Positions 1 to 53,102 of a DNA stretch of 53,102 bases are shown one piece after another. Below the pieces are notes generated by a model, which was given only the letters and a program-made list of their open reading frames with translations, did no database searches and was not told the DNA's origin. The DNA is taken from IMG/VR virus record IMGVR_UViG_3300050501_000425; one strand, written 5' to 3'. This stretch comes from a virus. Both the position numbers and the translations under genes were made by a program. Within the stretch, counting starts at the first letter, position 1. The number at the start of each line of letters is the position of its first letter.

Positions 1-127
1 GGACAAGGACGCGATGGTAGGATAAGGAACAGATGTAACATTAGTTGATCATGATCGTGGGATCATGGGATGAATGGATCACGAGTCGTCCGAAGGACGA
101 TGATCTTGAGGAGGGAGGAGGGGGATG
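1..127. repeat. Left terminal inverted repeat (127 bp)
   Basis: Bases 1-127 are the exact reverse complement of 52976-53102, compared base by base. Identity ends at 128 (g versus t). The repeat looks lower in GC and is GATC-rich. It contains the hairpin TCGTCC-GAA-GGACGA (86-100). The purine-rich RBS GAGGAGGGAGGAGGGGG (108-124) abuts ATG 125-127. Confidence 0.95.
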
Positions 128-442
128 GAGATATACGGGACCGATGGGACCAAGCGCTCCGGCAGTCCGGGCGAGCTGGCCCAGGTGGACCAGATCACGG
201 CGAAGTTCACGTCTCTGCGCAACCAGTTGCTTGCCATCCAGTGCGCCACGATGGCCGCGATGGTACAGAACAGCCCGGCCGCCGTGGCTGTCGAGGAGCA
301 GATGAGCGAGCTGCACGGGAAGCTGTACCGGGTGCTCGATGACTGGCTGCGCGATGTCCGGACGGTCGATGAGCCGGTCAGCTTCATCATGTTTTTGATC
401 AAGGACTTGGCTGATGCTTCGGCCGGGGGGTGGCGCCCATGA
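125..442 (+). CDS. Hypothetical protein (105 aa), first inward gene of the left end
   Basis: ORF track. The ATG is the last 3 nt of the TIR and is preceded by the TIR-encoded RBS. Amino-acid composition looks coding. Confidence 0.7.
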   Translation: MEIYGTDGTKRSGSPGELAQVDQITAKFTSLRNQLLAIQCATMAAMVQNSPAAVAVEEQMSELHGKLYRVLDDWLRDVRTVDEPVSFIMFLIKDLADASAGGWRP

Positions 443-633
443 TCCGAGTCGAGATCCGCATTACCGTCGAGGACGACACCTTCGAGGTGACCGCTGGGCG
501 TGTCCCGTTGGTTCAGCGCAACGCCGATGGGCGCAACGCCCTGGCGGCGGCCAGCTTGGGCCGCTTGTGGACCAAGGCGTGCCGGGATGCTCAGGCGTGG
601 GTTGACGCCAGGCCGGAGAACGGGAATGCCTAG
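439..633 (+). CDS. Hypothetical protein (64 aa)
   Basis: Same frame as ORF 430..633. ATG 439 overlaps the upstream stop (ATGA coupling). Confidence 0.6.
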   Translation: MIRVEIRITVEDDTFEVTAGRVPLVQRNADGRNALAAASLGRLWTKACRDAQAWVDARPENGNA

Positions 634-862
634 ATCAAAGACCACTGGCCGCCGACACGAGATCACCTACGAGTACCTGGTCCAGGGTGGGACCAGGCGC
701 ACTCGTGCCACCTGCGTCTGCGGGAAGCTGGCGACACCGTTCCGATTCACTGCCGCCCAGGCCGAAGAGGACGCCCGGGATCACATGCACAATGTTCCCA
801 GCAAGGGAAAGCCGCCACACAGGGAAGTCAGTAGCCCTTGGGCGGAGTCACTGCAGTATTGA
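626..862 (+). CDS. Hypothetical protein (78 aa)
   Basis: Frame of ORF 500..862. ATG 626 overlaps the upstream TAG (aATGccTAG). Product begins MPRSKTTGRRHEITYEYLV... Confidence 0.6.
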   Translation: MPRSKTTGRRHEITYEYLVQGGTRRTRATCVCGKLATPFRFTAAQAEEDARDHMHNVPSKGKPPHREVSSPWAESLQY

Positions 863-864
863 TC

Positions 865-990
865 ATGAGAGGAAATGGTCAAGTGCCTGACGACAAACCC
901 TCACCCTGGGTCCAGGGCGTGCTCATCGCCATGATCGTGGCCATCGTCTTGGGCATCGTGTTCTGCATCGTGCCCAAGCTCAACCCCTGA
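865..990 (+). CDS. Small membrane protein (41 aa)
   Basis: My translation: MRGNGQVPDDKPSPWVQGVLIAMIVAIVLGIVFCIVPKLNP. It has one hydrophobic helix and starts 2 nt after the upstream stop. Confidence 0.5.
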   Translation: MRGNGQVPDDKPSPWVQGVLIAMIVAIVLGIVFCIVPKLNP

Positions 991-1034
991 GCTAAGATGA
1001 CCCCGCCGTACAGGGGGTGACAAGCCTCCCAGGG

Positions 1035-1211
1035 TCACACCTGGGGGGCTTGGTCTATGGGGACCCAGCGCTTGCCGTCAAAACGCTCAACTCGAAAACG
1101 CTCGGGGTGCTTCAGCTCCCCGTCCAACCATTTGAGCGCGCGGGCGTCGATGTCCCGGCGTTCGTGGGACTGAAAAGCAACCCACGCCCGGAACAGTGGA
1201 TGTTCGGCCAT
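1035..1211 (-). CDS. 58-aa ORF, either independent or the read-through extension of the GGQ protein
   Basis: Same frame as 1218..1409 and open for 60 codons after the TGA. An ATG (1211) lies 6 nt after the stop. Product: MAEHPLFRAWVAFQSHERRDIDARALKWLDGELKHPERFRVERFDGKRWVPIDQAPQV. Confidence 0.35.
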   Translation of the reverse strand: MAEHPLFRAWVAFQSHERRDIDARALKWLDGELKHPERFRVERFDGKRWVPIDQAPQV

Positions 1212-1217
1212 ACGCCT

Positions 1218-1409
1218 TCAAGCCAGGCGCTTGTTCTGCAACTGGCTTCTCTCATCGCGCGCTTCGCCCCGCGCTCCGCTGGGGTGATGGATGATGCGGA
1301 CCCCGGTGTCGCGCTTGTTCTGGTTCTGCCCACCCTTGCCCCCGGCTCTGAAGGTTTGCACCTCGCAGTCCTTCAGGGTCACCGAGAAGACCAGTTCACG
1401 TGTCATCAC
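1218..1409 (-). CDS. GGQ-motif peptidyl-tRNA hydrolase domain protein (class-I release factor / ArfB-like), ends at an in-frame TGA
   Basis: Contains RAGGKGGQNQNKRDTGVRIIHHPSGARGEARDERSQLQNKRLA. This is the GGQ loop followed by the ERSQxxNK helix start typical of RF-1-domain proteins. The ORF ends at TGA 1218-1220. Confidence 0.75.
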   Translation of the reverse strand: MMTRELVFSVTLKDCEVQTFRAGGKGGQNQNKRDTGVRIIHHPSGARGEARDERSQLQNKRLA

Positions 1410-4062
1410 TCGAGGTTACGTCGGGCGGCCCCTCGGTGTCCTCCTCGATCCTGCGGATCCTCCACTTGATGACCTTGGTGTGACCTGTCTCTGCCATCTT
1501 CACCAGCTGGTATCCGTCCAGCACCCGGTCTTTGAGCTTCGAGTACACGATTCCCAACTTGCGGGCATAGCCCTCCTGGAAAGGATCATCCAGGCCGTGG
1601 GGATGCGGAGCGCCGCGCTCCCTGCGCAGGGCATCGGTTACGGCCGCCGAGGTGAACTCTGAGCCAGCGAACTGGGTCTCCAGCCACCACAGGTGGGCCA
1701 CCTGATCCTGGCGCTCAAAATCGCTCTCAGAGCGCCACTGCGGCACATTGACCAAGAAGCCTTCGACCCCGGCCACCCAGAGCACCCCCGCCAGGATCTC
1801 CTGCCACTTCTCGAATGAGCCCATCCGGAACGGCAGTGGCGCCACCGGCTTGCCCAGGGCGAACCAGGCGCGCACCAGGGTCAAGCATGCCCGGACAAGC
1901 TCGCGCCGGTTGTCCATGGCCCATTGCCGCAGGTCAGGGTGCTTGAACTCGGAGGCATCACGTGACTCCGGGCGGGCGCCGGGATACTCCAGCCGCACCC
2001 GGTACACCCGGCGGCTCATGTCTCCCTTGACCTGGACCTGGTTGCCCAGGGACACCCAGGTCCGGTTGTTGGGGAACTCCGCCAGGTCGCTGGCGCCCAG
2101 AACCCGGTCCTGATAGCTGTGGGAAGTCAGCGCGCGGGCGAACGCGGCACCCTCGATCTCATGGGCCTCATCGAAAAGCAGCATCGCCGACCCGGACCGG
2201 AAGGCTGAGGTGATGACCTTGCGTTGCTCCTCCGCCTCCGTGGTGTAGGGCAGCGTCTGGGCCGCCTTGCCCGTGGTGAGGATGGAGATGACATCCGCCA
2301 GCAGGTTCTTGCCCGAGCCTGCCTCCTTGGCGTCGATGACGGCCAGCGGGGATGTCGGGATCAGGTCGCGCACGAACGGGGTGATCAGGGTCGCCAGCGC
2401 GTTGGCCTTGTCCGCCTCGGTGTGCAGCGGGAAGTCACCGAGAAGATCATCAAGCAGGAGCGAGCGCGCCGAGGCCACTTGCTCCCGGGTCGGCGCCGCC
2501 GGGATGTCAATCCCTTGCAGCTGCGGATCAAGCTCGAGGAACGAATGGGTGGGCTCGTCATATCCCGGTGTGGAGCAGATCGTGCCGTCCGGGCGCAGGA
2601 ACGGGATCTGGGAAAGCTTGTCCAGCCTTGAGAACTGCTTCGGGAACGCCATGACCATGCCCAGGATCCGTGACTCGATCAGTGCCTCGACGTAGCGCTC
2701 TTCCCCCTTGACGTTGGTCTTGCGGTTGACCACCTGGCAGGTCTGCGCCGTGATCGCGTCCAGAACATCCTTGGTGGCCGGGCGCATCATCAGGCCTTCG
2801 CGTTCGCAGATCACGTTGCCGTAGTTGAACAAGCGGTCCTTGTCCCAGCGCGACACCAGCTCCTTGGTCAGATTCTGTAGCACGAACCAGCGATCATCAT
2901 TGGCCACCAGCATGTTGCGTGTCACCTCCTGGGGCGGCTGCCCCGACGCCACGGGCCATTGAGGGGGCGCCTGCGCCACGACAGCTGGTATCGGTGCAGC
3001 CGATGCGGTCGGCACAGGGCTGGCTGCCACCATCGGGGTGCGTTGCTGGCCGTATCCCCGTGCGCCCAGTTCCCTTGCGGCTGCTGCGAAATCTCCACGA
3101 TGCTCCAGCAATGTATAGGCGCCGAACTTGTTGTACGGCTTCTCGGTGTCGAATTCGGTACTGGATGACCAGACATAGAGCCGATCATCCAGCCCGGTCC
3201 CGGAGAATCCCGTGCTGGCAGACCATCCCTCGATGCGCTTCTTGCCCGGACGCGTCCAGAAAGTCTCGGTCGCGGTGCGGTGGTGCACCCGCCATCCATG
3301 CGGCTCAAGGATTTCCTCCCAGGACGTCCGGGCAGAGAAGTCGTCACCGGGGCGGGTCAGGTTCATGCCGGTCGGTGGTGTCCGGGGCGCCGGTGGCCGG
3401 ATGAACTCGGGTTCGCTGGGCATTTCGTCCAGGGCTTCATGTATTGCTTCATGAAGGGCACAGCGGTCTGTCCACGTGACCGTGGGGACCTTGCCGATCT
3501 TACCGGCGAAGGTGCTCCAGGTGTCACCACTTGGGTGCACGCTGCCGCCTGAAGGGGCCACGATCACATAGCCGCCTTCGCCCCTGGTCTCGGCCAGCGT
3601 CTTGACCTTGGCGTCAGGATTGTCGGCCAGCTCCTCGGGGGTCGCCGGGCGCCTTGCGATCTTGGTGTTCCCGGGCGGCTCACGGTCCAGGCGGTACAGG
3701 AAGTGGATGCCGCCGGACGGGGTCCATTCGGCATACCCGTCTTCAAGCAGCTGGTCAAGAAGTCCGATGACTCCCCGGGCTTGCGCTTCCCACCTTATGG
3801 CGTCCAGGGCCAGGGAGGTGGTGGCCCGGCCTTCCAGCTCGAGCATCTCCAGGTTGCCCGACACCTTGCCGCAGATGATCCCCACGCCCTGGTGGTGTCC
3901 CTGCCGGTAGAAGCCCTCGATCATCTGCCGGGGGGCGGGGGAGCGCATGAACTGCTTCCACTCGCCCATGGGCCGCTTGGTGCCGTCCTGGGCTGGGGGC
4001 CACACACTACAACCTGCGTCATACCAGGCCAGGGCTGCCTCACACAAAAAATCTTGGGTCAT
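1396..4062 (-). CDS. Bifunctional DNA primase-polymerase (PrimPol-like N-terminus) fused to a D5/P4-type NTPase helicase
   Basis: N-terminus AALAWYDAGCSVWPP...GVGIICG...LELEG...GGIHFLY...GGYVIVAPS is PrimPol-like. Walker A is KEAGSGKN and Walker B is LLFDEAHE. ATG 4062 with GGGAG upstream is preferred over TTG 4083. Confidence 0.85.
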   Translation of the reverse strand: MTQDFLCEAALAWYDAGCSVWPPAQDGTKRPMGEWKQFMRSPAPRQMIEGFYRQGHHQGVGIICGKVSGNLEMLELEGRATTSLALDAIRWEAQARGVIGLLDQLLEDGYAEWTPSGGIHFLYRLDREPPGNTKIARRPATPEELADNPDAKVKTLAETRGEGGYVIVAPSGGSVHPSGDTWSTFAGKIGKVPTVTWTDRCALHEAIHEALDEMPSEPEFIRPPAPRTPPTGMNLTRPGDDFSARTSWEEILEPHGWRVHHRTATETFWTRPGKKRIEGWSASTGFSGTGLDDRLYVWSSSTEFDTEKPYNKFGAYTLLEHRGDFAAAARELGARGYGQQRTPMVAASPVPTASAAPIPAVVAQAPPQWPVASGQPPQEVTRNMLVANDDRWFVLQNLTKELVSRWDKDRLFNYGNVICEREGLMMRPATKDVLDAITAQTCQVVNRKTNVKGEERYVEALIESRILGMVMAFPKQFSRLDKLSQIPFLRPDGTICSTPGYDEPTHSFLELDPQLQGIDIPAAPTREQVASARSLLLDDLLGDFPLHTEADKANALATLITPFVRDLIPTSPLAVIDAKEAGSGKNLLADVISILTTGKAAQTLPYTTEAEEQRKVITSAFRSGSAMLLFDEAHEIEGAAFARALTSHSYQDRVLGASDLAEFPNNRTWVSLGNQVQVKGDMSRRVYRVRLEYPGARPESRDASEFKHPDLRQWAMDNRRELVRACLTLVRAWFALGKPVAPLPFRMGSFEKWQEILAGVLWVAGVEGFLVNVPQWRSESDFERQDQVAHLWWLETQFAGSEFTSAAVTDALRRERGAPHPHGLDDPFQEGYARKLGIVYSKLKDRVLDGYQLVKMAETGHTKVIKWRIRRIEEDTEGPPDVTSSDDT

Positions 4063-4364
4063 GAGGAGGCTCCCGGTTGCCAAGGACTGACTTCATATGA
4101 CATGCTGTCCCTACGATTCTCTGTTTATTGAGGGGCACCCTTGCCGGGGTACCCCTCAAATTTTGGCTGAGGACATCGCAACTCATCGATATGAGACTGC
4201 GACGTGCTGATCAGACTAGCCCATCAGGCGGTGCTGGTGTAAGCGCCACCCGGTCAGATATACTGAAGTCCGATGCGGAATGATCCCCGCCTCCCTGGGA
4301 GTAAGATTCCTCTCTCCTCCCTGAGACCCTGGCAGCTACCCCCGTGGCCGCCAGGGTCTTCTCG

Positions 4365-4511
4365 TTACCTCCCCTTGGACCTGTTATTCCAGGTCAGGAA
4401 CATGAAGATCAGGGCCGCCACGAGAAACAGGACCGCCGGGATCATGGAGTCGAACAGGATCGCGGTGACGTAGGTCAACACCGCGAAGATGATCGTCAGA
4501 ATCAGCCACAT
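4365..4511 (-). CDS. Small 2-TM membrane protein (48 aa)
   Basis: My translation: MWLILTIIFAVLTYVTAILFDSMIPAVLFLVAALIFMFLTWNNRSKGR. It directly follows the SSB-like gene. Confidence 0.55.
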   Translation of the reverse strand: MWLILTIIFAVLTYVTAILFDSMIPAVLFLVAALIFMFLTWNNRSKGR

Positions 4512-4525
4512 ATTTACCTATACCC

Positions 4526-5476
4526 CTAGAACGGCGGGTCCTGGGACTGCGGCTGCCCCTGGGCGTTCATGGCCTGGGCCGCCTGCAGCTTGAGCTGGTC
4601 AAGCGTGCTCAGCACCTGTTGCGGGGGCTGCTGCGGGGCCATCTGAGCAGGGGCAACGTTCTGAGCGGGCGCCTGAGCCCATGGATCAGGCTGGCCCTGG
4701 TAGTACCCCTGGGGTGGTGCTGTTTGGGGCACAGGGACCGGCTGGACGGGGTCCTGCTGGTGCTGCGGCGGTGCCTGCTGGTTCCACTGATCCTGGGGCG
4801 GATACTGCTGGACCGGGGGCCGCTGGTTGTACTGCGGTTGCTGCCCCAGCGGCTGGGACCAGGGGTCACCGGCGGGTTGACCGTATCCGGGACCCGGTGT
4901 CACCGGAGTGGTCCATGCATCAGAGGCTGAGGCATTCTGGGGGGGATTGACACGCGGGATCGGGATCAGGAAGCCGGGGAAGGCCGCCATGAAGCTCTGG
5001 CCCCGGCGCACCTGCTGCGCATCCTGGCTCAGCGAGCGCCACAGGAACGGCGGCTTGCCCATGGTGCCGTTGGCCATCTTGGACGCCTGCCCGTAGTAGA
5101 TCACCCCGATCAAGGTGCCGCCGATCTTGTCCCGCCAGGCCTTGTTCAACATCCCAGGGAACACCAACTGGTTGCGCCACTGCGATCCCGGCGCCACCGG
5201 CGGTAGCATCATGCCGTACTGGTCCGGGGTGGACGGGATCGCGTCCAGGATGGCGATATCGGCCACCACCAGAGTCTTCCAGTCATCCTCGGGATCCTTG
5301 GTGCGGAAATCCTTGATCCGCTCCAAGGGCCGCACGATCATCACCAGCCCTGGCCGGGTACCCCTCGGGGTCACCACCTCGGCGATGCGGTCCCATGGCA
5401 CGAACTCGCTCGGATCGCGCTTCTCCCCGCCGCCCAGACTCTCCGTCGGGGTGTCATCAAACTGCGGAATGCTCAT
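4526..5476 (-). CDS. SSB-like protein: globular N-domain, Q/P-rich linker, C-terminal DPPF tip
   Basis: ATG 5476 is preceded by GAAGGAGAA. A long Gln/Pro/Gly-rich low-complexity tail ends in ...SQDPPF, like the acidic tip of bacterial SSBs. I did not recognise the N-domain as a canonical OB fold. Confidence 0.5.
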   Translation of the reverse strand: MSIPQFDDTPTESLGGGEKRDPSEFVPWDRIAEVVTPRGTRPGLVMIVRPLERIKDFRTKDPEDDWKTLVVADIAILDAIPSTPDQYGMMLPPVAPGSQWRNQLVFPGMLNKAWRDKIGGTLIGVIYYGQASKMANGTMGKPPFLWRSLSQDAQQVRRGQSFMAAFPGFLIPIPRVNPPQNASASDAWTTPVTPGPGYGQPAGDPWSQPLGQQPQYNQRPPVQQYPPQDQWNQQAPPQHQQDPVQPVPVPQTAPPQGYYQGQPDPWAQAPAQNVAPAQMAPQQPPQQVLSTLDQLKLQAAQAMNAQGQPQSQDPPF

Positions 5477-5559
5477 TCCCGTTCTCCTTCTTCCCTGTTC
5501 TGCAAACCGTTGTACAGGAGTGTGTACTGGAGTTCTTTGATCAATTCGTCGAGTCTCAT
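5473..5559 (-). CDS. Small charged protein (28 aa)
   Basis: My translation: MRLDELIKELQYTLLYNGLQNREEGERE. It has an ATGA overlap with the SSB-like start and fills the gap after the exonuclease gene. Confidence 0.35.
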   Translation of the reverse strand: MRLDELIKELQYTLLYNGLQNREEGERE

Positions 5560-5565
5560 CCTCTC

Positions 5566-6411
5566 TCACTTTCCGGGGCATCCTCTGGCCCCTGGCTCCT
5601 TCTGGTCTCTGTTCCACATTGGGCACCAACTGCACAACCGGGTAGGTGAACGTTCAATCTCTTGCCACGCCCCGGATTCCGGCAGTCCTAGCTCCATCAT
5701 CCTAGCCCCGATGGTGTGGATGCGCTTGATGGCGCCCAGGGCATGTTCGCGATCATATTCCGTTGTCCACACCCACATGTCCTTGAGCCAGCCCTGGCGC
5801 CCCAAGGCAACCAAGCCGACTCGCTTGACCGGGCGCCCGGCGTTCTCATGGCCAAGGCCGTAGAGCTGTACCTGGGTGACATACTGCAGCGGCGGCCCGC
5901 TGGTGCGCATCTTCTTCAGGTTGTCCGGCGAAGGGAACTTCCAGTCCAGGACCGTCGATGTTTCGATGTCATACAGGTCGGTGTGCCCGGCCACGATCAG
6001 CGACGGGAACACCTCAAGCTCGGTGAGCCACCGCCTGACCCCGTTGACGCCCTGGAAGTCGTTGACGGCCTGTTCCATCCAGGCATGGATGGCGGTGCCC
6101 ACGGTGGCGGGCCAGGAGTCATTGCCGTGGTGGACGGCGGGCATGTTGGCCATCCGGTAAGCCAGCCGCAGATCACACTCCTGGCCCACCTCCGAGCATC
6201 CCAAGCCCACCTGAAGCGACCGGCGGGCGTTGTTGTTGGCCCAGATGACGATCTCGGTCAGGTCCTCCTTGAGTCCGATGTCGAAGCCACTCATCTCGAA
6301 TCCAGGCATAACGTCAAAATCGGGAAAACAGCCCACATGGTAATCGGCCTGGACCGCCCAATCGCTCTCGATGACCGTTCCGCATTTGCGGCACAGCTTG
6401 GCTCCGGTCAT
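5566..6411 (-). CDS. PD-(D/E)XK exonuclease, Cas4/RecB-like
   Basis: Motifs GTAIHAWMEQ, GHTDLYD, VLDWKF, QVQLY, and terminal Cys cluster CSWCPMW...C. ATG 6411 is ATGA-coupled to the upstream gene. Confidence 0.75.
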   Translation of the reverse strand: MTGAKLCRKCGTVIESDWAVQADYHVGCFPDFDVMPGFEMSGFDIGLKEDLTEIVIWANNNARRSLQVGLGCSEVGQECDLRLAYRMANMPAVHHGNDSWPATVGTAIHAWMEQAVNDFQGVNGVRRWLTELEVFPSLIVAGHTDLYDIETSTVLDWKFPSPDNLKKMRTSGPPLQYVTQVQLYGLGHENAGRPVKRVGLVALGRQGWLKDMWVWTTEYDREHALGAIKRIHTIGARMMELGLPESGAWQEIERSPTRLCSWCPMWNRDQKEPGARGCPGK

Positions 6412-6626
6412 CAATCCCACCCCTGGTCCTTGTACTTCCTGATCTCGCGACGGGTCGCCTCTTGCCAGAACCACCAGATCGAGCCACCGGTGATGCGCCA
6501 CAGCTGGCCGCAGTTGCCTTCGGTGCAGCGCCACAGGGAGCCGACCGTTTTCCCCTCTGGCATACGGGCTCTCTCGCCGATCGGTGGACGGCATTTGTGG
6601 GTTCCGGTGTGCACGATCCAGCCCAT
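6411..6626 (-). CDS. Small Cys-containing protein (71 aa)
   Basis: Frame of ORF 6411..6731, with internal ATG 6626 ATGA-coupled to the upstream stop. Contains HTGTHKC...CTEGNCGQLW. Confidence 0.55.
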   Translation of the reverse strand: MGWIVHTGTHKCRPPIGERARMPEGKTVGSLWRCTEGNCGQLWRITGGSIWWFWQEATRREIRKYKDQGWD

Positions 6627-6934
6627 CAAGACTCCTTGGGCTTGAAGATGTCCTTCAGGATCTCCTCCGCCGTGGTGTTCCTGATCTTGACCTTGATCTG
6701 CCCCAGGACGCTCAGCGCCACGATCAGGCACCCCTGGGCGTCATCGACATCCAGATCGGACACCTTCTCGATCCCGGCGAACCAGGCAACATGGTTGCCC
6801 TCGGCGGTCTTGACGAAATCGGGCATCAGCTGGCCCACCTTGGTCTGGCATCCCTTGAACAGGCTCATCAGGTCGTTGAGTGCCTTCGCGCCCTCAATGG
6901 CGTCCTTGGCCGACATGGTCTCGGTGTCTTCCAT
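6626..6934 (-). CDS. Hypothetical acidic protein (102 aa)
   Basis: ORF 6626..6958. ATG 6934 is preceded by GACGAGGGGA. Confidence 0.6.
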   Translation of the reverse strand: MEDTETMSAKDAIEGAKALNDLMSLFKGCQTKVGQLMPDFVKTAEGNHVAWFAGIEKVSDLDVDDAQGCLIVALSVLGQIKVKIRNTTAEEILKDIFKPKES

Positions 6935-7133
6935 GATCCCCTCGTCTTCATCATTCAAGTTGGTGCCGGAAGCCTATCGCAGGGGTACGACAAAAACTGG
7001 TAGCCTGATTGGCGGTGGCGTGCGGCACGTTCAGGCTGGCTCGCGAGGTAAGACTGGGCGGACCCCGGGGTCCCCGGCACAACCCTGGCCGCTGGGAGTA
7101 TCTGCAAGGATGCGGGGGCTCCACCAGCACAAA

Positions 7134-7166
7134 GAAACCCTGCCCCGTGATGAGAGGCAGGGTTTC
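7134..7166 (-). terminator. Stem-loop terminator
   Basis: GAAACCCTGCC-(11 nt)-GGCAGGGTTTC, followed by TTTGTG on the minus strand. It lies 17 nt downstream of the stop of gene 7183..7521. Confidence 0.6.
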
Positions 7167-7182
7167 TCTTTGCGTAGGGCGG

Positions 7183-7521
7183 TTACTCCACAGGGTACTC
7201 GTCGTCGGGTGCGTGCCCCGGACCGGTCTTGAGCACGATGTCGTGCACGTGGGTGGTAGCCGCGCGTACCTCGGTGTACATGTCGTGGAAGTCATCGGCG
7301 TTGGCGAAGATGTTCTCCGCCGTCACGACGCCCCCGGACTCCACCAGCCAGCCCCCACGGACCACGGTCAGGTTGACCCCGCCGGAGTTGAAGGTCAACT
7401 CGGTCGCGGTCTCCGAGACCACGGTGAAGTCGAAGATGGCTGCCGCCAGGTCGGCGGAGTTGGTGCCGTCGTAGGTGTAGGCGTTGCGGGCTTCGAAGAC
7501 AGGCATGGCCATCGCTGGCAT
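7183..7521 (-). CDS. Hypothetical protein (112 aa)
   Basis: ORF 7183..7563. ATG 7521 is preceded by GGGAGG. Confidence 0.65.
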   Translation of the reverse strand: MPAMAMPVFEARNAYTYDGTNSADLAAAIFDFTVVSETATELTFNSGGVNLTVVRGGWLVESGGVVTAENIFANADDFHDMYTEVRAATTHVHDIVLKTGPGHAPDDEYPVE

Positions 7522-7566
7522 ATTACCTCCCAGGTCTACTACGTCTCCTATACCCACAACCATAGA

Positions 7567-7983
7567 TCAAACCACCGTATGCCTGCACCTGACGAAAGAC
7601 GGCCCGTTCTTGCGATCCTGCACCGGCGGATGGCTGCCCTGGCGGACCATGCAGTACAACGTGGTGCCATAGAACTGTTCGGCATACACCTCCACCACCT
7701 CCCCCTTGCGGGGATAGAGCGTCCTCTCCCAGGGTGACCTGGTTGACCTCTCGGTGGGATACGGCTGTGCGCCGACCATCAGCTGGATGGTCACCTGGTC
7801 TTTGAGGGAGCGTCCCGGCGGAGGCTTGCCGGAGCGCCGCGTCGGCTCGAACTCCACCAGGACGGTGACGCTGCCGTCGTCGGGGTCCAGGGTCTTCTGC
7901 AGGGAGGGGAGAAGGATCCAAGCACCCACCCCGAGGATGGCCACCACGAACAAGGTGGGGACCATTCTGACCGTCTTGTTCAT
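7567..7983 (-). CDS. Membrane-anchored protein, tentatively MmpS-like
   Basis: N-terminal TM VPTLFVVAILGVGAWILL, then a roughly 100-aa beta-type domain ending ...LYCMVRQG. Start is ATGA-coupled. Confidence 0.5.
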   Translation of the reverse strand: MNKTVRMVPTLFVVAILGVGAWILLPSLQKTLDPDDGSVTVLVEFEPTRRSGKPPPGRSLKDQVTIQLMVGAQPYPTERSTRSPWERTLYPRKGEVVEVYAEQFYGTTLYCMVRQGSHPPVQDRKNGPSFVRCRHTVV

Positions 7984-8372
7984 GCCTCACACCTGACCAT
8001 TCCGGGGCCGCCTATGGAGTCGAAGCCTTTGTCATGGTTGATCGACTTGCCGTTGCGCAAGATGATGCAGTCGATGAACTCCATCCGGGGATGGATCGAG
8101 GTGACGGTGAAGACCACCCTGACTCCCTTGGCGGCCAGGATCGTCTCACTGTAGGGGGACAGGCGGCGCCTGCGGGTGGGCATGGCAATGCCGTCCAATG
8201 TGATATTGATGAGCATTTCCCTCTGCAGGGGCAGGACCGCAGGGTCCCACTTGGACGACAGCAGAAGAGACTCATCATCATTGGTCGTATCCGTCACTGC
8301 GTACCAGGCGCCCAGGGTCGCGATGACTGCCATCATCGTGGCATAGGTCTTGATTTTTGTGATTACGCTCAT
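7980..8372 (-). CDS. Membrane-anchored protein, paralogous architecture (MmpS-like, tentative)
   Basis: Internal ATG 8372 is ATGA-coupled. TM is YATMMAVIATLGAWYAV. Contains ...FIDCIILRNGKSI... Confidence 0.5.
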   Translation of the reverse strand: MSVITKIKTYATMMAVIATLGAWYAVTDTTNDDESLLLSSKWDPAVLPLQREMLINITLDGIAMPTRRRRLSPYSETILAAKGVRVVFTVTSIHPRMEFIDCIILRNGKSINHDKGFDSIGGPGMVRCEA

Positions 8373-8773
8373 TTTCCTGAATTCCTGTATGCCGGGATCT
8401 CCACCCGGATTCCCAGCAGTGTCGCTTCGATGATGCATCCGAATGTTCCTGAGCCGGGGACCTTGCTGTGCCCCCCATCCGTGCGGGGAAAGCCCAGCAG
8501 TATATCCGTAGGACCCATGATCCGGTCCCCGACGCCGCGCAACATGCCGACATTGCGTATGGCGCCAGCCGATTTCCCGTAGCGCTCCCAGTCGGCGTAG
8601 AACACATGGTGGGAGATCTTGTTGTCCTGGCACCATTTGAGGGTGAACAGATCGGCCCCCGCCGCGTCCCCCACTCTGATGTGCAACGGGAACGGTCCCC
8701 GGAAGTTGTTCAGCTGGGCCCGGATGAAAGCGCTATCGGTGTGATGGCGCCACCCGGTCACCGCTATGATCAT
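8369..8773 (-). CDS. DUF2493 / SLOG-family protein
   Basis: MIIAVTGWRHH...VGDAAGADLFTLKWC...FYADWERYGKSAGAIRNVGML...GTFGCIIEATLLGIRV matches the DUF2493 pattern. RBS is GGAGAGAGG. Confidence 0.7.
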   Translation of the reverse strand: MIIAVTGWRHHTDSAFIRAQLNNFRGPFPLHIRVGDAAGADLFTLKWCQDNKISHHVFYADWERYGKSAGAIRNVGMLRGVGDRIMGPTDILLGFPRTDGGHSKVPGSGTFGCIIEATLLGIRVEIPAYRNSGK

Positions 8774-8783
8774 TCCTCTCTCC

Positions 8784-9167
8784 TTAGTCCCAGTACCATC
8801 TGCGCCACAGCCAGCGCTGACTCGGTGCATCCTGGTACGAATCGATGTCTTCCCGGTCGCCCGGGGCCGTCTTGATCCAGTTGCTGATCAGCCGCCGCAC
8901 CGCCATCCGGGCGCGCCCTTCCTGGCCGGGATGAGTGCGCCGCCAGCCACTGCGGCCGAAGATCTTCTCGTAGTCCTTGTGCTTGGGCCACCACTCGCAG
9001 TTGGCGTGGTCGCGGCGCCCACGGGGTATGGGCATCGGGAAGTCGATGTCACACCCCCGCTCCTGCCACAGCTTGCCGTGGTGGCGGTGAAAAGCCCTCA
9101 GCCTGTAAGGGAACAGGGGATCACGCACCTGTACCCAGTAGGGCCTGTCCTTGTCCGTGCGGGACAT
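8784..9167 (-). CDS. Hypothetical Trp/Arg-rich protein (127 aa)
   Basis: ORF track. Strong RBS ctaAGGAGGAatcATG. Confidence 0.7.
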   Translation of the reverse strand: MSRTDKDRPYWVQVRDPLFPYRLRAFHRHHGKLWQERGCDIDFPMPIPRGRRDHANCEWWPKHKDYEKIFGRSGWRRTHPGQEGRARMAVRRLISNWIKTAPGDREDIDSYQDAPSQRWLWRRWYWD

Positions 9168-9174
9168 GATTCCT

Positions 9175-9192
9175 CCTTAGGTCAACCTAAGG
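9175..9192. promoter_or_regulatory. Perfect inverted repeat overlapping the RBS of gene 8784..9167
   Basis: CCTTAGG-TCAA-CCTAAGG (7-bp arms). Next to it is TTGACATGACAT (minus sense, 9195-9206). Confidence 0.35.
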
Positions 9193-9471
9193 CCATGTCA
9201 TGTCAACTCCTTTCCGGTGCCCATGGGAGAGCACCATGACACCGCGCCGTCGGGTCCTGGATCGCCAGGAAACGCTTTGTGTCATGGTGCTCATGGTGAA
9301 CGGCTTCGCTGCCGCTCAGCCCGAACATCAAGCTCGCTTCGCTCGCTTGATGAAGGCGCAGGTACGGCTCCCCGGTCCATGCCGCCCAGAGTGTCGAAGA
9401 AGCAACATGGTGGATCATGACCGTCCTTGCCCGACAAAGACAGAACTAGGAAAACGGGTTTGACGCCTTCG

Positions 9472-9543
9472 TGCCCTCGGCTGGGTTCGAACCAGCGTCC
9501 TCGCCGTGCTCTTGGCGCGCTCATCCCACTGAGCTACGGGGGC
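9472..9543 (-). ncRNA. tRNA-like RNA (72 nt) with a defective anticodon arm
   Basis: Minus sense: GCCCCCG UA GCUC AGUGGGAU GAGC ... GCUGG UUCGAAC CCAGC CGAGGGC A. D and T arms are canonical. The acceptor has one C.A mismatch. The anticodon arm is only a 4-bp stem (CGCC/GGCG) with loop AAGAGCAC and no U33. No CCA is encoded. Confidence 0.6.
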
Positions 9544-9544
9544 G

Positions 9545-9634
9545 TTATTCGACAACGAACTCCACGACGAACCAGATCCATGCCACCGCCGCCGCGACGA
9601 ACAGCACGATCAGCCACTCGGCCTTGTGCTTCAT
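9545..9634 (-). CDS. Micro membrane ORF (29 aa)
   Basis: MKHKAEWLIVLFVAAAVAWIWFVVEFVVE. ATGA-coupled to the next micro-ORF. Confidence 0.45.
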   Translation of the reverse strand: MKHKAEWLIVLFVAAAVAWIWFVVEFVVE

Positions 9635-9753
9635 CGATCCATCATCCATTCCATCTGGGTGTAGAGCATGAAGCCCCACAGCGCCAGCCAGGCGAACACG
9701 GCGCGCGTGGTCCACTTCAACACCAGGTCGGGCAATGTGTTTCTGTTTTTCAT
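9631..9753 (-). CDS. Micro membrane ORF (40 aa)
   Basis: MKNRNTLPDLVLKWTTRAVFAWLALWGFMLYTQMEWMMDR. RBS AGGAGG lies 7 nt upstream. Confidence 0.5.
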   Translation of the reverse strand: MKNRNTLPDLVLKWTTRAVFAWLALWGFMLYTQMEWMMDR

Positions 9754-9765
9754 GATGTCACCTCC

Positions 9766-9852
9766 TCAGTCTCGGTGCTTGCCGATCCTGGCGATCGCGC
9801 ATCCGAGAACGTACAACAGGATCAGTATGACGATTGCCGCCGCGAACTCCAT
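9766..9852 (-). CDS. Micro membrane ORF (28 aa)
   Basis: MEFAAAIVILILLYVLGCAIARIGKHRD. RBS AGGAGG. Confidence 0.5.
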   Translation of the reverse strand: MEFAAAIVILILLYVLGCAIARIGKHRD

Positions 9853-9911
9853 GCCGACCTCCTATGATCAAAGGACCAGGGGTGTGGCAGCACCCCCGGA
9901 TCCCGCCGCCG

Positions 9912-9998
9912 TCAGTGGCGGATGAACACGCCGTCGATGAACGCGGCGACGAAAAACAGGACCACTATTCCACCGGCGATCCATAGAAGCTTCTTCAT
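9912..9998 (-). CDS. Micro membrane ORF (28 aa)
   Basis: MKKLLWIAGGIVVLFFVAAFIDGVFIRH. RBS AGGAGGGAGG. Confidence 0.5.
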   Translation of the reverse strand: MKKLLWIAGGIVVLFFVAAFIDGVFIRH

Positions 9999-10014
9999 AG
10001 TCACCTCCCTCCTT

Positions 10015-10092
10015 TCACTGATTCCAGAACACCCAGACCGTCAAGATCAGCAGCCCGAAAGCCCCGATGGCCTTGAATAGATCTGCCCACAT
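10015..10092 (-). CDS. Micro membrane ORF (25 aa)
   Basis: MWADLFKAIGAFGLLILTVWVFWNQ. ATGA-coupled to 10092..10418. Confidence 0.45.
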   Translation of the reverse strand: MWADLFKAIGAFGLLILTVWVFWNQ

Positions 10093-10418
10093 CACTTACC
10101 GCCGGGGATCGGGATGTTGTCGGGAACATCGACCTTGGGGTCATCGACGAAGTCCAGGATCGCGAACCCCGGCCCGCTGGCCAGCCAGCCGATGAGCAAC
10201 AGCATGGAGATGATCCCGAAGGTCATTCCCACACCCTTCTTTCCGGCCTTGAACGCGATCATTGAGAACACCCCCAGCCCGATGGCGATCAAGAGCGCCA
10301 AATCTTTCACCTCCCCTCCTGCTTCATCCGCAGTACCGGCTACTGGTCCACCCTGACGGCCACCAGGAATGATCCCGTAAACCGAGGCGGGAATTTCACC
10401 CGCGAACCACCTACCCAT
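10092..10418 (-). CDS. Membrane protein (108 aa or shorter)
   Basis: ORF track. Two hydrophobic helices (LALLIAIGLGVFSMIAF, FGIISMLLLIGWLA). The start is uncertain; an internal GTG after GGAGGGGAG is possible. Confidence 0.55.
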   Translation of the reverse strand: MGRWFAGEIPASVYGIIPGGRQGGPVAGTADEAGGEVKDLALLIAIGLGVFSMIAFKAGKKGVGMTFGIISMLLLIGWLASGPGFAILDFVDDPKVDVPDNIPIPGGK

Positions 10419-10426
10419 GTCCGTGT

Positions 10427-10558
10427 TTATGACTTGACCAGAAACGTTCCCCAGCCGAACAGGCCTGCGAACAACAGCACGACAAGCGCTTGTTTCGGTT
10501 TCTTCGCGACCAAGAGGGCTATTCCTATCAGGAGTAGCACCCCACTTAGGTATCCCAT
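10427..10558 (-). CDS. Small 2-TM membrane protein (43 aa)
   Basis: MGYLSGVLLLIGIALLVAKKPKQALVVLLFAGLFGWGTFLVKS. TAATG coupling to the vWA gene. Confidence 0.5.
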   Translation of the reverse strand: MGYLSGVLLLIGIALLVAKKPKQALVVLLFAGLFGWGTFLVKS

Positions 10559-11625
10559 TACTTGAGCACCAGCACCTTCGTGCCGACCACCAGGTGGCGG
10601 TTGACCGAGGTGGACTGGACGAAGATGGTGTACTTGTCGTTGAAGTCCGGCGCCACCGACTTGTCGCCGTCGGGCAGCCCGATCATCGCTCGGACCCCGT
10701 CGCCGACGAACACTTTGCTCGTGGCGATCTCCAAGATGGCCAGCTTCTTGTTGCCCTGGATGCGTTCTTTCTTGGACAGCTGGTAGAACACTGAGCCGAC
10801 GGTGAAGCTCCCGGTGGCATGGCGCACGAAGTCCGAGATCTCCCAGACCAGGTGCTTGTCCTTGTTCTCGACACCCTGCCCGCGATCCCGGCGCGGCCTG
10901 GTCACCGGCACCAACACGTAGGCGGAGCTGTCGAGCGGCTTGAGTCCGGCCGCCTTGATGGTGGCGGCATTGACCGCATCGGCGGCCGTGGAGAACAGGG
11001 TCCTGGTGCCGGTCTGGCCGGCGGAGCGCATCGCCATGTAGGTGTCCACGGAGGCGGCCATGGCGACACCGACCTCTTCGACGCCGGTGGCACTGTTGAC
11101 GTCCCAGATGGCGATGTTGCCCACGGGGAAGCCGAAGGACTGGGCGTAGTTCTTGCCGATCGCGTCGGGTACCAGGCAGGCCAGGGTCCACTCGGGGCCC
11201 AGGGATGCCAGCAGGCCCGGAAGGGCGATCTTGTTTTTGGTCCGGGACCTGTTCTCCTGGCCGTCGGTCAGGACGTAGATCAGGAAGCCATGGTCCCCGT
11301 ACTTGACCGGGGTCAACTTGAGGTCCTGTACTGCCAGGGTGGTGGCATCCACCAGCGCGGTCATCCCCGAGGTCTTCACCAGCCCGGCCAGCGACGGCAG
11401 ACGCAGCACGTCCTTGTCGTAGACGATGCAGACCACTTCGTGGTTGAACAGGTAGATGGTGACCCTGGTCTCCTGCTTCAAGTCCTGGCTCATCCTGGCC
11501 AGGTGGGCAACGAGCCCGTCGGTGACCGTGATTACCTGGGACTCCTTGCCCCTCATGGAGTCACTTATGTCGATGCAGAAGGCTACGTGGTTGATGATTC
11601 CCTGATCGATCATCCTACTTGTCAT
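10558..11625 (-). CDS. von Willebrand factor type A (vWA) domain protein
   Basis: MIDAS-type DISDSM near the N-terminus (VAFCIDISDSMRG) with typical alternating beta/alpha pattern. ATG 11625 is preceded by GAGAGGGGA. Confidence 0.7.
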   Translation of the reverse strand: MTSRMIDQGIINHVAFCIDISDSMRGKESQVITVTDGLVAHLARMSQDLKQETRVTIYLFNHEVVCIVYDKDVLRLPSLAGLVKTSGMTALVDATTLAVQDLKLTPVKYGDHGFLIYVLTDGQENRSRTKNKIALPGLLASLGPEWTLACLVPDAIGKNYAQSFGFPVGNIAIWDVNSATGVEEVGVAMAASVDTYMAMRSAGQTGTRTLFSTAADAVNAATIKAAGLKPLDSSAYVLVPVTRPRRDRGQGVENKDKHLVWEISDFVRHATGSFTVGSVFYQLSKKERIQGNKKLAILEIATSKVFVGDGVRAMIGLPDGDKSVAPDFNDKYTIFVQSTSVNRHLVVGTKVLVLK

Positions 11626-11642
11626 CGGTTTCCCCTCTCTCT

Positions 11643-11894
11643 TCAACTCTCGAACCAGATCCCCGTGATGTTTCCTTCAGGGCCTGTACACCACCAGGTG
11701 CTCCTGCCGCCCTCGTCACAGTACTGGTGATGCCGGTGGACGCTACCACCGGACGCCCTGCACGACTTGGCGTCGGCATGCTCACCGGCCGTCGGTGCCG
11801 GACTCTGGCAACCCGGCAGCAGCAAGGACAGCGTTATCCACAAAGACACGGCAAAGGCTGCCCACAGCACTATGGGAACGACTCTTTTGCGCAT
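11643..11894 (-). CDS. Putative lipoprotein (83 aa)
   Basis: Signal peptide plus lipobox: MRKRVVPIVLWAAFAVSLWITLSLLLPGC. Confidence 0.6.
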   Translation of the reverse strand: MRKRVVPIVLWAAFAVSLWITLSLLLPGCQSPAPTAGEHADAKSCRASGGSVHRHHQYCDEGGRSTWWCTGPEGNITGIWFES

Positions 11895-11896
11895 CC

Positions 11897-11998
11897 CTAT
11901 GGCCGCCAGCCGCACACGACTATGGCGATCAGGAAGACCACCAGCCCGGCGCCGCTGATGACCAAAAACTTGGCCTCCCAGTCAAGCCTACTCCACAT
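11897..11998 (-). CDS. Micro membrane ORF (33 aa)
   Basis: MWSRLDWEAKFLVISGAGLVVFLIAIVVCGWRP. RBS AGAGGAGAAG. Confidence 0.5.
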   Translation of the reverse strand: MWSRLDWEAKFLVISGAGLVVFLIAIVVCGWRP

Positions 11999-12197
11999 AG
12001 GACTTCTCCTCTTGTTTGATGCGTGCCGGTGGAACCGTGACAGGAAGCCCTTGATCCCTGTTGTCCCACGGGGCTAGCCCCACCGGCACGACTTTCATGA
12101 CTTCGGGGATGGACGTCACGTCCAGGGCGCCGTGGCCATAATGGATGCCCAGGTCTGGCTCACCTGGCGGACCGAACCTTTACGGTCGCACCCATCG

Positions 12198-12270
12198 CTG
12201 CCAGGGCAGGAGTCGAACCTGCTGCTTCCACACCGTCCCGGACTGCGCAGTCAAGCGGGACATCCTGGCA
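12198..12270 (-). ncRNA. tRNA-sized mimic (73 nt): acceptor plus T arm, with D and anticodon arms replaced by one long hairpin
   Basis: UGCCAGG ... GCAGG UUCGACU CCUGC CCUGGCA G has a perfect 7-bp acceptor and a canonical T arm. Positions 10-36 form GUCCCG-CUU-GACU-GCGC-AGUC-C-CGGGAC. It is followed by a degenerate copy of the GGUGCGA motif (about 12165-12195). Confidence 0.5.
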
Positions 12271-12509
12271 TTGCTCCGTGGTGAGTGTCTGGGCCTCGCC
12301 CAGATGCCCCGAGCCCAAAGCGGGAGCACCCCAAACCCCAGTCCAGGATCCTTGGCCTGGAGATTGCTTTACCACGGATCTTTGGTGAAGAGTCCTTATC
12401 CCATCATTGTCGGACGCTGCTTACGCCAGCCCGACTCCGGAATGATGTCGCGTACATCATCTCCAGTCCTAGAACGCGCGTATCTTCGGCTGTGACTTCG
12501 GACTCTCCG

Positions 12510-12593
12510 TGGGGAGGCAGGATTCGAACCTGCGCAAGGGCAACCACATCATTGTGGATTCGGTACCAACTCCTCATTACGCCTACGTCCCCT
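12510..12593 (-). ncRNA. Aberrant tRNA-like RNA
   Basis: Canonical T arm GCAGG UUCGAAU CCUGC. Acceptor is partial (5 of 7 bp). The anticodon-position hairpin CCAC-AAUGAU-GUGG has a 6-nt loop. I could not draw a clean D arm. Confidence 0.4.
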
Positions 12594-12725
12594 TGACTCG
12601 GTGGCACAGTGAACATCCAGGCGAAGCCCGTGATCCGTTGTCTGGATGCTGGATCCACTTAGTGCCACCGGTTTGTTACTAGCATCGGGGCTACGGTCTC
12701 GACCGCGCCGGGGCGCCGAGCTACG

Positions 12726-12798
12726 CTGACCCAGCAGGACTCGAACCTGCAACCTGATGATTAACAGCCACCTGCGCTGCCGATTGCGCCATGGGTCA
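12726..12798 (-). tRNA. tRNA-Asn (anticodon GUU)
   Basis: Full cloverleaf drawn by hand. Acceptor UGACCCA/UGGGUCA, U8, D arm GCGC-AAUCGGCA-GCGC, anticodon arm GGUGG-CUGUUAA-UCAUC, variable AGGUU, T arm GCAGG-UUCGAGU-CCUGC, discriminator G. No CCA is encoded. Confidence 0.85.
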
Positions 12799-13028
12799 AG
12801 ATGCCGGTGACAGCCCATGACCAAGACTGCCACCGGCGTACGACTGTTTCGGGGACCGCCAGTCGCCAGCGGTCTGTGAGCCCGGATAGGAACGGGCACC
12901 CCGGCGGGAGATGAGTCTTTGGTTGTGGCCATGCAGCTTTGCGTCCCCATGGCCACCATGGACGTCCCAGTCCAATGGGAGTCTTAGTGATTAAGCCTGC
13001 GAAGCAGGTCTGGGATGAACGAAGTGAA

Positions 13029-13172
13029 GACCTCAGAGTTCAAGGGCTGTCTCGGAAATGGGAGCGGACTCGAACCGCCAACCTTCCGGTCTCAACCGGA
13101 CGCTCTACCAATTGAGCTACCCCGATGAATTGTTGGTATCGGGAAGTATCCGAAACATTCGCACCTGAGATC
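13029..13172 (-). ncRNA. Y RNA-like module F (normal-order tRNA-like cloverleaf inside the conserved stem)
   Basis: GAUCUCA-GGUGCGA-AUGUUU-CGGAUACUUC ... GCUC-AAUUGGUA-GAGC G UCCGG-UUGAGAC-CCGGA AGGUU GGCGG-UUCGAGU-CCGCU ... CUUGAACUC-UGAGGUC. The closing stem is 7 bp with one G.U. Confidence 0.7.
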
Positions 13173-13630
13173 GTAGATCTTTGGGCTGGTTGGGTGCCAG
13201 AAGTTCTGACCAGCATCCTGGTCACTAAGTGAGATAAGGACCATCATTCTGGCCACTAAGTGCTTGGGTGGGGACGCCGGAACCTTTCCCTAGGGAGGTC
13301 CGTTCTCTTTTTCCATCTTCTACTAGCGCGCATGATGCGCCTGTTCCTTTGCGCCAGCACGTGTTCGTCAGGGGGCGACCGCCTGGGCGTCTGGCATCCC
13401 CACGTCTTTGTGCACCGTTTTTGGGCCACCTACGGTGCCAGAGGTGCCGTTGGCACGAGAGTACCGCCCGTCTTCACCGGCGAGGATGAAGTCTTTGGTG
13501 GACCACGGAAACCCGCAAGAGTCAGCCGCACGAAACGACTGCTTTTGTCTAACCCGTGGCCCTTTGCCGCCCCCCTATGAATGGGCAGCGTTCCCAATCG
13601 CATTGCCTTCTACAGCAATGAACTTTTTGT

Positions 13631-13781
13631 GATTGCAGAGTTCAAGATTGTCTCGGGCTTGTTCAAAAAGACCGCTGCTCGTACCAGCTGAGCTACAGAA
13701 GCCGATGGCCCCCAGGGGGACTTGAACCCCCGACCTGCGGTTTGTGAATTCGAAGTATCCGAAACTGTCGCACCTGCAATC
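13631..13781 (-). ncRNA. Y RNA-like module E (permuted tRNA-like domain)
   Basis: GAUUGCA-GGUGCGA-CAGUUU-CGGAUACUUC-GAAUUCACAA-ACCGC-AGGUC-GGGGG-UUCAAGU-CCCCC-UGGGGGC-CAUCG-GCUUCUG-UA-GCUC-AGCUGGUAC-GAGC-A-GCGGU-...-CUUGAACUC-UGCAAUC. The closing stem is a perfect 7 bp. The acceptor is loop-closed. Confidence 0.75.
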
Positions 13782-14141
13782 TGGATCCCGACCATCCGGC
13801 AGTCGGTGTCCAAGACCATGCCCCACGAGGGAACACGGTGGGTGATTCTTGCTCTGGCCACACCATTCGCCACCAGTCGCCGCGATTGGATAGGACCGGT
13901 GTGGCCAGAAGTCTTGGTGGATGCCCCCGGCATTCCTGAACGGGGGCATCCGTTTCCCCACCTGACAAGGAGGGAAGCTTGTGGGCGGGGGTGTCAGTAC
14001 TGAGCACTTTCGTGAGTCTGCTTCCAGGCGACCCCTGCGACATCGCACACCGAGGTGTGCGCGGCGACCGTGGCCATCCATGCCAGGTCTTTCACCTGGA
14101 CCCCCATTTCCAGCCGCCCTGTCAGGAGCCGGAAGTTTGTT

Positions 14142-14281
14142 GATTCCCGAGTTCAGGGGTGGCGCGGAAATTTTAGCGCTCTACCACTTGAGCTACAGCC
14201 CGAAGAGTCGGGCCGTCAGGATTCGAACCTGAAACCTCTCGTTCCCAAAACGAAGTAACCGTGCCGATCGCACCGGGAATC
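14142..14281 (-). ncRNA. Y RNA-like module D (permuted tRNA-like domain)
   Basis: GAUUCCC-GGUGCGA-UCGGCA-CGGUUACUUC-GU-UUUGG-GAACGAGAGGUU-UCAGG-UUCGAAU-CCUGA-CGGCCCG-ACUCUU-CGGGCUG-UA-GCUC-AAGUGGUA-GAGC-G-CUAAA-...-CUGAACUC-GGGAAUC. Both 7-bp stems are fully paired. Confidence 0.75.
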
Positions 14282-14335
14282 ACAGATTCCTTCGCGCATA
14301 AGGCGTAGCCGTTGCGTCGGGAATCAAAGCTTTGT

Positions 14336-14462
14336 GGTGTCGGAGTTCATGGTTGTCGCGGGGAGCCCCTAGCCATAGGGCAGTCATCACCACGGGGGTG
14401 ACGGGTGGATTCGAACCATCAATCGTTGTCACGAAGTAACCGCAACATTCGCACCCGACATC
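14336..14462 (-). ncRNA. Y RNA-like module C (permuted tRNA-like domain)
   Basis: GAUGUCG-GGUGCGA-AUGUUG-CGGUUACUUC-...-GAUGG-UUCGAAU-CCACC-CGUCACC-CCCGU-GGUGAUG-ACU-GCCC-UAUGGCUAG-GGGC-...-AUGAACUC-CGACACC. The closing stem is 6 of 7 bp. Confidence 0.7.
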
Positions 14463-14474
14463 AAAAGTTATTAT

Positions 14475-14580
14475 CTGCCACGAGTTCAGGGTTCATTCGG
14501 AATGGTGTTGCTTTCCGGGGTTCTCACATCCCGGGTATATCCACTGGTGAGAAGTATCCGAACAATTCGCACCGTGGCGC
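14475..14580 (-). ncRNA. Y RNA-like module B (no tRNA-like domain)
   Basis: GCGCCAC-GGUGCGA-AUUGUU-CGGAUACUUC ... CUGAACUC-GUGGCAG. The closing stem is only 5 bp. There is an internal hairpin CCGGG/CCCGG and no T-loop box. Confidence 0.55.
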
Positions 14581-14626
14581 GAAAGTCAATGTAGTTGTCA
14601 ACAAACAGCAGGGTCATGAGCGCCCG

Positions 14627-14718
14627 TGGAGCCCCCGGAGTTCAACATGGTCACGGGCTTATTCTTCGGTTCCGTGAAAGAGACAGATGAAGTAACCGTA
14701 ACCTTCGCACCCGGGGGC
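14627..14718 (-). ncRNA. Y RNA-like module A (no tRNA-like domain, 3' CCA encoded)
   Basis: GCCCCCG-GGUGCGA-AGGUUA-CGGUUACUUC ... UUGAACUC-CGGGGGC-U-CCA. The closing stem is 7-8 bp. Internal hairpin is CACGG/CCGUG. Confidence 0.6.
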
Positions 14719-14753
14719 GCCATGTCGCTCAGCTGCTTACGAAAGAAAGCATG

Positions 14754-14924
14754 TCATACGACGGACGTGATGTCAAGTCGGTTTTCTCCGTGCTGCGGGC
14801 AGGAGCACGGTGCCTTACACCACTTGCAGGTCTGGCGGCACAGCTTGTGCAGGTCGGGATCCTCGTGCTCATGCTGGCAGGCCGTGGATATGTAGATGTG
14901 CTTAGGGCCGGGGAGGGTCTTCAT
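14754..14924 (-). CDS. Small Cys/His-rich (zinc-binding type) protein (56 aa)
   Basis: My translation: MKTLPGPKHIYISTACQHEHEDPDLHKLCRQTCKWCKAPCSCPQHGENRLDITSVV. This is the last coding sequence before the RNA array. Confidence 0.6.
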   Translation of the reverse strand: MKTLPGPKHIYISTACQHEHEDPDLHKLCRQTCKWCKAPCSCPQHGENRLDITSVV

Positions 14925-15129
14925 GATCTTGTTCTACCTTCCGTAGGAACCATTCCCGGGGCATGCAGGCCACCATTGTGAACCATCCCATACCAGTGAA
15001 CCCGGACAGGACATACCGCATGTCATCGACCACAAATCCGTACAGTGACATCGCGGCGCACCCGGTGGCCATGGCCCAAAAGATGATGCCCAGCCTGCGC
15101 ACAGCGACCCTCCTGGTCATGGGTCTCAT
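14902..15129 (-). CDS. Membrane protein (75 aa)
   Basis: ORF track. Contains GIIFWAMATGCAAMSLYGFVV and GMGWFTMVACM. Start is ATGA-coupled. Confidence 0.6.
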   Translation of the reverse strand: MRPMTRRVAVRRLGIIFWAMATGCAAMSLYGFVVDDMRYVLSGFTGMGWFTMVACMPREWFLRKVEQDHEDPPRP

Positions 15130-15335
15130 CAGTACTCACCCCCGCCGGGATAATCGGTGAAGTCGGGCTGTTTGGGCAGCGTAAGGGGGTAGGGCTGGCC
15201 CGCGTCGGCCATCAGCCGGTAGTCGTCCAGGAAGTCATCCAGGATATCCCAGGGCAGTGACCCCCGGTCATAGGTGTCCCGGCGCTCCTTGATGATCGCC
15301 TCCACCACATCCCCGCGCATCGGCTGGTGCCTCAT
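15129..15335 (-). CDS. Hypothetical protein (68 aa)
   Basis: ORF track. ATGA coupling at both ends. Confidence 0.65.
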   Translation of the reverse strand: MRHQPMRGDVVEAIIKERRDTYDRGSLPWDILDDFLDDYRLMADAGQPYPLTLPKQPDFTDYPGGGEY

Positions 15336-15559
15336 GGCCTGCCCTGTCGGTCCCTGAGGTAGTCCATGACCATCGCGGCCGTGGTGCTCCTGGAGAACGT
15401 GATATTGCCACCATCGGGGAACACGATGGCGAAACGGTAGTCATGCTGGGGCAATGTCGTCTCGAAGAGGGCCTGCGCCTTCTCTTCCCCGAATATCCGG
15501 CGAGCCTCCTGTGCCACATCGACTATGTTCACAGTGGCAAGTACTTGATCCTCGATCAT
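15332..15559 (-). CDS. Hypothetical protein (75 aa)
   Basis: Internal ATG 15559 is preceded by GGGGAGAGAAA. Product begins MIEDQVLATVNIVDVAQEARRIF... Confidence 0.6.
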   Translation of the reverse strand: MIEDQVLATVNIVDVAQEARRIFGEEKAQALFETTLPQHDYRFAIVFPDGGNITFSRSTTAAMVMDYLRDRQGRP

Positions 15560-15785
15560 TTTCTCTCCCCTTCCTCTTGGTCCAGAGTATCCAGTTGGCC
15601 CCATAGATGCCCAGGTATACGGGTGCCCAGGCCACAAAGCCCAGCTGAGAGGTGCACAACCCGTAGGTGACCGCGAACACCTGGCCCAGCAAGCAGATCA
15701 CCCAGCCGACACGCCGATAGTTCCCGGCCAGGATCAGCCCGACCGCCGGGATGCCTTGCACGATAAATGATCCCCATTGCTCCAT
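15441..15785 (-). CDS. Multi-TM membrane protein with a questionable 3' end
   Basis: ATG 15785 follows GGGGAGGAG. Product MEQWGSFIVQGIPAVGLILAGNYRRVGWVICLLGQVFAVTYGL...WILW. The last roughly 40 codons overlap gene 15332..15559 and look non-coding. Confidence 0.5.
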   Translation of the reverse strand: MEQWGSFIVQGIPAVGLILAGNYRRVGWVICLLGQVFAVTYGLCTSQLGFVAWAPVYLGIYGANWILWTKRKGRENDRGSSTCHCEHSRCGTGGSPDIRGREGAGPLRDDIAPA

Positions 15786-15848
15786 AATCTCCTCCCCATC
15801 CATGTGAAAACGGGCGGCGACCATTGTCACCGCCCGCCCCCGTACTCC

Positions 15849-15998
15849 TTACATTCTTTCGGGCATCTCCAGTGGCATCAGAAGGGCCGCCAGGATGCCC
15901 CCGGCACCGGCCAGCATCCAGGCCGGTCGTTGCACCAGCAAGCCCAGGCACAGGATCACGCCGCAGATGGCCAGCACCACGATCTTGAGTGAACTCAT
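15849..15998 (-). CDS. Small 2-TM membrane protein (49 aa)
   Basis: MSSLKIVVLAICGVILCLGLLVQRPAWMLAGAGGILAALLMPLEMPERM. ATGA-coupled to the Ro60 stop. Confidence 0.55.
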   Translation of the reverse strand: MSSLKIVVLAICGVILCLGLLVQRPAWMLAGAGGILAALLMPLEMPERM

Positions 15999-17566
15999 CA
16001 GAACGGCCACTGCCCGGCGGCACGGCGCTCCAGCACCGGCAGCAACTTGAACGCCTGGTCAGTCAACCCGCCGATGGTGATGCGGGTCGGGGTTCCCGAC
16101 TCCATGTGCCCCACCTTGTACCCGGCCAAGTTGAACGTGATCACCGGGATGTGGGCCGGGACTGCCGCTGCCACATCACGATAGGTGTGATAGTTGGCCT
16201 GCTCGTCGGTGAGGATGACCACCCGATCGTGCGCCCTGAAATTGGTGCTCACCGCCGCCTCGGTGGCCGTACCCCCGTTCTGGAAGTAGCCACGGCGGAA
16301 CGCCTCCAGCATCACCAGCAGCGATGCCCCCCTGGCCAGCGGGAACACCTTGGAGTAGTTGGAGTACGAGACCACGTCGGCGTGCTCACACCGCTGCGAA
16401 AGCGCCAGCCCGAAGATGGCCGCCGCGTCCCAGCGCCGCAGTCCGCTCTTGTCACTCATGCTGTCGGCCATCGAGCCCGAGGTGTCGATCAGGATCAGGG
16501 TGCGACCGGCGAACTGCGGGATGTTGTTCAGCGACGCCTGGAGCCCCTGCTCAAGTGGCAGGTGCCAGCGCACGTTGGACACAGCCCGGAAGGCCGACAA
16601 GAACCGCATCGGCAACTGACGGGATCGGGCCACTTGCTCCGGGTCACCGAGGCGATCAGCCACCAAGGCGTAGGCGTTGTGGCCCACCCCGGCCTCATCG
16701 AAGTTGCGCAGGTTGCGCAGCAGGGCCATGTAGCCCATGGTCGGGATAAGCGCCTCCCACAGATCCTTCTTCGGAATCTTGGAACCAACCAGGGACAGCA
16801 CGTCCTCCCACGTCATCCCGGCAGCCCGAAGGGTTCCGGGGTCCAGGAACATGTGCTGCCCGTAGTCCTTGGCGGCTGCGTCACGAAGGAAGGCATTCTT
16901 GTGGATCATGGTCAGTGACGACGGGATGCCCTCGCGGCCGTGGCGCCGGTCGATCAGATGCTTGAACAGCACATCCTGGCCCAGCTTGTCCGGGGACGCA
17001 TGGGTCAGCTCAAGCACATCACCGAAGCGGACACCATGAGACGCCGTGTCGTACTTGAGGGTGTTGTACTCGTTGTAAAGACGCGTCGCGGCATCAGCGA
17101 TCCCGCGCTTGATCGGCTTGGGAATCTGCTGGCCTGGATAGGCAGCCTTCCAGTAGCCGATCGCCTCACCGGGCTCGTCGGCACGTGCCAGCACCGAGTT
17201 GACGATCCGACGGCCACCAGGAAGGTTGGACTTCACCATGGCGCAGGCGGCCTCGATCGCGCCCACCAGGGAGGCGGTGCGCATGTTGGCCTCGCCGCGA
17301 AGCCACGGTAGGAAGCGCCCCATCCATTCGGGATCGGTGCGGGCCACCTCGTGAACCAGCGTCTTGAAGCGGGCGTCACGGGCAACCCCGGTCTCATAGA
17401 AGGTGTCCATGCCGACGAAGTTGCTCACCGCCAGCAGGAACAGCTCACCCTTGGCGTCACGGGTGAACCCGGGCGCCCGGTTTCCGGTACGCGCCAACGG
17501 GTCCGGGGTGGACACGATGGGCTGATTGATCGGGAAGCCCTTGTTGGGCTTGTTGAAACGGCTCAT
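15998..17566 (-). CDS. rsr: Ro60-related protein (TROVE domain plus C-terminal vWA domain)
   Basis: 522 aa. The HEAT-like TROVE region has MGYMALLRNLRNF and RQLPMRFLSAFRAV. The C-terminal vWA has MIDAS LILIDTSGSMAD. RBS is GAGAGGAA. Confidence 0.85.
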   Translation of the reverse strand: MSRFNKPNKGFPINQPIVSTPDPLARTGNRAPGFTRDAKGELFLLAVSNFVGMDTFYETGVARDARFKTLVHEVARTDPEWMGRFLPWLRGEANMRTASLVGAIEAACAMVKSNLPGGRRIVNSVLARADEPGEAIGYWKAAYPGQQIPKPIKRGIADAATRLYNEYNTLKYDTASHGVRFGDVLELTHASPDKLGQDVLFKHLIDRRHGREGIPSSLTMIHKNAFLRDAAAKDYGQHMFLDPGTLRAAGMTWEDVLSLVGSKIPKKDLWEALIPTMGYMALLRNLRNFDEAGVGHNAYALVADRLGDPEQVARSRQLPMRFLSAFRAVSNVRWHLPLEQGLQASLNNIPQFAGRTLILIDTSGSMADSMSDKSGLRRWDAAAIFGLALSQRCEHADVVSYSNYSKVFPLARGASLLVMLEAFRRGYFQNGGTATEAAVSTNFRAHDRVVILTDEQANYHTYRDVAAAVPAHIPVITFNLAGYKVGHMESGTPTRITIGGLTDQAFKLLPVLERRAAGQWPF

Positions 17567-17601
17567 CAGAATTCCTCTCTCTGAGTTGGCACCAGAAGTG
17601 A

Positions 17602-17817
17602 CTATCCTGCCATGCCTGGATACAGCACGTTCAAGATTTTCTTCTCTATGGCGCGCTGTGCCCTTGCCTCGGCGATGTGCAAATCCCCCGAAGAAATCAC
17701 GGGTACTACGTCGATGACGCCCTTGATCTGGCGGATGGCATTCAATGTCGCGGCGGCATCATCCTCCCGGAGATCCTTCTCCAGGGAGACGACGAAACCG
17801 GCGAAGCGATCAGTCAT
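17602..17817 (-). CDS. Hypothetical protein (71 aa)
   Basis: Internal ATG 17817 of ORF 17602..17889. Product begins MTDRFAGFVVSLEKDLREDDAAATLNAIRQIKG... Confidence 0.55.
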   Translation of the reverse strand: MTDRFAGFVVSLEKDLREDDAAATLNAIRQIKGVIDVVPVISSGDLHIAEARAQRAIEKKILNVLYPGMAG

Positions 17818-18049
17818 GGATCTCGAACTCCTTGGCCGGACAGCGATGCAGGGTGAGGTAGGTCCAGCCGCCCCCTGTGTTGCGGTCATAGATCAGTTGG
17901 TGGCAGGCCACGCAGCACCACAGATAGGAGTCCTCTGTAGTGGCCAGCCTCATCCGGGCCAGCCGGAACCAGCCGTGGGGTGGGTTACCGCAGCCGATGT
18001 ATTGAGTACTCGGGCCACGACAATTCGAGCAGTCGCATGTTTCATCCAT
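17810..18049 (-). CDS. Cys-rich protein (79 aa)
   Basis: MDETCDCSNCRGPSTQYIGCGNPPHGW...WCCVACHQ... RBS is GGAGAGGA. Confidence 0.65.
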   Translation of the reverse strand: MDETCDCSNCRGPSTQYIGCGNPPHGWFRLARMRLATTEDSYLWCCVACHQLIYDRNTGGGWTYLTLHRCPAKEFEIHD

Positions 18050-18073
18050 AGGGGATCCTCTCCGGCTTCTATC

Positions 18074-18298
18074 CTATGACATCGCTTCCTTCGAAGGCAA
18101 TGTCTTTGCCGCCAGGTATTCCCTGAGGGCCGGGTGGCTGATGGGTACGACAACGACAGGAGTCAGGATGAGTACGCCACCCGGCTCCTCGGTGATCATG
18201 TAATGGTCATGCCGGGCCAGTTTTCCCAGACTGACACGCTTGCGGGAATCCAGGGTCAGCAGGGTCTCGCCCAGCTCCTCCTGTGTCTCATCACTCAT
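18074..18298 (-). CDS. AbrB/SpoVT-like DNA-binding protein (tentative)
   Basis: LTLDSRKRVSLGKLARHDHYMITEEPGGVLILTP resembles the swapped-hairpin AbrB/MazE pattern. Confidence 0.4.
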   Translation of the reverse strand: MSDETQEELGETLLTLDSRKRVSLGKLARHDHYMITEEPGGVLILTPVVVVPISHPALREYLAAKTLPSKEAMS

Positions 18299-18325
18299 GT
18301 GGGTAGTGTACCACAGGGGTAATGA

Positions 18326-19189
18326 TCATTCAACCACAAATACCCCCTGCCCCTGACGGCCTTCGACCACGCCGGTGGCCTTGAGGATCAGGATGGCTGA
18401 GCGTACGGATCCGTAGCTGGCCTCGAACTCTTCTCGCAGGGCGCTGGTGCTGGGAAGTTTGCCGTCGGGATAGGCGCCGGAGGCGATCCGCTCGCGCAAG
18501 GTGTCCACGATGATCAGATACTTGAAGTCCGTCATAGGCAACACAGTAGACCATGGTGCTAATGTGAGCACATGGGGCTCGATCGGACCGAGAAGATCTT
18601 CACTTTCGGGCCACCCTCTCTCCAGCCTCCCAAGAAGGGTGCGATAGGAAACATGACACCTATGATCCCTTGACCATTGCGCAACTGTTTTCTTCTCACC
18701 ATTTATCGTTACCCAGCGATTGGTGGTCTTGTTGTTCATGTTTTCACTGCGCGTAACCCAGCGACAATTCTGTGGCCCATAGTTGCCCGTAGTGTCTATT
18801 CGGTCAATCTGTAGACCATCGACGAATCCGTTGGCTAGTGCCCATTTCCTGAATTCCTCAAAGCTCTCTCGCCATTGGCGGATGACCTTTATGCCTCGGG
18901 CGCCGTAATATTTATATGCGCTGCTTGAGGGGGTGTGGCATCTTCCTTTCATGCTTGCCCATGCCTTATACAGGGGAGACCAGCGCCCATTGGCGGCATC
19001 CCCATGCTTCCTTTGTCTCATGGCCGCGAGATCCCGCTGTAGGCAGCCACAGGACTTACTCTTCCCGGACCTGAGCGCATGTCGGGCTACCGCGCGTCTT
19101 GTGCCACAGACGCATATGCATTCCGAGTGGCGTGGCCTTCCCGTGGCTAGTCCCACCACGGTCCATCGGCCAAATTCGGAAGCGACCAT
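18326..19189 (-). CDS. Nuclease-associated/HNH-type DNA-binding module fused in frame to a GntR-type winged HTH
   Basis: YKAWASMKGRCHTPSSSAYKYYGARGIKV...LQIDRIDTTGNYGPQNCRWVTRSENMNNKT, followed without a stop by MTDFKYLIIVDTLRERIASGAYPDGKLPSTSALREEFEASYGSVRSAILILKATGVV (GntR HTH). ATG 19189 was chosen as the start. Confidence 0.6.
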   Translation of the reverse strand: MVASEFGRWTVVGLATGRPRHSECICVCGTRRAVARHALRSGKSKSCGCLQRDLAAMRQRKHGDAANGRWSPLYKAWASMKGRCHTPSSSAYKYYGARGIKVIRQWRESFEEFRKWALANGFVDGLQIDRIDTTGNYGPQNCRWVTRSENMNNKTTNRWVTINGEKKTVAQWSRDHRCHVSYRTLLGRLERGWPESEDLLGPIEPHVLTLAPWSTVLPMTDFKYLIIVDTLRERIASGAYPDGKLPSTSALREEFEASYGSVRSAILILKATGVVEGRQGQGVFVVE

Positions 19190-19259
19190 GGGCGAAGTAT
19201 ACAAGCAGTAAATTGCATCGTAGACTATGACATCTAGGATGGGGATGGTCAGGTTGGGC

Positions 19260-21581
19260 ATGTCGCTGAAGCAGCGGGTTGCGGCGATGCCCCGTGCCCA
19301 GAGGATGGACTTCCTGCAGTCCCTGGACCCCGCCATCCTGGACATGATCGCCAGGGAGGAATGGTTCTGGGTGGCCCGCCCGGAACAGATGCCGCCCAAG
19401 GGCGACTGGTCCATCTGCCTGATGCTGGCGGGCCGGGGCTTCGGCAAGACGCGCTCGGGGGCCGAGTGGATCGTGCAACGGACCCTGGATCATCCCTATG
19501 ACTCCTCTGGGTTTCCCACCGAACGCCTGATCATGGCCTACAACATTTCTGACGCCGTGGCCTCATGCGCCGAGGGTCCCTCGGGGGTGCTGCGGGTGTT
19601 GCAGCGCATGGGATTTTCCGAGCTGGGAAAGTCCCGCCGGGTCGATGACCCCACCAAGATGTACACCTTCACCAAAAGCCCCAAGCCTTATGTGCGCTTG
19701 CTCGAGACCGGCTCGGTCATCCACTTCACCGGCGCCACAGTGGACGCGGCCCGGTCCAAGAACCTGGCCGATGTCTGGTGCGTGGCCGAAGGTGAGCCAG
19801 TCCTGACCGAGCGCGGCATGGTGGCCATAGAGCGGGTGCTCCCGGGTGACAGAGTTTGGACGCAGACGGGATTCAAGGAGGTTCTGCAATCCGGGCGTAC
19901 CGCTGAGGGCAGGGAGGTCTTGCGGATTGTCACCACCGAGGGGGAGCTTCGAGTAACCCCGGACCATGTGGTGTGGGCCAATGGCGGCTGGATCCGGGCC
20001 GACCGGCTTGAGGCTGGCGATAGTATGGCTACATGTCTGCCTCAAATGGACCTGTGCCCAGCGAAGAGCCAGCCTATCAGCGATGGGACAGGGAGTCCTG
20101 GTTCTTCAACAAGCGCAAGGGATACTACTACAGCCGAGACGGGTTCCTTCTCCACCGAGCCGTCTGGATCGCTTTGCACGGACCGATTCCCGAGGGATTC
20201 GATGTCCATCACCGGGATGGGAAACGGTGGAATTGCGACCCAGCAAACCTTGAGCTATTGCCTCATGGAGAGCACATGCGTCTCACGTGGCAGCTGCGTA
20301 CCGACGCCGACAAATATGACAGCTCCGGCCGGTCCCAGCGGTCCAGTGAGGGATTGCGGCGCATGTGGGCCAACCGGCAGCCCCGGGCAGTCCTTTGTGC
20401 CGAGTGTGGCAATGAGTACCTGTCCACCGGAATGCGGGCCAAATGGTGCTCGGACGCATGCCGGAAAGCGGGATCGGCCAGGCTTTCGCGGAACAAGCGT
20501 GCTCAGCGTAATCAGGGAACACCGGCGAGCTGATGTCTACGATTTGACGATCGCCGATGCCCATCATTTCTTCGCGGGGTCGGCGCTTGTCAAGATCCAC
20601 AACTGCGACGAGCCCATAAAATGGGCCAATCCCGAGGAAACCTGGCGCGAGGGCATCCGACCGGCACTTCGGGCCGACATCCCCGGGGACAAACCCAGGG
20701 CGCTGGTGACCACCACCCCCAAACCGATCCTGTTGCTCAAGAACTGGGTGTCCGAACCCCGGCGGTGGAAGGTCGTCATCATCCGGGGCAGCACCTTCGA
20801 CAACATGATCAACCTGTCTGAGGATGCCGTCGAGGAGCTGCGGGAAACCTATGAGGGCACCGCCCTGGGCCGCCAGGAGCTGTACGGCGAGCTTCTCGAT
20901 GATGTGTCCGGCGCCCTGTTCAGCTTCTCCGTCATCCATGCCAACCGGGTGGAGATCGGCCCGGAGAAGGTGGCCCACCGCACCGTCGGGGTGGATCCCG
21001 GCCTGACCGGTGATGAGGACGGCGACGAGATGGGTGTCATCGTGGCCTGCCGGGACCACAAGGACCATGCCTATGTGATCGCCGATGAGACCACGAAGCT
21101 GGCCGGACGCGATGCGGCACTGCATGCCTGGCATGTCTATGCCCGCTATGGCGCCGACACCCTGGTCTATGAGTCCAACCTGGGCAAGGCCTGGATGCAC
21201 CAGGTGTTCACCGACGCCTTCAGGGAACTTCAGCGCTCCGGCTTATTCCCCACTGAAGTCATCAACCCTCCGCTCGTGCCCGTCTTTTCAAATCAGGGGA
21301 AAAAGCTGCGGGCTGAGCCCGTGGCCATGCGCTATTCGCAGGGGCGAGTGCATCACATCGGCACCTTCGACAAGCTCGAGACCCAGATGCTCACCTTCGA
21401 TCCTTTGTCGTCCAAGGCGTCCCCGGACCGCCTGGATGCCCTCGTCCATGCGGTCCGGCATCTGATGGATGGTGAGCGCAAGCGCTCCCGGATCCTGTCG
21501 CCTTTGGGTCTGCCGGTACCCGAACTCGGCTACAACCCGGTGGGCACCATGCGGACCATGGGTGAATTCGGGATCGGATGA
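19260..21581 (+). CDS. terL: Terminase large subunit, interrupted by an intein
   Basis: N-terminus ...EEWFWVARPEQ..., Walker A LAGRGFGKT, Walker B region ADVW|CDE restored after intein removal. The C-terminal nuclease region has GVDPG...DEMG. ATG 19260 is preferred within ORF 19227..21581. Confidence 0.85.
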   Translation: MSLKQRVAAMPRAQRMDFLQSLDPAILDMIAREEWFWVARPEQMPPKGDWSICLMLAGRGFGKTRSGAEWIVQRTLDHPYDSSGFPTERLIMAYNISDAVASCAEGPSGVLRVLQRMGFSELGKSRRVDDPTKMYTFTKSPKPYVRLLETGSVIHFTGATVDAARSKNLADVWCVAEGEPVLTERGMVAIERVLPGDRVWTQTGFKEVLQSGRTAEGREVLRIVTTEGELRVTPDHVVWANGGWIRADRLEAGDSMATCLPQMDLCPAKSQPISDGTGSPGSSTSARDTTTAETGSFSTEPSGSLCTDRFPRDSMSITGMGNGGIATQQTLSYCLMESTCVSRGSCVPTPTNMTAPAGPSGPVRDCGACGPTGSPGQSFVPSVAMSTCPPECGPNGARTHAGKRDRPGFRGTSVLSVIREHRRADVYDLTIADAHHFFAGSALVKIHNCDEPIKWANPEETWREGIRPALRADIPGDKPRALVTTTPKPILLLKNWVSEPRRWKVVIIRGSTFDNMINLSEDAVEELRETYEGTALGRQELYGELLDDVSGALFSFSVIHANRVEIGPEKVAHRTVGVDPGLTGDEDGDEMGVIVACRDHKDHAYVIADETTKLAGRDAALHAWHVYARYGADTLVYESNLGKAWMHQVFTDAFRELQRSGLFPTEVINPPLVPVFSNQGKKLRAEPVAMRYSQGRVHHIGTFDKLETQMLTFDPLSSKASPDRLDALVHAVRHLMDGERKRSRILSPLGLPVPELGYNPVGTMRTMGEFGIG
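19779..20603 (+). mobile_element. Intein (275 codons) in the TerL Walker B region
   Basis: Starts CVAEGEPVLT, contains TPDHVVW, and ends ALVKIHN followed by +1 Cys (CDEPIKW). Confidence 0.8.
20033..20533 (+). CDS. HNH homing endonuclease ORF nested out of frame inside the intein
   Basis: +2 frame relative to terL. Contains AVWIALHGPIPEGFDVHHRDGKRWNCDPANLELLPHGEHMRL plus CAECG...CSDAC. Confidence 0.75.
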   Translation: MSASNGPVPSEEPAYQRWDRESWFFNKRKGYYYSRDGFLLHRAVWIALHGPIPEGFDVHHRDGKRWNCDPANLELLPHGEHMRLTWQLRTDADKYDSSGRSQRSSEGLRRMWANRQPRAVLCAECGNEYLSTGMRAKWCSDACRKAGSARLSRNKRAQRNQGTPAS

Positions 21582-21651
21582 GGCGACAAGCTGGCAGGGC
21601 CAGGAGATCTAGTGATAACATGCCGACCTTTTTGCTGATACCTTTATCTGC

Positions 21652-21972
21652 ATGATCTACCTCGTTGCCTTTGTCGTCCTGGTGCTGGCGACTGCCCGGC
21701 TGACCAGGTTGATCTGCAGGGACGACATCACCGCGCCCTTGCGACTGGCCATTGATCGCAAGCTGGGGGAGAACTCCTTCGTCTCCAGGTTGATCTGGTG
21801 CCACTGGTGCGTGGCGGTCTGGGTGTCCTTGGGCGCCAGCAGTTTCGCCATGCAGGCGCTTTACACCTTCGGGCTCATCTCGCCCAAGGCGGCGGTCCTT
21901 TCCTGGCTCCTGCTCATCCCGGCCAATGCGTATGCGGCTGCCTGGGTCATTGACAAAGAGGGTGGCGACTAA
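21652..21972 (+). CDS. DUF1360-like membrane protein
   Basis: LATARLTRLICRDDITAPLR...CHWCVAVW with three hydrophobic segments. Confidence 0.6.
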   Translation: MIYLVAFVVLVLATARLTRLICRDDITAPLRLAIDRKLGENSFVSRLIWCHWCVAVWVSLGASSFAMQALYTFGLISPKAAVLSWLLLIPANAYAAAWVIDKEGGD

Positions 21973-23831
21973 TGTCGATCTTCACCAAGACGCCGGAGGT
22001 CGAGGCACCACGCCAGGCCCGTCCCCTGTCCATGATCGCCTCGGCTGTTCGGATGACGCTGTCGGAGGAGGCGTGGCGGGGATATCGCTTCACCGATGAG
22101 GGCTGGCAGCGCATCGCCTGGGAGTTCTATGACACCAATGAACAGCTCCACAACGCAGTAGACTATGTAGGCAATGCCTGCTCCCTGGTGCGCATCTATG
22201 TCGCCAACGTCGATGCCAACGGGGTGCGCCAGGATGAGGTGACCGGGGATGCCCAGATAGCCGCCCTGGCCGATACGCTCTTCGGTGGACCTGCGGCCAA
22301 AGCAGAGGTGCTACGTACGCTGGCCGAGTCGCTGACCGTGGCCGGGGAGTGTTACCTGATCGGCATGGCGGCCCGGCCAGCCTACGGTGACAAGTGGATG
22401 GTCCTGGCGCCCAGTGAGGTCAGGCGACAGGGAAAGGTCGTGTGGATCAATGTCGGACACGCCGTCCGCGAACAACTCAATCCAGGCCGAGACATCATTG
22501 TTCGAGTACACACCCCGCATCCTCGGCGACCCCTCCTGGCAGACTCTCCTGTACGTGCACTGCTTGACACCCTGCACCGCATGCGGGAAATCCAGCTGTA
22601 CAAGCGCTCCCAGTTCAATTCTCGCATCGCCAACGCAGTGGTGCTCCCCGTGCCGGAGAGCTTGGCCATCCCCAAGGGAGATGATGAGACTGTATCCGTA
22701 GACGATGTCTACCAACAGCTTTTCGAGGTCATGACCTCCAATTTGGAGGGTAAGGGAACCGCCGCCCAGATCGCCCCCATCCTGTGGCCCATGCCTTTGG
22801 CCGAACTTGAGGCCATGAAAGGCATCACCCCGATCAAGTTCGAGTCTGTGCTCTCCGATGCCCTGTCCTCCATGGAAAAACAAGAGATGGAGAAGCTGGC
22901 CATCGGCATCAATGTGCCAGTGGAAATCCAGTTGGGCGCCAAGGAGATGAACCACTGGGGCGTGTGGTTCGCCGGGGAAGAGTTCATTGTCAAGAGCGTC
23001 ATGCCGTTGATGAACCGCATCGTGGACGCCATCACCACCGCCTACCTGGGTCCGGCGCTCAAGGCGTTGGGCAAGGATCCGGCGCGCTTCACCTACTGGT
23101 ATGACGTTGCGCCCCTTGCCTCATCGGCCAACCAAGCTGTGGACACCCTGAACCTGTACGAAAAGGGTGTGGTGTCGGCCGAAACCGTCAGGCGTGCCTT
23201 CAACTATCGGGAAACCGATGCCCCCAGCGAGCAAGAGACCGGGCAGCGTTTCACCCGCGAAGTCATCCTGCGCGACCCCCAGTACTTCGCCGTGGAGCCC
23301 GTGCGTGAATACGCCGGAGTGGAAGGCATCGAGACCGCACTGCCGGAGGTGCCCGAGCTGAACCCGGCCGGGCCGCCCCCACCACCGCGTCCCGAGCGCG
23401 GCATCGAAGGTCCCCGGCCCGGCCAGGGTGCCCCCAACACCAGGCCCACGGGTACCACCAACCGGCCCGAATCCGACCTGATCGCCTCACTGGCCGGTGG
23501 TCCCTCGGCCGCCCATGTGGCCGCCAACTCGATGGTTGTGCGGGCACTGGAGCTGGCCAACAAGAAGCTGCTGACCCCCAGTGTGCGCAAAGCCTTCCCC
23601 AACGCCGACATCCTGACCCTGCACACCAAGGTCCAGGTCAATGAGGGTCAGGCCACCACATTGCTCGCCGGTGCCTGGGACCACTGTGCCCACCACATGT
23701 ATGGTGTGGCGGCCGACCAGTCCCTGGTGGCCGCCGTGCTCAACAGCTATGTGGCTGGCCTTCTGGTGCACCGCATCGAACACAACCCGTCGCTGATGTC
23801 GGCCAGGCTGCGCGAGGCCGGGATCGCATGA
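21972..23831 (+). CDS. Portal protein
   Basis: 619 aa, immediately after terL, TAATG-coupled. Size and composition are typical of a portal. The call rests on position and length. Confidence 0.75.
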   Translation: MSIFTKTPEVEAPRQARPLSMIASAVRMTLSEEAWRGYRFTDEGWQRIAWEFYDTNEQLHNAVDYVGNACSLVRIYVANVDANGVRQDEVTGDAQIAALADTLFGGPAAKAEVLRTLAESLTVAGECYLIGMAARPAYGDKWMVLAPSEVRRQGKVVWINVGHAVREQLNPGRDIIVRVHTPHPRRPLLADSPVRALLDTLHRMREIQLYKRSQFNSRIANAVVLPVPESLAIPKGDDETVSVDDVYQQLFEVMTSNLEGKGTAAQIAPILWPMPLAELEAMKGITPIKFESVLSDALSSMEKQEMEKLAIGINVPVEIQLGAKEMNHWGVWFAGEEFIVKSVMPLMNRIVDAITTAYLGPALKALGKDPARFTYWYDVAPLASSANQAVDTLNLYEKGVVSAETVRRAFNYRETDAPSEQETGQRFTREVILRDPQYFAVEPVREYAGVEGIETALPEVPELNPAGPPPPPRPERGIEGPRPGQGAPNTRPTGTTNRPESDLIASLAGGPSAAHVAANSMVVRALELANKKLLTPSVRKAFPNADILTLHTKVQVNEGQATTLLAGAWDHCAHHMYGVAADQSLVAAVLNSYVAGLLVHRIEHNPSLMSARLREAGIA

Positions 23832-24643
23832 CCACGCCTGTCCAGGAAAACCCGCCGATCCCTGAACCGATGCCCGAAGGTTCAGGGGCTCCTGAAGCCG
23901 TAGGTGGTGTGCTCGCCGCCGCTGAGGTTGCCATCGCCGCCTACATGCTTGCGGCTTACACCAAATGGCTGGCCCAGGTAGCCGCGAAGGTACTCGGGGG
24001 TTTCCTGGCTTTCGGTATCGGTCCTGATCCCGCTGGGGTCTGGGCCACCACGCCAACCTGGGATCATCTGATCGATGGGCTGATGGACCGCCTGGTCGGG
24101 CTTGCCCGAGCGGGGTGGATCAACACATCCCGGCAGCTTGGCCTTGACTTGCCCTTCGATCCAGACGATCCCATCCTCAAGGACCAGCTGCAGCGGACCC
24201 GCAATCTGATGGTCCGGACTCCTGACGAGGTCTACCGCCTGGTCGTGCGAGCACTGGGTGATGTGGCTGCCGTGAACGGGACACGAGCGGAGCAAGCGCA
24301 GGCGGTAAGGCATGTCCTGGATGTTACCGGGACGGAGAACTGGCCTGCCCGCGCCAGGACGGTGGCCACCACGGAGGTTCATCGGGCGTGGAACTTCGGT
24401 GCCCTGGCTGCAAGTATGCGGGCCCAGATGCAATTGCAGCGGGTGCTGAACAAGACCTGGCTGGCCAAAGACGACAGCGCCACTCGTCCAGGCCACGCCC
24501 GTGCTGACGGGCAAACCGTGCCCGTCAACCAGCCTTTCATAGTTAACATGGAGGCATTGATGGCGCCCGGTGATCCGTCGGGAAGTCCATCAAACATCAT
24601 AAGCTGCCGATGCAAGCCCTTGTTCACCAGGAGGATGCCGTGA
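23828..24643 (+). CDS. MuF-like minor capsid / head morphogenesis protein
   Basis: TTEVHRAWNFGA...WLAKDDSATRPGHARADGQTVPVNQPF...ISCRC is the Mu-F/SPP1 gp7 pattern. Start is ATGA-coupled. Confidence 0.75.
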   Translation: MTTPVQENPPIPEPMPEGSGAPEAVGGVLAAAEVAIAAYMLAAYTKWLAQVAAKVLGGFLAFGIGPDPAGVWATTPTWDHLIDGLMDRLVGLARAGWINTSRQLGLDLPFDPDDPILKDQLQRTRNLMVRTPDEVYRLVVRALGDVAAVNGTRAEQAQAVRHVLDVTGTENWPARARTVATTEVHRAWNFGALAASMRAQMQLQRVLNKTWLAKDDSATRPGHARADGQTVPVNQPFIVNMEALMAPGDPSGSPSNIISCRCKPLFTRRMP

Positions 24644-26187
24644 CGGTCAACGCCAACTCCTGGAAGCGTATGTCTACGGCCCCAAGAGAAACCCCGTTCA
24701 ACTTCCAGGACGCCGTGGGCCGGGTGGCCGACTGGGCATCGGGTTCGGTGGAGAAGTTCAACAGCGCCTTCCTGTGGCGTGACCCGAAAGCCCCGGCCAA
24801 CAACAAGAACTCCTACCGCCTGCCGATCGCCGACATCATCGGGGGGCGTCTGACCCTGATCCCTCGTGCGGTTTTCTCGGCCGCCGCGATCCTCTCGGGT
24901 GCCCATGGGGAACTGGAGGGTGTGGTCGGCGAGGAAGAAAAGCTTGTCCTCAAAGGCGTGGTGACCGACATCTATGCCAAACTGCAGGCCGACTATGGCG
25001 ATCCCCGGGTCAAGCCCCCATGGCTGCGGGGCGGCAACAAGGAGGAGGACGTGACTGCCTCGATCAACAACATCAACGCCAGCGGGTTCTCGTCCATGCC
25101 GGTGGCCACCGAAGATGTCCCATGGGGCTTCTACAGGGCGGCCGACGCCCTGTGGGAGCACGCCGATGGTGACATCCGGGAGTACCGCAAGGGCTTCCTG
25201 TGGTGGGATGTAGGCGCCCCGCAGGAGCGAAAGTCCTACAAGCTACCGATAGCGACGGTGAACGCCTCGGGCCAGTGTGTACTGGTCCCTCGTGCAGTCC
25301 GGACCATGGCTCAGATACTCGCCAGTGCGCCCGAGATCATGGACATCCCTGACGAGGACATGAGTGCAGTAGCTTCCGTAGTGCATGGCATCAAGGACCG
25401 CATCGACGCGATAGAAGCCGGTACACATGATCAACCCGAAGCACTCGAAGTCGTGACAGCTGGTATATCGCCCATCGCTCCGCCCAAGAGCTGGTTTGAG
25501 GACCCAAAACTGGACGGCCCGACACCGATTGCTGTGACGGCCGACGGCCGGGTGATCGGACACTTGGCAGCCTGGGGGACATGCCACGCCGGGATCGGCA
25601 ACCAGTGCGTCATGGCTCCCCGCAGTGCCGTGTCCTACAAGTACTTCCTCAACGGCAGCGTGGTAACCGCAGACGGCGGAGTAGTGCGGGTCGGTAAAAT
25701 TACGGCCGGTACCGGGCATGCTGACACTCGTCTCGGTTGGGTCCCGGCCAGTGACCACTATGACAACACCGGCAAGCAGGTGGCGATCGTGGCCAGCGGA
25801 GAGGACAGGTGGGGCATATGGGTGGCGGGTAGCCTGGTTCCCGAGGCCGATGATACCGACGCGGCGATGCTTCGGCGTTCCCCGCTTTCGGGTGACTGGC
25901 GGCGGATCAACGGAAACCTGGAGCTTGTGGCGGCCTTGGCGGTCAACACCCCCGGCTTCCCGATCGTGTCCCTGAATGCCTCCGGTGAACCTGAGTCACT
26001 GTGTGCCGCCGGGGTCATCCTGGAAGATGGCACCATCGCCAGCCTGGATCCTGATGGGCTCAATGAGTCCGAGCGCACCTTGCTCAACAGACTCAAGGAG
26101 GTCCAGGCGCACACGGATGCCCTGCGTCGCAACAGGTTGATCCGCAGGTACACTAACCTGGTTAATTCATCGACGAAGGAGAGCTGA
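24640..26187 (+). CDS. Capsid maturation protease / scaffold-like protein
   Basis: GTG 24640 follows AGGAGG. There is an internal duplication (WRDPKAPANNKNSYRLPIA... / WWDVGAPQERKSYKLPIA...). Also GHLAAWGTCHAGIGNQCVMAP and a C-terminal coiled region. Confidence 0.55.
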   Translation: MTVNANSWKRMSTAPRETPFNFQDAVGRVADWASGSVEKFNSAFLWRDPKAPANNKNSYRLPIADIIGGRLTLIPRAVFSAAAILSGAHGELEGVVGEEEKLVLKGVVTDIYAKLQADYGDPRVKPPWLRGGNKEEDVTASINNINASGFSSMPVATEDVPWGFYRAADALWEHADGDIREYRKGFLWWDVGAPQERKSYKLPIATVNASGQCVLVPRAVRTMAQILASAPEIMDIPDEDMSAVASVVHGIKDRIDAIEAGTHDQPEALEVVTAGISPIAPPKSWFEDPKLDGPTPIAVTADGRVIGHLAAWGTCHAGIGNQCVMAPRSAVSYKYFLNGSVVTADGGVVRVGKITAGTGHADTRLGWVPASDHYDNTGKQVAIVASGEDRWGIWVAGSLVPEADDTDAAMLRRSPLSGDWRRINGNLELVAALAVNTPGFPIVSLNASGEPESLCAAGVILEDGTIASLDPDGLNESERTLLNRLKEVQAHTDALRRNRLIRRYTNLVNSSTKES

Positions 26188-26384
26188 TGGGTTGCAGCAC
26201 CTGTGGGGACCGGGCGGCCAAGGCTGCCGCCCAGTATCCCCGCGAAGTCGTTCTCGCCGACGGGACCAGGGTCACCGTGAACTCCCCCGCCCAGGAGCGC
26301 ACCGAACGCGAGCGCGCCCGCCAGAGGCAACAGGCGGCCGATCGCCAGAGCGCCAAGGAGAGGGGCTATACTGTCGGCAGGTGA
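26187..26384 (+). CDS. Small basic protein (65 aa)
   Basis: ORF track. TGATG-coupled. Confidence 0.6.
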   Translation: MGCSTCGDRAAKAAAQYPREVVLADGTRVTVNSPAQERTERERARQRQQAADRQSAKERGYTVGR

Positions 26385-26409
26385 CACGGGTTATCTCACG
26401 CGAGGGGCA

Positions 26410-26439
26410 AGACGGGCTGCATTTAGGTGCGGCCCGTCT
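26410..26439. terminator. Bidirectional stem-loop between convergent genes
   Basis: AGACGGGCTGCA-TTTAGG-TGCGGCCCGTCT (about 13 bp including G.U). It lies between the plus-strand gene ending at 26384 and the minus-strand cassette ending at 26448. Confidence 0.6.
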
Positions 26440-26447
26440 CTCGCTTC

Positions 26448-26585
26448 CTACGCCAGCAGGCGCAGCCCCACGGCCACCCCGATGCTCAGGGCGATCAGCC
26501 CGCCCAGGATGATCAGGATGATCCCGATCCCGGCATCCCACAGCCGGTCCCAGATGGTGTACCCCTGCGGCGCCCTGTGCTTCAC
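26448..26585 (-). CDS. Micro membrane ORF (45 aa, GTG start)
   Basis: VKHRAPQGYTIWDRLWDAGIGIILIILGGLIALSIGVAVGLRLLA. GTGA-coupled. Confidence 0.45.
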   Translation of the reverse strand: MKHRAPQGYTIWDRLWDAGIGIILIILGGLIALSIGVAVGLRLLA

Positions 26586-26653
26586 GACAGGGTCTCCACC
26601 AGGAAGCCGACCACGATCAGGACGATGATGACGAAGACGCCCACGGCAATCAT
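26582..26653 (-). CDS. Micro membrane ORF (23 aa)
   Basis: MIAVGVFVIIVLIVVGFLVETLS. RBS GGGAGGAGAA. Confidence 0.45.
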   Translation of the reverse strand: MIAVGVFVIIVLIVVGFLVETLS

Positions 26654-26681
26654 CCTCACGCTTGTTCTCCTCCCTTGATGC

Positions 26682-26762
26682 CTATGACATCAATATATAC
26701 ATCATGATCAGAAAGCAGAGCCCCACGGCGATCAGGGCGGCCTTGAGCAACTTTTCGATCAT
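26682..26762 (-). CDS. Micro membrane ORF (26 aa)
   Basis: MIEKLLKAALIAVGLCFLIMMYILMS. ATGA-coupled. Confidence 0.45.
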   Translation of the reverse strand: MIEKLLKAALIAVGLCFLIMMYILMS

Positions 26763-26908
26763 CAGCCGACCAGACCGCTGAAGAACCCGCCGACACCCTC
26801 GAGGATGTCGATAGCCGTCTGGCCCAAGGCTTTGACGGCGCCGGGCCTGAAGGCGGCGAAGAACATCACGAAGGCGATGCCGCCCCAGATCACAACCTTT
26901 TTCAGCAT
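26762..26908 (-). CDS. Small membrane protein (48 aa)
   Basis: MLKKVVIWGGIAFVMFFAAFRPGAVKALGQTAIDILEGVGGFFSGLVG. RBS GAGAGGAA. Confidence 0.55.
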   Translation of the reverse strand: MLKKVVIWGGIAFVMFFAAFRPGAVKALGQTAIDILEGVGGFFSGLVG

Positions 26909-26918
26909 GCGATTCCTC

Positions 26919-27197
26919 TCATAGATGTTTGCGGCACCGATGACCTTTCGGGCTGTCCCGGGTGCCGTCCTGGGACAGACACCATCGGGTGCCCATCCAC
27001 TCCTGGCATGTGTACGGTTTGACCACCAAGGGTGCGAACTGCGCACCAGGACGCTGGGGGCCGATCGTGTCGCCCCTGCCGACCGGTGGATGCAGCGGGC
27101 ACCGGAAGCCAGTCACATAGAGTCTGACATCCTGGCGTGATCCGCAGATGTTGCAGAATCGGCGATGGGCGAATCGGTCCTTTCTGCGGATGGTCAT
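26919..27197 (-). CDS. Cys-rich protein (92 aa)
   Basis: ORF track. Contains FCNICGS...FRCPLH...YTCQEW...C. This is the first gene of the opposite-strand cassette. Confidence 0.6.
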   Translation of the reverse strand: MTIRRKDRFAHRRFCNICGSRQDVRLYVTGFRCPLHPPVGRGDTIGPQRPGAQFAPLVVKPYTCQEWMGTRWCLSQDGTRDSPKGHRCRKHL

Positions 27198-27202
27198 TTC
27201 TC

Positions 27203-27224
27203 TATCCTATCATCGCGTCTGTCC
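27203..27224 (-). promoter_or_regulatory. Internal copy of the genome-terminal sequence / putative promoter
   Basis: Minus sense aTGACAT-GGACAGACGCGATGATAGGATA-gagaaATG, versus genome end GGACAAGGACGCGATGGTAGGATA. The core GACGCGATGRTAGGATA matches at 17 of 18 positions. ATGACA could be a -35 element and TAGGAT a -10 element, 16 nt apart. Confidence 0.4.
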
Positions 27225-27277
27225 ATGTCATTAGTAGACGATGCTGACTGAGTCGTGCTACCCTGCGTGAAGATCAA

Positions 27278-27331
27278 GGCGATGAGCCAGGAGCCTGCCT
27301 GATCATGGGGGCGATGAGCCAAGAGCCTGCC
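27278..27331 (+). repeat. Tandem 22-nt direct repeat (period 32) upstream of the capsid gene
   Basis: GGCGATGAGCCAGGAGCCTGCC (27278-27299) and GGCGATGAGCCAAGAGCCTGCC (27310-27331). Confidence 0.8.
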
Positions 27332-27363
27332 CAAGGACTTGGATCATCATGTGGAGCTGACTG

Positions 27364-29151
27364 ATGTTCACCCCACCCCGCCCGAACGATCAAGGCGTCT
27401 ATGAGCTTTCCGTCTATGCGACGCCGACACTGACGGACCTTCGCAACCTGGCAGCAGCCGATCAGAGCGCCCTGGTTGCCTCCATCAACCCCGACAGCCC
27501 GGATGAGGAAATCCTGGCGCAGGCCGAGGAGCTGACCGCGTTCGTGGCGGCGGCCGATGCCGAACTGGACAAGCGCGCCCAGGTTGCCGCACGCGCGGCG
27601 GCCCAGAAGCCGCTGGAGCCACGTGCCACCCCCGTGGCCACCGAGCCCGAGCCGGAGCCCGTGGTGGCCAGTGGCGAGTTCGATGCCAACGGCAACAAGG
27701 ACGTCACCGAGACCACCCCGGCCGTCGAGGTCGCCAACACGGTGACCGAGGTTGTACAGGCCACGGTGACCGCCTCCGGTGGTGCCACCTCCGCACCCCG
27801 CCGCTCGGTCCAGATCGCCGATGTGGCACCGCATTCCCCGGCCGCGCAGGTTCCTGAGGGCACCCCGAGCTACACCATTGTGGCGGCGGCCGATATCGCC
27901 ACCTTCCCCACCGGCACAGAGCTTTCCTGGGCCGATGTGGGCCGGGCCTTTGAGGAGCGCGTGCGAGCATATCCCAGCGCCTCCCGCAGTGGCACCAAGA
28001 CCCGCATGCAGCATTCCCTGGCCCGGATCCGGCGCAACTTCCCTGATGAGGCAGTCATCATGGAGGGCGACGGCCATGAGACCGCGTTCAACAAGCTGCG
28101 TGCGGCAGCCGACGGCGCCATGAACCTGGATGCCGTGGTCGCGGCCAACGGCTGGTGTGCCCCATCCGAGCCCGACTACAGCATCTGCTCCCCGATCACC
28201 GCAGACGGCATGATCAGCCTGCCGGAGCGGGTACTTCGCCGGGGCGGCCTGCTGCACAACCAGGGCCTGGACTTCACCGACTTCTTCGGCGGCGACATCA
28301 CCCTGCCGATTCCGGGCTTCAACATCCTCACCGAGGCTCAGGTCATCTCGGACACCGCCAAGACCTGTGTCGAGATTCCGTGTCCGGCCTTCGTGGACGA
28401 TCGCCTGAATGTGGCGGCCCTGTGTCTGACCTCGAGCCTGCTGCAGAACCGTGGCTACCCGGAGTTCGTCAGCGAGTTCACCCAGGGCGCGATCGCGGCC
28501 ATGGCCCACCTGGTCAACCGCGAGGTGATCAACGAGATCGTCACGGGCTCGACGGCTGTCACCTTGACCGGCGTGGACCCGTGGCTTTCGGATGGCACCT
28601 TCTACAGCAATGTGCTCAGCGCGGTCGAGTTCGCGATCAAGGACATGCGCTATGCCTACCGCACCTCGATGAGCCAGCCGTTCACCGTCGTGCTCCCGTA
28701 CTGGGTGCTCGGTGGCATGCGCGCGGATTACATTCGCCAGAACGCACGGGTCAGTGACGATCTTGCGGATGCGGCCATCATGGCGGCGTTCTCGATGCGC
28801 GGCGCCCAGGTCCAGTGGGTCTATGACTGGCAGGACGCCTTCAACCCGGGCTCGATCGCGGCCACCCGCCAGCTGGGCAACGCGACCCCGCCGTTCAACT
28901 ACCCGATCACCCTGTTCTTCCTGGTGTTCCTGCCGGGTACCTGGGTCCTGGGCAGGCAGGACGTGATCCGCCTGGACACTGTTTACGATTCAACCAACCT
29001 CCAGCAGAACCTGGTGACGCAGTTGTTCATGGAGGACGGCTTCAAGCCGATGCGCATGTGTCAATTCAGCCGTGTCTACGAGATCCCGGTCTGCGCCAAC
29101 GGTTCCACCGGTGTCCAGCGTGCGGTGACGTGCACGGATGTGACTCCGTAA
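27364..29151 (+). CDS. Major capsid protein with a long N-terminal scaffold-like extension
   Basis: 595 aa. The N-terminal region is helical and Pro/Glu-rich. The C-terminal roughly 350 aa (…NGWCAPSEPDYSIC…) resembles actinophage HK97-fold capsid proteins. Position follows the protease. Confidence 0.65.
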   Translation: MFTPPRPNDQGVYELSVYATPTLTDLRNLAAADQSALVASINPDSPDEEILAQAEELTAFVAAADAELDKRAQVAARAAAQKPLEPRATPVATEPEPEPVVASGEFDANGNKDVTETTPAVEVANTVTEVVQATVTASGGATSAPRRSVQIADVAPHSPAAQVPEGTPSYTIVAAADIATFPTGTELSWADVGRAFEERVRAYPSASRSGTKTRMQHSLARIRRNFPDEAVIMEGDGHETAFNKLRAAADGAMNLDAVVAANGWCAPSEPDYSICSPITADGMISLPERVLRRGGLLHNQGLDFTDFFGGDITLPIPGFNILTEAQVISDTAKTCVEIPCPAFVDDRLNVAALCLTSSLLQNRGYPEFVSEFTQGAIAAMAHLVNREVINEIVTGSTAVTLTGVDPWLSDGTFYSNVLSAVEFAIKDMRYAYRTSMSQPFTVVLPYWVLGGMRADYIRQNARVSDDLADAAIMAAFSMRGAQVQWVYDWQDAFNPGSIAATRQLGNATPPFNYPITLFFLVFLPGTWVLGRQDVIRLDTVYDSTNLQQNLVTQLFMEDGFKPMRMCQFSRVYEIPVCANGSTGVQRAVTCTDVTP

Positions 29152-29162
29152 GCGATCCGAGT

Positions 29163-29186
29163 GGGGGGTGGCATCCGCTGCCCCCC
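29163..29186 (+). terminator. Stem-loop after the capsid gene
   Basis: GGGGGG-TGGCATCCGCTG-CCCCCC followed by TT. Confidence 0.45.
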
Positions 29187-29216
29187 TTGGACTCAAGTCG
29201 CTTAAGGAGGTGACAC

Positions 29217-30074
29217 ATGGTAGCGACGATCCCCCCGGTCCTGGTCGAAAAGCCCACACCGTCCATGCCTTTGCGCTATGGACTGCTTCAGGCCGCCGTG
29301 GGACCGCTGGACCTACCCATCCATGCGCGCAACGGTGGTTTGCGATATGTGACGTCTCTGTGCGCCGAAGGCTTCGGCTACGAGATCGAATGTATCGCCG
29401 ACCAGAACAGCAAGGCATCGGAGTTTGCCCTGGGCACCACGACGGTGACCGGGCTGCCGTTCATCATCGCGGCCACCGTTACCTGCGGCACCGTGGGCTA
29501 CACCTTCGCCGAGCAACGTGCCTTCGTCATGGAGCGCCTGCGCGGTGTCGAGCAGTCCATGCTCGAGGAGATCTTCTCCACCAGCACCTTCGGCCAGTCG
29601 CCCGGACTGATCACCGGCGACGGGATCACCACGGTCACCGGTGCCGGGGACACCGTGGTCGATGTCCTCTCGGAGCTTGAGCGGGCACGCTACTGCGGTT
29701 TCACGGGAAACACGGCCCAGTACGGACCGCCCGGATACCTGCATGTGGCCATCCCGGTGCTCAACGCCCTCAAGCGGGAGCATCTGGTGGAGTGGGACGG
29801 AACCCGTTGGCGCACCCCGATGGGCACTGTGGTGTCCGCCGGTTGCTATGCCAACAACACCCCCGCTGGCGCGGCCCCGGCCGATGGTGTCTTCTGGATG
29901 TACCTGACCGGGCAGACGGTCATCTGGCGCACCCCGGACTCCGATGTCCAGGTGGCCCCCGTGGAGGGTTCCCTGAACCGCACCACCAACCAGATGATGA
30001 TGCTGGCGGAGCGGGAATACGTGGTCACCTATGAGTGTGGTGGCTTCGCCAAGGCGGTGACCCTGTGGACGTGA
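29217..30074 (+). CDS. Virion structural protein, function unknown (285 aa)
   Basis: ORF track. RBS AAGGAGG. Located in the head module. Confidence 0.65.
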   Translation: MVATIPPVLVEKPTPSMPLRYGLLQAAVGPLDLPIHARNGGLRYVTSLCAEGFGYEIECIADQNSKASEFALGTTTVTGLPFIIAATVTCGTVGYTFAEQRAFVMERLRGVEQSMLEEIFSTSTFGQSPGLITGDGITTVTGAGDTVVDVLSELERARYCGFTGNTAQYGPPGYLHVAIPVLNALKREHLVEWDGTRWRTPMGTVVSAGCYANNTPAGAAPADGVFWMYLTGQTVIWRTPDSDVQVAPVEGSLNRTTNQMMMLAEREYVVTYECGGFAKAVTLWT

Positions 30075-30079
30075 CAGTG

Positions 30080-30367
30080 ATGGTGACGGTTTACCCGGAG
30101 CCAGGAAAATTCCGTGAGATCGCCAAGGCGCTGCTGGCGGTGGCCGATGAGCCGAGGCAGGTCCAGTCGGTGACCTGGCCGCAGGCCGGTTTCATGGTTC
30201 CCGAGCATGTCTTCGACCGCTTCGAGGCGGCCCGTACCGACCAAGGGGACCCACCCGAACAGACGGGGCCCGTAAAGCGCCGTCCCGGGCGTCCACGCAA
30301 GGATGGCGCCTCTCCGACGGAGTTCGGGGCGGCCATGAGCCAGGCAAACCCCGGAAAGGACAAGTAA
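30080..30367 (+). CDS. Small protein with an AT-hook-like RPGRPRK motif
   Basis: ATG 30080 within ORF 30035..30367. C-terminus is ...KRRPGRPRKDG... Confidence 0.5.
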   Translation: MVTVYPEPGKFREIAKALLAVADEPRQVQSVTWPQAGFMVPEHVFDRFEAARTDQGDPPEQTGPVKRRPGRPRKDGASPTEFGAAMSQANPGKDK

Positions 30368-31314
30368 TGACAAGCGTTTGCCATTCCGTGGTTCGTGCCC
30401 CGGCCGCCCGGGTGACACGCCTGGGACCTTGTGGTGAGCTTCCTGATGGGACATCAGGCGGCTGTGACTTCGCCACCACCGAGTCCTTTGTGGACATCAC
30501 CCTGACGAAGGTGCTGCAGGACCGCCAGGATGCATTGCAGCTCAACGCCAATGGCGACATCTGCGTGGACAAGCCCAAGGCGCCGATCCTGCGCTGGTAT
30601 GAGGTGACGATCACCTTCTGCAACGTGGACCCGGAGCTGTTCAACATCGTCTCGGCGGAGCCCTTGGTGCTCAATGATGCCGCGAGTCCGGAGGCGATCG
30701 GCTGGTGCACCCTGCCGGACTCGCCTTCGGCGTCCAACTTCGCCTTGGAGTTCTGGACGGGCACTGATGACGACGCCTGTGACGATGAGGACGTGACCTA
30801 CGGGTACGGTCTGCTGCCGCGCATCGTCCAGGGCATGATCGGTGATGTCACCATTATGAACGGCAACATCAACTTCACGGTCACCGGGATCACCCGTGGC
30901 TCCAACCAGTGGGGCGTCGGTCCCTACAACGTGATCGTCAATGAGACCGGGGCCAACGCTGGCCTGCCCGGTCCGCTGTACACGGCGGTCAATGTCAACA
31001 GCCACAAGTGCTTCCTGTGGACCCTGCTTCCCCCGCCCGAGGGTGTGTGCGGCTGCCAGGACCTGACCCAGGCCTTCCAGGTGCTTCCCCTGACCGGGCT
31101 GGCCAGCGTCCTGCGTACTGCCACCTTCCCGCTGCTGGATGGGGCGCCGCTGCTTCCCGGGATCATCGACTGGGGCGACTTGACCCCGGACCAGGTGGTC
31201 ACCTCGGGCACCACGGCCACGCACACCTATGTGGCTGGAACCTATACGGCGACCTACCGGGCCACCGAGCAGTCGGGCATCACCTATACCTCGGCCACCA
31301 TCACGGTGACCTAA
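30367..31314 (+). CDS. Structural protein with a C-terminal PKD/Ig-like domain (decoration or major tail candidate)
   Basis: C-terminus IIDWGDLTPDQVVTSGTTATHTYVAGTYTATYRAT is a PKD-type motif. Confidence 0.6.
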   Translation: MTSVCHSVVRAPAARVTRLGPCGELPDGTSGGCDFATTESFVDITLTKVLQDRQDALQLNANGDICVDKPKAPILRWYEVTITFCNVDPELFNIVSAEPLVLNDAASPEAIGWCTLPDSPSASNFALEFWTGTDDDACDDEDVTYGYGLLPRIVQGMIGDVTIMNGNINFTVTGITRGSNQWGVGPYNVIVNETGANAGLPGPLYTAVNVNSHKCFLWTLLPPPEGVCGCQDLTQAFQVLPLTGLASVLRTATFPLLDGAPLLPGIIDWGDLTPDQVVTSGTTATHTYVAGTYTATYRATEQSGITYTSATITVT

Positions 31315-31379
31315 CAGGCCTCCGTGCCTCCGGGGGCATGCCTGGGGGCACGGAGATCTTCCAAGATTGGAGCTTGATT

Positions 31380-31943
31380 ATGGCCGGTGGCTCGATGACC
31401 ATCACGGTTCCCGCCTACACCATGTTGCCCCAGGTAGCCCAACGGGTCACCTGCTGGGCCGGTGGCGTCGGTGGTGCCGACACCCGCAGGGTGAAGATCA
31501 TTACGGTGGTCCCCGGCCCTGCGGCCATCCAGATCCCCGAAGAGATCTTCGTGGCCCATGGCGCCCTGGCCCTGGAGCCCGGTGGTGCCGACATCCTGTC
31601 GGGCTATGTCGCCGGGACCAACGTGACCTTCAGCGCCGTCAACGGGGCCTCGGCGGCCCAGAATCCCAACACCTGTGCTGCCGACCCCGCCCAGGCGCCC
31701 ACCATCTCCACGATCGACATGAACGTCGGCGGCAACCCGCTGGCGATCACCTTGAACTATGCCAACTTCACCGGCGCCGGGACGGTGAACATCACCTGGG
31801 GCGACGGCACTTCGACTTTGGGTGCGGCGGAGTCCGGTGCCTCCAGCCACACCTATCCGTACCGTCCGGGCACCTTCGTGATCCGGGTCGCCGATGCCTC
31901 GGTGGCCACCGATTTCGTGGAGACCACAGTCTTCCTGCCGTAA
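31380..31943 (+). CDS. Structural protein with a PKD/Ig-like domain
   Basis: NITWGDGTSTLGAAESGASSHTYPYRPGTFVIRV. ATG 31380 in the frame of ORF 31008..31943. Confidence 0.6.
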   Translation: MAGGSMTITVPAYTMLPQVAQRVTCWAGGVGGADTRRVKIITVVPGPAAIQIPEEIFVAHGALALEPGGADILSGYVAGTNVTFSAVNGASAAQNPNTCAADPAQAPTISTIDMNVGGNPLAITLNYANFTGAGTVNITWGDGTSTLGAAESGASSHTYPYRPGTFVIRVADASVATDFVETTVFLP

Positions 31944-31960
31944 CCGAAAGTGAGGACGAG

Positions 31961-32380
31961 GTGGCGACCAGGCTTCCCACGGCGTCACGAAACGCCGCCA
32001 CCAATGCTGTCACGGCACTGGTGGACGCCGACGTCGGCGCGGGCACCATCCAGATCCGCACGGGTGCCCAGCCCGCCTCGGCCAATGACGCGGCCACGGG
32101 AACCCTTCTGGCCACCATCACCTTGGCTGATCCGGCCTGGAGTGCTTCCGTGGCCGGTGTGTCCACCCTGGATGCCACCCCGGTCCTGGCCACCACGGGC
32201 GTGGCGGCCGGGACAGCCGGATGGTTCCGGATGCTGGACAACTCCGGTGACACGATCCTCGATGGTGCCGTCACGGCCACCGGTGGTGGCGGGGAACTGG
32301 AGCTGAACACCACCACCATCAGCATCGGTGTGGCGGTGGAGATCACCGCCGGGACGCTGACCACGCCTGCCTCCACGTAA
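31961..32380 (+). CDS. Hypothetical structural protein (139 aa, GTG start)
   Basis: Frame of ORF 31367..32380. GTG 31961 follows AGGACGAG. Confidence 0.5.
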   Translation: MATRLPTASRNAATNAVTALVDADVGAGTIQIRTGAQPASANDAATGTLLATITLADPAWSASVAGVSTLDATPVLATTGVAAGTAGWFRMLDNSGDTILDGAVTATGGGGELELNTTTISIGVAVEITAGTLTTPAST

Positions 32381-32392
32381 GGGGGAACGGCG

Positions 32393-33934
32393 ATGGCCGA
32401 CACGATCTACGCCGCCCAGACCCCTGCATCCACTAATTTCGATGCATCCACTCATCACTGGGGGATGCGTTTCACCGTGTCCGCCGATGGCTCCTGTGTG
32501 GGCGGACGGGCATGGGTGCACAGCACGGGGCGTCCTGACACGTTCTTCTGGCAGCTGTGGAACGATGACACCAACACCCTGATCGCCGAGGTGAACCTCA
32601 ACCCGCTCCCGGCGGCCACGGAGCCCGGATGGCTGTCCTTCACGTCGGCCGACTTCAGTACCCCCGGTGATGTCGCCCTGGTGACGACCGATGTCTACAT
32701 CGTCAACGTGTTCTTCCAGACCGGCGACGGCGTGTTCACCGATCCCGCACCAGTGTTGCCCATCGGCAACGGGACCGTTTCGGCCGACACCGGCATCTTC
32801 AACAACGGGGCGGCACAAGGATCCATCCCCACCACCACCAGTACCACCTACTTTTTCGCCGATGTCGAAGTGCAGGAGGCCGAGACCACGGTCACCGGCG
32901 TCCTGGACATCACCATCCCAGCGCTGGAGATGGACTCGGCGGGTGAGTCCACGGTCTCCGGTGTCCTGGATCTGGAGGTCCCGGCACTGCAGGACGATGA
33001 GGTAGGCTTAGTCGTCACAGCTGGGGTGCTGGCCATCACCATCCCGGCGATCGAGCTTGATGCCGACGGGCAACTGCCGGTCACGGGAACACTCAACATC
33101 ACCATCCCCGCGCCGGATATCGATCTGGATGGGGTGTCGGCGGCAGGAGGTGCCACAGTGGGTCCATGCGGTTGGGTGATCCCCACGCCGATTTGCTGCG
33201 ACGAGTGGGCAACCCTGAGCCCCGTGGTCCAGGCGTCAGCGGGAGACTATGCGGCCCTGATCCTGTGGGCCGCCACCGGCCGCCAGTTCGGGTTGTGCAC
33301 AGTGACCGTACGTCCCTGCGGGATGAACCGGTGCCCGGACGGCATGGCCGACTTCTTCGGCTGGGACTGGTCGGGAAACTCTTGGGTCCCATACATTTTC
33401 AACGGTACCTGGTTCAACTGCGCCTGCCCTGGCGTGTGTTGCTGTGATCCTCGTTGCCAGATCAGGCTGATGGGTCCGGTGGACTCGGTGACCGAGGTAC
33501 TGTTGGGCGGGATCGCCGTGGACCCGGCCACCTATCGCGTGGATGACAAGCACTGGCTGGTGCGCACCGACGGGGAATGCTGGCCATCCTGCGTGGACAT
33601 GGACACTGATGACGGGGACAACGTTCTCGAGGTCACCTATGTGCGTGGCACCACGCCGCCTCCGGCGCTCCTGCGGGCAGCATCCACATTGGAGTGTGAA
33701 TGGGGCAAGGCATGCACGGGTGGCGACTGTCGCCTGTCCAACCGAGTGACATCCATTGCCCGCCAAGGCATCAACATCGAGATGGCGGATCCGGCATCCT
33801 TTTTGGACGATGGGATGACGGGACTCTGGGAGGTTGACAGTGTCATCGCCGCCCTCAACCCCTACCGGCGCAAGCAGCGTGCCCGGGTCTGGGCGCCCGA
33901 GCTGAATGTCCCTCGGACAGTGACGAGCCCCTGA
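32393..33934 (+). CDS. DUF4082-like N-domain, four 21-aa repeats, and a Cys-rich head-tail connector-like C-domain
   Basis: WGMRFTVSADGSCVGGRAWV...GWLSF... is DUF4082-like. The repeats are TVTGVLDITIPALEMDSAGES / TVSGVLDLEVPALQDDEVGLV / VTAGVLAITIPAIELDADGQLP / VTGTLNITIPAPDIDLDGVS. The C-terminal half is rich in Cys and Trp. Confidence 0.6.
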   Translation: MADTIYAAQTPASTNFDASTHHWGMRFTVSADGSCVGGRAWVHSTGRPDTFFWQLWNDDTNTLIAEVNLNPLPAATEPGWLSFTSADFSTPGDVALVTTDVYIVNVFFQTGDGVFTDPAPVLPIGNGTVSADTGIFNNGAAQGSIPTTTSTTYFFADVEVQEAETTVTGVLDITIPALEMDSAGESTVSGVLDLEVPALQDDEVGLVVTAGVLAITIPAIELDADGQLPVTGTLNITIPAPDIDLDGVSAAGGATVGPCGWVIPTPICCDEWATLSPVVQASAGDYAALILWAATGRQFGLCTVTVRPCGMNRCPDGMADFFGWDWSGNSWVPYIFNGTWFNCACPGVCCCDPRCQIRLMGPVDSVTEVLLGGIAVDPATYRVDDKHWLVRTDGECWPSCVDMDTDDGDNVLEVTYVRGTTPPPALLRAASTLECEWGKACTGGDCRLSNRVTSIARQGINIEMADPASFLDDGMTGLWEVDSVIAALNPYRRKQRARVWAPELNVPRTVTSP

Positions 33935-34470
33935 TGCCTGACACAATCCTGATTCCACTGGCCAATGTGCTGCTGGACTGCCTGGAAACTGCGGCCACAG
34001 CCAACCCTGATCCCCCGGCGAACTTCTGCCTGCGTGCCGGTGGTCCGGTGATCCATGATGTGGATGCGGCAGCCAGCCTGGACACGGTGTGCTGTCCTGG
34101 GTTGGGATATGTGCGGCTGGGGCGAAACTATCCTTCCTCCGCCGAGTTTCCGGCCCCGGATCCCCGCAGCGACAAATGCCTGTCACTGGCCAGGGTGCAG
34201 GAGTTCTTCGTGGGGATCGTGCGCTGTGTCCCTGGCCTAGGCACTCCGGAAGGCCCTTCGTGCGCGGACTGGACGGCGGCGGCGGTCCATGATGCCGACG
34301 ACATTCAGGCGATCTGGGCTGCGGTGTGCTGCTGGACGGACACGACAGAGTTCAAGCGGATGCGTTCCCGCCCGTTCAGTATCGTGGGTACCGAGGTTGT
34401 CCAAGAGGGTGACTGCATCGAACGGTTCATGACGATCCTGGTGCAGATCCCACGCTGTTGTAATTCCTAG
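33934..34470 (+). CDS. Head-tail connector-type protein (178 aa)
   Basis: ORF track. TGATG-coupled. Cys-rich. Confidence 0.55.
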   Translation: MPDTILIPLANVLLDCLETAATANPDPPANFCLRAGGPVIHDVDAAASLDTVCCPGLGYVRLGRNYPSSAEFPAPDPRSDKCLSLARVQEFFVGIVRCVPGLGTPEGPSCADWTAAAVHDADDIQAIWAAVCCWTDTTEFKRMRSRPFSIVGTEVVQEGDCIERFMTILVQIPRCCNS

Positions 34471-34490
34471 GATGCTGCTAGGCTCACGCC

Positions 34491-35069
34491 ATGAAGAGGT
34501 ATAGGCCTCCGCCGGGACTTGCTCCGTATGAGGCCCTGGTGCATCGTGGCTTTGCCAGAAACGGAGAGTGCATTCTTTCTCTGGCATCTAGGCATTCGGG
34601 CGGCTATCGCTACTTACAGCGGAATCGAAGGATGCTTTATGCTCATCGTGTTTCTTTTGAGAGGTGGCATCGCCCTCTAGGGGAAAGTGAACAAGTAGAT
34701 CATATTTGTCACAATCTTGCCGTCAAGCAAGGATCTTGCACAGGAGGGGCATGCCTGCATCGAAGCTGCGTAAATCCAGGACACCTGGAGGCGGTAACCA
34801 TGGGGGAGAACCTAAGGCGTAGCCCTTTGTGGGCGTTGTCTCTCGGCTGGAGAAAAGAGATTACCCACTGTCCCCGGGGGCATGAATACACTGAAGAGAA
34901 CACTCGAATATATCGTGGCTCCCGGCACTGCCGGTCATGCGCCCGAGAGAAGACGAGAGAGAGAAGGAGTCGATATGGCCACGCACGAGAAGATGTATCC
35001 GATCCTGCGCTACTTCGAGTACGCCCATCTGCCGGAGCCCCTCCAGGAGGTCTCCAAGGTGTTCTGTGA
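34491..35069 (+). CDS. HNH endonuclease (free-standing)
   Basis: YAHRVSFERWHRPLGESEQVDHICHNLA...CVNPGHLEAVT...CPRGHEY...CRSC. The 3' end overlaps the next gene by 95 nt. Confidence 0.75.
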   Translation: MKRYRPPPGLAPYEALVHRGFARNGECILSLASRHSGGYRYLQRNRRMLYAHRVSFERWHRPLGESEQVDHICHNLAVKQGSCTGGACLHRSCVNPGHLEAVTMGENLRRSPLWALSLGWRKEITHCPRGHEYTEENTRIYRGSRHCRSCAREKTRERRSRYGHAREDVSDPALLRVRPSAGAPPGGLQGVL

Positions 35070-35181
35070 CCTGGCTCACCAGATGGCCCTGGAGCTGCCC
35101 CACTGCCCGGAGACCTCGTCCGGGCTGCGCAAGTTGCTCGAGGCCAAGGACTGCGCCGTCCGGGCAGCCCTGGATGCCTGA
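34975..35181 (+). CDS. Hypothetical protein (68 aa)
   Basis: ATG 34975 follows GAAGGAG. Product begins MATHEKMYPILRYFEYAHLPEPLQEV... Confidence 0.6.
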   Translation: MATHEKMYPILRYFEYAHLPEPLQEVSKVFCDLAHQMALELPHCPETSSGLRKLLEAKDCAVRAALDA

Positions 35182-35321
35182 GGTCGAGGTCAAGGCGTCG
35201 CGCAGCTTCGAGCACGTCCTGGGGCGCTTCACCCGGGGGCGCTTCTACCGGCTGGAATCCGATGATCCGCTGGTCAAGGGACTGATCGCGGGGGGATACT
35301 TGATTCCCACGCGGGAGGTCA

Positions 35322-35423
35322 ATGATGATCAGATGGATTCTTCTGGGGCTGGCCCTGTTCCTGTCCGTGGTGTGGTTCTGGGAGTACTTGGACCAGCGCA
35401 AACGCAAGCGGGAGAGGCGGTGA
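35322..35423 (+). CDS. Micro membrane ORF (33 aa)
   Basis: MMIRWILLGLALFLSVVWFWEYLDQRKRKRERR. RBS GGGAGG. Confidence 0.45.
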   Translation: MMIRWILLGLALFLSVVWFWEYLDQRKRKRERR

Positions 35424-35426
35424 GCG

Positions 35427-35948
35427 ATGGCCAGGATCAGGTGGAACAACCATCAGATCATCCTGACGGCACAGCGTTTCACCGTGCCATTGGTGCGCAG
35501 GGTCGGCCAGGAGGTGCTGATCGGGGCCAGACATCTGGCGCCACGGGGTAGCCACCTGTCGGGTTCGGGTAAGGCCAAGACGGGTGAGCCTTTGAGCCCG
35601 TCGATCCACATGAACATGACGGTCAACACGATCCGGGTCAGCTCGGTTGTGGGCTCCAGGGTGAGCCATGCCGCCACCGTGCATCAGGGATCCAAGGCGC
35701 ACATCATCCGGTCCAAGGGTGGCAAGATGCTCAAGTTCCGCTGGGATCGGGGGGACTTCCTGGTGGCGGCCCGTGCCGGTAGGCGCCGGGGCAACAGGCG
35801 CACTGGTCAGTTCCATTACTTCATGCGGGTGCGCCATCCGGGCAACAAGCACCCGGTGAGATATCTGACCATACCGCTGGCCATGTTCGGGCGGATCAAC
35901 GGCTTCCGGGTGAGTACCACTGCGGTCAACCGGACCCGTCTTCCATAA
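35427..35948 (+). CDS. HK97 gp10-like head-tail joining / tail completion protein
   Basis: ...HAATVHQGSKAHIIRSKGGKMLKF...FMRVRHPGNKHPVRYL... has the gp10-family pattern. Position precedes the chaperones. Confidence 0.55.
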   Translation: MARIRWNNHQIILTAQRFTVPLVRRVGQEVLIGARHLAPRGSHLSGSGKAKTGEPLSPSIHMNMTVNTIRVSSVVGSRVSHAATVHQGSKAHIIRSKGGKMLKFRWDRGDFLVAARAGRRRGNRRTGQFHYFMRVRHPGNKHPVRYLTIPLAMFGRINGFRVSTTAVNRTRLP

Positions 35949-35962
35949 GCTACTATGCCTAC

Positions 35963-36382
35963 ATGTCCAATGAAGCCGAGACGTTCACGATGCCACTGGC
36001 CGGTCGGGAGATCGAGTTCCGCCGGGCCGGTGTGGGCCAGGTCATCATGTTGCAGCGTGTCTATGTCCGGGCGACCAGGCTGGCCGACGGGCAGGCGGAC
36101 AGCCAGAAACGGGTTGACCTGGTGGGTTCGGCCATGGTCCAGATCCTCGACTTCATCGACAGTCTTATGGTCAACCCGGATGACCGGGTCTTCGTCGAGG
36201 AGAAGATGCTCTGCGGGGAAATCGGCTACGAGGACTTGATTGCCGCCCTGGGTGGTGGCAAGAAGGCCGACGACACCCCCGATGACCAGGCACCGGCGGC
36301 GGTCAAGCGTGCCCCCAAGAAGAGCCCCAAGGCCGCCCCTGCCGCCAAGACGGTAGCCTCCCGTGGCCGCGCCAAGCGTTGA
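35963..36382 (+). CDS. Tail assembly chaperone
   Basis: TFTMPLAGREIEFRRAGVGQVIMLQRV... with a basic A/P/K tail. Position is upstream of the tape measure. Confidence 0.6.
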   Translation: MSNEAETFTMPLAGREIEFRRAGVGQVIMLQRVYVRATRLADGQADSQKRVDLVGSAMVQILDFIDSLMVNPDDRVFVEEKMLCGEIGYEDLIAALGGGKKADDTPDDQAPAAVKRAPKKSPKAAPAAKTVASRGRAKR

Positions 36383-36902
36383 CCTGCTGGCGCTTCTACG
36401 ACCTTCACACGTCAGTGTCACCATCGCCGGGCATCCTTTCGCCCTGGATGCCTCATGCGCCAGCCATTGGCTCGGGGCCATCGCCACCGACCCCGAGGAC
36501 CTCCACGGCATCATGCCCGGCCTGATCGCCGATGACGACCTGGACCTGATGCAGGAGCTGGCGGCCACCCATCCCGACATCAACTCACGCTGGACGCAGG
36601 CGGCCAGGACGGCGCTGGGGCGTGCCGGTGGCCGGGACTGGTGGTGGACCTACAACCTGTCCAGGCGTGCCCTGGGCGCCTGGATGTATGTCAACGGAAT
36701 CCTGTTGCGCCAGAACGTGGATGCCAAGAAGGTGTGCTTTCCGGACTGGCTGGATGCCTGCTACACCATGTTGTGGCAGAACGCCGATGATGAACACAAG
36801 ATGAAGCTGGACATGGAGTTGTCCTTGCGGCCCAAGGGTGTCGCGGTCAAACAGTCCCCGGGCTCAACCAAGCAGATGCTGGCCGCTTTCGCCGCAGACT
36901 AG
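36363..36902 (+). CDS. Second tail assembly chaperone-position ORF
   Basis: ORF track. Overlaps the upstream gene by 20 nt. I saw no obvious slippery heptamer. Confidence 0.5.
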   Translation: MAAPSVDLLALLRPSHVSVTIAGHPFALDASCASHWLGAIATDPEDLHGIMPGLIADDDLDLMQELAATHPDINSRWTQAARTALGRAGGRDWWWTYNLSRRALGAWMYVNGILLRQNVDAKKVCFPDWLDACYTMLWQNADDEHKMKLDMELSLRPKGVAVKQSPGSTKQMLAAFAAD

Positions 36903-36943
36903 ATGGCCTCACCAACTGAGTCAATCTGATCTATCATGATGCC

Positions 36944-38770
36944 ATGTCCCTGGGCGAAGCGTTCATCGAGGTTCGCGCGGATCTGCGGCCTTTCGGCCGG
37001 GACCTGCGCCGTTCGGTGCGACCCCTGGTGGAGGCCTTCGAGCGGGAGATGAACAATGCCGTCGGCCGCGCCGTGCTCGCCAACTCGGAGCAACATGGCC
37101 GAGCGGCCGGGGACCGGATCAGCCGGGGGATCAAGAACAGTCTGACGGAGCAATTCAAGCACAAGAATGTCTTCATCGCTGTCGCGGCGGCACTGGGTTC
37201 GGCCCTGGACGATGGCATCTCGGCGTTGCCCACGGAGATCAAGGCAGCCATCGTGCTGGGCCTGCTGGCCGCTGCCCCCCTGCTGGCCGGTGGCCTGACC
37301 GGCGCCCTCGTGGCAGGTATCGGCGGCGGCGTCACGGCGATCGGCGTACTGCTGGGATCACAGTTTGATCTTGTCCAGGAACGGGCGGTCGAATTCGGCC
37401 GCAACATCCGCCGTGAGCTTGTCGCCTCGGCGGGGGACTTCGTCCCGGCGATCCTGAACGCCTTCGACATGATCGAGGCCAGGGTGCGCAGGCTGCGACC
37501 CCTGCTGGACCAGATCTTCAATGTCTCCTCCAACTTCCTGGAGCCTCTACTGGAGGGGGTCCTGGGTGCCATCGAGGGGATAGTCCAGGCGATCTTCGAC
37601 AATCTGGACGAGTTCGACTCCTTCGTCGAAGAGCTTGGATCGGGCATCCATATGCTCGGTGATGCCATCGGCCAGGCCATCGGCATCCTGGTCAGCACCG
37701 GCGAGGATGGGGTGACCGCGCTGCGTGACCTGATCGCCCTGGTCAGCATTCTCATCATCGCCTCGGCGAACTTGCTGCGGATTCTGACGCACGTGTACTC
37801 CTTCGTGCGCAAGCTGATCATCGCCACCGCCGAGATCACCGGGGGACTGTCGATCCCCCTGATGTTGCTCGCCAAGGTGTTCCGGGATCTGGACGAGAAA
37901 GCCAACAGGCTCAAGTCTTTCGTCAACACCAACACCGAGGCCACCCAGGGTATGGAAGGCCTGATCGTGGCGACCAAGGGCGAGACGGATGCCCTCAAGG
38001 ACTACCGCGACGCGATCGAGGCGGCCTCGGATGCGGTCAAGAACCAGCTCGAGTTGAGCATCTCCTGGGAGGAAAGCCTGGACAACATCCGGGAGACGTT
38101 GGACCGCAACGGAAAGACGATGGACATCGGCACGAAGAAGGGGCGCGAGAACGTCAGGGCCTTCCTGGACGCCCTCAAGATCGCCGAGGATGCGGCCGTC
38201 CAGCGCGTGCGCCGAGGGGAGCTGACCGGCGAACAGGCCGCTCTGGTCTACAGTCAGGAGGTCGCCCAGCTGCGCCAGTTGGCCCGCGAAGCCGGGATCA
38301 CGGAGGCGCAGTTCGAGCTTCTGTTCCAGCAGATCATCGAGACCGGCGCGATCCGCATCTCCGCCACCGAGATGGGTGTCGATGACCTGCGGGGCGCCCT
38401 GGGCGAGGCGGGAGCCGACGCCGAAGAGCTGTTCGCCATCCTGAAGATGATTATGAACTTGCGGCGCTCCATCGGCGCTGGTGCCGTGGCTGGTGTACGC
38501 GGGTTCGCCGAAGGCGGCATCCTACGCTTCCCCGAGACCATCAGGGCGGCCGAGACCGGGCCGGAAGCCATCATCCCGCTGACCAAACCAGCCCGCGCCG
38601 CCCAGTTGCTGCAGCAGTCGGGCCTGTCATCCATGCTCGGTGGCGGCGGACCGAGCCAGGTCCTGGTGTTCATCGGCAATGAACAATTGGACACCCGCAT
38701 GGTGCGCATCGTGGAACGCGGCAACCAGGCGCAGGCATTGGCACTCAACCATGGGGGGAGGACCTTCTGA
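36944..38770 (+). CDS. Tape measure protein
   Basis: 608 aa. Helical and Ala/Leu/Gly-rich with a central hydrophobic stretch. Canonical position. Confidence 0.8.
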   Translation: MSLGEAFIEVRADLRPFGRDLRRSVRPLVEAFEREMNNAVGRAVLANSEQHGRAAGDRISRGIKNSLTEQFKHKNVFIAVAAALGSALDDGISALPTEIKAAIVLGLLAAAPLLAGGLTGALVAGIGGGVTAIGVLLGSQFDLVQERAVEFGRNIRRELVASAGDFVPAILNAFDMIEARVRRLRPLLDQIFNVSSNFLEPLLEGVLGAIEGIVQAIFDNLDEFDSFVEELGSGIHMLGDAIGQAIGILVSTGEDGVTALRDLIALVSILIIASANLLRILTHVYSFVRKLIIATAEITGGLSIPLMLLAKVFRDLDEKANRLKSFVNTNTEATQGMEGLIVATKGETDALKDYRDAIEAASDAVKNQLELSISWEESLDNIRETLDRNGKTMDIGTKKGRENVRAFLDALKIAEDAAVQRVRRGELTGEQAALVYSQEVAQLRQLAREAGITEAQFELLFQQIIETGAIRISATEMGVDDLRGALGEAGADAEELFAILKMIMNLRRSIGAGAVAGVRGFAEGGILRFPETIRAAETGPEAIIPLTKPARAAQLLQQSGLSSMLGGGGPSQVLVFIGNEQLDTRMVRIVERGNQAQALALNHGGRTF

Positions 38771-40815
38771 TGGTGAGCCTGAATGCCACTGTCTTTCCGG
38801 ATGAAGCATATGTGCTGGTGCAGGCCGATTGGTCGGGGGCAGCGTTTCGCGACACCTTCAGCCGGGTCAGCGCCAGCGGATGGGGCAACGCCGACACCGG
38901 GCAGGCATGGAGTGCTGTCGTCGGTGCCGCCGGTGACTTCACCGTCAATGGCACCCAAGGCCTGGTGACTCATGCCGTCGTGAACACCGACCGCTTGATC
39001 GTGGCCGACGTCAACATGGCTGATGTGATCTACACCGGTTACTTCACCAACACCGGCGTCCCCACGGGGGCAGGCCTGGAAGTCAAGATCGCCGCCAGGT
39101 TCGTGGACGCCAGCAACTTCGTGGACGCCCGGATGTTCTTGAACACCAACGGTACCGTCACCACCAACTTGCGTCAGCGCATCGCCGGGGTGGACACCAC
39201 ATCAGCGACTGTGCTCATACCAGGGATCGCCAGCACCGGTGTATACGGCTACACCCTGTATGCCGTGGGCGGCACCCTTGCCTTCCGGGCCTGGAACGCC
39301 ACCGGGCCTGAGCCCGCGACCTGGGTACAGACGTTCACCACCACCATGCTTTCGGCCGGTGACGTCGGCGTGGGGTCATTCGTGGATGTCGCCGTCACCA
39401 CGGCGGTGCCCATCATCTTCTCGCATGACAACATGGTCGCCTATGATCCGGCCCTGGTCACCACCGACTGCGCCTTCGTGACCCGACGCAACACGGTCAC
39501 CGGGGAGATAGTCTCCTTGCGCCCCTACGTGTTCTACAACGCCGACGGGGCGCTCATCCTCGAATGCGGCCAAGGGCTGTGGTGGGACACCGAGCCCCCA
39601 CTGGATGTGCCCCTGGAGTACTGCACCACGGCATGTGACGCCGAGGCTTCCCTGTCGGGCAACTGCTGCTTCGAAGGCGGCTCCGTGGCCCCCTGGACCG
39701 CCACCAACGGCGTCCTGACCTCATCGACGGCCTTCTCCCATGAGGGACTGTCCTCGGGGTTGCTCACCCCCACCGGGGCGGTGATCGAACCGCATTTCTC
39801 CCAGGGCATCACCGGGATCGTGGCCGGTGTGCCACTGACCGTCAGCGCCTGGGTGATGTCGCCGCAGGGATGGAACGCGGTCACCTTGCGCCTGGAGGTG
39901 GTCTACAGCGACCTCACCACCGAGACCGTCAACTCCCCGGTCGAGATCATCGACGATGGGGAATGGCGATACCTGAGTCTCACCTTCACCCCGACATCGG
40001 CCGGGACTGCCACCTTCTCCTTCTACACCTTGGGCCTGCCACCCAACACCACACTGTTCTATGTGGACCAGATCCAGGCCACCCAGGCGGTCGATGTCAC
40101 CGCAACAGCTTGTGAGACAGTGACAGTGGAGGGTGAGGGCTTCTGGCTCAAGAGTCCCCTCCATCCCTGCCTGGATGTCGCCGTCGGCATCTGCAACCCG
40201 ATGCTGGAAGACTGTGATGAGGACTCCCGGGTGTCGTTCGCCAGTATGCCGGAGGAGAACTACTCCCCCAACACGGTGCTGCTGGCCCCGGTCAACCGCA
40301 GGCGCCCGCTGCCGATCAACCGGGTGCGCCGGGATGTGGAGGCGACACTGCGGTTGATCGCCCATGACTGCACCGCCCGTGACGCCGTCCTGGCGATCAA
40401 CGAACCCGGGGATCCCTTGCTGTGGCAGGCTCCGGCGGACTATTGCACCCCGGACCGCTACATGTCGGTCGGGGTTCTGGGCGAACTGAAGATCAGCGTG
40501 GATCACCGGGAGGACTTCCGGCTGATGTCACTGCCGCATGTGGCCGTCGATCGCCCCGAAGGACCCGCCGATGGGGTCTGTGGCGCCAGGATTGCCGACC
40601 TGTGTGACATCTACACCTCATGGGGGGCAATGAGCACGGCCGGGCTCACCTGGGAGGATCTGCTGCTGGGCAACGCCTCCCCCAGTGGTCCTGGCCAGGA
40701 TCCCGCGCCAGCAGCCGCCCGGACGTGGGATGAGGTGGAAACCGAGTTCGCCGACTGGGATGCCGTCGAAGCCGGTGGCACCCGGGACTGGGACGAACTA
40801 CGGGACGGCCTGTGA
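38770..40815 (+). CDS. Minor tail protein (distal-tail position, 681 aa)
   Basis: Directly after the tape measure and TGATG-coupled. Beta-rich. Confidence 0.65.
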   Translation: MVSLNATVFPDEAYVLVQADWSGAAFRDTFSRVSASGWGNADTGQAWSAVVGAAGDFTVNGTQGLVTHAVVNTDRLIVADVNMADVIYTGYFTNTGVPTGAGLEVKIAARFVDASNFVDARMFLNTNGTVTTNLRQRIAGVDTTSATVLIPGIASTGVYGYTLYAVGGTLAFRAWNATGPEPATWVQTFTTTMLSAGDVGVGSFVDVAVTTAVPIIFSHDNMVAYDPALVTTDCAFVTRRNTVTGEIVSLRPYVFYNADGALILECGQGLWWDTEPPLDVPLEYCTTACDAEASLSGNCCFEGGSVAPWTATNGVLTSSTAFSHEGLSSGLLTPTGAVIEPHFSQGITGIVAGVPLTVSAWVMSPQGWNAVTLRLEVVYSDLTTETVNSPVEIIDDGEWRYLSLTFTPTSAGTATFSFYTLGLPPNTTLFYVDQIQATQAVDVTATACETVTVEGEGFWLKSPLHPCLDVAVGICNPMLEDCDEDSRVSFASMPEENYSPNTVLLAPVNRRRPLPINRVRRDVEATLRLIAHDCTARDAVLAINEPGDPLLWQAPADYCTPDRYMSVGVLGELKISVDHREDFRLMSLPHVAVDRPEGPADGVCGARIADLCDIYTSWGAMSTAGLTWEDLLLGNASPSGPGQDPAPAAARTWDEVETEFADWDAVEAGGTRDWDELRDGL

Positions 40816-41954
40816 TGCTGCCGGGTGGAACTGACGCACTGTACCGTTCGGTCCTTTCGGCACCGCACCGGCGCTATGTGCGCGTGGAGGTGTGGTCCGG
40901 TGACGGCGTGCCACTGGAGTCCTCGATCCCGGCGCACCTGCGCGGGGATCCCGAGGGTGGCCTGGCGATCCTGAGCGGGTCGGTCATGGCCACCTTGAAT
41001 TCGCGGGTGGCCCGCAACCTGACCGTCTCGGTGCCCGGGGACCTGTATCCCAGTGATGTCACGGACCTGTTGGCGCCCTTCGGCAACGAGATCCGGGCGT
41101 TCATGGGGGTGACGCTGGGGGATGGCTCCGCCCAGTATGTGTGGCAGGTGTTCCGGGGCCGGATCCAGACCGTGGACCTGGACAGCAGGACCGGCGTGTG
41201 CACGGTGACGTGTGCCGACCGGGCCTCGGATGTGGCCGACCACGGTTTCGTCAACCCGGAGAACAGTGATCCGCTCAACAGTGTGAACGCGGAGTGGCAG
41301 CGGCTGATCGTGGATGCACTGCCCAATGCCACCTTCGGCACCTCGGACATGTTCGCCGGGACGGTGGCCCAGCTGACGTGGGAGTTCGACCGCGCCTCGG
41401 CCCTGGATGAGATGACGCGCTCGGTGGGCGCCTTGTGGTACCCGCTGGCCAATGGGGATTTCGTGATCCGCCGGTTGCCGTGGACGGTGGACCAGCCGCT
41501 GGTGTTCAGCTTCACCGATGGCCAGGGCGGCATTGTCAGCTCGTTCATGGCCCGCCGTTCCCGGGAGGGCATCTTCAATGTGGTGACCGTGACCGGCGAG
41601 AGGCTCAACGGGGACACCCCTGTCCACGCCACGGCCTCAGATTCGACTCCCGGTGGCCCAACCAACACCACCGGCCCCTTCGGCGTCAAAAGCCGTCTGG
41701 AGCGGTTGCAGAACCCTTCGACCCAGGGCGGCGCGCAGTCCACGGCGGAGGATCTGCTGCGGGCCTACATAGCCCCGGTGGAGGAATGGACATTGCAGAT
41801 GGTTCCCGATGCCGCCTTGGAGCTGGGGGACGCCGGAACACTGGTGCTCGACGGGCGGGAGGTGGTCCAGGTGGTCACCGCGTTCACGTTGCCGCTGGAT
41901 CTCATGGGTGATATGACTACATCTACCAGGTCAGTAGTGGTGGGAGGAGTCTGA
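40812..41954 (+). CDS. Minor tail protein (tail-associated/hub position, 380 aa)
   Basis: Position and coupling. Confidence 0.6.
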   Translation: MMLPGGTDALYRSVLSAPHRRYVRVEVWSGDGVPLESSIPAHLRGDPEGGLAILSGSVMATLNSRVARNLTVSVPGDLYPSDVTDLLAPFGNEIRAFMGVTLGDGSAQYVWQVFRGRIQTVDLDSRTGVCTVTCADRASDVADHGFVNPENSDPLNSVNAEWQRLIVDALPNATFGTSDMFAGTVAQLTWEFDRASALDEMTRSVGALWYPLANGDFVIRRLPWTVDQPLVFSFTDGQGGIVSSFMARRSREGIFNVVTVTGERLNGDTPVHATASDSTPGGPTNTTGPFGVKSRLERLQNPSTQGGAQSTAEDLLRAYIAPVEEWTLQMVPDAALELGDAGTLVLDGREVVQVVTAFTLPLDLMGDMTTSTRSVVVGGV

Positions 41955-42526
41955 TGCCGAACACGACGATCAACTTCGACCTTCCCTACCCCTCCGGCGT
42001 GGACCGGCCCTGTGACTTCGCCGAACAATGGTGTGAGTTCACGGCGGCCATCGACGGGGTGTTCGATACCTTCCAGGCGGGCATCGACCGCACCATCCCC
42101 GTGATCCCGATGGCCCTGGTGCAGTTGACCGCTCCGGCCTCCGTGTTCAACTTCAACCCGATCCCCTTCGATACTGTCCTGGTGGACACGGCGGCCATGG
42201 TGGACATGGATGTGGACCCGTTCACCATCACCATCAAGCGTCCCGGCCGCTACACCGTGGCCGGGGGAATCCAGAAACCCAGCATCTCCTCGGGCACCGC
42301 GCAGACAAGCATCTTCATCCAGCCGGAAAATGACGCCCAGGCCATAGTCAACGACATCGGCACCGATGGGGTGATCGTCTACTGCCTGGATGCCTACAAG
42401 TCGGTGGAGACGCATGCGGTCGGTGACCAGATCCGGCTTGCCTACAGTGTGGGCACCTCCAACTTCTTCACCATCAGCAGCGCATGGCTCTCGGCCGTGT
42501 GGCATTCGGACACGGAGGTGCCGTAA
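41954..42526 (+). CDS. Minor tail protein (190 aa)
   Basis: N-terminus MPNTTINFDLPYPSG is shared with 43161.. and 43680.. Confidence 0.55.
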   Translation: MPNTTINFDLPYPSGVDRPCDFAEQWCEFTAAIDGVFDTFQAGIDRTIPVIPMALVQLTAPASVFNFNPIPFDTVLVDTAAMVDMDVDPFTITIKRPGRYTVAGGIQKPSISSGTAQTSIFIQPENDAQAIVNDIGTDGVIVYCLDAYKSVETHAVGDQIRLAYSVGTSNFFTISSAWLSAVWHSDTEVP

Positions 42527-43161
42527 TGGCCCTGTCCTGCCCCACCGAGGAGAACTTCGCGGCGGTGGCCAAGCAGCTACACAAGACCGCCGTGGAAGCC
42601 GAGGAGCGCATCTACGAGCTGGAGTACCAGCTGCGTGCCGCCGCCAACCGGCCCACCATCATCCAGGAGAGCGACACCCTGGAGACCGGTCTTTTCAGTG
42701 GCACCGTCCAGCTGATGGGACCCCGCTTCGGGGTGAGCTTTCTGACCACCTTCAACAATACCCTTGTCCCCTCCGATGAGGGAGTCGCCAACAACAGTGC
42801 ACCTTTCCCGATCCTGGGAGAGGGGGCATATGAAGTTGGCTTCACCGCCACGATCGTGGCCTCGGGTGCCGCCGATGTAAATTCCTATCGCATCATCCAG
42901 ATTCAGCAACATACCCCGGATCCTTCAAGCGCCGGAACCATCATCGCTGGCTTCAGGTTGGTGGATGCCATTGCCACCACTGTTTTCGAGTCGGGAAACG
43001 GAATAGATGTGTCCATCGCCGGGCATCTGAGGATAAAGGCAAACGACAGGATATTCGTCACCATCTATCACACGAATACCTCCTCCACACTCAATGTCTC
43101 CATCGGGGCAAGGGTGTGGATCCACAAGGTTTCCGATGCCACACTGACGGCGGTGCTGTGA
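42526..43161 (+). CDS. Minor tail protein (211 aa)
   Basis: TAATG-coupled ATG 42526. N-terminal coiled segment. Confidence 0.55.
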   Translation: MALSCPTEENFAAVAKQLHKTAVEAEERIYELEYQLRAAANRPTIIQESDTLETGLFSGTVQLMGPRFGVSFLTTFNNTLVPSDEGVANNSAPFPILGEGAYEVGFTATIVASGAADVNSYRIIQIQQHTPDPSSAGTIIAGFRLVDAIATTVFESGNGIDVSIAGHLRIKANDRIFVTIYHTNTSSTLNVSIGARVWIHKVSDATLTAVL

Positions 43162-43670
43162 TGCCTGACGCCACACCGATCTACGGCTTCCCCTATCCGT
43201 GCCCCGGGGAGACCATCAGCCCCAGCGCCTTCTCCAGCCTGGCCCTGGCCATCGACGCGAAGTTGCTCGACGTCAACAATGACCTGACGTTCGCCTTGAA
43301 CCGGCCCAACTTCGACAACGACTTCAGCTCGACCCAGGTCATCACGGCGGGCGTGGATACCGTCCTGACCACCACCGACAGCACATACACCATCTCGGTG
43401 GCGGGTGTCTGGGTGTTCTGGATGGCGCTCAGTGTCACCGTGAACCCGGCCACCATCACCTCCCAGCGGTTGCGGGTCAGGCAGAACGGCACCGTGCGCT
43501 TCGGCTACACCCAGGACAACGAGGGCAACAACACCTTGCAGAACTATGCCGTGGGTCCGATCATCGCCGCCGCCGGGGATGTGATCACCGGCCAGTTCCT
43601 CTACACCGGAACGGGAACCATGACCGTCCAGACCCAGATCTCCGGCAAGCTTTTGTGCAGGATCCCTTAA
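43161..43670 (+). CDS. Minor tail protein (169 aa)
   Basis: MPDATPIYGFPYPCPGE...; TGATG-coupled. Confidence 0.55.
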   Translation: MPDATPIYGFPYPCPGETISPSAFSSLALAIDAKLLDVNNDLTFALNRPNFDNDFSSTQVITAGVDTVLTTTDSTYTISVAGVWVFWMALSVTVNPATITSQRLRVRQNGTVRFGYTQDNEGNNTLQNYAVGPIIAAAGDVITGQFLYTGTGTMTVQTQISGKLLCRIP

Positions 43671-43679
43671 GGAGCCATC

Positions 43680-44375
43680 ATGCCCACCGACACCTCGGAC
43701 CAGCAGATCACCGAACCCATCGGGGCGGACTCGGCGGACAACCCTGTCGCCTTCGCGAATGCCTTCTCTGATGTGGAACCCCGCCTGGTCCGCCTGTACA
43801 CCAATGAGGCCGACCGCACGGCGCGGATGCTCACGTTACTGGAGAACAACATCTCAGGCCTGGCCGCCGAAGACCGCCTGGATGCGTGGAACGGGTCGGC
43901 CCACGTGAGCCTGCACCGGCGGTCACTTTTCGCGTCGCCCCGGATGACCGCGATCCAGAACCTGACCTTGAGCAGTACCGCGCTGCAGAGCATCACCTCA
44001 CTGGTGGCCGCGATGCCTACGGCGGGAACCTTCGACTTCCGTGGGGTCATCTACTACAGCTCATCGACCACGGCGGACATCAAGTTCGCCTTCTTGCTCC
44101 CGGCCGGGGCCACAATCCTGTGGAACGGTCCGGGTGTCGTCACCGGTGGCACGGGAACCGGGGACACCACGGCCACCACGGCGGCGGCCAGTGACGCCAC
44201 AATCTCCTACGCGGGCAACGGCGTCGGCACCGTCCTGGCATGTCAGATCGAGGGTACCTATGTGGCTGGCGGCACGGCGGGCAACCTTCAGTTCCGGGCG
44301 GCACAGAACACCTCGGACGCCACCCAATCGGTGATTCACATCCATTCCCACCTGGACATCTGGCGGACATTGTGA
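43680..44375 (+). CDS. Minor tail protein (231 aa)
   Basis: ORF track. N-terminus MPTDTSDQQITEPIG... Confidence 0.55.
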   Translation: MPTDTSDQQITEPIGADSADNPVAFANAFSDVEPRLVRLYTNEADRTARMLTLLENNISGLAAEDRLDAWNGSAHVSLHRRSLFASPRMTAIQNLTLSSTALQSITSLVAAMPTAGTFDFRGVIYYSSSTTADIKFAFLLPAGATILWNGPGVVTGGTGTGDTTATTAAASDATISYAGNGVGTVLACQIEGTYVAGGTAGNLQFRAAQNTSDATQSVIHIHSHLDIWRTL

Positions 44376-44611
44376 ATCTTTCGGGAGAAATCTCCAATGC
44401 CGCCGGGCAGCCGCTGACCGCCAGGGTGGGGATCGTTACCGACACCAGCCCGTTCCTGGTGGATGTGCAGGGCACGGTGCTCGAGCACGTAGGCCTGATC
44501 GGGTCCGCGCCGCCCGTGGGGGCCAACGTGCTCCTGGTGGGGCAGGCGGTGAAAGGCTCCAAGTCCTCGGGTTCGTCATGGGTGTGCCTGGGGGAGATCA
44601 CAGCTACCTGA
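44372..44611 (+). CDS. Hypothetical protein (79 aa, GTG start)
   Basis: GTGA-coupled. Frame of ORF 44240..44611. Confidence 0.45.
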   Translation: MNLSGEISNAAGQPLTARVGIVTDTSPFLVDVQGTVLEHVGLIGSAPPVGANVLLVGQAVKGSKSSGSSWVCLGEITAT

Positions 44612-44650
44612 CGATGTTGACTGTGTTAACCTTCTTGGTAGAGGAGGTGC

Positions 44651-45448
44651 ATGGTGCCGTCATACGCGGATCTCGAGCAAGAGGACGCCTGGATCGATGA
44701 GTATGAGCCACAAGGACTTCGCAACCTCGCCGACGCCCTGAGGTCATCCGTGCCCGGTGCCCAGGTGTGGATCAGCGGGGACAACGAGCACCTGCGCGGA
44801 TACCACCGGTCCCGGCGATGGATCAAAGAGTCGATCTACTGCACGAATCGCAGTTATTCAGTCACCCGCACCGCCGGGGACGTCTCGGGTGGAGACTCCA
44901 ATTGGGTGTCGGCCATGGACATTTCGGTGGACCAGAACACTCTGCATGCCATGTGCCGCCGCCTGGATGAGGCATGCCGGGCCGGACGGCTGGAAAAAAT
45001 CACCGAATGGTACGGCAACCTCGGCGGGGACTCGACGGTGGACGGCTGGGACAACATCAGCAACGTCCCACGCTCCGCCGACTCCTCACACCTGACCCAT
45101 CTGCATCTGAGCTTCGATCGCGGCCGGGCCAATGACGATCATTCGGACCTGCTGGCCGTTCTGACGGGAGACGACATGGACGCATACCACGAGAACGCGA
45201 TCTTGTACACCGACAACCGCGTGGCCGCCCTGGTCCTGGGGATGGACCAAGTGACCGGGACTTCGGAGGCCCAACAGGGCGCAGGCGACCAGGTGTGGCC
45301 GGTCCAGGCGCTCAAGGAACTCTTGGCGCGCCCGCCGGTGGCCTCGGCGCCGGTGGACATCGGCGCCCTGGTGGACGCCCTGACCCCGGTGATCAGGAAA
45401 ATCGTGCGCGAGGAACTGGATGATACGAAGCTGGGCGGCATCGCATGA
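44651..45448 (+). CDS. Putative endolysin (Zn-peptidase-like)
   Basis: HLRGYH...AMDIS...SHLTHLHLSF resembles an H-x(n)-D ... H-x-H metallopeptidase arrangement. RBS is GAGGAGG. A holin-like gene follows. Confidence 0.5.
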   Translation: MVPSYADLEQEDAWIDEYEPQGLRNLADALRSSVPGAQVWISGDNEHLRGYHRSRRWIKESIYCTNRSYSVTRTAGDVSGGDSNWVSAMDISVDQNTLHAMCRRLDEACRAGRLEKITEWYGNLGGDSTVDGWDNISNVPRSADSSHLTHLHLSFDRGRANDDHSDLLAVLTGDDMDAYHENAILYTDNRVAALVLGMDQVTGTSEAQQGAGDQVWPVQALKELLARPPVASAPVDIGALVDALTPVIRKIVREELDDTKLGGIA

Positions 45449-45819
45449 AAGACCTCAAATGGCCTGCCGTAGCGGTCATCGTGGCCCTGCTGATGGTCCT
45501 GGGATGGCTGTCCTACAACGGCAAGGACGCGGCGACCGTCCTGGCGGGCGTGATCGCGGTGCTTTCCGCGCTGGGGTTCGGGTACCAGTTCTCCAAGACC
45601 TCCGACATCCAGCAGTCCACCGCCCGGATCGAGGAGAACACCAACGGGCGCATCGGCCAGCTGACCCGCGAGCTAGAGGCACAGCGCCTGCAGCTGGCGC
45701 AGGTCAATGAGGCACACCGCCGGGACATGAGCCAGATGGCCGACCGGCTGGCGACAATGGTCCCGGCCGATGGTGCCACCTACACCATTCGAGGAGCTGG
45801 CGATACTTCAAACCTATAG
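45445..45819 (+). CDS. Holin-like 2-TM protein with a coiled-coil tail
   Basis: WPAVAVIVALLMVLGWL and VLAGVIAVLSALGFGY. ATGA-coupled to the lysin. Confidence 0.5.
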   Translation: MKDLKWPAVAVIVALLMVLGWLSYNGKDAATVLAGVIAVLSALGFGYQFSKTSDIQQSTARIEENTNGRIGQLTRELEAQRLQLAQVNEAHRRDMSQMADRLATMVPADGATYTIRGAGDTSNL

Positions 45820-46243
45820 CTGGCACATCGACCTGGGCGACAAGGTGCCCGATGAGGTTATGGACAAGATGCGCGAGCTTGCCGCCAGGCTTGTACGGGT
45901 CCGCCCTGTGTTGCGCGGGCTCAGGCTGTCCATGCTCGAATCCGGCCGGATGCACATGAGCATCAGGGTGGCCGGGCACACCCGGTGGGAGATCCAGCGG
46001 GATGCCCGCAAGCTGGTGGTGTTGTTCATGCGCAAGGTGTTCCTCACCCCGGCGGCCATGTCCTTGGAGCTGGTGACCACCGAGCGCACCGGCCGAGACC
46101 TGTACCTCGGGGAAGGCCGCACGCCTATGCAAAGGCGCCCCAGAGCGGCCCGTAAAGCCGATGGGACGCCTTGGGATGACTACGAGTGGTGGGGTGACCC
46201 CCTGCCTGCCCCGGAAGCTCCTGAGGAGTCTGAGGACGCCTGA
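45770..46243 (+). CDS. Hypothetical protein (up to 157 aa, start uncertain)
   Basis: ORF track. Overlaps the upstream gene by 50 nt, so an internal start such as ATG 45860 is possible. Confidence 0.5.
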   Translation: MVPPTPFEELAILQTYSWHIDLGDKVPDEVMDKMRELAARLVRVRPVLRGLRLSMLESGRMHMSIRVAGHTRWEIQRDARKLVVLFMRKVFLTPAAMSLELVTTERTGRDLYLGEGRTPMQRRPRAARKADGTPWDDYEWWGDPLPAPEAPEESEDA

Positions 46244-46244
46244 G

Positions 46245-46472
46245 CTAGTCCGCCGACGCGGGAAGCCAGTCCTCGAAACCCGGCGGCGCCTGTCGGATGA
46301 CCGAGATCACCTCGACCGGGCTGCCCGGCTTGGCATCGGTCACCAGGATCACCTCGATCCCGTGCTGTGCGTATTCCGCGCGCAAGGCTTCGGCGCGCTC
46401 CTCGTCCTTGCCCAGGACGCTGGCGGGTATGGACAGGTGGATCTTGTCTCCGGCCTGGATATATGCGGTCAT
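46245..46472 (-). CDS. Hypothetical protein (75 aa)
   Basis: ORF track. ATGA-coupled. Confidence 0.6.
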   Translation of the reverse strand: MTAYIQAGDKIHLSIPASVLGKDEERAEALRAEYAQHGIEVILVTDAKPGSPVEVISVIRQAPPGFEDWLPASAD

Positions 46473-46663
46473 TTCTTTATCCCTAGAATCTCGACATAGT
46501 CATTGAGTGGATCCCCAGTGCCTCCCGGAACCGGGGGGAGCTTGCCCATCCCGTGCAGGCGCTTCAGGGTGGCATAGGCCTTGCGGTGAGTCTCGGGGGT
46601 GGCGAAAGGCCGGTCGATGTGGGCCTGCAGCTTGTCACTTCCCTCCATCGACGCCATCGGCAA
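46469..46663 (-). CDS. Hypothetical protein (64 aa)
   Basis: ORF track. Confidence 0.55.
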   Translation of the reverse strand: MPMASMEGSDKLQAHIDRPFATPETHRKAYATLKRLHGMGKLPPVPGGTGDPLNDYVEILGIKK

Positions 46664-46868
46664 CCCCCTTGTCCGGGCGGTAGGGCTTGGGTGTGTACTT
46701 GCGTTTGATCAGGTCCAGCAGGTCCTGCTTGTCAATCAGGTATGGGCCGCGCAGTCCCGCGAACTTCTTGGCCGCAAGCTCGCCTTTGCGGATCCAGGCC
46801 ACGATGGTCCGCTGATGCTTCCCGGCGATCTCGGCGGCCTGGCGGGTGCTCAGGGGCGTTTCTGACAT
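46635..46868 (-). CDS. HTH DNA-binding protein (excisionase/MerR-like)
   Basis: LSTRQAAEIAGKHQRTIVAWIRKGELAAKKF. Confidence 0.6.
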   Translation of the reverse strand: MSETPLSTRQAAEIAGKHQRTIVAWIRKGELAAKKFAGLRGPYLIDKQDLLDLIKRKYTPKPYRPDKGVADGVDGGK

Positions 46869-46909
46869 ATGTCACCGTCTCTTTCTCGTGTCATCCTCTC
46901 TTACGAAGT

Positions 46910-47380
46910 CTAAAGCAGCTTGCCGCCGGGGGGAACCTCGGTGATCGTGATCCAGGCGCCCGGGGACCGCTCGACCGAGTCATCGGCATATTGCTTGGTG
47001 GCGCGGATGGCCACGATCTGTGCGTCATCCTTGTAGACACCGGCTTGGCGCAGGGCATCCCCGATGCCGCGCAACAGCTTGTCCAGATCGGGCATGACGG
47101 TGGGATAGGGGCGTCTCTTGACCGGGATGCTGGCCGGGCGTGGCATGAACAGGTCGGCCGTCAGAACGATCGGACCAGTGAGTGTGTCCGATCCAGCGCG
47201 GGCGATCTCGGCGGCGGCCTTCACATCCTGGCGCCAAGGTGTCAGGGTTTTGGAACTCTGCTCCCGGACGAACATCTTGCCCGTCCTGGAAGACACCCCA
47301 GGAATCTTGGACCCCTGGGGTGCCGGTATGCCGTAGACACGGAAGCCAAATGATGTCATGCCACAGTATGGCATGGACAA
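46910..47380 (-). CDS. rusA: RusA-like Holliday junction resolvase
   Basis: YGIPAPQGSK...PDLDKLLRGIGDAL...VYKDDAQIV. Confidence 0.75.
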   Translation of the reverse strand: MSMPYCGMTSFGFRVYGIPAPQGSKIPGVSSRTGKMFVREQSSKTLTPWRQDVKAAAEIARAGSDTLTGPIVLTADLFMPRPASIPVKRRPYPTVMPDLDKLLRGIGDALRQAGVYKDDAQIVAIRATKQYADDSVERSPGAWITITEVPPGGKLL

Positions 47381-47382
47381 TC

Positions 47383-48327
47383 TCAGCTGATGCTGAATCG
47401 AGGGAAGGCTTCGGCCGCCGCCCCGGTGGACGACTTGCGGGTCTTGAACGACAGGTTTAGGATCTTGTATCCCTTGGTGTTGGCGTTGACCGCCTTGATG
47501 AACAGGGCCAGTTGCTCCTCGCTGCCCAGCTTGCGGTGTACGTCGCGCGCCTTGCGCAGCATCTCCCGCAAGGTGAAGATCGGGTTGCCCTTGGTCCAGT
47601 CGTCCCCGGCGCCCGCGCGCAGATCATCCATGAAGTTCTGCAGCTCCTGCTTGTCCACGCCAGCCTTGGTGGCCAGGAAGTACCCGGCGCAGGCAGCCGT
47701 TGGGGTCATCACCCGGTGCAGCCGGGCTCCCTCGGGCAGTGCCTCCCGCAGGGTCGGGTTCTCCTCCAGGTAGCGCTTGCGCACGGTGGGGCTCAGCTTG
47801 CCCTTGTACCAGTGGTCGCGCAGGTAGGGGACACCGACGCCGCCGTGCTCGTACCGGTAGCACAGGTTGATCACTGATCCCAGCAGGGATGTGTTGATCT
47901 CTCCGTTCATGCTCAGGAAGTCGCCCGGCAGGCGCCCCTTGCCAAGATCCATGACCAGCCATGCATCCTCGTCCAGGCCTTCGGTGACCATCACGTCCAT
48001 GGCGCAGTCGGGATTGGGGGGCTTGGTCTCATCGCCCATGGTGGCGCCCACGGTGCACGCCTGGATGAGGGCGCGTATGCGCTGGCCGCCGTCCACGAGT
48101 TGTGCACTGCCGTCGTTGATGCGGCCGATGAAGGCGAATCCCTGGTGCGAGAAGCCCCAGTTGCCGGAAAGCAACTCCCACGCGTACTCGTTGACTATCC
48201 TGTCGCTGTGCTTGCGGTTGGTGCCCTCGACGCCGCGCTGCGGGGTCTTCTCGAACGCCTGGAATCTTTGGGCCGTAGCCAGATCGACATGCCAGATCCT
48301 GGTGATCACCGTCGATGGTGCTGTCAT
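47383..48327 (-). CDS. ParB/Srx-superfamily (DGxQR-type) nuclease-like domain protein
   Basis: ...SAQLVDGGQRIRALIQA... in the N-terminal domain. 314 aa. Confidence 0.55.
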   Translation of the reverse strand: MTAPSTVITRIWHVDLATAQRFQAFEKTPQRGVEGTNRKHSDRIVNEYAWELLSGNWGFSHQGFAFIGRINDGSAQLVDGGQRIRALIQACTVGATMGDETKPPNPDCAMDVMVTEGLDEDAWLVMDLGKGRLPGDFLSMNGEINTSLLGSVINLCYRYEHGGVGVPYLRDHWYKGKLSPTVRKRYLEENPTLREALPEGARLHRVMTPTAACAGYFLATKAGVDKQELQNFMDDLRAGAGDDWTKGNPIFTLREMLRKARDVHRKLGSEEQLALFIKAVNANTKGYKILNLSFKTRKSSTGAAAEAFPRFSIS

Positions 48328-48351
48328 ATCCCTCTCTCCTTTCGATCTTGT

Positions 48352-48678
48352 TCAGTCGGGTGTCTCATCGGCCAGCACCAGGCGCAGCGCCTGATACTGC
48401 TTGTACATCTCGGGGTATTGCTGCTTGAACAGCGCCTCATCGAAGCGCTCGACGGTCATCTCCCGCGTGCACTCGGCGACGATGTCCGGTTGCTCCTTGG
48501 CCAGCAGGGTCCTGTTGAGCTGCCCGGCCACGATCGTGGCTGCCTTGCGGCCACCCAGACGCAGCTCTTTGGCTCCTCCGGCAAGCGCCTTGATGGCGTC
48601 ACCGAACTGATCGACCCACTGCTTGATGAACTTCTGCTCCTTCTTCTTATCGACAAACTGCTTCCACAGGTCCGGCAT
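48352..48678 (-). CDS. Hypothetical protein (108 aa)
   Basis: ATG 48678 lies 1 nt after the upstream TGA. Frame of ORF 48352..48873. Confidence 0.55.
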   Translation of the reverse strand: MPDLWKQFVDKKKEQKFIKQWVDQFGDAIKALAGGAKELRLGGRKAATIVAGQLNRTLLAKEQPDIVAECTREMTVERFDEALFKQQYPEMYKQYQALRLVLADETPD

Positions 48679-48679
48679 C

Positions 48680-48967
48680 TCATCGAGATTGAAAACCTTG
48701 TTTTCCGACAACGGCTCTTCCCTCCTCCCAGTCCAGCGGAAGTGCGTCTTGTTCCACATCCGCCTTGGTGCGTGTACGCCTGCGTTCATCCCTGGTGCAT
48801 CCAGGGCACAGGATGGTCTCGAAGTCCTGGCCACCCAGGGTTTTGCCTTCCATGTGCCGCCAGCCACCGGCACGCATCATCTGGATCGCCTTGGCCCGCT
48901 CGGACACACAGATGCGTACTGTGGCACAGGTGTCACAGGCGGCGTCACCGCTAGGCAGCCAGCCCAT
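48680..48967 (-). CDS. Zinc-ribbon protein (95 aa)
   Basis: CDTCATV...CPGCTRDE. Confidence 0.55.
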   Translation of the reverse strand: MGWLPSGDAACDTCATVRICVSERAKAIQMMRAGGWRHMEGKTLGGQDFETILCPGCTRDERRRTRTKADVEQDALPLDWEEGRAVVGKQGFQSR

Positions 48968-48968
48968 G

Positions 48969-49295
48969 CTAATGCGCCGGTTGGTGCGCCCGGACCTGGC
49001 GGTACTCGCGCAGGTGGTGACACACGGAGGCCAGCAGCTTGGGGCTGTCCTTGAACCACAGGTCGGCCAACAGGTACAGCATGGTCGCCGCCATCAACGC
49101 CAGCATGGCACCCAGGCCGACGAGGTAGCCGACGATCGTGTAGACGATCTGCAACGGGATCCCGACCAGAAGCCAGGACTGGCTGCGCAGGGCGGCACCG
49201 AAGCCTTTGGCGCCATCCCACACCAGCAGGAACGCCAGGATGGCGGCAAGCGCCACGGCGGCTGCCGCGTACTTGAGGACGTTGAACTCGGTCAT
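48969..49295 (-). CDS. Multi-TM membrane protein (108 aa)
   Basis: Three hydrophobic helices. ORF track. Confidence 0.65.
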   Translation of the reverse strand: MTEFNVLKYAAAAVALAAILAFLLVWDGAKGFGAALRSQSWLLVGIPLQIVYTIVGYLVGLGAMLALMAATMLYLLADLWFKDSPKLLASVCHHLREYRQVRAHQPAH

Positions 49296-49439
49296 ACACC
49301 CAAGATAGCGCTTATGACATCATGTAGCAAGCGATGACATCAGTTCCTTGCTAAGACGTCTGTGACGTGCGACGATGGAAGTAGCTCCCGGCGGTAGTGG
49401 TCAGAGGGACGGTGCCGGACCAGGCGAGCACGGCAAAGC

Positions 49440-49476
49440 GAAGCCCCGAACCTGACGCGAACAGGTTCGGGGCTTC
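49440..49476 (-). terminator. Strong stem-loop terminator
   Basis: GAAGCCCCGAACCTG-(7 nt)-CAGGTTCGGGGCTTC, a 15-bp perfect stem 10 nt downstream of the stop of 49487..50017. Confidence 0.7.
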
Positions 49477-49486
49477 AACCGTCCCA

Positions 49487-50017
49487 CTACTCCTCCAGGC
49501 CCAGCTCTATGCGGCCTCCGAGCGCTCTGGCATGGTGCAACAGCTTGGGCAGCATGATCTCCTCCGCCGTGGCTTCCCAGTTCCAGATGGCCTTGCGGGT
49601 GATTCCCAGCCGCTGCCCGAGCTTGCTCGAACCCATCCCCGATTGCTTGCGGGCCACCGTCAGGGCCGAGGTCAGATAGATCCTCTGCCACATCGCCCAG
49701 GCGCCGGGTTGCCTCGAGAGGGCGAACGCAGGGGCGACCTCGGGATGTTCGTGCACAGCCTTGTCCAGGCGCCGCTTGAACACCACCTTGGCCTGCAGTC
49801 GCAATCCGAACGGCACCGGCCATGCCTGAAGCCGGGACAGGCGCCACTGCCATGTCATGTTGGTCTCCAGGTCATAGACCATGCCGTCGGTCCCGTTGAT
49901 CATCTGGGACAGCTGTGGCTGGGTCCACCCGTTGGTGCGCCGGAACCCGATCAGATACCGGCGGATGCGCAGCAGCTGTTGCACGTCATCGGGATGCACC
50001 GGAAACTGGGTGCTCAT
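49487..50017 (-). CDS. XRE-family regulator with two HTH modules (repressor-like)
   Basis: ATG 50017 follows GGGAGGA. Contains NGWTQPQLSQMINGT and SGMGSSKLGQRLGITRKAIWNWE. Confidence 0.65.
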   Translation of the reverse strand: MSTQFPVHPDDVQQLLRIRRYLIGFRRTNGWTQPQLSQMINGTDGMVYDLETNMTWQWRLSRLQAWPVPFGLRLQAKVVFKRRLDKAVHEHPEVAPAFALSRQPGAWAMWQRIYLTSALTVARKQSGMGSSKLGQRLGITRKAIWNWEATAEEIMLPKLLHHARALGGRIELGLEE

Positions 50018-50353
50018 CGGTCCTCCCGGTCCTGACGCTCCTGCCGCAACCCCATGAAGCCCATCACGCTGGCAATGAGCAGACCGACCCATCTCCCGCC
50101 GTCGGTGGACATGCTGGCGGACATGATCGCCACAATGATCCCGTAGCCGGTCCAGGCGTTCAATGTCCCCCTGCTCCCATCCCCATGTCAGTTCCTCTCT
50201 TCTCGTCGTTGACGCAGCATTTCCCTTACGGCCCACCATGTTCTGGCGGATCCTTTCAGGATGCGCATGCGGTGCAATGCTTGTGCGTGGGCGACCGTGG
50301 CGTCATGGCGCACCTGGCGCTCGAACTCCACGGCCGCCGGATCACGTTTGGTC

Positions 50354-50464
50354 TCAGTCACTGCCGCCCCGGGAGGGGATGATCAGTGACGCCAGGATGA
50401 TCAGTACCGTCAGGCCACACCCGATCCGGGCGACCCAGATCAGGATCTCCTCGGCGCTGGTCAT
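50354..50464 (-). CDS. Micro membrane ORF (36 aa)
   Basis: MTSAEEILIWVARIGCGLTVLIILASLIIPSRGGSD. ATGA-coupled. Confidence 0.45.
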   Translation of the reverse strand: MTSAEEILIWVARIGCGLTVLIILASLIIPSRGGSD

Positions 50465-50661
50465 GACTTCTCCTCGAAGATCGCGTTCATGTGATTCACG
50501 CAGGTGTAGCTGATTTCCGTTGTTCCATGACGGCGGAAGGTGATATGACATGTGGCCGGTTGGTCACATTGCGAGCATCGCAGGTCAGCATGGACTGGCC
50601 GCACGCTGGGCACGTCGGCCAAAGTCAACCAGCGCCACATCTTCGCCAGGACGCGGGTCAT
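50461..50661 (-). CDS. Cys-rich protein (66 aa)
   Basis: CSQCDQPATCH...YTCVNH. Confidence 0.6.
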   Translation of the reverse strand: MTRVLAKMWRWLTLADVPSVRPVHADLRCSQCDQPATCHITFRRHGTTEISYTCVNHMNAIFEEKS

Positions 50662-50897
50662 GACTTCCTCCGGCTCGGAAGCCGGAATCCCATGGGCTCC
50701 AGCTTCGCGTCGATGATCTCCTTGCTCACGATGCTCAGTCCGGGCGGCAGGTCATCACGATCGGTGCGCACCAGCTGCCCCAGGGTCATGATCCCGTGAC
50801 GCTGCAACGCATTCTTGATCCTGGTGGACATGCGCTGGCCCCATGGGTCGATGGAGAAGTCCATCTCCCCGATCTTGGTGTCGAGGTCAGCTTTCAT
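50658..50897 (-). CDS. RNA polymerase alpha-subunit C-terminal-domain-like protein
   Basis: MSTRIKNALQRHGIMTLGQLVRTDRDDLPPGLSIVSKEIIDAKLEPMGFRL follows the alpha-CTD helix-hairpin-helix pattern (LSxRxxNxL...IxTxGxL...L...G..S..EI...L..G..L). ATG 50897 follows AGGAGG. Confidence 0.55.
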   Translation of the reverse strand: MKADLDTKIGEMDFSIDPWGQRMSTRIKNALQRHGIMTLGQLVRTDRDDLPPGLSIVSKEIIDAKLEPMGFRLPSRRKS

Positions 50898-51081
50898 CGG
50901 GCAGGCCCTCCTCCAGGAGAGCCTTGACCTCACTGGCCCGGTAGCGTCTGTGTCCCCCCGGTGTCTTGATCGACGACAGCTTGCCCGTCAGTGCCCAGCG
51001 GCCCACCGTCTTGGGGTCCACCCGGAACATCGCGGCCACCTCCCCCGGCTTGAGCAACTTCTCCTTCTCCTTGTCCGCCAT
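50887..51081 (-). CDS. Excisionase/MerR-type HTH protein
   Basis: ATG 51081 follows AGGAGGAAA. Contains LLKPGEVAAMFRVDPKTVGRWALTGKLSSIKTPGGHRRY. Confidence 0.65.
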   Translation of the reverse strand: MADKEKEKLLKPGEVAAMFRVDPKTVGRWALTGKLSSIKTPGGHRRYRASEVKALLEEGLPDES

Positions 51082-51303
51082 CGGTTTCCTCCTGTGGCTC
51101 ATCCCACCAGCGGTCAGTGTGACCATAGAGTGGATCGATCAGTTCTCTCAGGCTCGGGGGGTATGTCTCATCCAGAAGCCAGGGGTCCCAGTGGCACGCC
51201 GGAGGGGGTGTCTCGGGGTCCAAGCCCATGGCCAACACCAGGCCCTTGTACACCGGCAGGTCCATGTGCTTGCCCTTCCTTCGGGTTCTAGGGATTGTCT
51301 TCA
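50930..51303 (-). CDS. Hypothetical protein with an implausibly long 3' overlap
   Basis: MKTIPRTRRKGKHMDLPVYKGLVLAMGLDPE...DRWWDEPQEE looks coding. The frame then runs about 150 nt across the next genes as Gly/Gln-rich sequence. Confidence 0.35.
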
Positions 51304-51518
51304 TCGGTTTCCTCCGGTAGGTACCGTCCGATCTCGACGATGGCCGCGTAGAGCGCCTTCTCGATCTGCCCATCGATGACCCGGCTGCATATGTCACAGG
51401 CGAAACCCTCATGGGCACCCCCGCATTTCTCACAGCCCCACAGGGTGCACCCGCGCCAGATGTGCCCCCTGCCGAAACAGGGGGCAACCTGGGTGTCAAT
51501 CAGTTCCTGGGGCGTCAC
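51288..51518 (-). CDS. Cys-rich protein (76 aa, GTG start)
   Basis: GTG 51518 follows GGAGGACGACG. Contains CFGRGHIWRGCTLWGCEKCGGAHEGFACDIC. Confidence 0.55.
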   Translation of the reverse strand: MTPQELIDTQVAPCFGRGHIWRGCTLWGCEKCGGAHEGFACDICSRVIDGQIEKALYAAIVEIGRYLPEETDEDNP

Positions 51519-51918
51519 CGTCGTCCTCCAGTAGCTTGTAGTGCTTCTCGATGAGATCAGCGACCACGGTGAACGGCAGGCGGAACTCGTCATTGATGAC
51601 TGACAATCTGACAAGTTCGGAATGGTGCTCAACCCGAGGGTCATATTCCTGCAGGCCCAGACCGGCCCAGTCGCGCACCAATGGGGGCAGGAACAGGATC
51701 TCCGTATCGAACTTCTTGACTGGACCACCCATGCTGTCGTGATCGTCGGTGACGTCCAGGTTCAGGCCGTCGGCCAGGGCCACCTCGCAGAACACCCCCA
51801 TGCAGCAGTAGGCCACCGTGCCGTCGGGTAGTCTGCGCGCCAGCCGTCCCTGGTCCTGCTTGAACTGTCCACTGCGCAGGGCGGCAACCACCTTGCGCAT
51901 GTTGACTTTGTTAATCAT
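51496..51918 (-). CDS. Hypothetical protein (140 aa)
   Basis: ORF track. RBS GGAGAGGAGAGAGGAA. Confidence 0.7.
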   Translation of the reverse strand: MINKVNMRKVVAALRSGQFKQDQGRLARRLPDGTVAYCCMGVFCEVALADGLNLDVTDDHDSMGGPVKKFDTEILFLPPLVRDWAGLGLQEYDPRVEHHSELVRLSVINDEFRLPFTVVADLIEKHYKLLEDDGDAPGTD

Positions 51919-51934
51919 TCCTCTCTCCTCTCCT

Positions 51935-52126
51935 TCAGCCGATGGGACGCCCGCGCCGCAATGCCGCCGAAGCAGGCGCTGCGGCCAGGCGGCCTAGCAT
52001 TCTCCACTTGCGGTTGACCTGCCACAGGTAGTGGTCGTCACAGACGTGGGCACCTTTCTCCCCGCGCCAGCGGACGAACTGCCCCATGTTCTGCGGGGCG
52101 TCACTTAGTTGCTTCGAGCCCATCAC
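51935..52126 (-). CDS. Hypothetical protein (63 aa)
   Basis: ORF track. Confidence 0.55.
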   Translation of the reverse strand: MMGSKQLSDAPQNMGQFVRWRGEKGAHVCDDHYLWQVNRKWRMLGRLAAAPASAALRRGRPIG

Positions 52127-52379
52127 GCAGACCTTCCAGCGCTTCGACGATCACACGCTTCATGTCCAGGGGGGTCCTGACGCCGGGGGGAACCTTCAGG
52201 TTCTGTACCCCGGGGATGATCCCCGTGTCCAGGAAGTTGATCAGGTCGCGGTTCCTGCTGGTCTTGTGCCGCAGGAACCCCGCCCGGTCCAGGGTGGACA
52301 CGGCGTCTTGACCACGGCTGCGACACAAAGCCATGATCACACGGATTTGTTCGGCGGTCTCGGGTTCCATCCTCTTCAT
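52101..52379 (-). CDS. Hypothetical protein (92 aa)
   Basis: ORF track. Confidence 0.6.
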   Translation of the reverse strand: MKRMEPETAEQIRVIMALCRSRGQDAVSTLDRAGFLRHKTSRNRDLINFLDTGIIPGVQNLKVPPGVRTPLDMKRVIVEALEGLRDGLEATK

Positions 52380-52412
52380 GCTTGATCCTCCCTCTCCCGT
52401 GATGCTACAGGC

Positions 52413-52625
52413 TCACCGCGCCACTTGTCCAGTTCCGAGGAGCCCCTCAGGAACGACGTGGGGGTCCGGGAACACCGCATCGGCTCCCTCCCAGTGCCCC
52501 AGGGCGAAATAGGGGCACAGGCGGCAGTTGAGGACGGGTACGCCTGGATAGGGGTAGGCCTCAAGGCCGCCTTGCTCCACGCAGCTGGGGCAGAAGACCT
52601 CCGGCATCCGCTGCACCTTGATCAT
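52413..52625 (-). CDS. Cys-containing protein (70 aa)
   Basis: FCPSCVEQG...NCRLCPY. Confidence 0.6.
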   Translation of the reverse strand: MIKVQRMPEVFCPSCVEQGGLEAYPYPGVPVLNCRLCPYFALGHWEGADAVFPDPHVVPEGLLGTGQVAR

Positions 52626-52627
52626 GT

Positions 52628-52978
52628 CTACCTCCTTGTCCGTGCCTCCTGATAGCTGTGGGAAATCTCGTCAACCATGATGACCAGGTGCCGCACGAGC
52701 ATGGGTAGCACGTCGGCCGGGACCGCCCCGATGGCACGGTCCAGCTCCTGGCACACCGGCTGTCCGGCCTCATATGTTGCTGTACCGAGCCTGCACTCCC
52801 GGGCCAGGCCGAACAGCTCCTCGATCAAGCGGTCGATGTCCACGGCAGCCTTGGGAAAACGGCTCGCCGGGATGTCGAAGCAGTAGGTGCTCGGTCCATC
52901 ACACATCTCGCAGCGACCCCAGGAGCGCACCAGCCCCTCGACCCCCAAACCCTCCTTGCATGGACGACAAAGAAACAT
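52628..52978 (-). CDS. Hypothetical Cys-rich protein (116 aa), first inward gene of the right end
   Basis: The ATG is the inner 3 nt of the right TIR and uses the same RBS as gene 125..442. Product begins MFLCRPCKEG...CEMCDG... Confidence 0.7.
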   Translation of the reverse strand: MFLCRPCKEGLGVEGLVRSWGRCEMCDGPSTYCFDIPASRFPKAAVDIDRLIEELFGLARECRLGTATYEAGQPVCQELDRAIGAVPADVLPMLVRHLVIMVDEISHSYQEARTRR

Positions 52979-53102
52979 CCCCCTCCTCCCTCCTCAAGAT
53001 CATCGTCCTTCGGACGACTCGTGATCCATTCATCCCATGATCCCACGATCATGATCAACTAATGTTACATCTGTTCCTTATCCTACCATCGCGTCCTTGT
53101 CC
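52976..53102. repeat. Right terminal inverted repeat (127 bp)
   Basis: Exact reverse complement of 1-127. Its inner edge supplies the RBS and ATG (52978-52976, minus strand) of the rightmost gene. Confidence 0.95.

What the first reader, a model, noticed from the sequence alone, without database searches (positions are those of the whole stretch)
1..127. Perfect 127-bp TIRs whose inner edge is a shared RBS+ATG for two different inward genes
The inverted repeat ends exactly at ...GAGGAGGGAGGAGGGGGATG. ATG 125-127 starts a 105-aa gene. The mirror ATG (52978-52976) starts an unrelated 116-aa Cys-rich gene. The two products diverge immediately after Met. Each terminus therefore carries an identical 5' leader driving inward expression of different first genes, which is suggestive of immediate-early expression from whichever end enters first. 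The genome has a terminase but no recognisable protein-primed polymerase, terminal protein, or protelomerase. How TIR-bearing ends are generated and replicated is therefore unclear. Each TIR also holds a minimal start-stop ORF (ATGTAA, 33-38).
Basis: partly seen in the sequence, partly recalled or inferred. Interest (0 to 1): 0.7.

Follow-up and report, generated by a model that had tools for sequence, protein, structure and literature searches.

The report
Stub of internal 1.9-kb inverted repeat
The 127-base "terminal" inverted repeat is an assembler-length stub of a 1.9-kb inverted repeat lying inside a roughly 67.6-kb soil phage genome, so the window is about four-fifths of that genome and not a linear molecule with special ends.

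Summary
The repeat is real: 1-127 and 52976-53102 are 100% complementary, and the arms diverge right after a shared ATG. Its outer edge is not a genome end. In independent assemblies of the same phage, contigs carrying either end gene start exactly one assembler k-mer outside the divergence point: 141 nt in MEGAHIT, 127 in the window (the final k of JGI's metaSPAdes workflow), 123 in one JGI contig and 30 in Logan. The sequence beyond window position 1 is identical on both sides.

Other contigs end exactly at ...GGGGGATG. One 1,900-nt contig is the repeat alone, running from CAT to ATG. A 12,968-nt contig runs repeat, then 10.9 kb absent from the window, then the inverted repeat again.

The simplest map is U (52.8 kb), IR (1.9 kb), V (10.9 kb), IR', about 67.6 kb in total. 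The window is U plus two k-mer stubs.

The puzzle about terminal repeats and replication disappears.

The IR pair is also seen around V in one relative. It carries two small genes and a conserved, motif-rich, AT-rich non-coding core, and it appears to be homogenised within genomes. Its function (regulatory cassette or origin) and any flip-flop inversion are inferred, not shown.

The parts
1..127 (+). Inner 127 nt of one copy of a 1,900-nt inverted repeat (IR). The outer edge at position 1 is set by the assembler k-mer. The inner edge at 127 is the true repeat boundary.
   Evidence: Searches show a perfect inverted repeat. Searches show the sequence continuing outward to 1,900 nt in L008, L019, L020, L040 and L041. 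Repeat contigs end exactly at ...GGGGGATG.
52976..53102 (-). Inner 127 nt of the second, inverted IR copy.
   Evidence: L008 runs from gene B through the whole IR into segment V.
128..52975 (.). Long unique segment U (52,848 nt). It holds the PrimPol-helicase, an exonuclease, RusA, a Ro60 ortholog, TerL with an intein, and the portal, capsid and tail modules.
   Evidence: No part of V or of the rest of the IR occurs in it.
125..442 (+). Gene A (105 aa). It is the first gene read out of the IR on this side, and its ATG is the last 3 nt of the IR.
   Evidence: A 36%-identical homolog sits in the same place next to the IR in relative 1.
52628..52978 (-). Gene B (116 aa, CxxC...CxxC N-terminus). 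It is the first gene read out of the other IR copy and shares the same ATG and leader.
   Evidence: Its N-terminal 41 aa are 46% identical to the start of a Thg1-domain (PF04446) gene on the B side of relative 2.
108..124 (+). Purine-rich Shine-Dalgarno tract GAGGAGGGAGGAGGGGG directly before the shared ATG. Its mirror is at 52979-52995 on the minus strand. Positions 105-110 carry the strain variant CTTGAG versus GATGAT.
   Evidence: Read directly.
85..101 (+). Short hairpin GTCGTCC-GAA-GGACGAT in the shared leader. Function unknown.
   Evidence: Read directly. Not tested further.
33..38 (+). Judged to be chance.
   Evidence: 6 observed against 4.96 expected. Not conserved in relative 1.

Best explanation
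SHOWN. The window is one edge of a de Bruijn assembly graph. It is the long unique segment U (52,848 nt) of a phage genome plus one k-mer (127 nt) of a collapsed repeat at each end. The repeat is a 1,900-nt inverted repeat (IR). It runs from CAT, the complement of the start codon of an outward-reading gene, to the ATG at window 125-127. Two copies bracket U. The same two copies bracket a second unique segment V (10.9 kb of small early-type genes and a DUF4417 nuclease) that the window lacks.

INFERRED (map). The simplest map is circular: U, IR, V, IR', about 67.6 kb. The window then holds about 79% of the genome. Real virion ends would be made by the T4-type large terminase somewhere else.

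SHOWN (sequence consequences). The IR stops at start codons on both sides. Four different flanking genes therefore receive two pairs of identical 5' leaders, RBS and ATG: genes A and B into U, and two genes into V.

INFERRED (biology).
- The IR is a duplicated cassette holding a 137-aa helical protein and a 73-aa protein. It also holds an ~800-nt non-coding core with a CATAGT/ACTATG motif array and a 34%-GC tract.
- This cassette acts as a regulatory and/or replication-origin module, placing the four flanking early transcription units under common control.
- The phage's own recombination functions (RecB/Cas4-like exonuclease, RusA) keep the copies identical by gene conversion.
- The same recombination would invert V relative to U, giving two isomers.
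For: k-mer signature:
- The distance from contig start to the divergence point is 141 nt in four MEGAHIT k141 contigs (L001, L009, L010, L017).
- It is 164 = 141 + 23 in L005 and L013, where 23 is the offset of the outermost strain variant.
- It is 127 in the window, 123 in L003, and 30 in the Logan contigs L007 and L011.
- JGI's workflow ends metaSPAdes at k = 127.

Read-through:
- The sequence beyond window position 1 is identical on the A and B sides.
- L008 links gene B, the whole IR and V.

Collapsed-repeat contigs:
- L018, L019/L036, L034, L035, L038, L039, L040 and L041 all end exactly at ...GGGGGATG.
- L041 is the IR alone at 1,900 nt. L040 is 1,908 nt.
- 14 of the 21 contigs carrying the IR protein are under 2 kb.

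Second unique segment:
- L020 (12,968 nt) is IR 1-1900, then V, then 152 nt that are the reverse complement of its own 1749-1900.
- It shares only 127 nt with the window.
- Contigs joining Va to the IR and Vb to the IR both exist.

Relatives:
- In relative 1 the IR also flanks V. L022 starts with 77 nt that are the reverse complement of L027 9183-9259.
- The two ~65-kb contigs of relatives are about U + one IR + V in size. They carry opposite U orientations next to the same V end.

Homogenisation: two IR variants (16 differences in 1,900 nt) are each found on both the A and B sides.

Start-codon edges.

Non-coding core:
- 20 of the 46 ACTATG/CATAGT sites in the composite genome lie in the two IR cores.
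- There is a 9-nt periodic repeat.
- Sequence blocks are conserved in both relatives.
Against: - No reads were available. The expected 2x depth of the IR, the circular map, the physical ends and the existence of both isomers are untested.
- A short-read graph cannot distinguish one molecule (U, IR, V, IR') from two molecules sharing the repeat.
- Some JGI contigs start 118, 120 or 168 nt out, and two Logan contigs start 17 nt out. These are not a simple k.
- L020 and L008 run through a repeat edge where a strict unitig should stop. Mixed strains in those samples are the likely reason.
- In relative 1 the inner IR edge appears to lie 33 nt upstream of the gene-A homolog. Ending exactly at the ATG is therefore not conserved.
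- The U-side copy of the IR was not directly seen in either relative.
- No function could be assigned to the IR proteins.
- No sigma-70-like promoter was found in the leaders.
Confidence: 0.85

Rival explanations
1. The window is a complete linear genome whose physical ends carry 127-bp terminal inverted repeats, replicated by an unrecognised end-priming or hairpin mechanism.
For: A perfect inverted repeat sits at both contig ends. The window contains full replication, packaging and structural modules.
Against: Every independent contig reaching either end reads past window position 1 into the same sequence, by an amount set by the assembler's k. L008 and L020 continue for kilobases. The length of 127 equals the final metaSPAdes k. 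No protein-primed polymerase or protelomerase was found.
Confidence: 0.02
2. Two separate linear molecules share the 1.9-kb repeat as true terminal inverted repeats. One is IR-U-IR' (about 56.6 kb). The other is IR'-V-IR (about 14.7 kb), as a bipartite genome or a satellite.
For: The assembly graph is formally compatible with this, since short reads cannot phase across 1.9 kb.
Against: The two molecules would expose opposite ends of the IR as termini, so no single end-specific mechanism would serve both. No terminal-protein or protelomerase machinery was found. The contigs of relatives join V, IR and U at about 65 kb, a size typical of the distantly related ~65-70-kb Arthrobacter and Curtobacterium phages hit by the portal and terminase. 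V carries ordinary phage early-type genes and no replication or packaging genes.
Confidence: 0.07
3. V is a programmed invertible segment flipped by a site-specific recombinase at the repeats, as in the Mu G or P1 C segments, switching expression of the flanking genes.
For: There is an inverted repeat pair around a discrete segment. Relatives are assembled in opposite relative orientations.
Against: No serine or tyrosine recombinase was found among the proteins scanned in U, V or the IR. The repeats are 1.9 kb and carry genes, rather than being short crossover sites. Because the IR supplies the same leader to whichever gene abuts it, inversion would not change what is expressed. The boundary genes are small early-type genes, not tail-fibre genes.
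Confidence: 0.03
4. A purely technical fold-back or chimera. No inverted repeat exists in the phage DNA at all.
For: Inverted ends of exactly k length can arise from graph artefacts.
Against: Both junctions (IR-A and IR-B) and both outer junctions (IR-Va and IR-Vb) recur in many samples and in MEGAHIT, JGI and Logan assemblies. The V-side junction pair also recurs in a relative that is about 75-82% identical.
Confidence: 0.01

Closest known systems
Collapsed-repeat contigs in de Bruijn assemblies, and 'ITR' completeness calls in viral metagenomics (CheckV and IMG/VR style)
   Same: The unique edge keeps one k-mer of the flanking repeat at each end, which mimics an inverted terminal repeat. [quoted passage not shown]
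   Different: Here the underlying repeat is a genuine, conserved feature of the phage genome, not noise.
Quadripartite genomes with a large inverted repeat: plastid LSC-IR-SSC-IR, and herpesvirus genomes with inverted repeats around a short unique region carrying duplicated oriS (from general knowledge)
   Same: Two identical inverted copies separate a long and a short unique region. The copies are homogenised. There is a possible duplicated origin-like core. Flip-flop isomers are expected.
   Different: This is a tailed actinophage of about 67.6 kb with an IR of only 1.9 kb. There is no homology to those systems. Isomers and origin function are not shown.
Invertible segments of phages Mu (G), P1 (C) and phiCh1, and the IS-flanked L segment of Halobacterium phage PhiH (from general knowledge)
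   Same: A discrete phage genome segment is bracketed by inverted repeats.
   Different: Those use a dedicated invertase at short sites, or IS elements carrying a transposase, and they switch tail-fibre or immunity genes. Here no recombinase or transposase was found, the repeat is a gene-bearing cassette, and inversion would be expression-neutral.
Protein-primed TIR genomes (phi29, Cp-1, PRD1) and hairpin-telomere phages (N15, PY54)
   Same: Only the superficial appearance of inverted ends in the contig.
   Different: The repeat is internal. No family-B protein-priming polymerase, terminal protein or protelomerase was found. Replication genes are a PrimPol-helicase plus recombination functions.
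Actinoplanes phage phiAsp2, the nearest isolate by capsid (40% identity) and helicase (42%)
   Same: Distantly related siphovirus structural and replication proteins.
   Different: It has no large inverted repeat. Its longest inverted match is 78 nt. Its gene order differs and it has a DNA polymerase fusion.

Membership tests
De Bruijn collapsed-repeat artefact (k-length inverted contig ends) | The length of the inverted ends equals the assembler's k and changes with the assembler. | tested here: met
   141 nt (MEGAHIT k141, four contigs), 164 = 141 + 23 (two contigs), 127 (window), 123 (one JGI contig), 30 (Logan k31, two contigs). JGI's final k is 127. Exceptions are starts at 118, 120, 168 and 17 nt.
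De Bruijn collapsed-repeat artefact (k-length inverted contig ends) | Separate contigs carrying the repeat stop exactly at the point where the two flanks diverge. | tested here: met
   Eight distinct contigs end at ...GGGGGATG. L041 is the repeat alone at 1,900 nt.
Protein-primed linear genomes with TIRs (phi29, Cp-1, PRD1 type) | The inverted repeats are the physical ends of the molecule. | tested here: not met
   Contigs read through window position 1 on both sides.
Protein-primed linear genomes with TIRs (phi29, Cp-1, PRD1 type) | A family-B protein-priming DNA polymerase and a terminal protein. | tested here: not met
   No DNA polymerase B hit among the proteins scanned. The replication protein is a PrimPol-helicase. 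A terminal protein cannot be recognised by sequence with confidence.
Hairpin-telomere phages (N15 type) | A protelomerase gene and a contiguous palindromic tel site. | tested here: not met
   No protelomerase or tyrosine-recombinase hit. The arms are separated by 10.9 kb on one side and 52.8 kb on the other.
Site-specific invertible segments (Gin/Cin type) | An adjacent serine invertase acting at short inverted crossover sites. | tested here: not met
   No recombinase was found in the IR, V or the scanned U proteins. The repeats are 1.9 kb.
Large-IR quadripartite genome architecture (plastid or herpes-like, by analogy only) | Two identical inverted copies separating a long and a short unique region. 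| tested here: met
   Shown at graph level. Around V it is also seen in relative 1.
Large-IR quadripartite genome architecture (plastid or herpes-like, by analogy only) | Copies are homogenised within a genome while strains differ. | tested here: inconclusive
   Variant 1 and variant 2 (16 differences in 1,900 nt) each occur on both the A and B sides. The window has 127/127 identity. Phasing within single genomes is not possible without reads.
Large-IR quadripartite genome architecture (plastid or herpes-like, by analogy only) | Two orientation isomers coexist. | not testable with these tools
   Relatives 1 and 2 are assembled in opposite orientations, but the assembler's choice is arbitrary. 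Long reads are needed.

The most novel reading that the evidence does not exclude
A lineage of soil actinophages has a plastid- or herpes-like quadripartite genome: a 52.8-kb long unique region, a 10.9-kb short unique region and two 1.9-kb inverted repeats. The repeat is a start-codon-to-start-codon cassette carrying a duplicated origin or operator array and two small genes. It supplies identical leaders to four different early transcription units. It is kept identical by gene conversion and flips the short region by homologous recombination, giving two genome isomers. Short-read assemblies collapse the repeat, so the lineage's IR protein family is missing from IMG/VR, INPHARED and the GTDB species genomes.
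Probability: 0.35. Interest if true: 0.65.

Novelty: new variant of a known kind. Interest (0 to 1): 0.45.

Why it matters
There are two practical points and one biological point.

First, an inverted terminal repeat whose length equals an assembler k-mer (127, 141, 77, 55 and so on) should be read as a warning of a collapsed internal repeat, not as proof of a complete linear genome. Here it hides 21% of the genome. It would also wrongly suggest a protein-primed or hairpin replication mode.

Second, the repeat fragments every short-read assembly of this phage group. As a result its IR-borne genes are absent from the curated viral collections searched here.

Biologically, a conserved gene-bearing inverted repeat that ends on start codons at both edges is unusual for a tailed phage. 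It also carries a conserved motif array. It offers a testable case of co-regulated divergent early units, a possible duplicated origin and genome isomerisation.

Tried and rejected
- Close relatives among isolated phages: none by megablast. Only distant protein matches exist.
- phiAsp2, the nearest isolate, was checked for a similar repeat and has none.
- IMG/VR scans for the repeat sequence and for the window's own end sequence gave 0 hits.
- The IR 137-aa protein family has no relatives in IMG/VR, GTDB genomes or INPHARED.
- PrimPol relatives in IMG/VR are only about 50% identical and were not pursued.
- P0003's 67.8-kb contig proved to be an unrelated phage sharing one small protein.
- Function of the IR proteins: no Pfam or PHROG match. 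The AlphaFold model is all-helical with pTM 0.33, and no PDB fold match reaches E <= 0.001.
- Rfam on the IR gave only a chance-level snoRNA hit.
- The sigma-70 promoter and terminator scan of the IR is at background.
- An attempt to reach the B-side end of relative 1's 65-kb contig failed. The homolog search returned no protein from that contig, under the strict 1e-10 E-value limit I had set.
- The literature search found no described tailed phage with this architecture in the held library. That library is incomplete.
- The ATGTAA start-stop ORF was rejected as chance.

Full report
**1. The observation**

- Window 1-127 and 52976-53102 are 100% complementary. This is the only long inverted repeat in the 53,102-nt window.
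- Both arms end ...GAGGAGGGAGGAGGGGGATG. After the ATG one side continues GAGATATAC... and opens a 105-aa ORF (gene A, 125-442 on the plus strand).
- The other side continues TTTCTTTGT... and opens a 116-aa ORF with CxxC motifs (gene B, 52978-52628 on the minus strand).
- Both ORFs have the high third-position GC of real genes in this 62%-GC genome.
- A 127-nt perfect match cannot be chance. The sequence-level observation stands.
- The ATGTAA at 33-38 is at chance frequency: 6 observed against 4.96 expected.

**2. The outer edge is set by the assembler, not by the DNA**

Looking up genes A and B by exact protein sequence returned many independent contigs of the same phage. They come from ENA MEGAHIT assemblies, JGI assemblies and Logan assemblies. 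I aligned their starts and measured the distance from contig start to the point where the A and B flanks diverge.

| Assembly | Contigs | Distance (nt) |
|---|---|---|
| MEGAHIT k141 | L001, L009, L010, L017 | 141 |
| MEGAHIT k141 | L005, L013 | 164 = 141 + 23 |
| Window | - | 127 |
| JGI | L003 | 123 |
| Logan (k = 31, my knowledge) | L007, L011 | 30 |

- The value 23 is the offset of the outermost base of a strain variant (GATCTTGAGG versus GATGATGATG).
- JGI's workflow runs metaSPAdes with k = 33, 55, 77, 99, 127 (bioRxiv 10.1101/2020.09.30.320929).
- The bases beyond window position 1 (...GGCGCCATGGTCCT|GGACAAGG...) are identical on the A side (L001, L002, L005, L006) and on the B side (L008, L009, L010, L013, L017).
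- A few contigs start at distances that are not a simple k: 118, 120 and 168 nt in JGI, and 17 nt in Logan. I note these as unexplained detail.

**3. The repeat itself**

- A metagenome scan for a 31-mer spanning window position 1 found two JGI contigs (L018 and L019). Both end exactly at ...GGGGGATG, which is window position 127.
- Looking up the 137-aa protein encoded further out (P0014) returned 21 contigs, 14 of them shorter than 2 kb.
- Seven of the eight new loci from that look-up end exactly at ...GGGGGATG. With L018 that makes eight distinct contigs, since L036 is the same contig as L019.
- L041 (MEGAHIT) is 1,900 nt. It starts CATGATCC... and ends ...GGGGGATG, so it is the repeat alone. 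L040 is 1,908 nt.
- This is the textbook picture of a collapsed repeat node. The repeat contig stops at the divergence point, and each unique neighbour carries one k-mer of it.

**4. What lies between the copies**

- L020 (MEGAHIT, 12,968 nt, a whole contig) starts at CATCCCCC..., the complement of window 127..1. It runs through the 1,900-nt repeat and then through 10,916 nt that share nothing with the window.
- It ends with 152 nt that are the reverse complement of its own positions 1749-1900.
- L008 (20.5 kb) links gene B, the whole repeat and the start of this extra segment.
- Contigs joining each end of the extra segment (Va and Vb) to the repeat both exist.
- The graph therefore has one repeat edge with U attached twice at its inner end and V attached twice at its outer end.
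- The simplest genome is U (52,848) + IR (1,900) + V (10,916) + IR' (1,900) = 67,564 nt as a circular map. The window is 79% of it.
- I could not test read depth, phasing or physical ends.

**5. Relatives**

- The IR protein family (63 cluster representatives) lies almost entirely on contigs of 1-2.5 kb.
- Two exceptions are ~65-kb contigs of relatives whose IR proteins are 75% and 56% identical.
- Their lengths (65,355 and 65,005 nt) are close to U + one IR + V.
- In relative 1 the assembled order is Vb, IR, A side (PrimPol). In relative 2 it is Vb, IR, B side (DUF8296, MerR, RusA). These are opposite orientations of U, as expected if the assembler chooses arbitrarily at a collapsed inverted repeat, or if both isomers exist.
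- In relative 1 a sister-sample contig (L022) begins with 77 nt that are the exact reverse complement of the sequence next to the Vb gene (L027 9183-9259). The repeat therefore flanks V there too.
- L028 ends at L027 10997, which suggests an IR of about 1,815 nt whose inner edge lies 33 nt upstream of the gene-A homolog.
- The U-side second copy was not directly observed in either relative.
- The nearest isolated phage, Actinoplanes phage phiAsp2 (capsid 40%, helicase 42%), has no inverted repeat longer than 78 nt.

**6. Anatomy of the IR**

- The inner edge is the ATG shared by genes A and B.
- At the outer edge the repeat also ends on start codons.
  - In L020 the 58-aa gene starts at ATG 1898-1900.
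  - On the other side, and in the L019-type strain, the shared sequence runs through ATGAATGAGCA. Two different genes start there in two different frames.
- Four different genes therefore receive two pairs of identical leaders.
- Inside the IR are three things.
  - A 137-aa protein. It is all-helical with a long C-terminal helix, and has no Pfam, PHROG or PDB match.
  - A 73-aa protein on the other strand, which I judged by eye to resemble an 89-aa ORF at the same position in relative 1 (sequences; not aligned).
  - An ~800-nt non-coding half.
- The non-coding half holds 10 copies of ACTATG/CATAGT per IR copy, which is 20 of the 46 in the whole composite genome.
- It also holds a 9-nt periodic TATGTACTA array, followed by a tract of about 34% GC.
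- Several of its blocks are conserved in both relatives.
- No sigma-70-like promoter was detected, and no Rfam family.

**7. Homogenisation**

- Two variants of the IR differ at 16 of 1,900 positions.
- Variant 1 is found next to gene A (window, L001, L006, L007) and next to gene B (window, L008, L009, L012, L013, L015, L017).
- Variant 2 is found next to gene A (L002, L003, L005) and next to gene B (L010, L011, L014).
- The architecture predates the split from relative 1. This pattern is therefore what gene conversion between the copies would give.
- Without reads I cannot phase copies within one genome.

**8. Gene content and the replication puzzle**

- U encodes the following:
  - a PrimPol-helicase;
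  - a RecB/Cas4-like exonuclease;
  - RusA;
  - a Ro60 ortholog;
  - a T4-type large terminase interrupted by an intein;
  - portal, SPP1 gp7-like head protein and protease;
  - major capsid protein, major tail protein and tape measure.
- V encodes small proteins, a DUF4417 nuclease and a DUF7178 protein.
- No protein-priming polymerase, protelomerase, transposase or site-specific recombinase was found among the proteins scanned.
- Because the repeats are internal, none is required. This is an ordinary terminase-packaged siphovirus genome as far as can be seen.

**9. Mechanism, with levels of support**

- Shown: the IR is internal, 1.9 kb, bounded by start codons, and flanks both U and V.
- Inferred with good support: one ~67.6-kb genome with a circular map, and copies kept identical.
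- Inferred with moderate support (about 0.4-0.5):
  - the IR is a duplicated regulatory and/or origin cassette that puts four outward early units under the same control;
  - recombination between the copies flips V relative to U without changing expression.
- The rival models are true 127-bp TIRs, two TIR-bearing molecules, a site-specific invertible segment, and a pure artefact. They are set out with their evidence in the rival-explanations section above.

**10. Comparison and novelty**

- As a technical matter this is a known pitfall. [quoted passage not shown] MetaVR treats ITR contigs as putatively complete.
- As biology, it works like the large-IR architectures of plastid genomes and of herpesvirus short regions. 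It is unlike the Mu, P1 or PhiH invertible segments, which depend on an invertase or on IS elements.
- I found no description of such an arrangement in a tailed phage in the library available.
- I rate it a new variant of a known kind.
- Interest is moderate. The striking claim in the finding (unexplained terminal repeats) dissolves, but what replaces it is a conserved and unusual genome architecture that short-read catalogues systematically miss.

Noticed in passing
window 15998-17566 (-), 13647-13765 (-), 14166-14245 (-), 12726-12798 (-), 13060-13122 (-), 9472-9543 (-), 13143-14718: A phage-encoded Ro60 (TROVE + VWA) ortholog lies next to a non-coding cluster. The cluster has two sub-threshold YrlA (Y RNA-like) matches (35-37 bits, E 4e-5 to 1e-4), one tRNA-Asn, two odd tRNA-like genes and a 30-nt repeat in 6 copies. 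This looks like a Ro-Y RNA module.
   Followed up: partly
window 19227-21581 (+): The large terminase (784 aa) is interrupted by an intein or Hint domain at about residues 185-460. It splits the Terminase_6N ATPase domain, and tblastn hits come in two pieces.
   Followed up: no
L041 1-810 (the IR outside the window); equivalent regions L027 9187-10000 and L029 9301-10000: The non-coding half of the IR holds a dense ACTATG/CATAGT array, a 9-nt periodic repeat at 441-524 and a ~34%-GC tract before the 137-aa gene. Blocks such as TACTTTCGGTCAGA and CCCCAGGCAAC-AGTCTCC are conserved in two relatives. It could be an origin, an operator array or an ncRNA.
   Followed up: partly
composite genome (window + L020): GATC occurs 684 times in 67.5 kb, about three times what I estimate from base composition. 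GATCATG-type motifs cluster in the intergenic leaders of V and the IR.
   Followed up: no
L020 1901-2153 versus L019 and L008: A 253-nt insertion carrying a 58-aa gene sits exactly at the outer IR edge in one strain and is absent in others. It is bounded by a ~30-nt repeated leader motif. V also has a repeated 40-90-nt element before several small genes (L020 2543-2584, 3407-3497, 4323-4405).
   Followed up: partly
window 1218-1409 (-): A 62-aa ORF with a precomputed Pfam RF-1 (PF00472) domain hit lies directly downstream of the PrimPol-helicase gene. It is conserved in relative 1.
   Followed up: no
window about 16180-16490: An A-side MEGAHIT contig (16,193 nt) and a B-side contig from another sample (36,625 nt) both break inside the Ro60 gene region, by my arithmetic from the contig lengths. 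This may be a strain-variable spot and is not evidence of a physical end.
   Followed up: no
IR 137-aa protein family (P0014-P0076): 63 cluster representatives sit almost all on 1-2.5-kb contigs. None is in IMG/VR, INPHARED or the GTDB species genomes. The whole phage group appears to be fragmented at this repeat in short-read data.
   Followed up: yes

Follow-up and report, generated by a model that had tools for sequence, protein, structure and literature searches.

An in-frame UGA conserved in a stand-alone GGQ gene of a putative actinophage: a candidate site of low-level read-through

Why should a viral gene for a Gly-Gly-Gln (GGQ) protein of the release-factor type be closed by a UGA codon in the middle of a helix, when the same reading frame stays open well beyond it? 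The window analysed here is the whole 53,102-nucleotide stretch of the IMG/VR virus record IMGVR_UViG_3300050501_000425, and a first-pass annotation, made from the letters alone, had noted that the GGQ/RF-1-domain ORF on the minus strand stops right after ...ERSQLQNKRLA and that the frame then remains open for 60 more codons. Both observations hold (Table 1), the continuation reading RR followed by MAEHPLF...QAPQV before a second TGA is reached. The start was taken as the ATG at 1406; the ORF lister offers a GTG at 1409, and the homologues begin MTRELV or MSRELA. The stop of the preceding primase/helicase-like gene lies inside the start of the GGQ ORF, and this ATGACACGTGA overlap suggests that the two are translationally coupled. 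The homology of the two halves to one gene, the conservation of the TGA, the purifying selection downstream of it, its repeated origin at Trp-compatible sites and the bias in its context were computed here, and together they indicate that 1406..1035 is probably a single gene of an uncultured actinophage that encodes a stand-alone GGQ protein (release-factor domain 3) of 123 aa, and in which the UGA at codon 63 is maintained by selection as a site of low-level read-through as Trp.

Table 1. Positions of the features of the GGQ locus in the window.
Feature	Position	Strand	Basis
GGQ gene, upstream segment, codons 1-62 (MTRELV...NKRLA)	1221..1406	-	Pfam RF-1; alignment with mycobacteriophage RF-1 proteins; AlphaFold2 model of P0001
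Catalytic Gly-Gly-Gln motif GGT GGG CAG, codons 25-27	1326..1334	-	Columns invariant in a 104-sequence alignment
In-frame TGA, codon 63, context GCU UGA AGG	1218..1220	-	Phe (TTC/TTT) or Trp (TGG) in homologues
Downstream segment, codons 64-123 (RRMAEHPLFRAWVAFQSHE...)	1038..1217	-	Homologous to the C-terminal half of uninterrupted members; purifying selection
Terminal TGA of the full-length frame	1035..1037	-	ORF reading
ATG of Met66, two codons past the TGA; possible restart codon if the gene is split	1209..1211	-	58-aa ORF; Met invariant in the family
TGG of Trp75, the family's invariant Trp; TGA in the sister lineage and about six other lineages	1182..1184	-	Comparison of relatives
Hairpin CCGAACA-UCCAC-UGUUC(C)GG of the first-pass annotation, real but weak	1188..1207	-	Folding
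Small hairpin CGCCU-GGCUUGA-AGGCG, UGA in its 7-nt loop	1213..1229	-	Scan match; present in the 121-nt minimum-free-energy fold; invariant throughout the TGA63 lineage
Stop codon of the upstream 895-aa primase/helicase-like gene, inside the GGQ ORF start (ATGACACGTGA overlap)	1396..1398	-	PHROG 19930 DNA polymerase/primase

The idea that the two ORFs form a single GGQ gene is borne out by homology, since both halves are homologous to one PHROG 3122 protein. When the TGA is read through, the product is collinear over its full length with actinophage homologues of 114-133 aa, and the PHROG 3122 profile matches it with E=1.7e-35. The Pfam RF-1 domain is found in the 63-aa ORF (E=1.9e-15) and in the read-through product (E=4.3e-17), the latter match crossing the stop to residue 70. 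Homologues from mycobacteriophages, IMG/VR and metagenomes are single ORFs with ...NKRLA-[F/W]-RRMAE..., and because the uninterrupted members read ...NKRLA-F-RRMAE... straight across the position, the interruption is not a chance one. An alignment of homologous phage genes, proposed in the first-pass annotation, thus gives a sense codon at the position (Phe, sometimes Trp), a conserved TGA in the nearest relatives and a downstream part that is homologous rather than unrelated, which is the result that speaks for recoding. In the AlphaFold2 model of an uninterrupted relative (P0001), helix 1 is predicted to be divided between the two segments: its first half belongs to the upstream segment, together with three beta strands and the GGQ loop, and its remainder to the downstream segment, with a long helix 2 and a beta hairpin.

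Sequence and fold matches, C12orf65 among them, cover catalytic domain 3 only, with the codon-reading domains 2 and 4 unmatched, and the protein scores far below the cut-offs of the prfA, prfB, prfH and ArfB models (58 bits against a cut-off of 370 for prfB; 25.4 bits against 100 for the ArfB equivalog model NF006718). It resembles ArfB, ICT1 and C12orf65 (MTRFR) in being a small stand-alone GGQ fold of release-factor domain 3 that does not recognize stop codons, but differs from them in that its modelled C-terminal half is a long helix plus a beta hairpin and not a basic tail, the phage family being compared by sequence and model only. In family and length it corresponds to the actinophage 'RF-1 domain peptide chain release factor' (PHROG 3122; Nanosmite gp140, cluster C gp200-214), a family often found in or near phage tRNA arrays (PMC5966550). 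The difference is that all 236 matching records from isolated, sequenced phages are uninterrupted, whereas an in-frame TGA is conserved in the window and its clade.

The identical string GCT TGA AGG CGT ATG is present in L093, L259, L260/261 and L262-264, which derive from different JGI and ENA samples, and in L259 this interrupted allele has other genes around it. Between the window and L093 there are 13 synonymous and one non-synonymous differences upstream of the stop and 23 synonymous and four non-synonymous differences downstream of it, which gives 36 against five over both segments. On this comparative evidence TGA63 is neither an error nor a recent nonsense mutation. In line with the annotation's interpretation, the same TGA recurs in independent metagenomes and the downstream part is under purifying selection, and the annotation's alternative of a nonsense or sequencing error is contradicted by the presence of this TGA in at least four independently assembled, diverged sequences. 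A shared systematic assembly error is implausible because of the 36 synonymous differences from L093. Codons 57-67 (eleven) are invariant in four TGA63 sequences, and this is uninformative as to synonymous-site constraint around the TGA because the clade without a TGA there conserves this stretch too.

The other sampled close relatives (about 90% identity over the upstream part) all have an in-frame TGA 12 codons later, at codon 75, the position of the family's invariant Trp, and those whose DNA was checked encode Phe at codon 63. This sister lineage carries TGA75 in more than 19 sequences, and downstream of the TGA its dN/dS is 0.14 (pS 0.62). On a neighbour-joining tree without support values, the TGA63 lineage is nested in the TGA75 clade, which lacks uninterrupted members, and for that reason the stop appears to have been relocated and not lost. 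TGA75 is also found in L026, L035 together with L046/L107, L095, L027, L102 and L056, at separate places on the tree. Altogether, 23 of the 117 unique sequences have TGA at codon 63 or 75, while none of the 117 has an in-frame TAG or TAA and none has TGA at the other conserved Trp of the family. Judged from these sequences, an in-frame UGA has arisen in the family on at least seven or eight occasions, and only at Trp-compatible codons. The family itself has at least 1,788 hits. The C-terminal ORF is intact to its normal end in every interrupted lineage except L056, and in L046, L026, L027 and L095 the conserved codons right after the TGA vary only synonymously among relatives. Another family member, L055, looks frameshifted.

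The codon ahead of the TGA ends in U in seven of nine lineages and in A in the remaining two; only 2 of about 35 high-GC relatives with TGG have a U-ending codon there (Fisher p=3e-5 against the TGA lineages, which are partly related), and GTG precedes the TGA in two clade members. The base 3' of the interrupting TGA is A or C and never U. At the 30 gene ends with TGA inspected in the window, many of which lie in TGATG or ATGA overlaps, the following base is most often U (12/30). Work in E. coli indicates that A as the 3' base is not the weakest terminator context, and A is the base in the window. As to RNA structure, the annotation had proposed the hairpin at 1188-1207 as a stimulator of read-through or Sec insertion. 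Its existence and its start 10 nt 3' of the UGA stand, but a role as stimulator is not supported, since the hairpin is weak (-4.1 kcal/mol), the folding of the region is not significant against shuffles (z of -1.74 for 77 nt and -0.32 for 121 nt) and no conserved downstream structure was found in the sister clade with its own TGA (RNAalifold covariation term +0.63). L093 keeps the stem, both of its changes falling in the loop. A-to-I editing of UGA to UGG in the 7-nt loop of the smaller hairpin was considered and dropped, as the loop lacks UACG, the motif edited by TadA, and an internal TTGAC -35 promoter element formed by U-UGA-C was dropped likewise, no -10 partner being seen.

From these comparisons we infer that read-through takes place, that Trp is inserted and what the arrangement is for. 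The majority of ribosomes would stop at UGA 63 and release a 62-aa fragment, and on a minority of them near-cognate Trp-tRNA would decode the UGA, inserting Trp where natural homologues have Phe or Trp and giving the full-length protein. In E. coli, Trp-tRNA competing with RF2 reads through UGA at about 2-4% (PMC10570021). A leaky stop would therefore set a low level of the complete factor, which may also follow the balance between RF2 and Trp-tRNA, and the purpose could be the dosing of a potentially toxic factor or the sensing of termination capacity. Against read-through, retention of the TGA within the clade also fits near-neutral tolerance at the divergence sampled (by a rough estimate only about one reversion is expected).

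The main rival for this window is termination followed by reinitiation. Here the gene would be split, with termination at the UGA at 1220..1218 and restart at the AUG at 1211..1209 six nucleotides on, giving 62-aa GGQ and 58-aa C-terminal fragments that act together or separately and need no read-through. The annotation too had offered a truncated GGQ protein with a separate 58-aa ORF from this ATG as an alternative. The window and every TGA63 relative have an ATG two codons past the TGA. In the TGA75 sister lineage codon 78, Arg in uninterrupted relatives, is ATG, or in L081 GTG, which is also a start codon, and L102 too has ATG at +3; with a start exactly two codons past the TGA in each of these, reinitiation could supply the C-terminal part as a separate peptide, and gene callers do list the downstream ORFs as separate proteins of 41-58 aa. 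However, Met66 is invariant across the whole family, so that the ATG of the window is ancestral and not an adaptation, and ATG at codon 78 is found in two of seven TGA75 lineages against about 10% of uninterrupted sequences, an enrichment that is not significant. In L046, L026, L027 and L095 no in-frame start codon lies between the TGA and the conserved downstream codons, and the two codons between TGA and ATG in the TGA75 clade change only synonymously (ATA/ATT, GCC/GCG). As read from the sequence, neither the ATG at 1211 nor its counterpart in the TGA75 clade is preceded by a usable Shine-Dalgarno spacing. In the predicted fold the break cuts helix 1 midway, and a split gene leaves unexplained why the interruption is always TGA and always at Trp-compatible codons. 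We regard reinitiation as rather unlikely, and low-level read-through as the better account of the locus.

By the analogy with prfB drawn in the annotation, ribosomes that pause at the UGA of this gene might release their peptide through the full-length GGQ factor, or the making of the factor might report the RF2 capacity of the host, so that the level of the factor would be self-limiting. This loop would be a refinement of low-level read-through, possible only if read-through occurs, and we think it quite unlikely. In its favour, the product is a member of the release-factor catalytic-domain superfamily, it is in this GGQ family specifically that UGA interruptions have recurred and have moved instead of being lost, UGA read-through depends on the competition between RF2 and Trp-tRNA (PMC10570021), and two lineages have CUU UGA C, as at the prfB shift site. 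The likeness to prfB (RF2) is that of a GGQ-superfamily gene with an in-frame UGA that has to be bypassed for the full protein, the bypass competing with termination by RF2. The differences are that prfB shifts by +1 whereas the phage gene continues in the zero frame, that the stop is at codon 26 in prfB and at codon 63 or 75 in the phage genes, and that the window has GCU UGA A with neither a Shine-Dalgarno-like stimulator nor the required CUU slippery codon. A prfB-type +1 frameshift, suggested by CTT TGA C in L027 and L046, was rejected as the conserved protein continues in the zero frame past the TGA. Moreover, with domain 3 only and scores far under the prfA, prfB, prfH and ArfB cut-offs, the phage product would be unable to read UGA; that it would act on a ribosome whose A site is occupied by a stop codon is conjecture, the feedback is drawn by analogy, and a plain attenuator accounts for the same comparative data. 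It is similarly doubtful that the UGA is a built-in sensor, evolved repeatedly in phages as a read-through analogue of prfB autoregulation, that gates synthesis of the full GGQ factor by the UGA-termination capacity of the host (RF2 against Trp-tRNA), perhaps with feedback by the factor. If it were, the phage could restrict a stop-codon-independent peptidyl-tRNA hydrolase to times when termination or translation is impaired, as when host defences attack tRNAs or ribosomes.

Dedicated decoding of the UGA, be it as selenocysteine, by a phage- or host-encoded suppressor tRNA with a UCA anticodon or through genome-wide reassignment of TGA, is very improbable. The hairpin 10 nt past the UGA and two aberrant tRNA-like genes in the window could be taken in its favour, but the hairpin is weak and unconserved in the family, no UCA-anticodon tRNA was found in the window or in 15 related loci, and TGA is the dominant terminator of the window (39 of 63 rough ORFs), in line with the annotation's view that there is no genome-wide recoding. 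Its suggestion of Sec insertion is rejected because the homologues have Phe or Trp at the position and never Cys. A rough scan of the window for further TGA-joined pairs of coding ORFs returned only ordinary gene junctions, and one in-frame pair (7983..7567 and 7563..7183, joined by GTT TGA TCT ATG), considered as a second split gene, was uninformative, no homologues having been found. Phage stop-codon recoding, in which TAG or TGA is reassigned in late genes (Borges et al., 2022, as cited in PMC13092985), likewise places in-frame stops in functional phage genes; as presented there it differs in affecting many, mainly late, genes together with suppressor tRNAs or release-factor changes, whereas the window has one interrupted gene in an early region, TGA as the normal terminator elsewhere and no suppressor tRNA. 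A dead gene or artefact, whether a decaying pseudogene with a nonsense mutation or a mistake in sequencing or assembly, would suit the 236 uninterrupted isolate records, the frameshifted appearance of L055 and the missing C-terminal part of L056, but is scarcely credible against the identical TGA in independent assemblies, the strong purifying selection downstream and the otherwise intact C-terminal ORFs.

Functional stop-codon read-through is well documented in RNA viruses. In the Qbeta coat/A1 system near-cognate Trp-tRNA decodes a leaky UGA, so that short and long products are made in a fixed ratio, and the same low-frequency decoding by Trp-tRNA is what we propose, from sequence alone, for the phage gene. 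The latter differs in that the UGA replaces a conserved sense codon within a domain and does not mark the boundary between a core and an extension. To our knowledge, functional read-through is rare and poorly catalogued in DNA phages and bacteria, and our literature searches found no description of in-frame UGA codons in phage GGQ genes. Among bacteria, the 'pseudo-pseudogenes' of Salmonella are interrupted genes that are still expressed at a low level (PMC9122581). What sets the phage UGA apart from both the Qbeta and the Salmonella cases is its conservation, its repeated origin and its change of position inside a single DNA-phage gene family.

The GGQ family may thus serve as a natural experiment in which a small translation-factor gene has gained UGA repeatedly, in a recognizable context, and in which one clade has moved the stop by 12 codons, offering comparative evidence on leaky UGA contexts in high-GC (actinobacterial) systems. 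Automated annotation splits or truncates such genes into 'RF-1' proteins of 62 or 74 aa and orphan ORFs of 41-58 aa. The uncharacterised phage GGQ proteins, often encoded in tRNA arrays, become open to direct tests of function and dosage sensitivity. In L056 the TGA is followed by 10 codons and then by a terminator-like hairpin, the C-terminal part being lost; the short form alone may therefore function in some phages.

The two minus-strand ORFs separated by the in-frame TGA at codon 63 (TGA63) are halves of one release-factor-like GGQ gene, the homologue alignment having a sense codon for Phe or Trp at the stop position. The first-pass annotation had described this split accurately. The Pfam RF-1 domain (PF00472) gave E=1.9e-15 for the upstream ORF, and with the 123-aa read-through product its match crossed the stop to residue 70. 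A mechanical ORF list offers GTG 1409 as an alternative start; the N-terminus of homologues is MTRELV or MSRELA. At the DNA level, similarity to the 'RF-1 peptide chain release factor' genes of mycobacteriophages continues through the stop codon, and Nanosmite gp140, EniyanLRS gp129, WXIN and Colt gp201, each one unbroken ORF of 114-120 aa, have ...ERSQLQNKRLA-F-RRMAE... at this place; 72 IMG/VR loci and ~38 metagenome loci likewise show both ORFs as parts of one gene, with mostly Phe, and in several cases Trp (AWRRM), at codon 63. In the phage collection the gene was uninterrupted in all 236 matching records.

Features of the window and of three homologous loci, each numbered on its own sequence
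Sequence	Feature	Coordinates	Strand	Remarks
Window	Upstream GGQ ORF	ATG 1406 to TGA 1220..1218	minus	encodes MTRELVFSVTLKDCEVQTFRAGGKGGQNQNKRDTGVRIIHHPSGARGEARDERSQLQNKRLA
Window	Downstream open frame	to TGA 1037..1035	minus	60 codons, RR-MAEHPLFRAWVAFQSHERRDIDARALKWLDGELKHPERFRVERFDGKRWVPIDQAPQV
Window	Primase/helicase-like gene, upstream	1396..4083	minus	895 aa; PHROG 19930; stop codon overlaps GGQ ORF start
Window	Hairpin containing UGG of Trp75	1165-1187	minus	CGUGGG-(12 nt)-CCCACG
Window	Hairpin downstream of TGA63	1188-1207
Window	Small hairpin around TGA63	1213-1229	minus	UGA in 7-nt loop; invariant in TGA63 lineage
Window	ORF pair	7183-7983	minus	138 + 126 aa; in-frame join GTT TGA TCT ATG
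Window	tRNA-like gene	9471-9543	minus	ARAGORN, 6-nt anticodon loop; Rfam does not confirm
Window	tRNA-Asn	12725-12798	minus
Window	tRNA-like gene	13054-13127	minus	ARAGORN, 6-nt anticodon loop; Rfam tRNA 45 bits; poor acceptor stem
L056	Low-GC GGQ locus	3001-3290
L259	TGA63 allele	1276-1668		flanking genes on minus strand
L265	RlaP gene	586-1893		PF10127; contig Ga0606630_0000287

The gene belongs to PHROG 3122 (E=1.7e-35), a family that scores far below the cut-offs of the NCBIfam prfA, prfB, prfH and ArfB models and whose sequence and fold matches are confined to domain 3 of class I release factors, PrfH and C12orf65. For P0001, an uninterrupted relative, AlphaFold2 predicts (pLDDT 86.9) three strands together with the GGQ loop, then helix 1, helix 2 (31 residues) and, at the end, a beta hairpin; codon 63 maps halfway along helix 1 and codon 75, the family's invariant Trp, close to where helix 2 begins.

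When the read-through product was used as a protein query, the matches fell into two classes. Those of ~70% identity are full length (118-138 aa), and the closest, which share ~90% identity in the upstream part, have 74-75 aa (one gene call has 87 aa owing to an upstream start) and end in ...HPLFR[VA] directly before the invariant Trp. The DNA of these closest matches, from many independent samples and mostly with the same primase gene upstream, reads GTT TGA AT[A/T] GC[C/G] ATG, and past this TGA at codon 75 (TGA75) the frame runs on as IAMQSHE...WLDGEL..PERFRVERFDGK.W, matching the C-terminal half in the window. Across 13 sequences of the TGA75 clade (pS=0.62), dN/dS was 0.07 (codons 1-62), 0.19 (codons 64-74) and 0.14 (codons 76-115). 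In a neighbour-joining tree of 117 unique family sequences, calculated without support values, the clade of the window and its closest relatives is interrupted in every member, and the TGA63 lineage, with the window and the homologous locus L093, is nested in the TGA75 group. In the window lineage Trp75 is TGG, while Phe63 (TTC, two changes from TGA) became TGA, and on this tree the interruption was moved, not lost.

TGA also occupies the Trp75 codon in six further lineages of homologous loci (L026, L035 with L046/L107, L095, L027, L102 and L056), scattered over the tree beside TGG relatives. A TGA at codon 63 or 75 occurs in 23 of the 117 unique sequences, with no in-frame TAG or TAA in any of the 117; the second conserved Trp codon, close to the C-terminus, is TGA in none of them. 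TGG to TAG and TGG to TGA are each a single transition. That all seven independent events gave TGA therefore speaks against random nonsense mutation (0.5^7, ~0.008, with equal rates assumed), and the pattern fits UGA being the sole stop codon readable by Trp-tRNA through a third-position mismatch. Trp is tolerated at both interrupted positions in natural homologues, as expected if the inserted residue is Trp. One of the 117, L055 (IMG/VR 3300017613_003079), looks frameshifted, its C-terminal half being unlike its close relatives L063 and L112 past ~residue 85, probably through a frameshift or an assembly error.

In L046, L026, L027 and L095, L-x-x-[EQT]-[TL]-G-[RQH] is conserved directly after the TGA, the codons differing synonymously among relatives (e.g., ACT CTC GGT CAA, ACG TTG GGG CAA and ACG CTA GGA CAG). 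No in-frame ATG, GTG or TTG precedes these residues in the four loci, and on sequence grounds the ribosome would have to pass the UGA. Read-through is probably the general mechanism. For the window the main rival is termination followed by reinitiation, which we consider unlikely: an ATG does lie two codons downstream of the TGA in the window, the TGA75 sister lineage and L102, but in the window this is Met66, which is invariant throughout the family and therefore no adaptation, TGA lineages show no significant enrichment of ATG at codon 78, and the two codons between TGA and ATG vary synonymously only (ATA/ATT, GCC/GCG).

The context of the TGAs is biased. In seven of nine lineages the last base of the preceding codon is U (GCU, GUU x3, CUU x2, ACU), and in the other two it is A (CUA, GUA), although interrupted loci other than L056 (41%) have 57-64% GC and only 11% of the window's third codon positions are U. 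A U-ending codon precedes TGG in only 2 of ~35 high-GC relatives (Fisher p=3e-5 vs the TGA lineages, which are not fully independent); exceptions are L255 and L256, with GTG before TGA, and L265, the uninterrupted sister, whose TGG follows GCT. Directly 3' of the TGA stands A in the window's clade and C in all other lineages, never U or G; by contrast, the base that most often follows the window's ordinary TGA stops is U (12/30). UGA followed by C is a recognized weak terminator, and the P-site codon modulates read-through (PMC9841425, on mammalian cells).

The downstream hairpin proposed earlier as a read-through stimulator does exist (~-4 kcal/mol), but the region is not unusually structured relative to shuffles (z=-1.74, -0.32); in L093 both substitutions fall in the loop, leaving the stem intact with no compensatory change, and no downstream hairpin common to the other interrupted loci was found. 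For 11 TGA75 sequences RNAalifold yielded a weak fold whose covariation term was positive. The small hairpin around TGA63 would be melted once the stop codon enters the A site. The hairpin containing the Trp75 codon has a counterpart in L093 (CAUGGG...CCCAUG), in which a G:C to A:U double change keeps the pair and both codon changes (GCG to GCA, CAC to CAT) are synonymous; from a single sequence pair, this could be coincidence. Neither tRNA-like gene in the window has a UCA anticodon: ARAGORN gives 'anticodons' ag (9471-9543) and ga (13054-13127), and the loop of the latter, UUGAGA, would correspond to a GAG (Leu) anticodon lacking one base.

The family is predicted to encode a codon-independent GGQ hydrolase domain. 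Its genes often lie within phage tRNA arrays, an association likewise noted for mycobacteria (PMC5966550); in L026, L005, L010, L011 and L015 (IMG/VR) these are dense (10-20 tRNA genes within 6 kb), and in L026 a tRNA begins 10 nt past the GGQ stop codon. In the uninterrupted sister group (L265 and the 54.6-kb contig of the homologous protein P0003) a gene for RlaP, an RNA-repair-associated nucleotidyltransferase, stands two genes upstream of the GGQ gene, a neighbourhood that recalls the PrfH-RtcB pairing and hints at a connection to RNA repair. Since the GGQ domain, tRNA arrays and RlaP neighbour point there, the protein may have a role in handling stalled ribosomes during infection. With UGA read-through in Escherichia coli at ~2-4% (PMC10570021), a leaky UGA at a Trp-compatible codon would in one step reduce a factor that may be toxic to a few per cent of its output, leaving its sequence unchanged, and would couple that output to the balance of RF2 and Trp-tRNA. 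The first-pass annotation suggested a prfB-like feedback of the factor on its own stop codon; the data allow for this but lend it no specific support, and we think it quite improbable. In L056 only 10 codons separate the TGA at Trp75 from a TAA, after which comes a strong terminator-like hairpin (z=-2.65); this locus appears to encode a genuinely short 72-aa GGQ protein, because of which the short product may have its own function.

Both leaky read-through of UGA and release-factor synthesis gated by UGA are already known, and our literature search found no report of an in-frame UGA in phage GGQ genes; what is new is the combination, a UGA that is conserved, has recurred and can be relocated, at Trp-compatible codons of such a gene. 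The ORF pair elsewhere in the window has the same local pattern as the GGQ clade, neither ORF has PHROG or database homologues, and it is probably an ordinary gene junction.

The sequence CGC CTG GCT TGA AGG CGT ATG recurs identically in L093 (another JGI sample), L260 and L261 (ENA assemblies), L262-264 (identical copies of the window allele) and L259, which comes from a different JGI project and is only 76% identical in its C-terminal part. Between the window and L093 there are 13 synonymous and 1 non-synonymous differences upstream of the TGA and 23 and 4, respectively, downstream, so TGA63 has been kept through substantial divergence and under strong downstream purifying selection. A sequencing error or dead gene is ruled out by the identical TGA in other assemblies and by this selection. 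L259 has another gene neighbourhood, without the primase gene upstream; there the gene caller skipped the upstream GGQ ORF and called the 55-aa downstream ORF alone, illustrating how interrupted genes are lost in annotation.

What the first reader, a model, noticed from the sequence alone, without database searches (positions are those of the whole stretch)
12016..17566. Phage-borne Ro60 gene followed by a 2.7-kb protein-free RNA gene array
Gene 15998..17566 has the Ro60/Rsr architecture: a TROVE-like region with MGYMALLRNLRNF and LPMRFLSAFRAV, then a vWA domain with MIDAS DTSGSM. After six small genes on the same strand, convincing coding potential stops at 14754 and resumes only at 11998. 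That interval carries T-loop boxes (GGTTCGAnnCC), many perfect stems, and recurring RNA motifs. The six-frame ORFs there overlap each other in all frames and give low-complexity products. In bacteria, Y RNAs are encoded next to rsr and often mimic tRNA. This locus fits that logic, but with at least 6 Y-like modules, 1 tRNA, at least 3 tRNA mimics, and more than 1 kb of unassigned structured RNA. I have not seen that many described.
Basis: partly seen in the sequence, partly recalled or inferred. Interest (0 to 1): 0.92.

Follow-up and report, generated by a model that had tools for sequence, protein, structure and literature searches.

The report
Phage Ro60 gene with six-Y-RNA array
A roughly 53-kb soil phage carries a Ro60 RNA-binding protein gene followed by a 2.75-kb stretch with no protein genes that encodes six different Y RNAs (Ro60's partner RNAs, several of them shaped like tRNA), one real tRNA and several unknown structured RNAs; this is the largest Y RNA set I could find described, though it extends a known system.

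Summary
Gene 15998-17566(-) is a true Ro60 homologue. It has a TROVE domain, a vWA domain with a DTSGS MIDAS motif, and profile matches to solved Ro60 structures.

The window is a tailed phage. The interval 14753-11999(-) shows no codon periodicity, whereas the flanking genes show it strongly.

The interval holds exactly six Y RNA modules of 88-151 nt. Each has the pattern 5' stem-GGUGCGA-N7-GGWUACUUC ... UGAACUC-stem 3'. A motif scan (0.04 expected by chance) and a covariance model both find these six. They fall into five structural classes:
- a short hairpin;
- a 'CUUCUCACC' class;
- a T-arm plus two hairpins;
- two YrlA-like modules (T arm, acceptor-like hairpin, D arm);
- an almost complete cloverleaf with a capped acceptor stem.

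Ten sister phage genomes have 4-7 such modules in the same place, with abundant compensatory base changes. The interval also contains tRNA-Asn(GUU), two T-arm relics, and conserved structured blocks that match no Rfam family.

Phage Ro60 with Y RNAs is already known: Chen 2014 reported 22 phages, and Thermus phage phiLo has two Y-like RNAs. The novelty here is the size and diversity of the array and the extra RNAs. Arrays of 3-6 also turn up in other metagenomic phages and in some Actinomycetota chromosomes. I therefore call this a new variant of a known kind, of moderate to high interest.

The parts
15998..17566 (-). Phage Ro60 homologue (TROVE ring domain plus C-terminal vWA domain with MIDAS motif DTSGS)
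   Evidence: Pfam TROVE 6e-19; VWA_2 21.7 bits. PHROG 850 2e-45. Profile hits to solved Ro60 structures 9kop, 1yvp and 2nvo. More than 6,000 homologues, with 52-55 kb sister contigs at 60-88% identity.
14754..16010 (-). Five or six small ORFs between Ro60 and the RNA array (53, 129/101, 68, 75 and 56 aa); function unknown. In sister phages this slot often holds a HAD_PNKP-type phosphatase, which the window lacks.
   Evidence: ORF list. Protein-level conservation in relatives. L006 147-aa protein matches HAD_PNKP at 7.8e-46; no Pfam hits for the window ORFs.
14631..14718 (-). Y1: short Y RNA (88 nt). It has the Ro-binding stem plus a small terminal hairpin and no tRNA-like part.
   Evidence: Motif. 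R1 47.9 bits. Alignment A9 of 10 short-class modules has 10 of 19 pairs with compensatory changes.
14477..14578 (-). Y2: 102-nt Y RNA of the 'CUUCUCACCA ... UGAGAAC' class
   Evidence: Motif. R1 28.3 bits. Alignment A8 has 16 of 25 pairs with compensatory changes.
14338..14460 (-). Y3: 123-nt Y RNA with a T-arm (GGUUCGAAUCC) followed by two hairpins
   Evidence: Motif. R1 64.7 bits. Alignment A7 has 14 of 29 pairs with compensatory changes.
14141..14282 (-). Y4: YrlA-like Y RNA (142 nt): T arm, acceptor-like hairpin, D arm (GUAGCUCAAGUGGUAGAGC)
   Evidence: Rfam YrlA 36.6 bits, E = 1.3e-5, below the gathering score of 69. R1 137.5 bits. A4 covariation: 98.4% of cells paired, 23 of 27 pairs compensatory.
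13909..13951 (-). Perfect 11-bp hairpin GGAUGCCCCCG/CGGGGGCAUCC followed by ACCAAGACUU. It sits in a conserved spacer (14140-13782) that folds better than shuffled sequence.
   Evidence: Sequence. Tail motif. Spacer folding z-score -4.66. 84-93% identity to L008 and L072.
13631..13781 (-). Y5: second YrlA-like Y RNA (151 nt)
   Evidence: Rfam YrlA full-length match, 35 bits, E = 3.7e-5. R1 100 bits. Included in A4.
13488..13630 (-). Block A: conserved structured RNA of unknown class, ending ...CCGUGGUCC-ACCAAAGACUUC
   Evidence: 81-88% identity to L011 and L074. Alignment A2 has 13 of 41 predicted pairs with compensatory changes. Tail motif.
13260..13407 (-). Block B: structured RNA of unknown class closed by the long-range helix CGUGGGGAUGCC / GGCGUCCCCAC. 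The window copy lacks an internal domain of about 85 nt that relatives have (195-234 nt).
   Evidence: The helix covaries (GGGG/CCCC to GAGG/CCUC in L010, L071 and L073). No Rfam hit. In IMG/VR it occurs only in a sister genome.
13029..13172 (-). Y6: Y RNA with a near-complete cloverleaf (loop-capped acceptor-like hairpin, D arm, anticodon-like arm with a 6-nt loop, T arm)
   Evidence: Rfam tRNA 45.2 bits on the inner part; ARAGORN reports a 2-nt 'anticodon'. A5: 95.1% of cells paired, 20 of 42 pairs compensatory. R2 161.8 bits.
12725..12798 (-). tRNA-Asn (GUU), the only canonical tRNA in the array
   Evidence: ARAGORN. Rfam tRNA 63 bits.
12509..12576 (-). tRNA-like relic with an intact T arm. 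Its 3' half is homologous to roughly 100-nt tRNA-like elements of relatives.
   Evidence: Rfam tRNA 17.2 bits, E = 5.8. Homology to L008 13234-13334 and L074 11224-11323, which score 42 bits as tRNA.
12200..12270 (-). tRNA-like element: 6-bp acceptor-like stem GCCAGG/CCUGGC, a long hairpin, and a T arm GCAGG-UUCGACU-CCUGC
   Evidence: Weak tRNA-Sec hit, 17 bits. 88-92% conserved in L006, L011 and L072. Consensus fold A6.
12001..12116 (-). Conserved non-coding block just upstream of the next small ORF (ATG at 11998). It may be a leader or promoter region.
   Evidence: 87% identity to L011, 76-77% to L010 and L074. No codon periodicity.
10558..11646 (-). Conserved vWA-domain protein of about 350 aa that follows the RNA array in every sister genome
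   Evidence: Pfam VWA_2 8.7e-6. PHROG 26613 2e-81. Synteny.

Best explanation
This is a phage Ro60-Y RNA system with an expanded Y RNA array.

**What the sequence shows**
- The phage encodes its own ring-shaped Ro60 protein.
- About 1.3 kb downstream, on the same strand, lies a gene-free RNA cluster. It holds six paralogous Y RNAs, one tRNA-Asn, two tRNA-like relics, and at least two further conserved structured RNAs.
- All six Y RNAs share one module. The 5' and 3' ends pair into a stem that covaries. Next comes a conserved internal loop or bulge, GGUGCGA opposite UUGAACUC. This matches the metazoan Ro60-contact sequence GGUCCGA at 6 of 7 positions and contains the CGA(A) core used by phage phiLo Ro60.
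- A second stem (NNNN-CGG / CCG-NNNN) and a conserved UACUUC follow.
- Beyond this shared module each Y RNA carries a different 'effector' domain. Three are tRNA mimics of two different topologies.

**Inferred, not shown**
- The cluster is transcribed with the Ro60 operon as one precursor and cut into individual RNAs. This is how the M. smegmatis YrlA/YrlB pair and the D. radiodurans Yrn2-tRNA-Asp-Yrn1 cluster are made.
- Each Y RNA binds phage Ro60 through the shared stem.
- The different effector domains tether or gate Ro60 towards different host partners. Candidates are PNPase, as in the D. radiodurans, Salmonella and phiLo complexes, and tRNA-recognising enzymes such as RNase P, TruB, Dus and the CCA-adding enzyme.
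- The outcome would be phage control over host structured-RNA or tRNA turnover and repair during infection.
For: - Ro60 identity.
- Six modules, against a chance expectation of 0.04. Independent recovery by covariance model R1, with no extra hits in the window.
- Covariation in every class: A4 has 23 of 27 pairs compensatory and 98.4% of cells paired, against 35-52% in the slid controls. A5 has 20 of 42 pairs compensatory.
- Same strand and within 4 kb of Ro60, which is the criterion of Chen 2014 (PMC4201824).
- Non-coding.
- The arrangement is conserved in ten sister genomes, with 4-7 modules each.
- Spacers between modules are as short as 16 nt. No sigma-70-like promoter or intrinsic terminator lies inside the array on the minus strand. 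Both fit a single precursor.
- Precedents: polycistronic Y RNA/tRNA precursors and RNase P/CCA processing of a YrlA (PMC4201824). Phage phiLo Ro60 binds two adjacent Y-like RNAs through a CGAA motif and forms a complex with host PNPase (PMC12135203).
- A PNKP-type phosphatase gene sits between Ro60 and the array in several sister phages. An RNA ligase and a nucleotidyltransferase lie near the Ro gene of Gordonia phage Neville. Both link the locus to RNA end-healing and repair.
Against: - There is no expression or binding data for any of these RNAs.
- The two YrlA-like modules fall below Rfam's YrlA gathering score.
- The literal YrlA motif GNCGAAN0-1G is not met. The modules read UGCGA[A/U/C], and two of the six lack the second A of CGAA.
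- The terminal stem was part of my selection rule, so its 100% pairing is partly circular. The inner helices were not selected for pairing.
- The promoter scan covers only sigma-70 consensus sites, and actinobacterial promoters are poorly matched by it.
- The partners of the effector domains are guesses by analogy.
- The host is unknown. An actinobacterial host is inferred from the distribution of Ro60 homologues and of the Y motif.
Confidence: 0.8

Rival explanations
1. The interval is a decaying tRNA gene cluster. Related phages carry real tRNAs here. On this reading the 'modules' are pseudo-tRNAs and tRNA fragments with no function of their own, left over from a larger array.
For: - Sister genomes carry 1-4 canonical tRNAs (Gly, Pro, His, Asn, Lys, Phe) in the distal half of the same gap. 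The window keeps only tRNA-Asn.
- Two T-arm elements in the window (12509-12576 and 12200-12270) look like relics.
- Block B has lost an internal domain in the window.
- Ro-like genes of cultured actinophages sit inside large tRNA arrays.
Against: - The six modules share a non-tRNA stem with conserved GGUGCGA/UUGAACUC. This stem is kept, with compensatory changes, across 35 or more sequences from phages and bacteria.
- Three classes (Y1, Y2 and part of Y3) have little or no tRNA resemblance.
- Decay may explain the distal 0.8 kb. It does not explain the Y modules.
Confidence: 0.1
2. The Y RNAs, and above all the tRNA mimics, act mainly without Ro60. They would be decoys or sponges for host tRNA-directed nucleases and defence systems, or for tRNA-modifying and processing enzymes. 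Ro60 would serve only to stabilise them.
For: - Three modules mimic tRNA in two topologies, and the anticodon-like loop of Y6 varies freely among relatives. That fits a shape mimic, not a decoder.
- Several non-Y elements end in helix-ACCA-like tails.
- tRNA genes and, in relatives, a PNKP-type phosphatase share the locus.
- From my own knowledge, not tested here: phage tRNAs are thought to counter tRNA-cleaving defences.
Against: - Every module keeps the Ro-binding stem at high conservation. That argues Ro60 binding is central and not incidental.
- In the characterised systems Y RNAs need Ro60 for stability and act with it (PMC4201824; PMC12135203).
- No tRNA-targeting defence or counter-defence was tested.
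Confidence: 0.2
3. The interval encodes small or overlapping proteins, and the RNA-like features are incidental to a GC-rich coding region.
For: - Gene callers placed ORFs of 98-193 aa in the corresponding gap of five relatives.
- The window has ORFs of 136 and 168 aa there.
Against: - No 3-base periodicity of substitutions (p = 0.31 and 0.86), against p = 1e-101 and 1e-24 in the flanking genes.
- The called ORFs lie on different strands and frames in different genomes. They share only short segments that mirror the nucleotide conservation, and they have no Pfam hit.
- The window ORFs overlap Y5 and tRNA-Asn.
Confidence: 0.03

Closest known systems
Thermus phage phiLo Ro60 with Yrl1/Yrl2 (Nucleic Acids Res 2025, PMC12135203; PDB 9kop/9l5y)
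   Same: - A phage-encoded Ro60 with adjacent Y-like RNAs on the same strand.
- Recognition through a stem-bulge-stem with a CGA(A) core.
- It is the best solved-structure match of the window protein.
   Different: - phiLo has two Y-like RNAs upstream of the gene. This window has six, 1.3-3.0 kb downstream, in five structural classes, together with a tRNA and other structured RNAs.
- Protein identity is only about 25%.
Bacterial YrlA/YrlB (Salmonella, M. smegmatis; Chen et al. 2014, PMC4201824; Rfam RF02553)
   Same: - Y4 and Y5 have the YrlA order T arm, acceptor-like hairpin, D arm inside a Ro-binding stem.
- They lie within 4 kb of Ro60 on the same strand.
- Short hairpin-type partners (Y1) resemble YrlB.
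- Precursors shared with tRNA are known.
   Different: - Scores are below the Rfam gathering threshold.
- The 5' motif is GGUGCGA, not GNCGAAN0-1G.
- Both strands of the Ro-binding helix are conserved here. In YrlA only the 5' strand is recognisable.
- There are six paralogues here, not two.
Deinococcus radiodurans Yrn1/Yrn2 and metazoan Y RNAs
   Same: - Conserved bulged helix, GGUCCGA/UUGAC-type, on both strands.
- Y6 has the D arm, then a stem, then the T arm, which is the order described for Yrn1.
- Several paralogues per genome (two to four in vertebrates).
   Different: - Y6 carries a full anticodon-like arm and a loop-capped acceptor hairpin.
- No sequence homology beyond the motif.
- The context is a phage.
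Ro-like genes of cultured actinophages (Streptomyces GiJojo/BRock, Gordonia Neville, Arthrobacter Atuin)
   Same: - About 44% identical Ro60.
- My model finds 2-3 unannotated Y RNAs beside each gene.
- They are associated with tRNA genes.
   Different: - Those phages have 20-40 tRNAs and only 2-3 Y RNAs, with the variant motif GAUGCG(U/A)AG.
- This phage group reverses the ratio: 4-7 Y RNAs and 1-4 tRNAs.

Membership tests
Ro60 / TROVE protein family | TROVE (HEAT-repeat ring) domain | tested here: met
   Pfam PF05731 69 bits against a cut-off of 23, although only residues 251-337 align. PHROG 850 covers residues 25-512. The profile matches 9kop, 1yvp and 2nvo over most of their length.
Ro60 / TROVE protein family | C-terminal vWA domain with a MIDAS motif (DxSxS) | tested here: met
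   DTSGS at residues 361-365. D361, S363 and S365 are invariant in 31 homologues. Pfam VWA_2 scores 21.7 bits, just below its cut-off of 27.
Ro60 / TROVE protein family | Binds Y RNA on the outer ring surface and misfolded RNA in the central cavity | not testable with these tools
   Needs gel-shift assays, RIP-seq or a structure.
Y RNA (general) | 80-150-nt RNA whose 5' and 3' ends pair into a long stem carrying a conserved bulged Ro60-binding site | tested here: met
   Six modules of 88-151 nt. GGUGCGA/UUGAACUC is invariant while the flanking stems covary. The RNA ends themselves are inferred.
Y RNA (general) | Encoded next to the Ro60 gene on the same strand | tested here: met
   1.3-3.0 kb downstream on the same strand. 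Conserved in 10 sister genomes.
Y RNA (general) | Bound by Ro60 and dependent on it for stable accumulation | not testable with these tools
   No expression or binding data are available.
YrlA (Rfam RF02553) | Score at or above the Rfam gathering threshold (69 bits) | tested here: not met
   36.6 bits (14166-14245) and 35 bits (13647-13765). Related loci also produce no YrlA hit at the gathering score.
YrlA (Rfam RF02553) | tRNA-like domain in the order T arm, acceptor-like stem-loop, D arm | tested here: met
   Y4 and Y5. In 35 sequences the T arm, acceptor-like hairpin and D arm are 95-100% paired, and 15 of their 17 pairs show compensatory changes.
YrlA (Rfam RF02553) | 5' motif GNCGAAN0-1G | tested here: not met
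   The modules read GGUGCGA followed by A, U or C. There is a U where the motif has G, and Y4 and Y5 have CGAU and CGAC. The core CGA is present.
tRNA | Cloverleaf with a 7-nt anticodon loop, recognised by tRNA finders | tested here: met
   Met for 12725-12798 (tRNA-Asn GUU). Not met for the inner part of Y6 (6-nt loop, capped acceptor) or for the relics at 12509-12576 and 12200-12270.

The most novel reading that the evidence does not exclude
The phage carries an RNA-only toolkit. Six Y RNAs with a common Ro60 handle and six different heads would each dock the phage Ro60 onto a different host machine, such as PNPase, RNase P, tRNA-modifying enzymes, the CCA-adding enzyme or RNA-repair enzymes. 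Previously unknown structured RNAs would act alongside them: block A, block B, and hairpins ending in ACCA-like tails that may be processed or CCA-tagged like tRNA. Together they would reprogramme host tRNA and structured-RNA turnover, or blunt tRNA-targeting defences. If so, this would be the first case where Y RNA diversification within one genome maps onto distinct effectors.
Probability: 0.25. Interest if true: 0.85.

Novelty: new variant of a known kind. Interest (0 to 1): 0.6.

Why it matters
Y RNAs are thought to be modular adaptors, with one end holding Ro60 and the other choosing the partner. Each well-studied organism offers only one to four of them, so that idea has been hard to test.

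This phage group packs 4-7 Y RNAs into 2 kb. The Ro60 handles are nearly identical and the heads differ sharply, including two different ways of mimicking tRNA. It is a compact natural experiment: one protein, six adaptors, in a small genome that should be open to genetics.

The work also shows three further things.
- Rfam's YrlA model misses the actinobacterial and phage type of Y RNA.
- Cultured actinophages carry unannotated Y RNAs, some annotated as small proteins or as a tRNA.
- Multi-Y arrays are common in soil phage metagenomes.

The extra conserved RNAs (blocks A and B, and the ACCA-tailed hairpins) are candidates for new RNA classes linked to Ro60 biology.

Tried and rejected
- **Megablast of the locus against GenBank phages.** No relative was found, only a 52-nt tRNA-like match.
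- **Rfam at gathering score.** It reports only tRNA in the window and the sister loci. In permissive mode nothing beyond two sub-threshold YrlA hits and chance matches appears in 11.6-15.0 kb. GOLLD, ROOL, ribozymes, riboswitches, tmRNA, RNase P and 6S RNA are therefore not supported for the unassigned blocks.
- **Sigma-70 promoter and intrinsic terminator scan.** It found no promoter-like site. The two minus-strand terminator-like sites lie below 11990, outside the array. This is uninformative for actinobacterial promoters.
- **Coding hypothesis.** Rejected by the periodicity test and by the lack of protein conservation.
- **A PNKP-type phosphatase in the window.** Absent. The slot holds unrelated small ORFs.
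- **First pattern for block B.** It had the wrong spacing and found nothing. The corrected pattern found only a sister genome.
- **A fixed-length pattern for the CCACCAAAGACUUC tail.** It was too rigid.
- **Literature access.** The supplementary tables of Chen 2014 and the Sim and Wolin 2018 review are not held. I could not check whether multi-copy arrays were tabulated there.
- **Structure prediction.** I did not run it, because sequence and profile evidence for Ro60 was already sufficient.

Full report
**1. What is there**

The window is a tailed phage. It encodes a terminase (19227-21581+), portal, major head protein, head-tail adaptor and tape measure on the plus strand. A primase-polymerase and an exonuclease lie on the minus strand.

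Megablast finds no close relative among GenBank phages. Many metagenomic contigs of 52-55 kb encode Ro60 proteins 60-88% identical to the window's, and the ten I fetched also share its gene order. The window is therefore probably a complete or near-complete genome of an uncultured phage group.

The host is probably an actinobacterium. The best named Ro60 relatives and the Y RNA motif occur mainly in Actinomycetota and their phages.

**2. The protein**

ORF 15998-17566(-) encodes 522 aa.
- It matches Pfam TROVE at 6e-19, and VWA_2 just below its threshold.
- It matches PHROG 850 along its whole length.
- As a single sequence it matches the solved Thermus phage phiLo Ro60.
- A profile of 31 homologues also reaches human and Xenopus Ro60 and D. 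radiodurans Rsr.
- The MIDAS residues D361, S363 and S365 are invariant.

This is a Ro60 homologue. 'Ro-like RNA binding protein' is already a routine annotation in actinophages. The nearest cultured examples are about 44% identical.

**3. The interval is non-coding**

I aligned the window to ten sister genomes and counted substitutions by phase.
- Ro60: 857 / 711 / 1638, p = 1e-101.
- The downstream VWA gene: p = 1e-24.
- The whole interval 14753-11999: 607 / 555 / 584, p = 0.31.
- The interval with Y modules and the tRNA masked: p = 0.86.

ORFs that gene callers placed in this gap in relatives differ in strand and frame. They are not conserved as proteins and have no Pfam match.

The last small ORF ends at 14754 and is conserved as a protein in two relatives. 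A ribosome-binding site and an ATG sit at 11998.

**4. Six Y RNAs**

The pattern GGTGCGA-N7-GGWTACTTC occurs six times, against 0.04 expected, all on the Ro60 strand. Each occurrence is followed by TGAACTC and by a 3' flank complementary to the 5' flank. This gives modules at:
- Y1, 14718-14631
- Y2, 14578-14477
- Y3, 14460-14338
- Y4, 14282-14141
- Y5, 13781-13631
- Y6, 13172-13029

Every module has the same handle:
- a variable terminal stem of 5-9 bp;
- a conserved internal loop, GGUGCGA opposite UUGAACUC;
- a second stem, N4-5-CGG / CCG-N4-5;
- then UACUUC.

GGUGCGA differs at one position from the GGUCCGA that Xenopus Ro60 contacts. It also contains the CGA(A) core that the phiLo study mutated (PMC4201824; PMC12135203).

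The heads differ.
- Y1 is a short hairpin.
- Y2 has a CUUCUCACC...UGAGAAC element and a GC hairpin.
- Y3 has a T arm and two hairpins.
- Y4 and Y5 have the YrlA order: T arm, acceptor-like hairpin, D arm.
- Y6 has a loop-capped acceptor-like hairpin, D arm, anticodon-like arm and T arm. That is a cloverleaf whose chain enters and leaves between the T arm and the acceptor.

**5. Evidence that these are real RNAs**

The sister genomes carry 4-7 modules in the same place, by motif scan and by a covariance model built from the YrlA-like class (R1). R1 finds exactly the six modules in the window.

For the YrlA-like class (35 sequences from phages and metagenomic loci):
- 98.4% of cells are paired;
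- 23 of 27 pairs show compensatory changes;
- none of 500 shuffles reaches these values;
- sliding the partner columns drops pairing to 35-52%.

For the cloverleaf class (9 sequences), 95.1% of cells are paired and 20 of 42 pairs are compensatory. The capping hairpin changes from CCCGAU/AUCGGG to CCCCCU/AGGGGG, CCCUGA/UCAGGG and CUGAAU/AUUCAG. The three other classes also covary.

One caveat applies. Complementarity of the terminal stem was one of my selection rules, so only the inner helices are an unbiased test.

The anticodon-like loop of Y6 varies from 4 to 9 nt, with no conserved triplet. This fits a shape mimic, not a decoder.

**6. The rest of the interval**

- tRNA-Asn(GUU) at 12798-12725 is canonical.
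- Sister genomes carry one to four real tRNAs (Gly, Pro, His, Asn, Lys, Phe) in the distal half of the gap.
- The window instead has two T-arm elements, at 12576-12509 and 12270-12200, which look like relics or unusual tRNA-like RNAs.

Two blocks in the gap between Y5 and Y6 are conserved and predicted to be structured.
- Block A (13630-13488) has 13 of 41 predicted pairs with compensatory changes in five sequences.
- Block B (13407-13260) is closed by a 12-14-bp long-range helix. The helix covaries G:C to A:U in three relatives. In nine relatives block B is 195-239 nt long, and the window copy lacks an internal domain.

Neither block matches any Rfam family. In IMG/VR, block B occurs only in a sister genome.

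The spacer between Y4 and Y5 folds far better than shuffled sequence (z = -4.66), as does 13028-12799 (z = -3.59). The Y5-Y6 spacer taken whole and the distal 0.7 kb do not (z = -0.92 and -1.96).

Several of these elements end with a helix followed by CAC(C)AAAGACUU. Five of the six matches in the window lie in the array, all on its strand. The sequence reads like a discriminator plus CCA followed by a shared trailer. I cannot explain it.

**7. How it probably works**

Shown: the parts and their conservation.

Inferred:
- The array is probably transcribed with the Ro60 operon, which starts at a small GntR-type gene divergent from the terminase gene. Spacers are as short as 16 nt and there are no internal consensus signals. 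M. smegmatis YrlA/YrlB and D. radiodurans Yrn2-tRNA-Asp-Yrn1 are made from single precursors.
- Each RNA is then expected to bind the phage Ro60 through the common handle.
- By analogy with D. radiodurans, Salmonella and phage phiLo, the heads would tether Ro60 to host proteins such as PNPase. The tRNA-like heads would attract tRNA-recognising enzymes; M. smegmatis YrlA is cut by RNase P and receives CCA.
- In several sister phages a PNKP-type phosphatase gene lies between Ro60 and the array. This points to RNA end-healing and repair as part of the same function. The window lacks that gene.

**8. Comparison with what is known**

- Phage Ro60 has been noted for two decades (my own knowledge).
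- YrlA-like RNAs were reported near Ro60 in 254 bacteria and 22 phages, but only the best hit per genome was recorded.
- phiLo has two Y-like RNAs with biochemical support.
- Characterised bacteria have 'at least two' Y RNAs, and vertebrates have two to four.

I found no paper describing an array of this size.

The array is not unique in sequence databases.
- Other IMG/VR contigs of 20-135 kb carry 4-6 modules.
- Planomonospora and Streptosporangium chromosomes carry 4, and Lentzea carries 3.
- Cultured actinophages carry 2-3 unannotated ones.
- The cloverleaf class scores above 100 bits only in this phage group and two other metagenomic loci.

**9. Verdict**

This is a known kind of system, phage Ro60 plus Y RNAs, in an expanded and diversified form. 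It comes with additional unclassified structured RNAs. I rate it a new variant of a known kind with interest 0.6. A specialist would want to follow it up, but it does not overturn anything.

Noticed in passing
window 9471-9543 (-): A further tRNA-like element lies outside the array. It has a good T arm (GGTTCGAACCC) and D arm, but ARAGORN reports a 2-nt 'anticodon' from an odd loop. Sister genomes have a canonical tRNA-Asn or tRNA-Lys at a comparable distance downstream of the VWA gene.
   Followed up: partly
L002 (Gordonia phage Neville) 5506-5636 and 5728-5877; L001 (Streptomyces phage GiJojo) 5412-5558 and 5763-5911; L003 (Arthrobacter phage Atuin) 7899-8331; L004 (Streptomyces phage BRock) 5422-5558 and 5776-5911: Cultured actinophages with 'Ro-like' genes carry 2-3 unannotated Y RNAs next to the gene, with the variant motif GAUGCG(U/A)AG. 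In Neville they overlap the annotated hypothetical CDSs gp88-gp90. In GiJojo one overlaps the annotated tRNA-Arg(cct). These look like annotation errors.
   Followed up: partly
window 13919, 13500, 13270 (-) and homologous sites in L006, L011, L072, L075, L009: The tail CAC(C)(C)AAAGACUU recurs directly after the closing helices of non-Y structured elements. It reads as discriminator plus CCA followed by a common trailer. It could be a processing signal or an acceptor-end mimic.
   Followed up: partly
L006 10005-10448; also L008, L009, L072: A PNKP-type HAD phosphatase gene (Pfam HAD_PNKP, 7.8e-46) sits between Ro60 and the Y RNA array in several sister phages but is replaced by unrelated small ORFs in the window. 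Gordonia phage Neville has an RNA ligase and a nucleotidyltransferase a few genes upstream of its Ro gene.
   Followed up: partly
window 10558-11646 (-): A vWA-domain protein of about 350 aa (PHROG 26613, function unknown) follows the RNA array in every sister genome. Streptomyces phage GiJojo has a 'CobT-like' gene about 3 kb downstream of its Ro gene; CobT proteins usually carry a vWA domain, which I did not check here. A second vWA protein may therefore be linked to phage Ro60.
   Followed up: no
window 19227-21581 (+) and sister loci: The terminase large subunit is 784 aa here and 764-860 aa in some sisters, with weak intein or LAGLIDADG hits. It is 471-500 aa in others. This suggests an intein inserted in the terminase of part of the group.
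   Followed up: no
window 18326-19447 (-): The long mechanical ORF carries a GntR-type helix-turn-helix only in its last roughly 65 residues. Sister genomes call a 69-aa GntR-like gene at this position, at the head of the Ro60 operon and divergent from the terminase gene. It is a possible regulator of the Ro60/Y RNA operon.
   Followed up: no
L157 (Planomonospora sp.) 5146-5809; L143 (Streptosporangium oxazolinicum) 367-947: Two actinobacterial genome contigs (the loci were not checked for Ro60 genes or prophage content) carry tandem arrays of four Y RNA modules with the same GGUGCGA handle. Multi-Y arrays are therefore not restricted to phages.
   Followed up: partly

What the first reader, a model, noticed from the sequence alone, without database searches (positions are those of the whole stretch)
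13029..14718. Six-member RNA family: invariant bipartite motif closed by covarying 7-bp stems
On the minus strand, six units have this layout: stem5'(7 nt), GGUGCGA, N6, CGGWUACUUC, a variable insert of 45-95 nt, NUGAACUC, then stem3'(7 nt). The closing stems differ in sequence but stay complementary. They are GCCCCCG/CGGGGGC, GAUUCCC/GGGAAUC, GAUUGCA/UGCAAUC, GAUCUCA/UGAGGUC (one G.U), GAUGUCG/CGACACC (one A.C), and GCGCCAC/GUGGCAG (5 bp). Invariant single-strand or bulged motifs combined with compensatory stems are the signature of a structured RNA with a protein-binding site. As I recall, the conserved Ro-binding helix of animal Y RNAs is 5' ...GGUCCGA... paired with 3' ...CUUGAC... That is one substitution and one insertion away from GGUGCGA / UUGAAC here. 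A CGG in the 5' motif can also pair with a conserved CCG located 8-12 nt before the 3' motif.
Basis: partly seen in the sequence, partly recalled or inferred. Interest (0 to 1): 0.9.

Follow-up and report, generated by a model that had tools for sequence, protein, structure and literature searches.

The report
Phage Y RNA array beside Ro60
The six repeated units are real structured RNA genes: a tandem array of Y RNAs (small RNAs that bind the Ro60 protein, several carrying tRNA-like domains) encoded just downstream of this phage's own Ro60 gene, which is a known kind of system in an unusually expanded form.

Summary
Exactly six units lie on the minus strand (13029-14718). Each has a 7-nt closing stem, GGUGCGA-N6-CGGWUACUUC, a variable insert and UGAACUC; chance predicts 0.02 such motif matches.

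A Ro60 ortholog (TROVE + vWA, 15998-17566) lies 1.3 kb upstream on the same strand. The same 5' motif occurs in 28 IMG/VR contigs; 20 of them carry a Ro gene on the same strand as the units.

Across 47 distinct units the closing stem covaries at 7 of 7 pairs. A second helix (N6CGG/CCGN6) also covaries. The conserved helix GGUGCGA/UUGAACUC resembles the metazoan Ro-binding GGUCCGA helix.

The inserts fall into several classes:
- D and E carry the YrlA tRNA-like domain (T arm, capped acceptor, D arm). They score 36.6 and 35 bits against Rfam YrlA, below the curated cut-off of 69, as do all actinobacterial and actinophage relatives tested.
- C has only a T arm.
- A and B are rods or hairpins, as described for YrlB.
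- F encloses a D/anticodon/T tRNA-like core with a 6-nt anticodon loop, a topology described for Deinococcus Yrn1.

Verdict: a new member of the known bacterial/phage Y RNA kind. It is notable for having six copies and mixed architectures.

The parts
15998..17566 (-). Ro60 ortholog (522 aa; TROVE ring domain plus vWA domain), the presumed protein partner of the six RNAs
   Evidence: Pfam TROVE E 6.1e-19 and VWA_2 E 3e-4. 44% identical to proteins annotated 'Ro-like RNA binding protein' in Streptomyces, Gordonia and Arthrobacter phages. Best solved-structure match is Thermus phage phiLo Ro60, 9KOP/9L5Y, E 6.7e-22.
14748..14776 (-). Promoter-like element ahead of unit A: TTGACA, 17 nt, CATGCT (inferred)
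   Evidence: Read. The block GACTTG.C.T..CGT.C.T.GT.TG.CATGCTTTC is conserved at the same place in the related contig L017 (about 1655-1695). The strict sigma-70 scan did not flag it, because the -10 hexamer matches only 3 of 6.
14631..14718 (-). Unit A, 88 nt: Y RNA of the rod or long-hairpin type, with a pyrimidine-rich apical loop CUCUUUC and no tRNA-like element
   Evidence: z -3.65. An independent covariance model gives 49.4 bits, E 9.5e-10, end to end.
14475..14580 (-). Unit B, 106 nt: Y RNA without a tRNA-like element; 5-bp closing stem
   Evidence: Independent covariance model: 29.4 bits, E 5.5e-5, end to end.
14336..14462 (-). Unit C, 127 nt: Y RNA whose insert holds a T-arm-like hairpin (GGUUCGAAUCC) and two further hairpins, with no D arm
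   Evidence: The T-loop repeat family is D2. Homologous unit in L017 at 2524-2653.
14142..14281 (-). Unit D, 140 nt: YrlA-type Y RNA with, in order, T arm, capped acceptor-like stem-loop and D arm. The tRNA-like core is 14166-14245.
   Evidence: Rfam YrlA RF02553: 36.6 bits, E 1e-5, with high posterior probability over the T and D arms. Homolog in L017 at 2033-2176.
13631..13781 (-). Unit E, 151 nt: YrlA-type Y RNA (T arm, acceptor-like stem-loop, D arm). The Rfam match covers 13647-13765.
   Evidence: Rfam YrlA: 35.0 bits, E 3e-5, covering model positions 1-114. Fold.
13029..13172 (-). Unit F, 144 nt: Y RNA stem enclosing, in order, a capped acceptor-like hairpin (CCCGAU/AUCGGG, loop ACCAACAAUUC), D arm, anticodon-like arm (5 bp, 6-nt loop UUGAGA), variable region and T arm. 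The tRNA-like core is 13054-13127.
   Evidence: ARAGORN reports 'tRNA-???' with a two-base anticodon. Rfam tRNA 45.2 bits. Fold (z -2.64). The homologs in L017 (2375-2517) and L021 keep the hairpin through compensatory changes (CCUGUC/GACAGG and AAUUC/GAAUU).
13782..14141 (-). Spacer between D and E: a chain of near-perfect hairpins separated by ACCAAGACUUC-like spacers. Possibly further small RNAs of the same precursor (uncertain).
   Evidence: Minimum free energy -172 kcal/mol, z -4.33, 0 of 100 shuffles as stable. No homolog found in L017 and no Rfam match.

Best explanation
The six units are genes for phage-encoded Y RNAs, the small non-coding RNAs that bind the ring-shaped Ro60 protein. 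They form a tandem array on the same strand as the phage's Ro60 gene and 1.3-3.0 kb downstream of it.

Each RNA has a common Ro-docking module built from its 5' and 3' ends:
- a 7-bp closing stem whose sequence is free to vary;
- a conserved, imperfect helix, 5'-GGUGCGA paired with UUGAACUC-3' (G-C, bulged U, G-C, U-A, G.A, C-G, G.U, A-U), the counterpart of the metazoan GGUCCGA/UUGAC Ro-binding helix;
- a second covarying helix, N6CGG with CCGN6;
- the invariant junction WUACUUC.

Beyond that each RNA carries a different effector module:
- A and B: rod or hairpin.
- C: T arm only.
- D and E: the YrlA-type tRNA mimic.
- F: a tRNA-like core in D/anticodon/T order.

Inferred mechanism:
- The array is transcribed from a promoter just upstream of unit A as one precursor, and cut at the A/C-rich ...ACAACUUC-like spacers.
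- Each RNA docks on the outer surface of Ro60 through the 5' strand of the conserved helix.
- Its effector module tethers a different partner to Ro60, such as host PNPase or tRNA-recognising enzymes. This would redirect Ro-dependent RNA surveillance or decay during infection.

The sequence, structure, covariation, linkage to Ro60 and tRNA mimicry are shown here computationally. Transcription, processing, Ro binding and the partners are inferred from the characterised systems in Deinococcus, Salmonella, Mycobacterium smegmatis and Thermus phage phiLo.
For: - Six exact copies of the bipartite motif, all on the minus strand, against 0.02 expected. Each has a 3' motif and a complementary stem.
- A Ro60 ortholog on the same strand, 1.3 kb upstream. 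This meets the Chen 2014 criterion of lying within 4 kb of Ro60 on the same strand.
- The exact 5' motif occurs in 28 IMG/VR contigs. Twenty of them carry a Ro homolog in the DNA held, always on the same strand as the units. It also occurs next to Ro in Krasilnikovia and Lentzea chromosomes.
- In 47 distinct units all 7 pairs of the closing stem show double changes. 92% of its cells are paired. Across the 13 pairs tested (closing stem plus conserved helix) 124 cells carry a double change, against 36 +/- 6 in shuffles, and the signal collapses when the partner is slid by 1-3 columns.
- RNAalifold, run on 17 natural short units from other contigs, independently predicts the same closing stem and the G-C, G-C, C-G, G.U pairs of the conserved helix.
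- The second helix pairs 4.31 of its 6 variable positions with the cognate partner, against 2.90 with permuted partners; 0 of 5000 permutations reach the observed value.
- Units D and E match Rfam YrlA at E 1e-5 and 3e-5. Clear relatives score in the same range: Krasilnikovia 44.4 bits, Gordonia phage Neville 44.1 bits, other contigs 31-45 bits.
- A model trained without any window sequence recovers units A and B end to end.
[quoted passage not shown] Thermus phage phiLo Ro60 binds two adjacent Y-like RNAs and forms a complex with host PNPase.
Against: - No experiment or expression data exist for this phage. Ro binding is inferred.
- No unit reaches the Rfam YrlA gathering score of 69 bits. 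Units A, B, C and F have no YrlA match at all.
- The published 5' motif GNCGAAN0-1G is matched only loosely. The sequence here is GGUGCGAA; units D and E read CGAU and CGAC.
- Here the array lies downstream of Ro60, separated from it by several small ORFs. In most other loci the units abut the 5' end of the Ro gene.
- The promoter is not a canonical sigma-70 match.
- The 3' motif differs between loci (UGAACUC here, UGAUCUC in most), and the U-A pair of the conserved helix is present in only 9 of 47 units. The exact pairing register of that helix is therefore uncertain.
Confidence: 0.85

Rival explanations
1. The units are expression and processing cassettes for tRNA-like RNAs. The conserved stem would be a ribonuclease processing signal (RNase III, RNase E or RNase P context) that releases tRNA-like fragments or tRNA decoys. 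These would act independently of Ro60, for example as decoys for host anticodon nucleases or as substrates of tRNA enzymes.
For: - The array sits in the phage's tRNA region, with tRNA-Asn at 12725-12798. Relatives place Ro inside large tRNA arrays.
- The core of unit F scores 45 bits as tRNA. Its homolog in L017 is called tRNA-Phe(GAA) at 61.7 bits.
- M. smegmatis YrlA is cleaved by RNase P and receives CCA in vivo.
- A recurrent spacer motif separates the units.
Against: - Units A and B have no tRNA-like part yet keep the whole conserved module.
- The module tracks Ro genes across contigs and resembles the Ro contact sequence.
- Unit F has a 6-nt anticodon loop. Only 4 of 7 acceptor pairs can form between its 5' and 3' strands, so it is not a usable tRNA.
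- Processing and Ro binding are not mutually exclusive, so this is more an added function than an alternative.
Confidence: 0.08
2. The repeats act at the DNA level, as protein-binding sites, recombination or attachment sites, or remnants of a small mobile element. Their apparent RNA structure would be incidental.
For: They are direct repeats of 30 nt at irregular spacing in a 2.9-kb non-coding region. No transcription data are available.
Against: - All six copies and all relatives share one orientation relative to Ro.
- The 7-mers flanking the motifs differ between copies but stay complementary, which DNA sites have no reason to do.
- G.U wobbles would be A.C mismatches on the other strand. 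There are 13 in the closing stem, and the conserved helix has a G.U in 42 of 47 units.
- The inserts hold oriented T-arm and D-arm modules.
Confidence: 0.02
3. The units are structured RNAs of the Y RNA shape that serve a partner other than the adjacent Ro60, for example the downstream vWA protein at 10558-11646 or a host protein.
For: A second vWA-domain protein is conserved downstream in both the window and L017. The invariant junction WUACUUC is unexplained by the known Ro contacts.
Against: The second vWA gene was not examined in most other loci that carry the module, whereas Ro is the constant neighbour. The conserved helix matches the Ro contact motif.
Confidence: 0.05

Closest known systems
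Mycobacterium smegmatis YrlA and YrlB (Chen et al. 2014, RNA 20:1715, PMC4201824) and the YrlA-like RNAs that paper reports in 22 phages, including mycobacteriophage ET08
   Same: - Encoded within 4 kb of the Ro60 gene on the same strand, with several Y RNAs per locus that are probably cut from one precursor.
- One type carries a T arm, capped acceptor stem and D arm tRNA mimic (units D and E). Another has only a T arm (unit C, like M. smegmatis YrlB).
- A CGAA-containing 5' motif and a YUAY junction are present (UUAC/AUAC here).
- The M. smegmatis YrlA 5' probe given in the paper corresponds to UUACCACUUCUAAUGGAAUGGUC. This closely matches the unit L023_616, which carries the same GGUGCGA...CGGUUACUUC motif as the window.
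   Different: - Six units rather than two, lying downstream rather than upstream of Ro.
- Both strands of the Ro-binding helix are conserved here. The paper says only the 5' strand is recognisable in the M. smegmatis and Salmonella RNAs.
- Rfam YrlA scores are only 35-37 bits against a cut-off of 69.
- I could not obtain the M. smegmatis or ET08 sequences for direct alignment.
Deinococcus radiodurans Yrn1 and Yrn2
   Same: - Yrn1 is described as having its tRNA-like arms in D/anticodon/T order, with a 5-bp 'anticodon' stem and a 6-nt loop. Unit F has exactly this layout: UCCGG, UUGAGA, CCGGA.
- Both strands of the Ro-binding helix are retained, as in metazoa.
[quoted passage not shown]
   Different: - Unit F has a full D arm, a variable region and a loop-capped acceptor-like hairpin. 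Yrn1 is said to lack a full D arm and a V arm.
- Yrn1 and YrlA were described as separate lineages, yet here both topologies share one Ro-binding module in one array.
Thermus phage phiLo Ro60 with Yrl1 and Yrl2 (NAR 2025, PMC12135203; PDB 9KOP, 9L5Y)
   Same: A phage-encoded Ro60 with adjacent Y-like RNAs that have a 5'/3' stem and a CGAA motif. That Ro60 is the closest solved structure to the window's Ro60. The phiLo Ro60, its Y-like RNAs and host PNPase form a ternary complex.
   Different: Two RNAs, upstream of Ro, with no tRNA-like domain reported. The host lineage is different. Protein similarity is limited to part of the TROVE domain (residues 26-208).
Metazoan Y RNAs (hY1, hY3, hY4, hY5; Xenopus Y RNAs)
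   Same: The 5' and 3' ends pair into a long stem that contains a conserved, imperfect helix. GGUCCGA is the strand contacted by Ro60, and GGUGCGA differs from it by one base. A variable effector loop and small paralog families (four in human) are also shared.
   Different: - A G.A mismatch replaces the bulged C, and the 3' strand carries an extra bulged U.
- There is no oligo-U/La tail.
- The inserts are tRNA-like.
- The metazoan 3' strand sequence UUGAC is recalled from general knowledge and was not checked with a tool here.

Membership tests
Y RNA (Ro60-associated non-coding RNA, broad sense) | Bound and stabilised by Ro60 | not testable with these tools
   Needs immunoprecipitation or EMSA. 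Only genomic linkage is available.
Y RNA (Ro60-associated non-coding RNA, broad sense) | In bacteria and phages: encoded close to the Ro60 gene (within about 4 kb) on the same strand | tested here: met
   Ro60 lies at 15998-17566 (-) and the units at 13029-14718 (-), 1.3-3.0 kb away. Twenty of 28 motif-bearing viral loci have Ro on the same strand as the units.
Y RNA (Ro60-associated non-coding RNA, broad sense) | The 5' and 3' ends pair into a stem containing a conserved helix related to GGUCCGA | tested here: met
   GGUGCGA is invariant. The closing stem covaries at 7 of 7 pairs. RNAalifold and minimum-energy folds agree. The reference motif is quoted.
YrlA (Rfam RF02553) | Score at or above the curated gathering threshold (69 bits) | tested here: not met
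   D scores 36.6 bits and E 35.0 bits. A, B, C and F have no match with E up to 10. The YrlA-type units checked at the E-value threshold in six related loci also score only 31-45 bits, and no YrlA match reached the cut-off in any of 17 loci. The cut-off therefore excludes this whole branch.
YrlA (as defined by Chen et al. 2014) | tRNA-like domain in the order T arm, acceptor-like stem-loop, D arm | tested here: met
   Met for units D and E only. The alignment to the Rfam consensus has high posterior probability over the T and D arms. It is not met for A and B (none), C (T arm only) or F (reverse order).
YrlA (as defined by Chen et al. 2014) | GNCGAAN0-1G motif near the 5' end | tested here: inconclusive
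   A, C and F read GGUGCGAA(U)G. CGAAN0-1G fits, but U stands where the motif has G. B reads CGAAUUG, D reads CGAUCG and E reads CGACAG.
tRNA | Cloverleaf with a 7-nt anticodon loop and an acceptor stem formed by the 5' and 3' ends (considered for the core of unit F) | tested here: not met
   Rfam tRNA gives 45.2 bits, above its cut-off of 29, but covers only model positions 5-66. ARAGORN gives a two-base 'anticodon' because the loop has 6 nt. Only 4 of 7 acceptor pairs are possible; instead the 5' strand pairs with upstream sequence in a 7-bp hairpin.
Yrn1-type Y RNA (Deinococcus) | tRNA-like arms in D/anticodon/T order, with a 5-bp anticodon-like stem and a 6-nt loop | tested here: met
   Unit F has D arm GCUC...GAGC, then UCCGG-UUGAGA-CCGGA, then T arm GGCGG-UUCGAGU-CCGCU. 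The comparison rests on the paper's description. Sequence homology to Yrn1 was not tested.

The most novel reading that the evidence does not exclude
The array may be a combinatorial adaptor set: one Ro60-docking module fused to at least four different effector modules in a single 53-kb phage. One of these (unit F, seen in only three IMG/VR contigs) would be a Y RNA class not yet described. In it a nearly complete tRNA core (D arm, anticodon arm, variable region, T arm) with a loop-capped acceptor stem is joined to the Ro stem at the T/acceptor junction. That makes it a circular permutation of the YrlA design. YrlA-type and Yrn1-type topologies sit on the same docking module here, and both strands of the Ro helix are conserved. 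Together these would argue that the two 'separate lineages' of bacterial Y RNAs arise by repeated grafting of tRNA parts onto a common, metazoan-like Ro-binding stem. The extra hairpin RNAs in the spacers could be further members of the same processed precursor.
Probability: 0.3. Interest if true: 0.55.

Novelty: new member of a known kind. Interest (0 to 1): 0.38.

Why it matters
Y RNAs gate and retarget Ro60, an RNA-surveillance protein conserved from bacteria to humans, where it is a lupus and Sjogren autoantigen.

- **An experimental handle.** This small phage encodes its own Ro60 plus six Y RNAs that share one docking module but differ in their effector modules. Such a compact natural set could be used to ask what each module recruits and why phages carry this system among their tRNA genes.
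- **The binding helix.** The data show that both strands of a metazoan-like Ro-binding helix are conserved in the actinobacterial and actinophage branch.
- **The Rfam threshold.** The curated YrlA cut-off misses this whole branch.
- **Annotation errors.** Pipelines mislabel these RNAs as tRNAs or as tiny protein-coding genes, for example in Gordonia phages VanLee and Neville.

The kind of system itself is already known, so the advance is incremental.

Tried and rejected
- **Close phage relatives.** Megablast of the region against 50,697 GenBank phages found no relative, only a 52-nt tRNA match.
- **Loci by Ro peptide patterns.** The search for related loci with the Ro protein returned only one locus, because it relies on exact peptide words. 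The DNA motif scan was far more productive.
- **Bacterial genomes.** The genome-contig scan had to use a looser pattern, GGTGCGAA-N3-10-CGGWTAC. Only Krasilnikovia, Lentzea and Acrocarpospora carried real units; Nocardia niwae showed a Ro hit but no unit was detected. The M. smegmatis locus was not recovered, so there is no direct alignment to the experimentally validated YrlA.
- **Rfam at gathering threshold.** It finds only tRNA in the window, and tRNA plus one glycine riboswitch in 17 related loci.
- **A known mycobacteriophage YrlA.** A search with a YrlA-type unit found only Gordonia phages.
- **Promoter.** The strict sigma-70 scan found nothing. The proposed promoter rests on conservation with L017 only.
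- **Unit F as a real tRNA.** Considered and rejected: 6-nt anticodon loop and unpaired acceptor.
- **DNA-level repeats.** Considered and rejected: strand-specific wobble pairs and covariation.
- **Side lead.** The 16-mer ASGGATCAMGGGCTTC, from a second hairpin family, gave 44 viral loci, almost all coding or chance.
- **Other copies of the unit F type.** The pattern scan gave 5 loci, of which only L017 and L021 are real.
- **Model reach.** The short-unit covariance model cannot span the long inserts. Units C to F are detected only through their 5' halves, at 12-19 bits.
Full report

Yes. The bipartite pattern GGTGCGA-N6-CGGWTACTTC occurs exactly six times in the 53,102-bp window. All six are on the minus strand between 13143 and 14711. 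Dinucleotide-preserving shuffles predict 0.02 matches.

Each copy is followed, 44-107 nt after CUUC, by a single TGAACTC.

The unit limits on the minus strand are:
- A: 14718-14631
- B: 14580-14475
- C: 14462-14336
- D: 14281-14142
- E: 13781-13631
- F: 13172-13029

The one correction concerns the variable insert, which is 43-106 nt rather than 45-95. All six minimum-energy folds close with the 7-bp stem, with z-scores from -1.4 to -3.7.

**2. Context**

The window is a phage genome of about 62% G+C. It encodes a terminase, portal, major head protein, tape measure, tail protein and DNA polymerase/primase.

On the same strand, 1.3 kb upstream of unit A, lies a 522-aa protein with a TROVE domain (E 6e-19) and a vWA domain. 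This is a Ro60 ortholog. It is about 44% identical to proteins annotated 'Ro-like RNA binding protein' in Streptomyces, Gordonia and Arthrobacter phages. Its best match among solved structures is the Ro60 of Thermus phage phiLo.

From about 14750 down to about 12000 there is no convincing coding sequence. The stretch holds the six units, a tRNA-Asn (12725-12798) and other structured elements. No close relative exists among GenBank phages. The identical Ro protein is found only on metagenome contigs.

**3. Comparative evidence**

The exact 5' motif occurs in 28 IMG/VR contigs. Twenty of them encode a Ro homolog within the DNA held, always on the same strand as the units. Four of the remaining eight are evident chance hits in coding sequence. 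The module also sits next to Ro in the actinobacterial chromosomes of Krasilnikovia and Lentzea.

I collected 47 distinct units with the same layout. Their 3' motif is usually UUGAUCUC; UGAACUC is the variant of this window and a few others.

*Closing stem.* All 7 pairs show changes on both sides, and 92% of its cells are paired. Across the 13 pairs tested (closing stem plus conserved helix) 124 cells carry a double change, against 36 +/- 6 after shuffling. Pairing collapses to 28-52% when partners are slid by 1-3 columns.

*Independent predictions.*
- RNAalifold, run on 17 natural short units from other contigs, predicts the same closing stem plus the pairs G-C, G-C, C-G and G.U within GGUGCGA/UGAUCUC.
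- A covariance model built from those 17 units, with no window sequence, recovers units A (49.4 bits) and B (29.4 bits) end to end. The 5' parts of E, C, D and F rank third, fifth, sixth and seventh, with one unrelated hit between them.

Its six variable positions pair 4.31 of 6 with the cognate partner, against 2.90 of 6 with permuted partners; 0 of 5000 permutations reach the observed value.

*Strand.* The G.U in the conserved helix (42 of 47 units) and 13 wobble cells in the closing stem fit only the minus-strand transcript. This excludes a DNA site that works on both strands.

**4. Anatomy**

Every unit shares the same docking module, from the outside inwards:
- a closing stem of 7 bp;
- the conserved imperfect helix, 5'-GGUGCGA with UUGAACUC-3' (G-C, bulged U, G-C, U-A, G.A, C-G, G.U, A-U in this window);
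- 2-3 unpaired nucleotides on the 3' side;
- the second helix of 7-9 bp;
- the invariant junction WUACUUC.

The inserts differ between units.
- **Unit A** continues as a rod ending in a pyrimidine-rich loop, CUCUUUC.
- **Unit B** has simple hairpins.
- **Unit C** has a T-arm-like hairpin (GGUUCGAAUCC) and no D arm.
- **Units D and E** have a T arm, a capped acceptor-like stem-loop and a D arm. They match Rfam YrlA at 36.6 and 35.0 bits (E 1e-5 and 3e-5).
- **Unit F** runs the other way. It starts with a 7-bp hairpin whose 3' strand takes the place of the acceptor 5' strand. A D arm follows, then a 5-bp anticodon-like stem with a 6-nt loop (UUGAGA), a variable region and a T arm.

The hairpin of unit F is kept through compensatory changes in the only two other examples found: CCCGAU/AUCGGG here, CCUGUC/GACAGG in L017 and AAUUC/GAAUU in L021. 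All three share the loop sequence CCAA(C/A)AAU. In L017 the homologous core has a 7-nt loop, and ARAGORN calls it tRNA-Phe(GAA).

**5. What it is**

These features are those of bacterial and phage Y RNAs. Chen et al. 2014 (PMC4201824) make the following points:
- YrlA-like RNAs occur within 4 kb of Ro60, on the same strand, in 254 bacteria and 22 phages, including mycobacteriophages.
- M. smegmatis YrlA and YrlB are cut from one precursor, and YrlB has only a T arm.
- Deinococcus Yrn1 has its arms in the opposite order, with a 5-bp, 6-nt-loop 'anticodon arm'.
- GGUCCGA is the strand contacted by Xenopus Ro60.

GGUGCGA differs from that contact sequence by one base. The M. smegmatis YrlA 5' probe in that paper corresponds to UUACCACUUCUAAUGGAAUGGUC. 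It closely matches a metagenomic unit (L023) that carries the same 5' motif as the window. Thermus phage phiLo Ro60 binds two adjacent Y-like RNAs and assembles with host PNPase.

**6. Membership, stated carefully**

In the broad Y RNA sense, the two testable features are met: linkage to Ro60, and a terminal stem with a conserved Ro-type helix. Ro binding itself is untestable here.

For Rfam YrlA the curated threshold of 69 bits is not met by any unit. The YrlA-type relatives checked at the E-value threshold do not meet it either. Krasilnikovia scores 44.4 bits, Gordonia phage Neville 44.1 bits and other contigs 31-45 bits, and no YrlA match reached the cut-off in any of 17 loci. The threshold therefore excludes the whole actinobacterial and actinophage branch, not this window in particular.

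Only D and E have the YrlA-type tRNA-like domain. The published GNCGAAN0-1G motif is matched loosely. The core of unit F passes the Rfam tRNA score, but it fails the 7-nt loop and acceptor-stem criteria, so it is not a functional tRNA.

**7. How it probably works**

Shown here by computation: sequence, structure, covariation, Ro linkage and tRNA mimicry.

Inferred:
- *Transcription.* It would start at a conserved promoter-like block (TTGACA, 17 nt, CATGCT at 14776-14748). This block is also present in L017 but is not a strict sigma-70 match.
- *Processing.* A polycistronic precursor would be cut at recurrent A/C-rich spacers of the type ACAACUUCA or ACCAAAGACUUC.
- *Docking.* Each RNA would bind Ro60 through the 5' strand of the conserved helix.
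- *Recruitment.* The variable modules would recruit different partners, such as PNPase or tRNA-recognising enzymes.

**8. What is unusual**

- *Copy number.* Typical loci in my sample have one short unit of 70-90 nt plus one YrlA-type unit of 130-147 nt. Some have three or four. Only this window and its relative L017 have six.
- *Mixed topologies.* YrlA-type and Yrn1-type topologies co-occur on one docking module.
- *Both strands conserved.* Both strands of the Ro helix are conserved, whereas Chen et al. state that only the 5' strand is recognisable in the Salmonella and M. smegmatis RNAs.
- *Position.* The array lies downstream of Ro rather than abutting its 5' end.

These are variations within a known kind, not a new kind.

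**9. Rivals**

- A tRNA-like processing or decoy cassette independent of Ro is possible as an added function. It does not explain units A and B or the linkage to Ro.
- DNA-level repeats are excluded by strand-specific wobble pairs and covariation.
- A different protein partner, such as the conserved downstream vWA protein, cannot be excluded without binding assays.

**10. Verdict**

It is a new, expanded member of the known bacterial and phage Y RNA/Ro60 system. Interest is moderate, mainly as a compact natural set of Ro adaptors and for the rare unit F architecture.

Noticed in passing
window 12588-12676 (-) and 12020-12090 (-); L017 3812-3900 and 4430-4500: A second small RNA-like family: long hairpins whose apical part carries the conserved ASGGAUCAMGGGCUUC. 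There are two copies in the window and two in the related contig L017, with compensatory changes in the stems (7 of 15 predicted pairs). The 12020-12090 copy ends just before a ribosome-binding site and the ATG of a small membrane-protein ORF. No Rfam match. A viral-contig scan of the 16-mer gave almost only chance hits; L152 may share the hairpin.
   Followed up: partly
window 13782-14141 (-): The 360-nt spacer between units D and E folds into a chain of near-perfect hairpins, for example GGAUGCCCCCG...CGGGGGCAUCC and UGGCCACACC...GGUGUGGCCA. Its z-score is -4.33, with 0 of 100 shuffles as stable. It has no homolog in L017 and no Rfam match. By contrast the E-F spacer (13173-13630) is not unusually stable, z -0.92.
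   Followed up: partly
window minus strand, after units B to E (e.g. 14474-14463, 14335-14326, 14141-14131, 13630-13620) and at 13911-13922, 13488-13499, 12912-12923: A recurrent A/C-rich spacer motif, ACAACUUCA / ACAAAGCUU / ACCAAAGACUUC. It follows Y units when another unit comes next, in this window and in many other loci, and it also separates the non-Y hairpins. It may be a ribonuclease processing site of a polycistronic precursor.
   Followed up: partly
L151 (Gordonia phage Neville NC_060131) 3512-3960; Gordonia phage VanLee NC_073474 65475-65558: Published phage annotations miss these RNAs. Neville has four Y-like units (GAUGCGA variant; Rfam YrlA 44 bits at L151 3754-3870) directly upstream of its Ro gene. 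The three upstream ones lie under tiny 'hypothetical protein' CDSs gp088-gp090; the fourth lies between gp090 and the Ro gene. VanLee's 'tRNA-Arg' gene 125, just 5' of its Ro gene, matches a YrlA-type unit.
   Followed up: partly
window 12509-12576 (-) and about 12215-12235 (-); 9471-9543 (-): Further tRNA-like pieces lie downstream of the array. One is a weak tRNA-like element with a GGUUCGAAUCC T arm (17 bits). Another is an isolated T-arm-like hairpin followed by GGGUGCGACC. The third ARAGORN calls 'tRNA-???' with a two-base anticodon, although it scores 45 bits as tRNA.
   Followed up: no
window 10558-11646 (-) and 18326-19447 (-): A second vWA-domain protein (362 aa) lies downstream of the RNA region and is conserved in L017. 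An ORF with a C-terminal GntR-type DNA-binding domain lies upstream of Ro60.
   Followed up: no
window 12859-12895 and 13863-13899; 13208-13231 and 13239-13262: More repeats inside the spacers. One is a 37-nt element (..UCCUAUCC..GGCGACUGG..) present in the D-E spacer and again between unit F and tRNA-Asn. The other is a tandem pair of 24-nt CACUUAGUG(A/G)CCAG..UGGUC hairpins just upstream of unit F.
   Followed up: no
short units of other loci (e.g. L005 2307-2384, L011 6628-6703, L016 432-505, L013 8187-8267): Many of the 70-80 nt short Y units of other contigs share an apical loop resembling UGGUGAAAUCAC. Units A and B of this window lack it.
   Followed up: no
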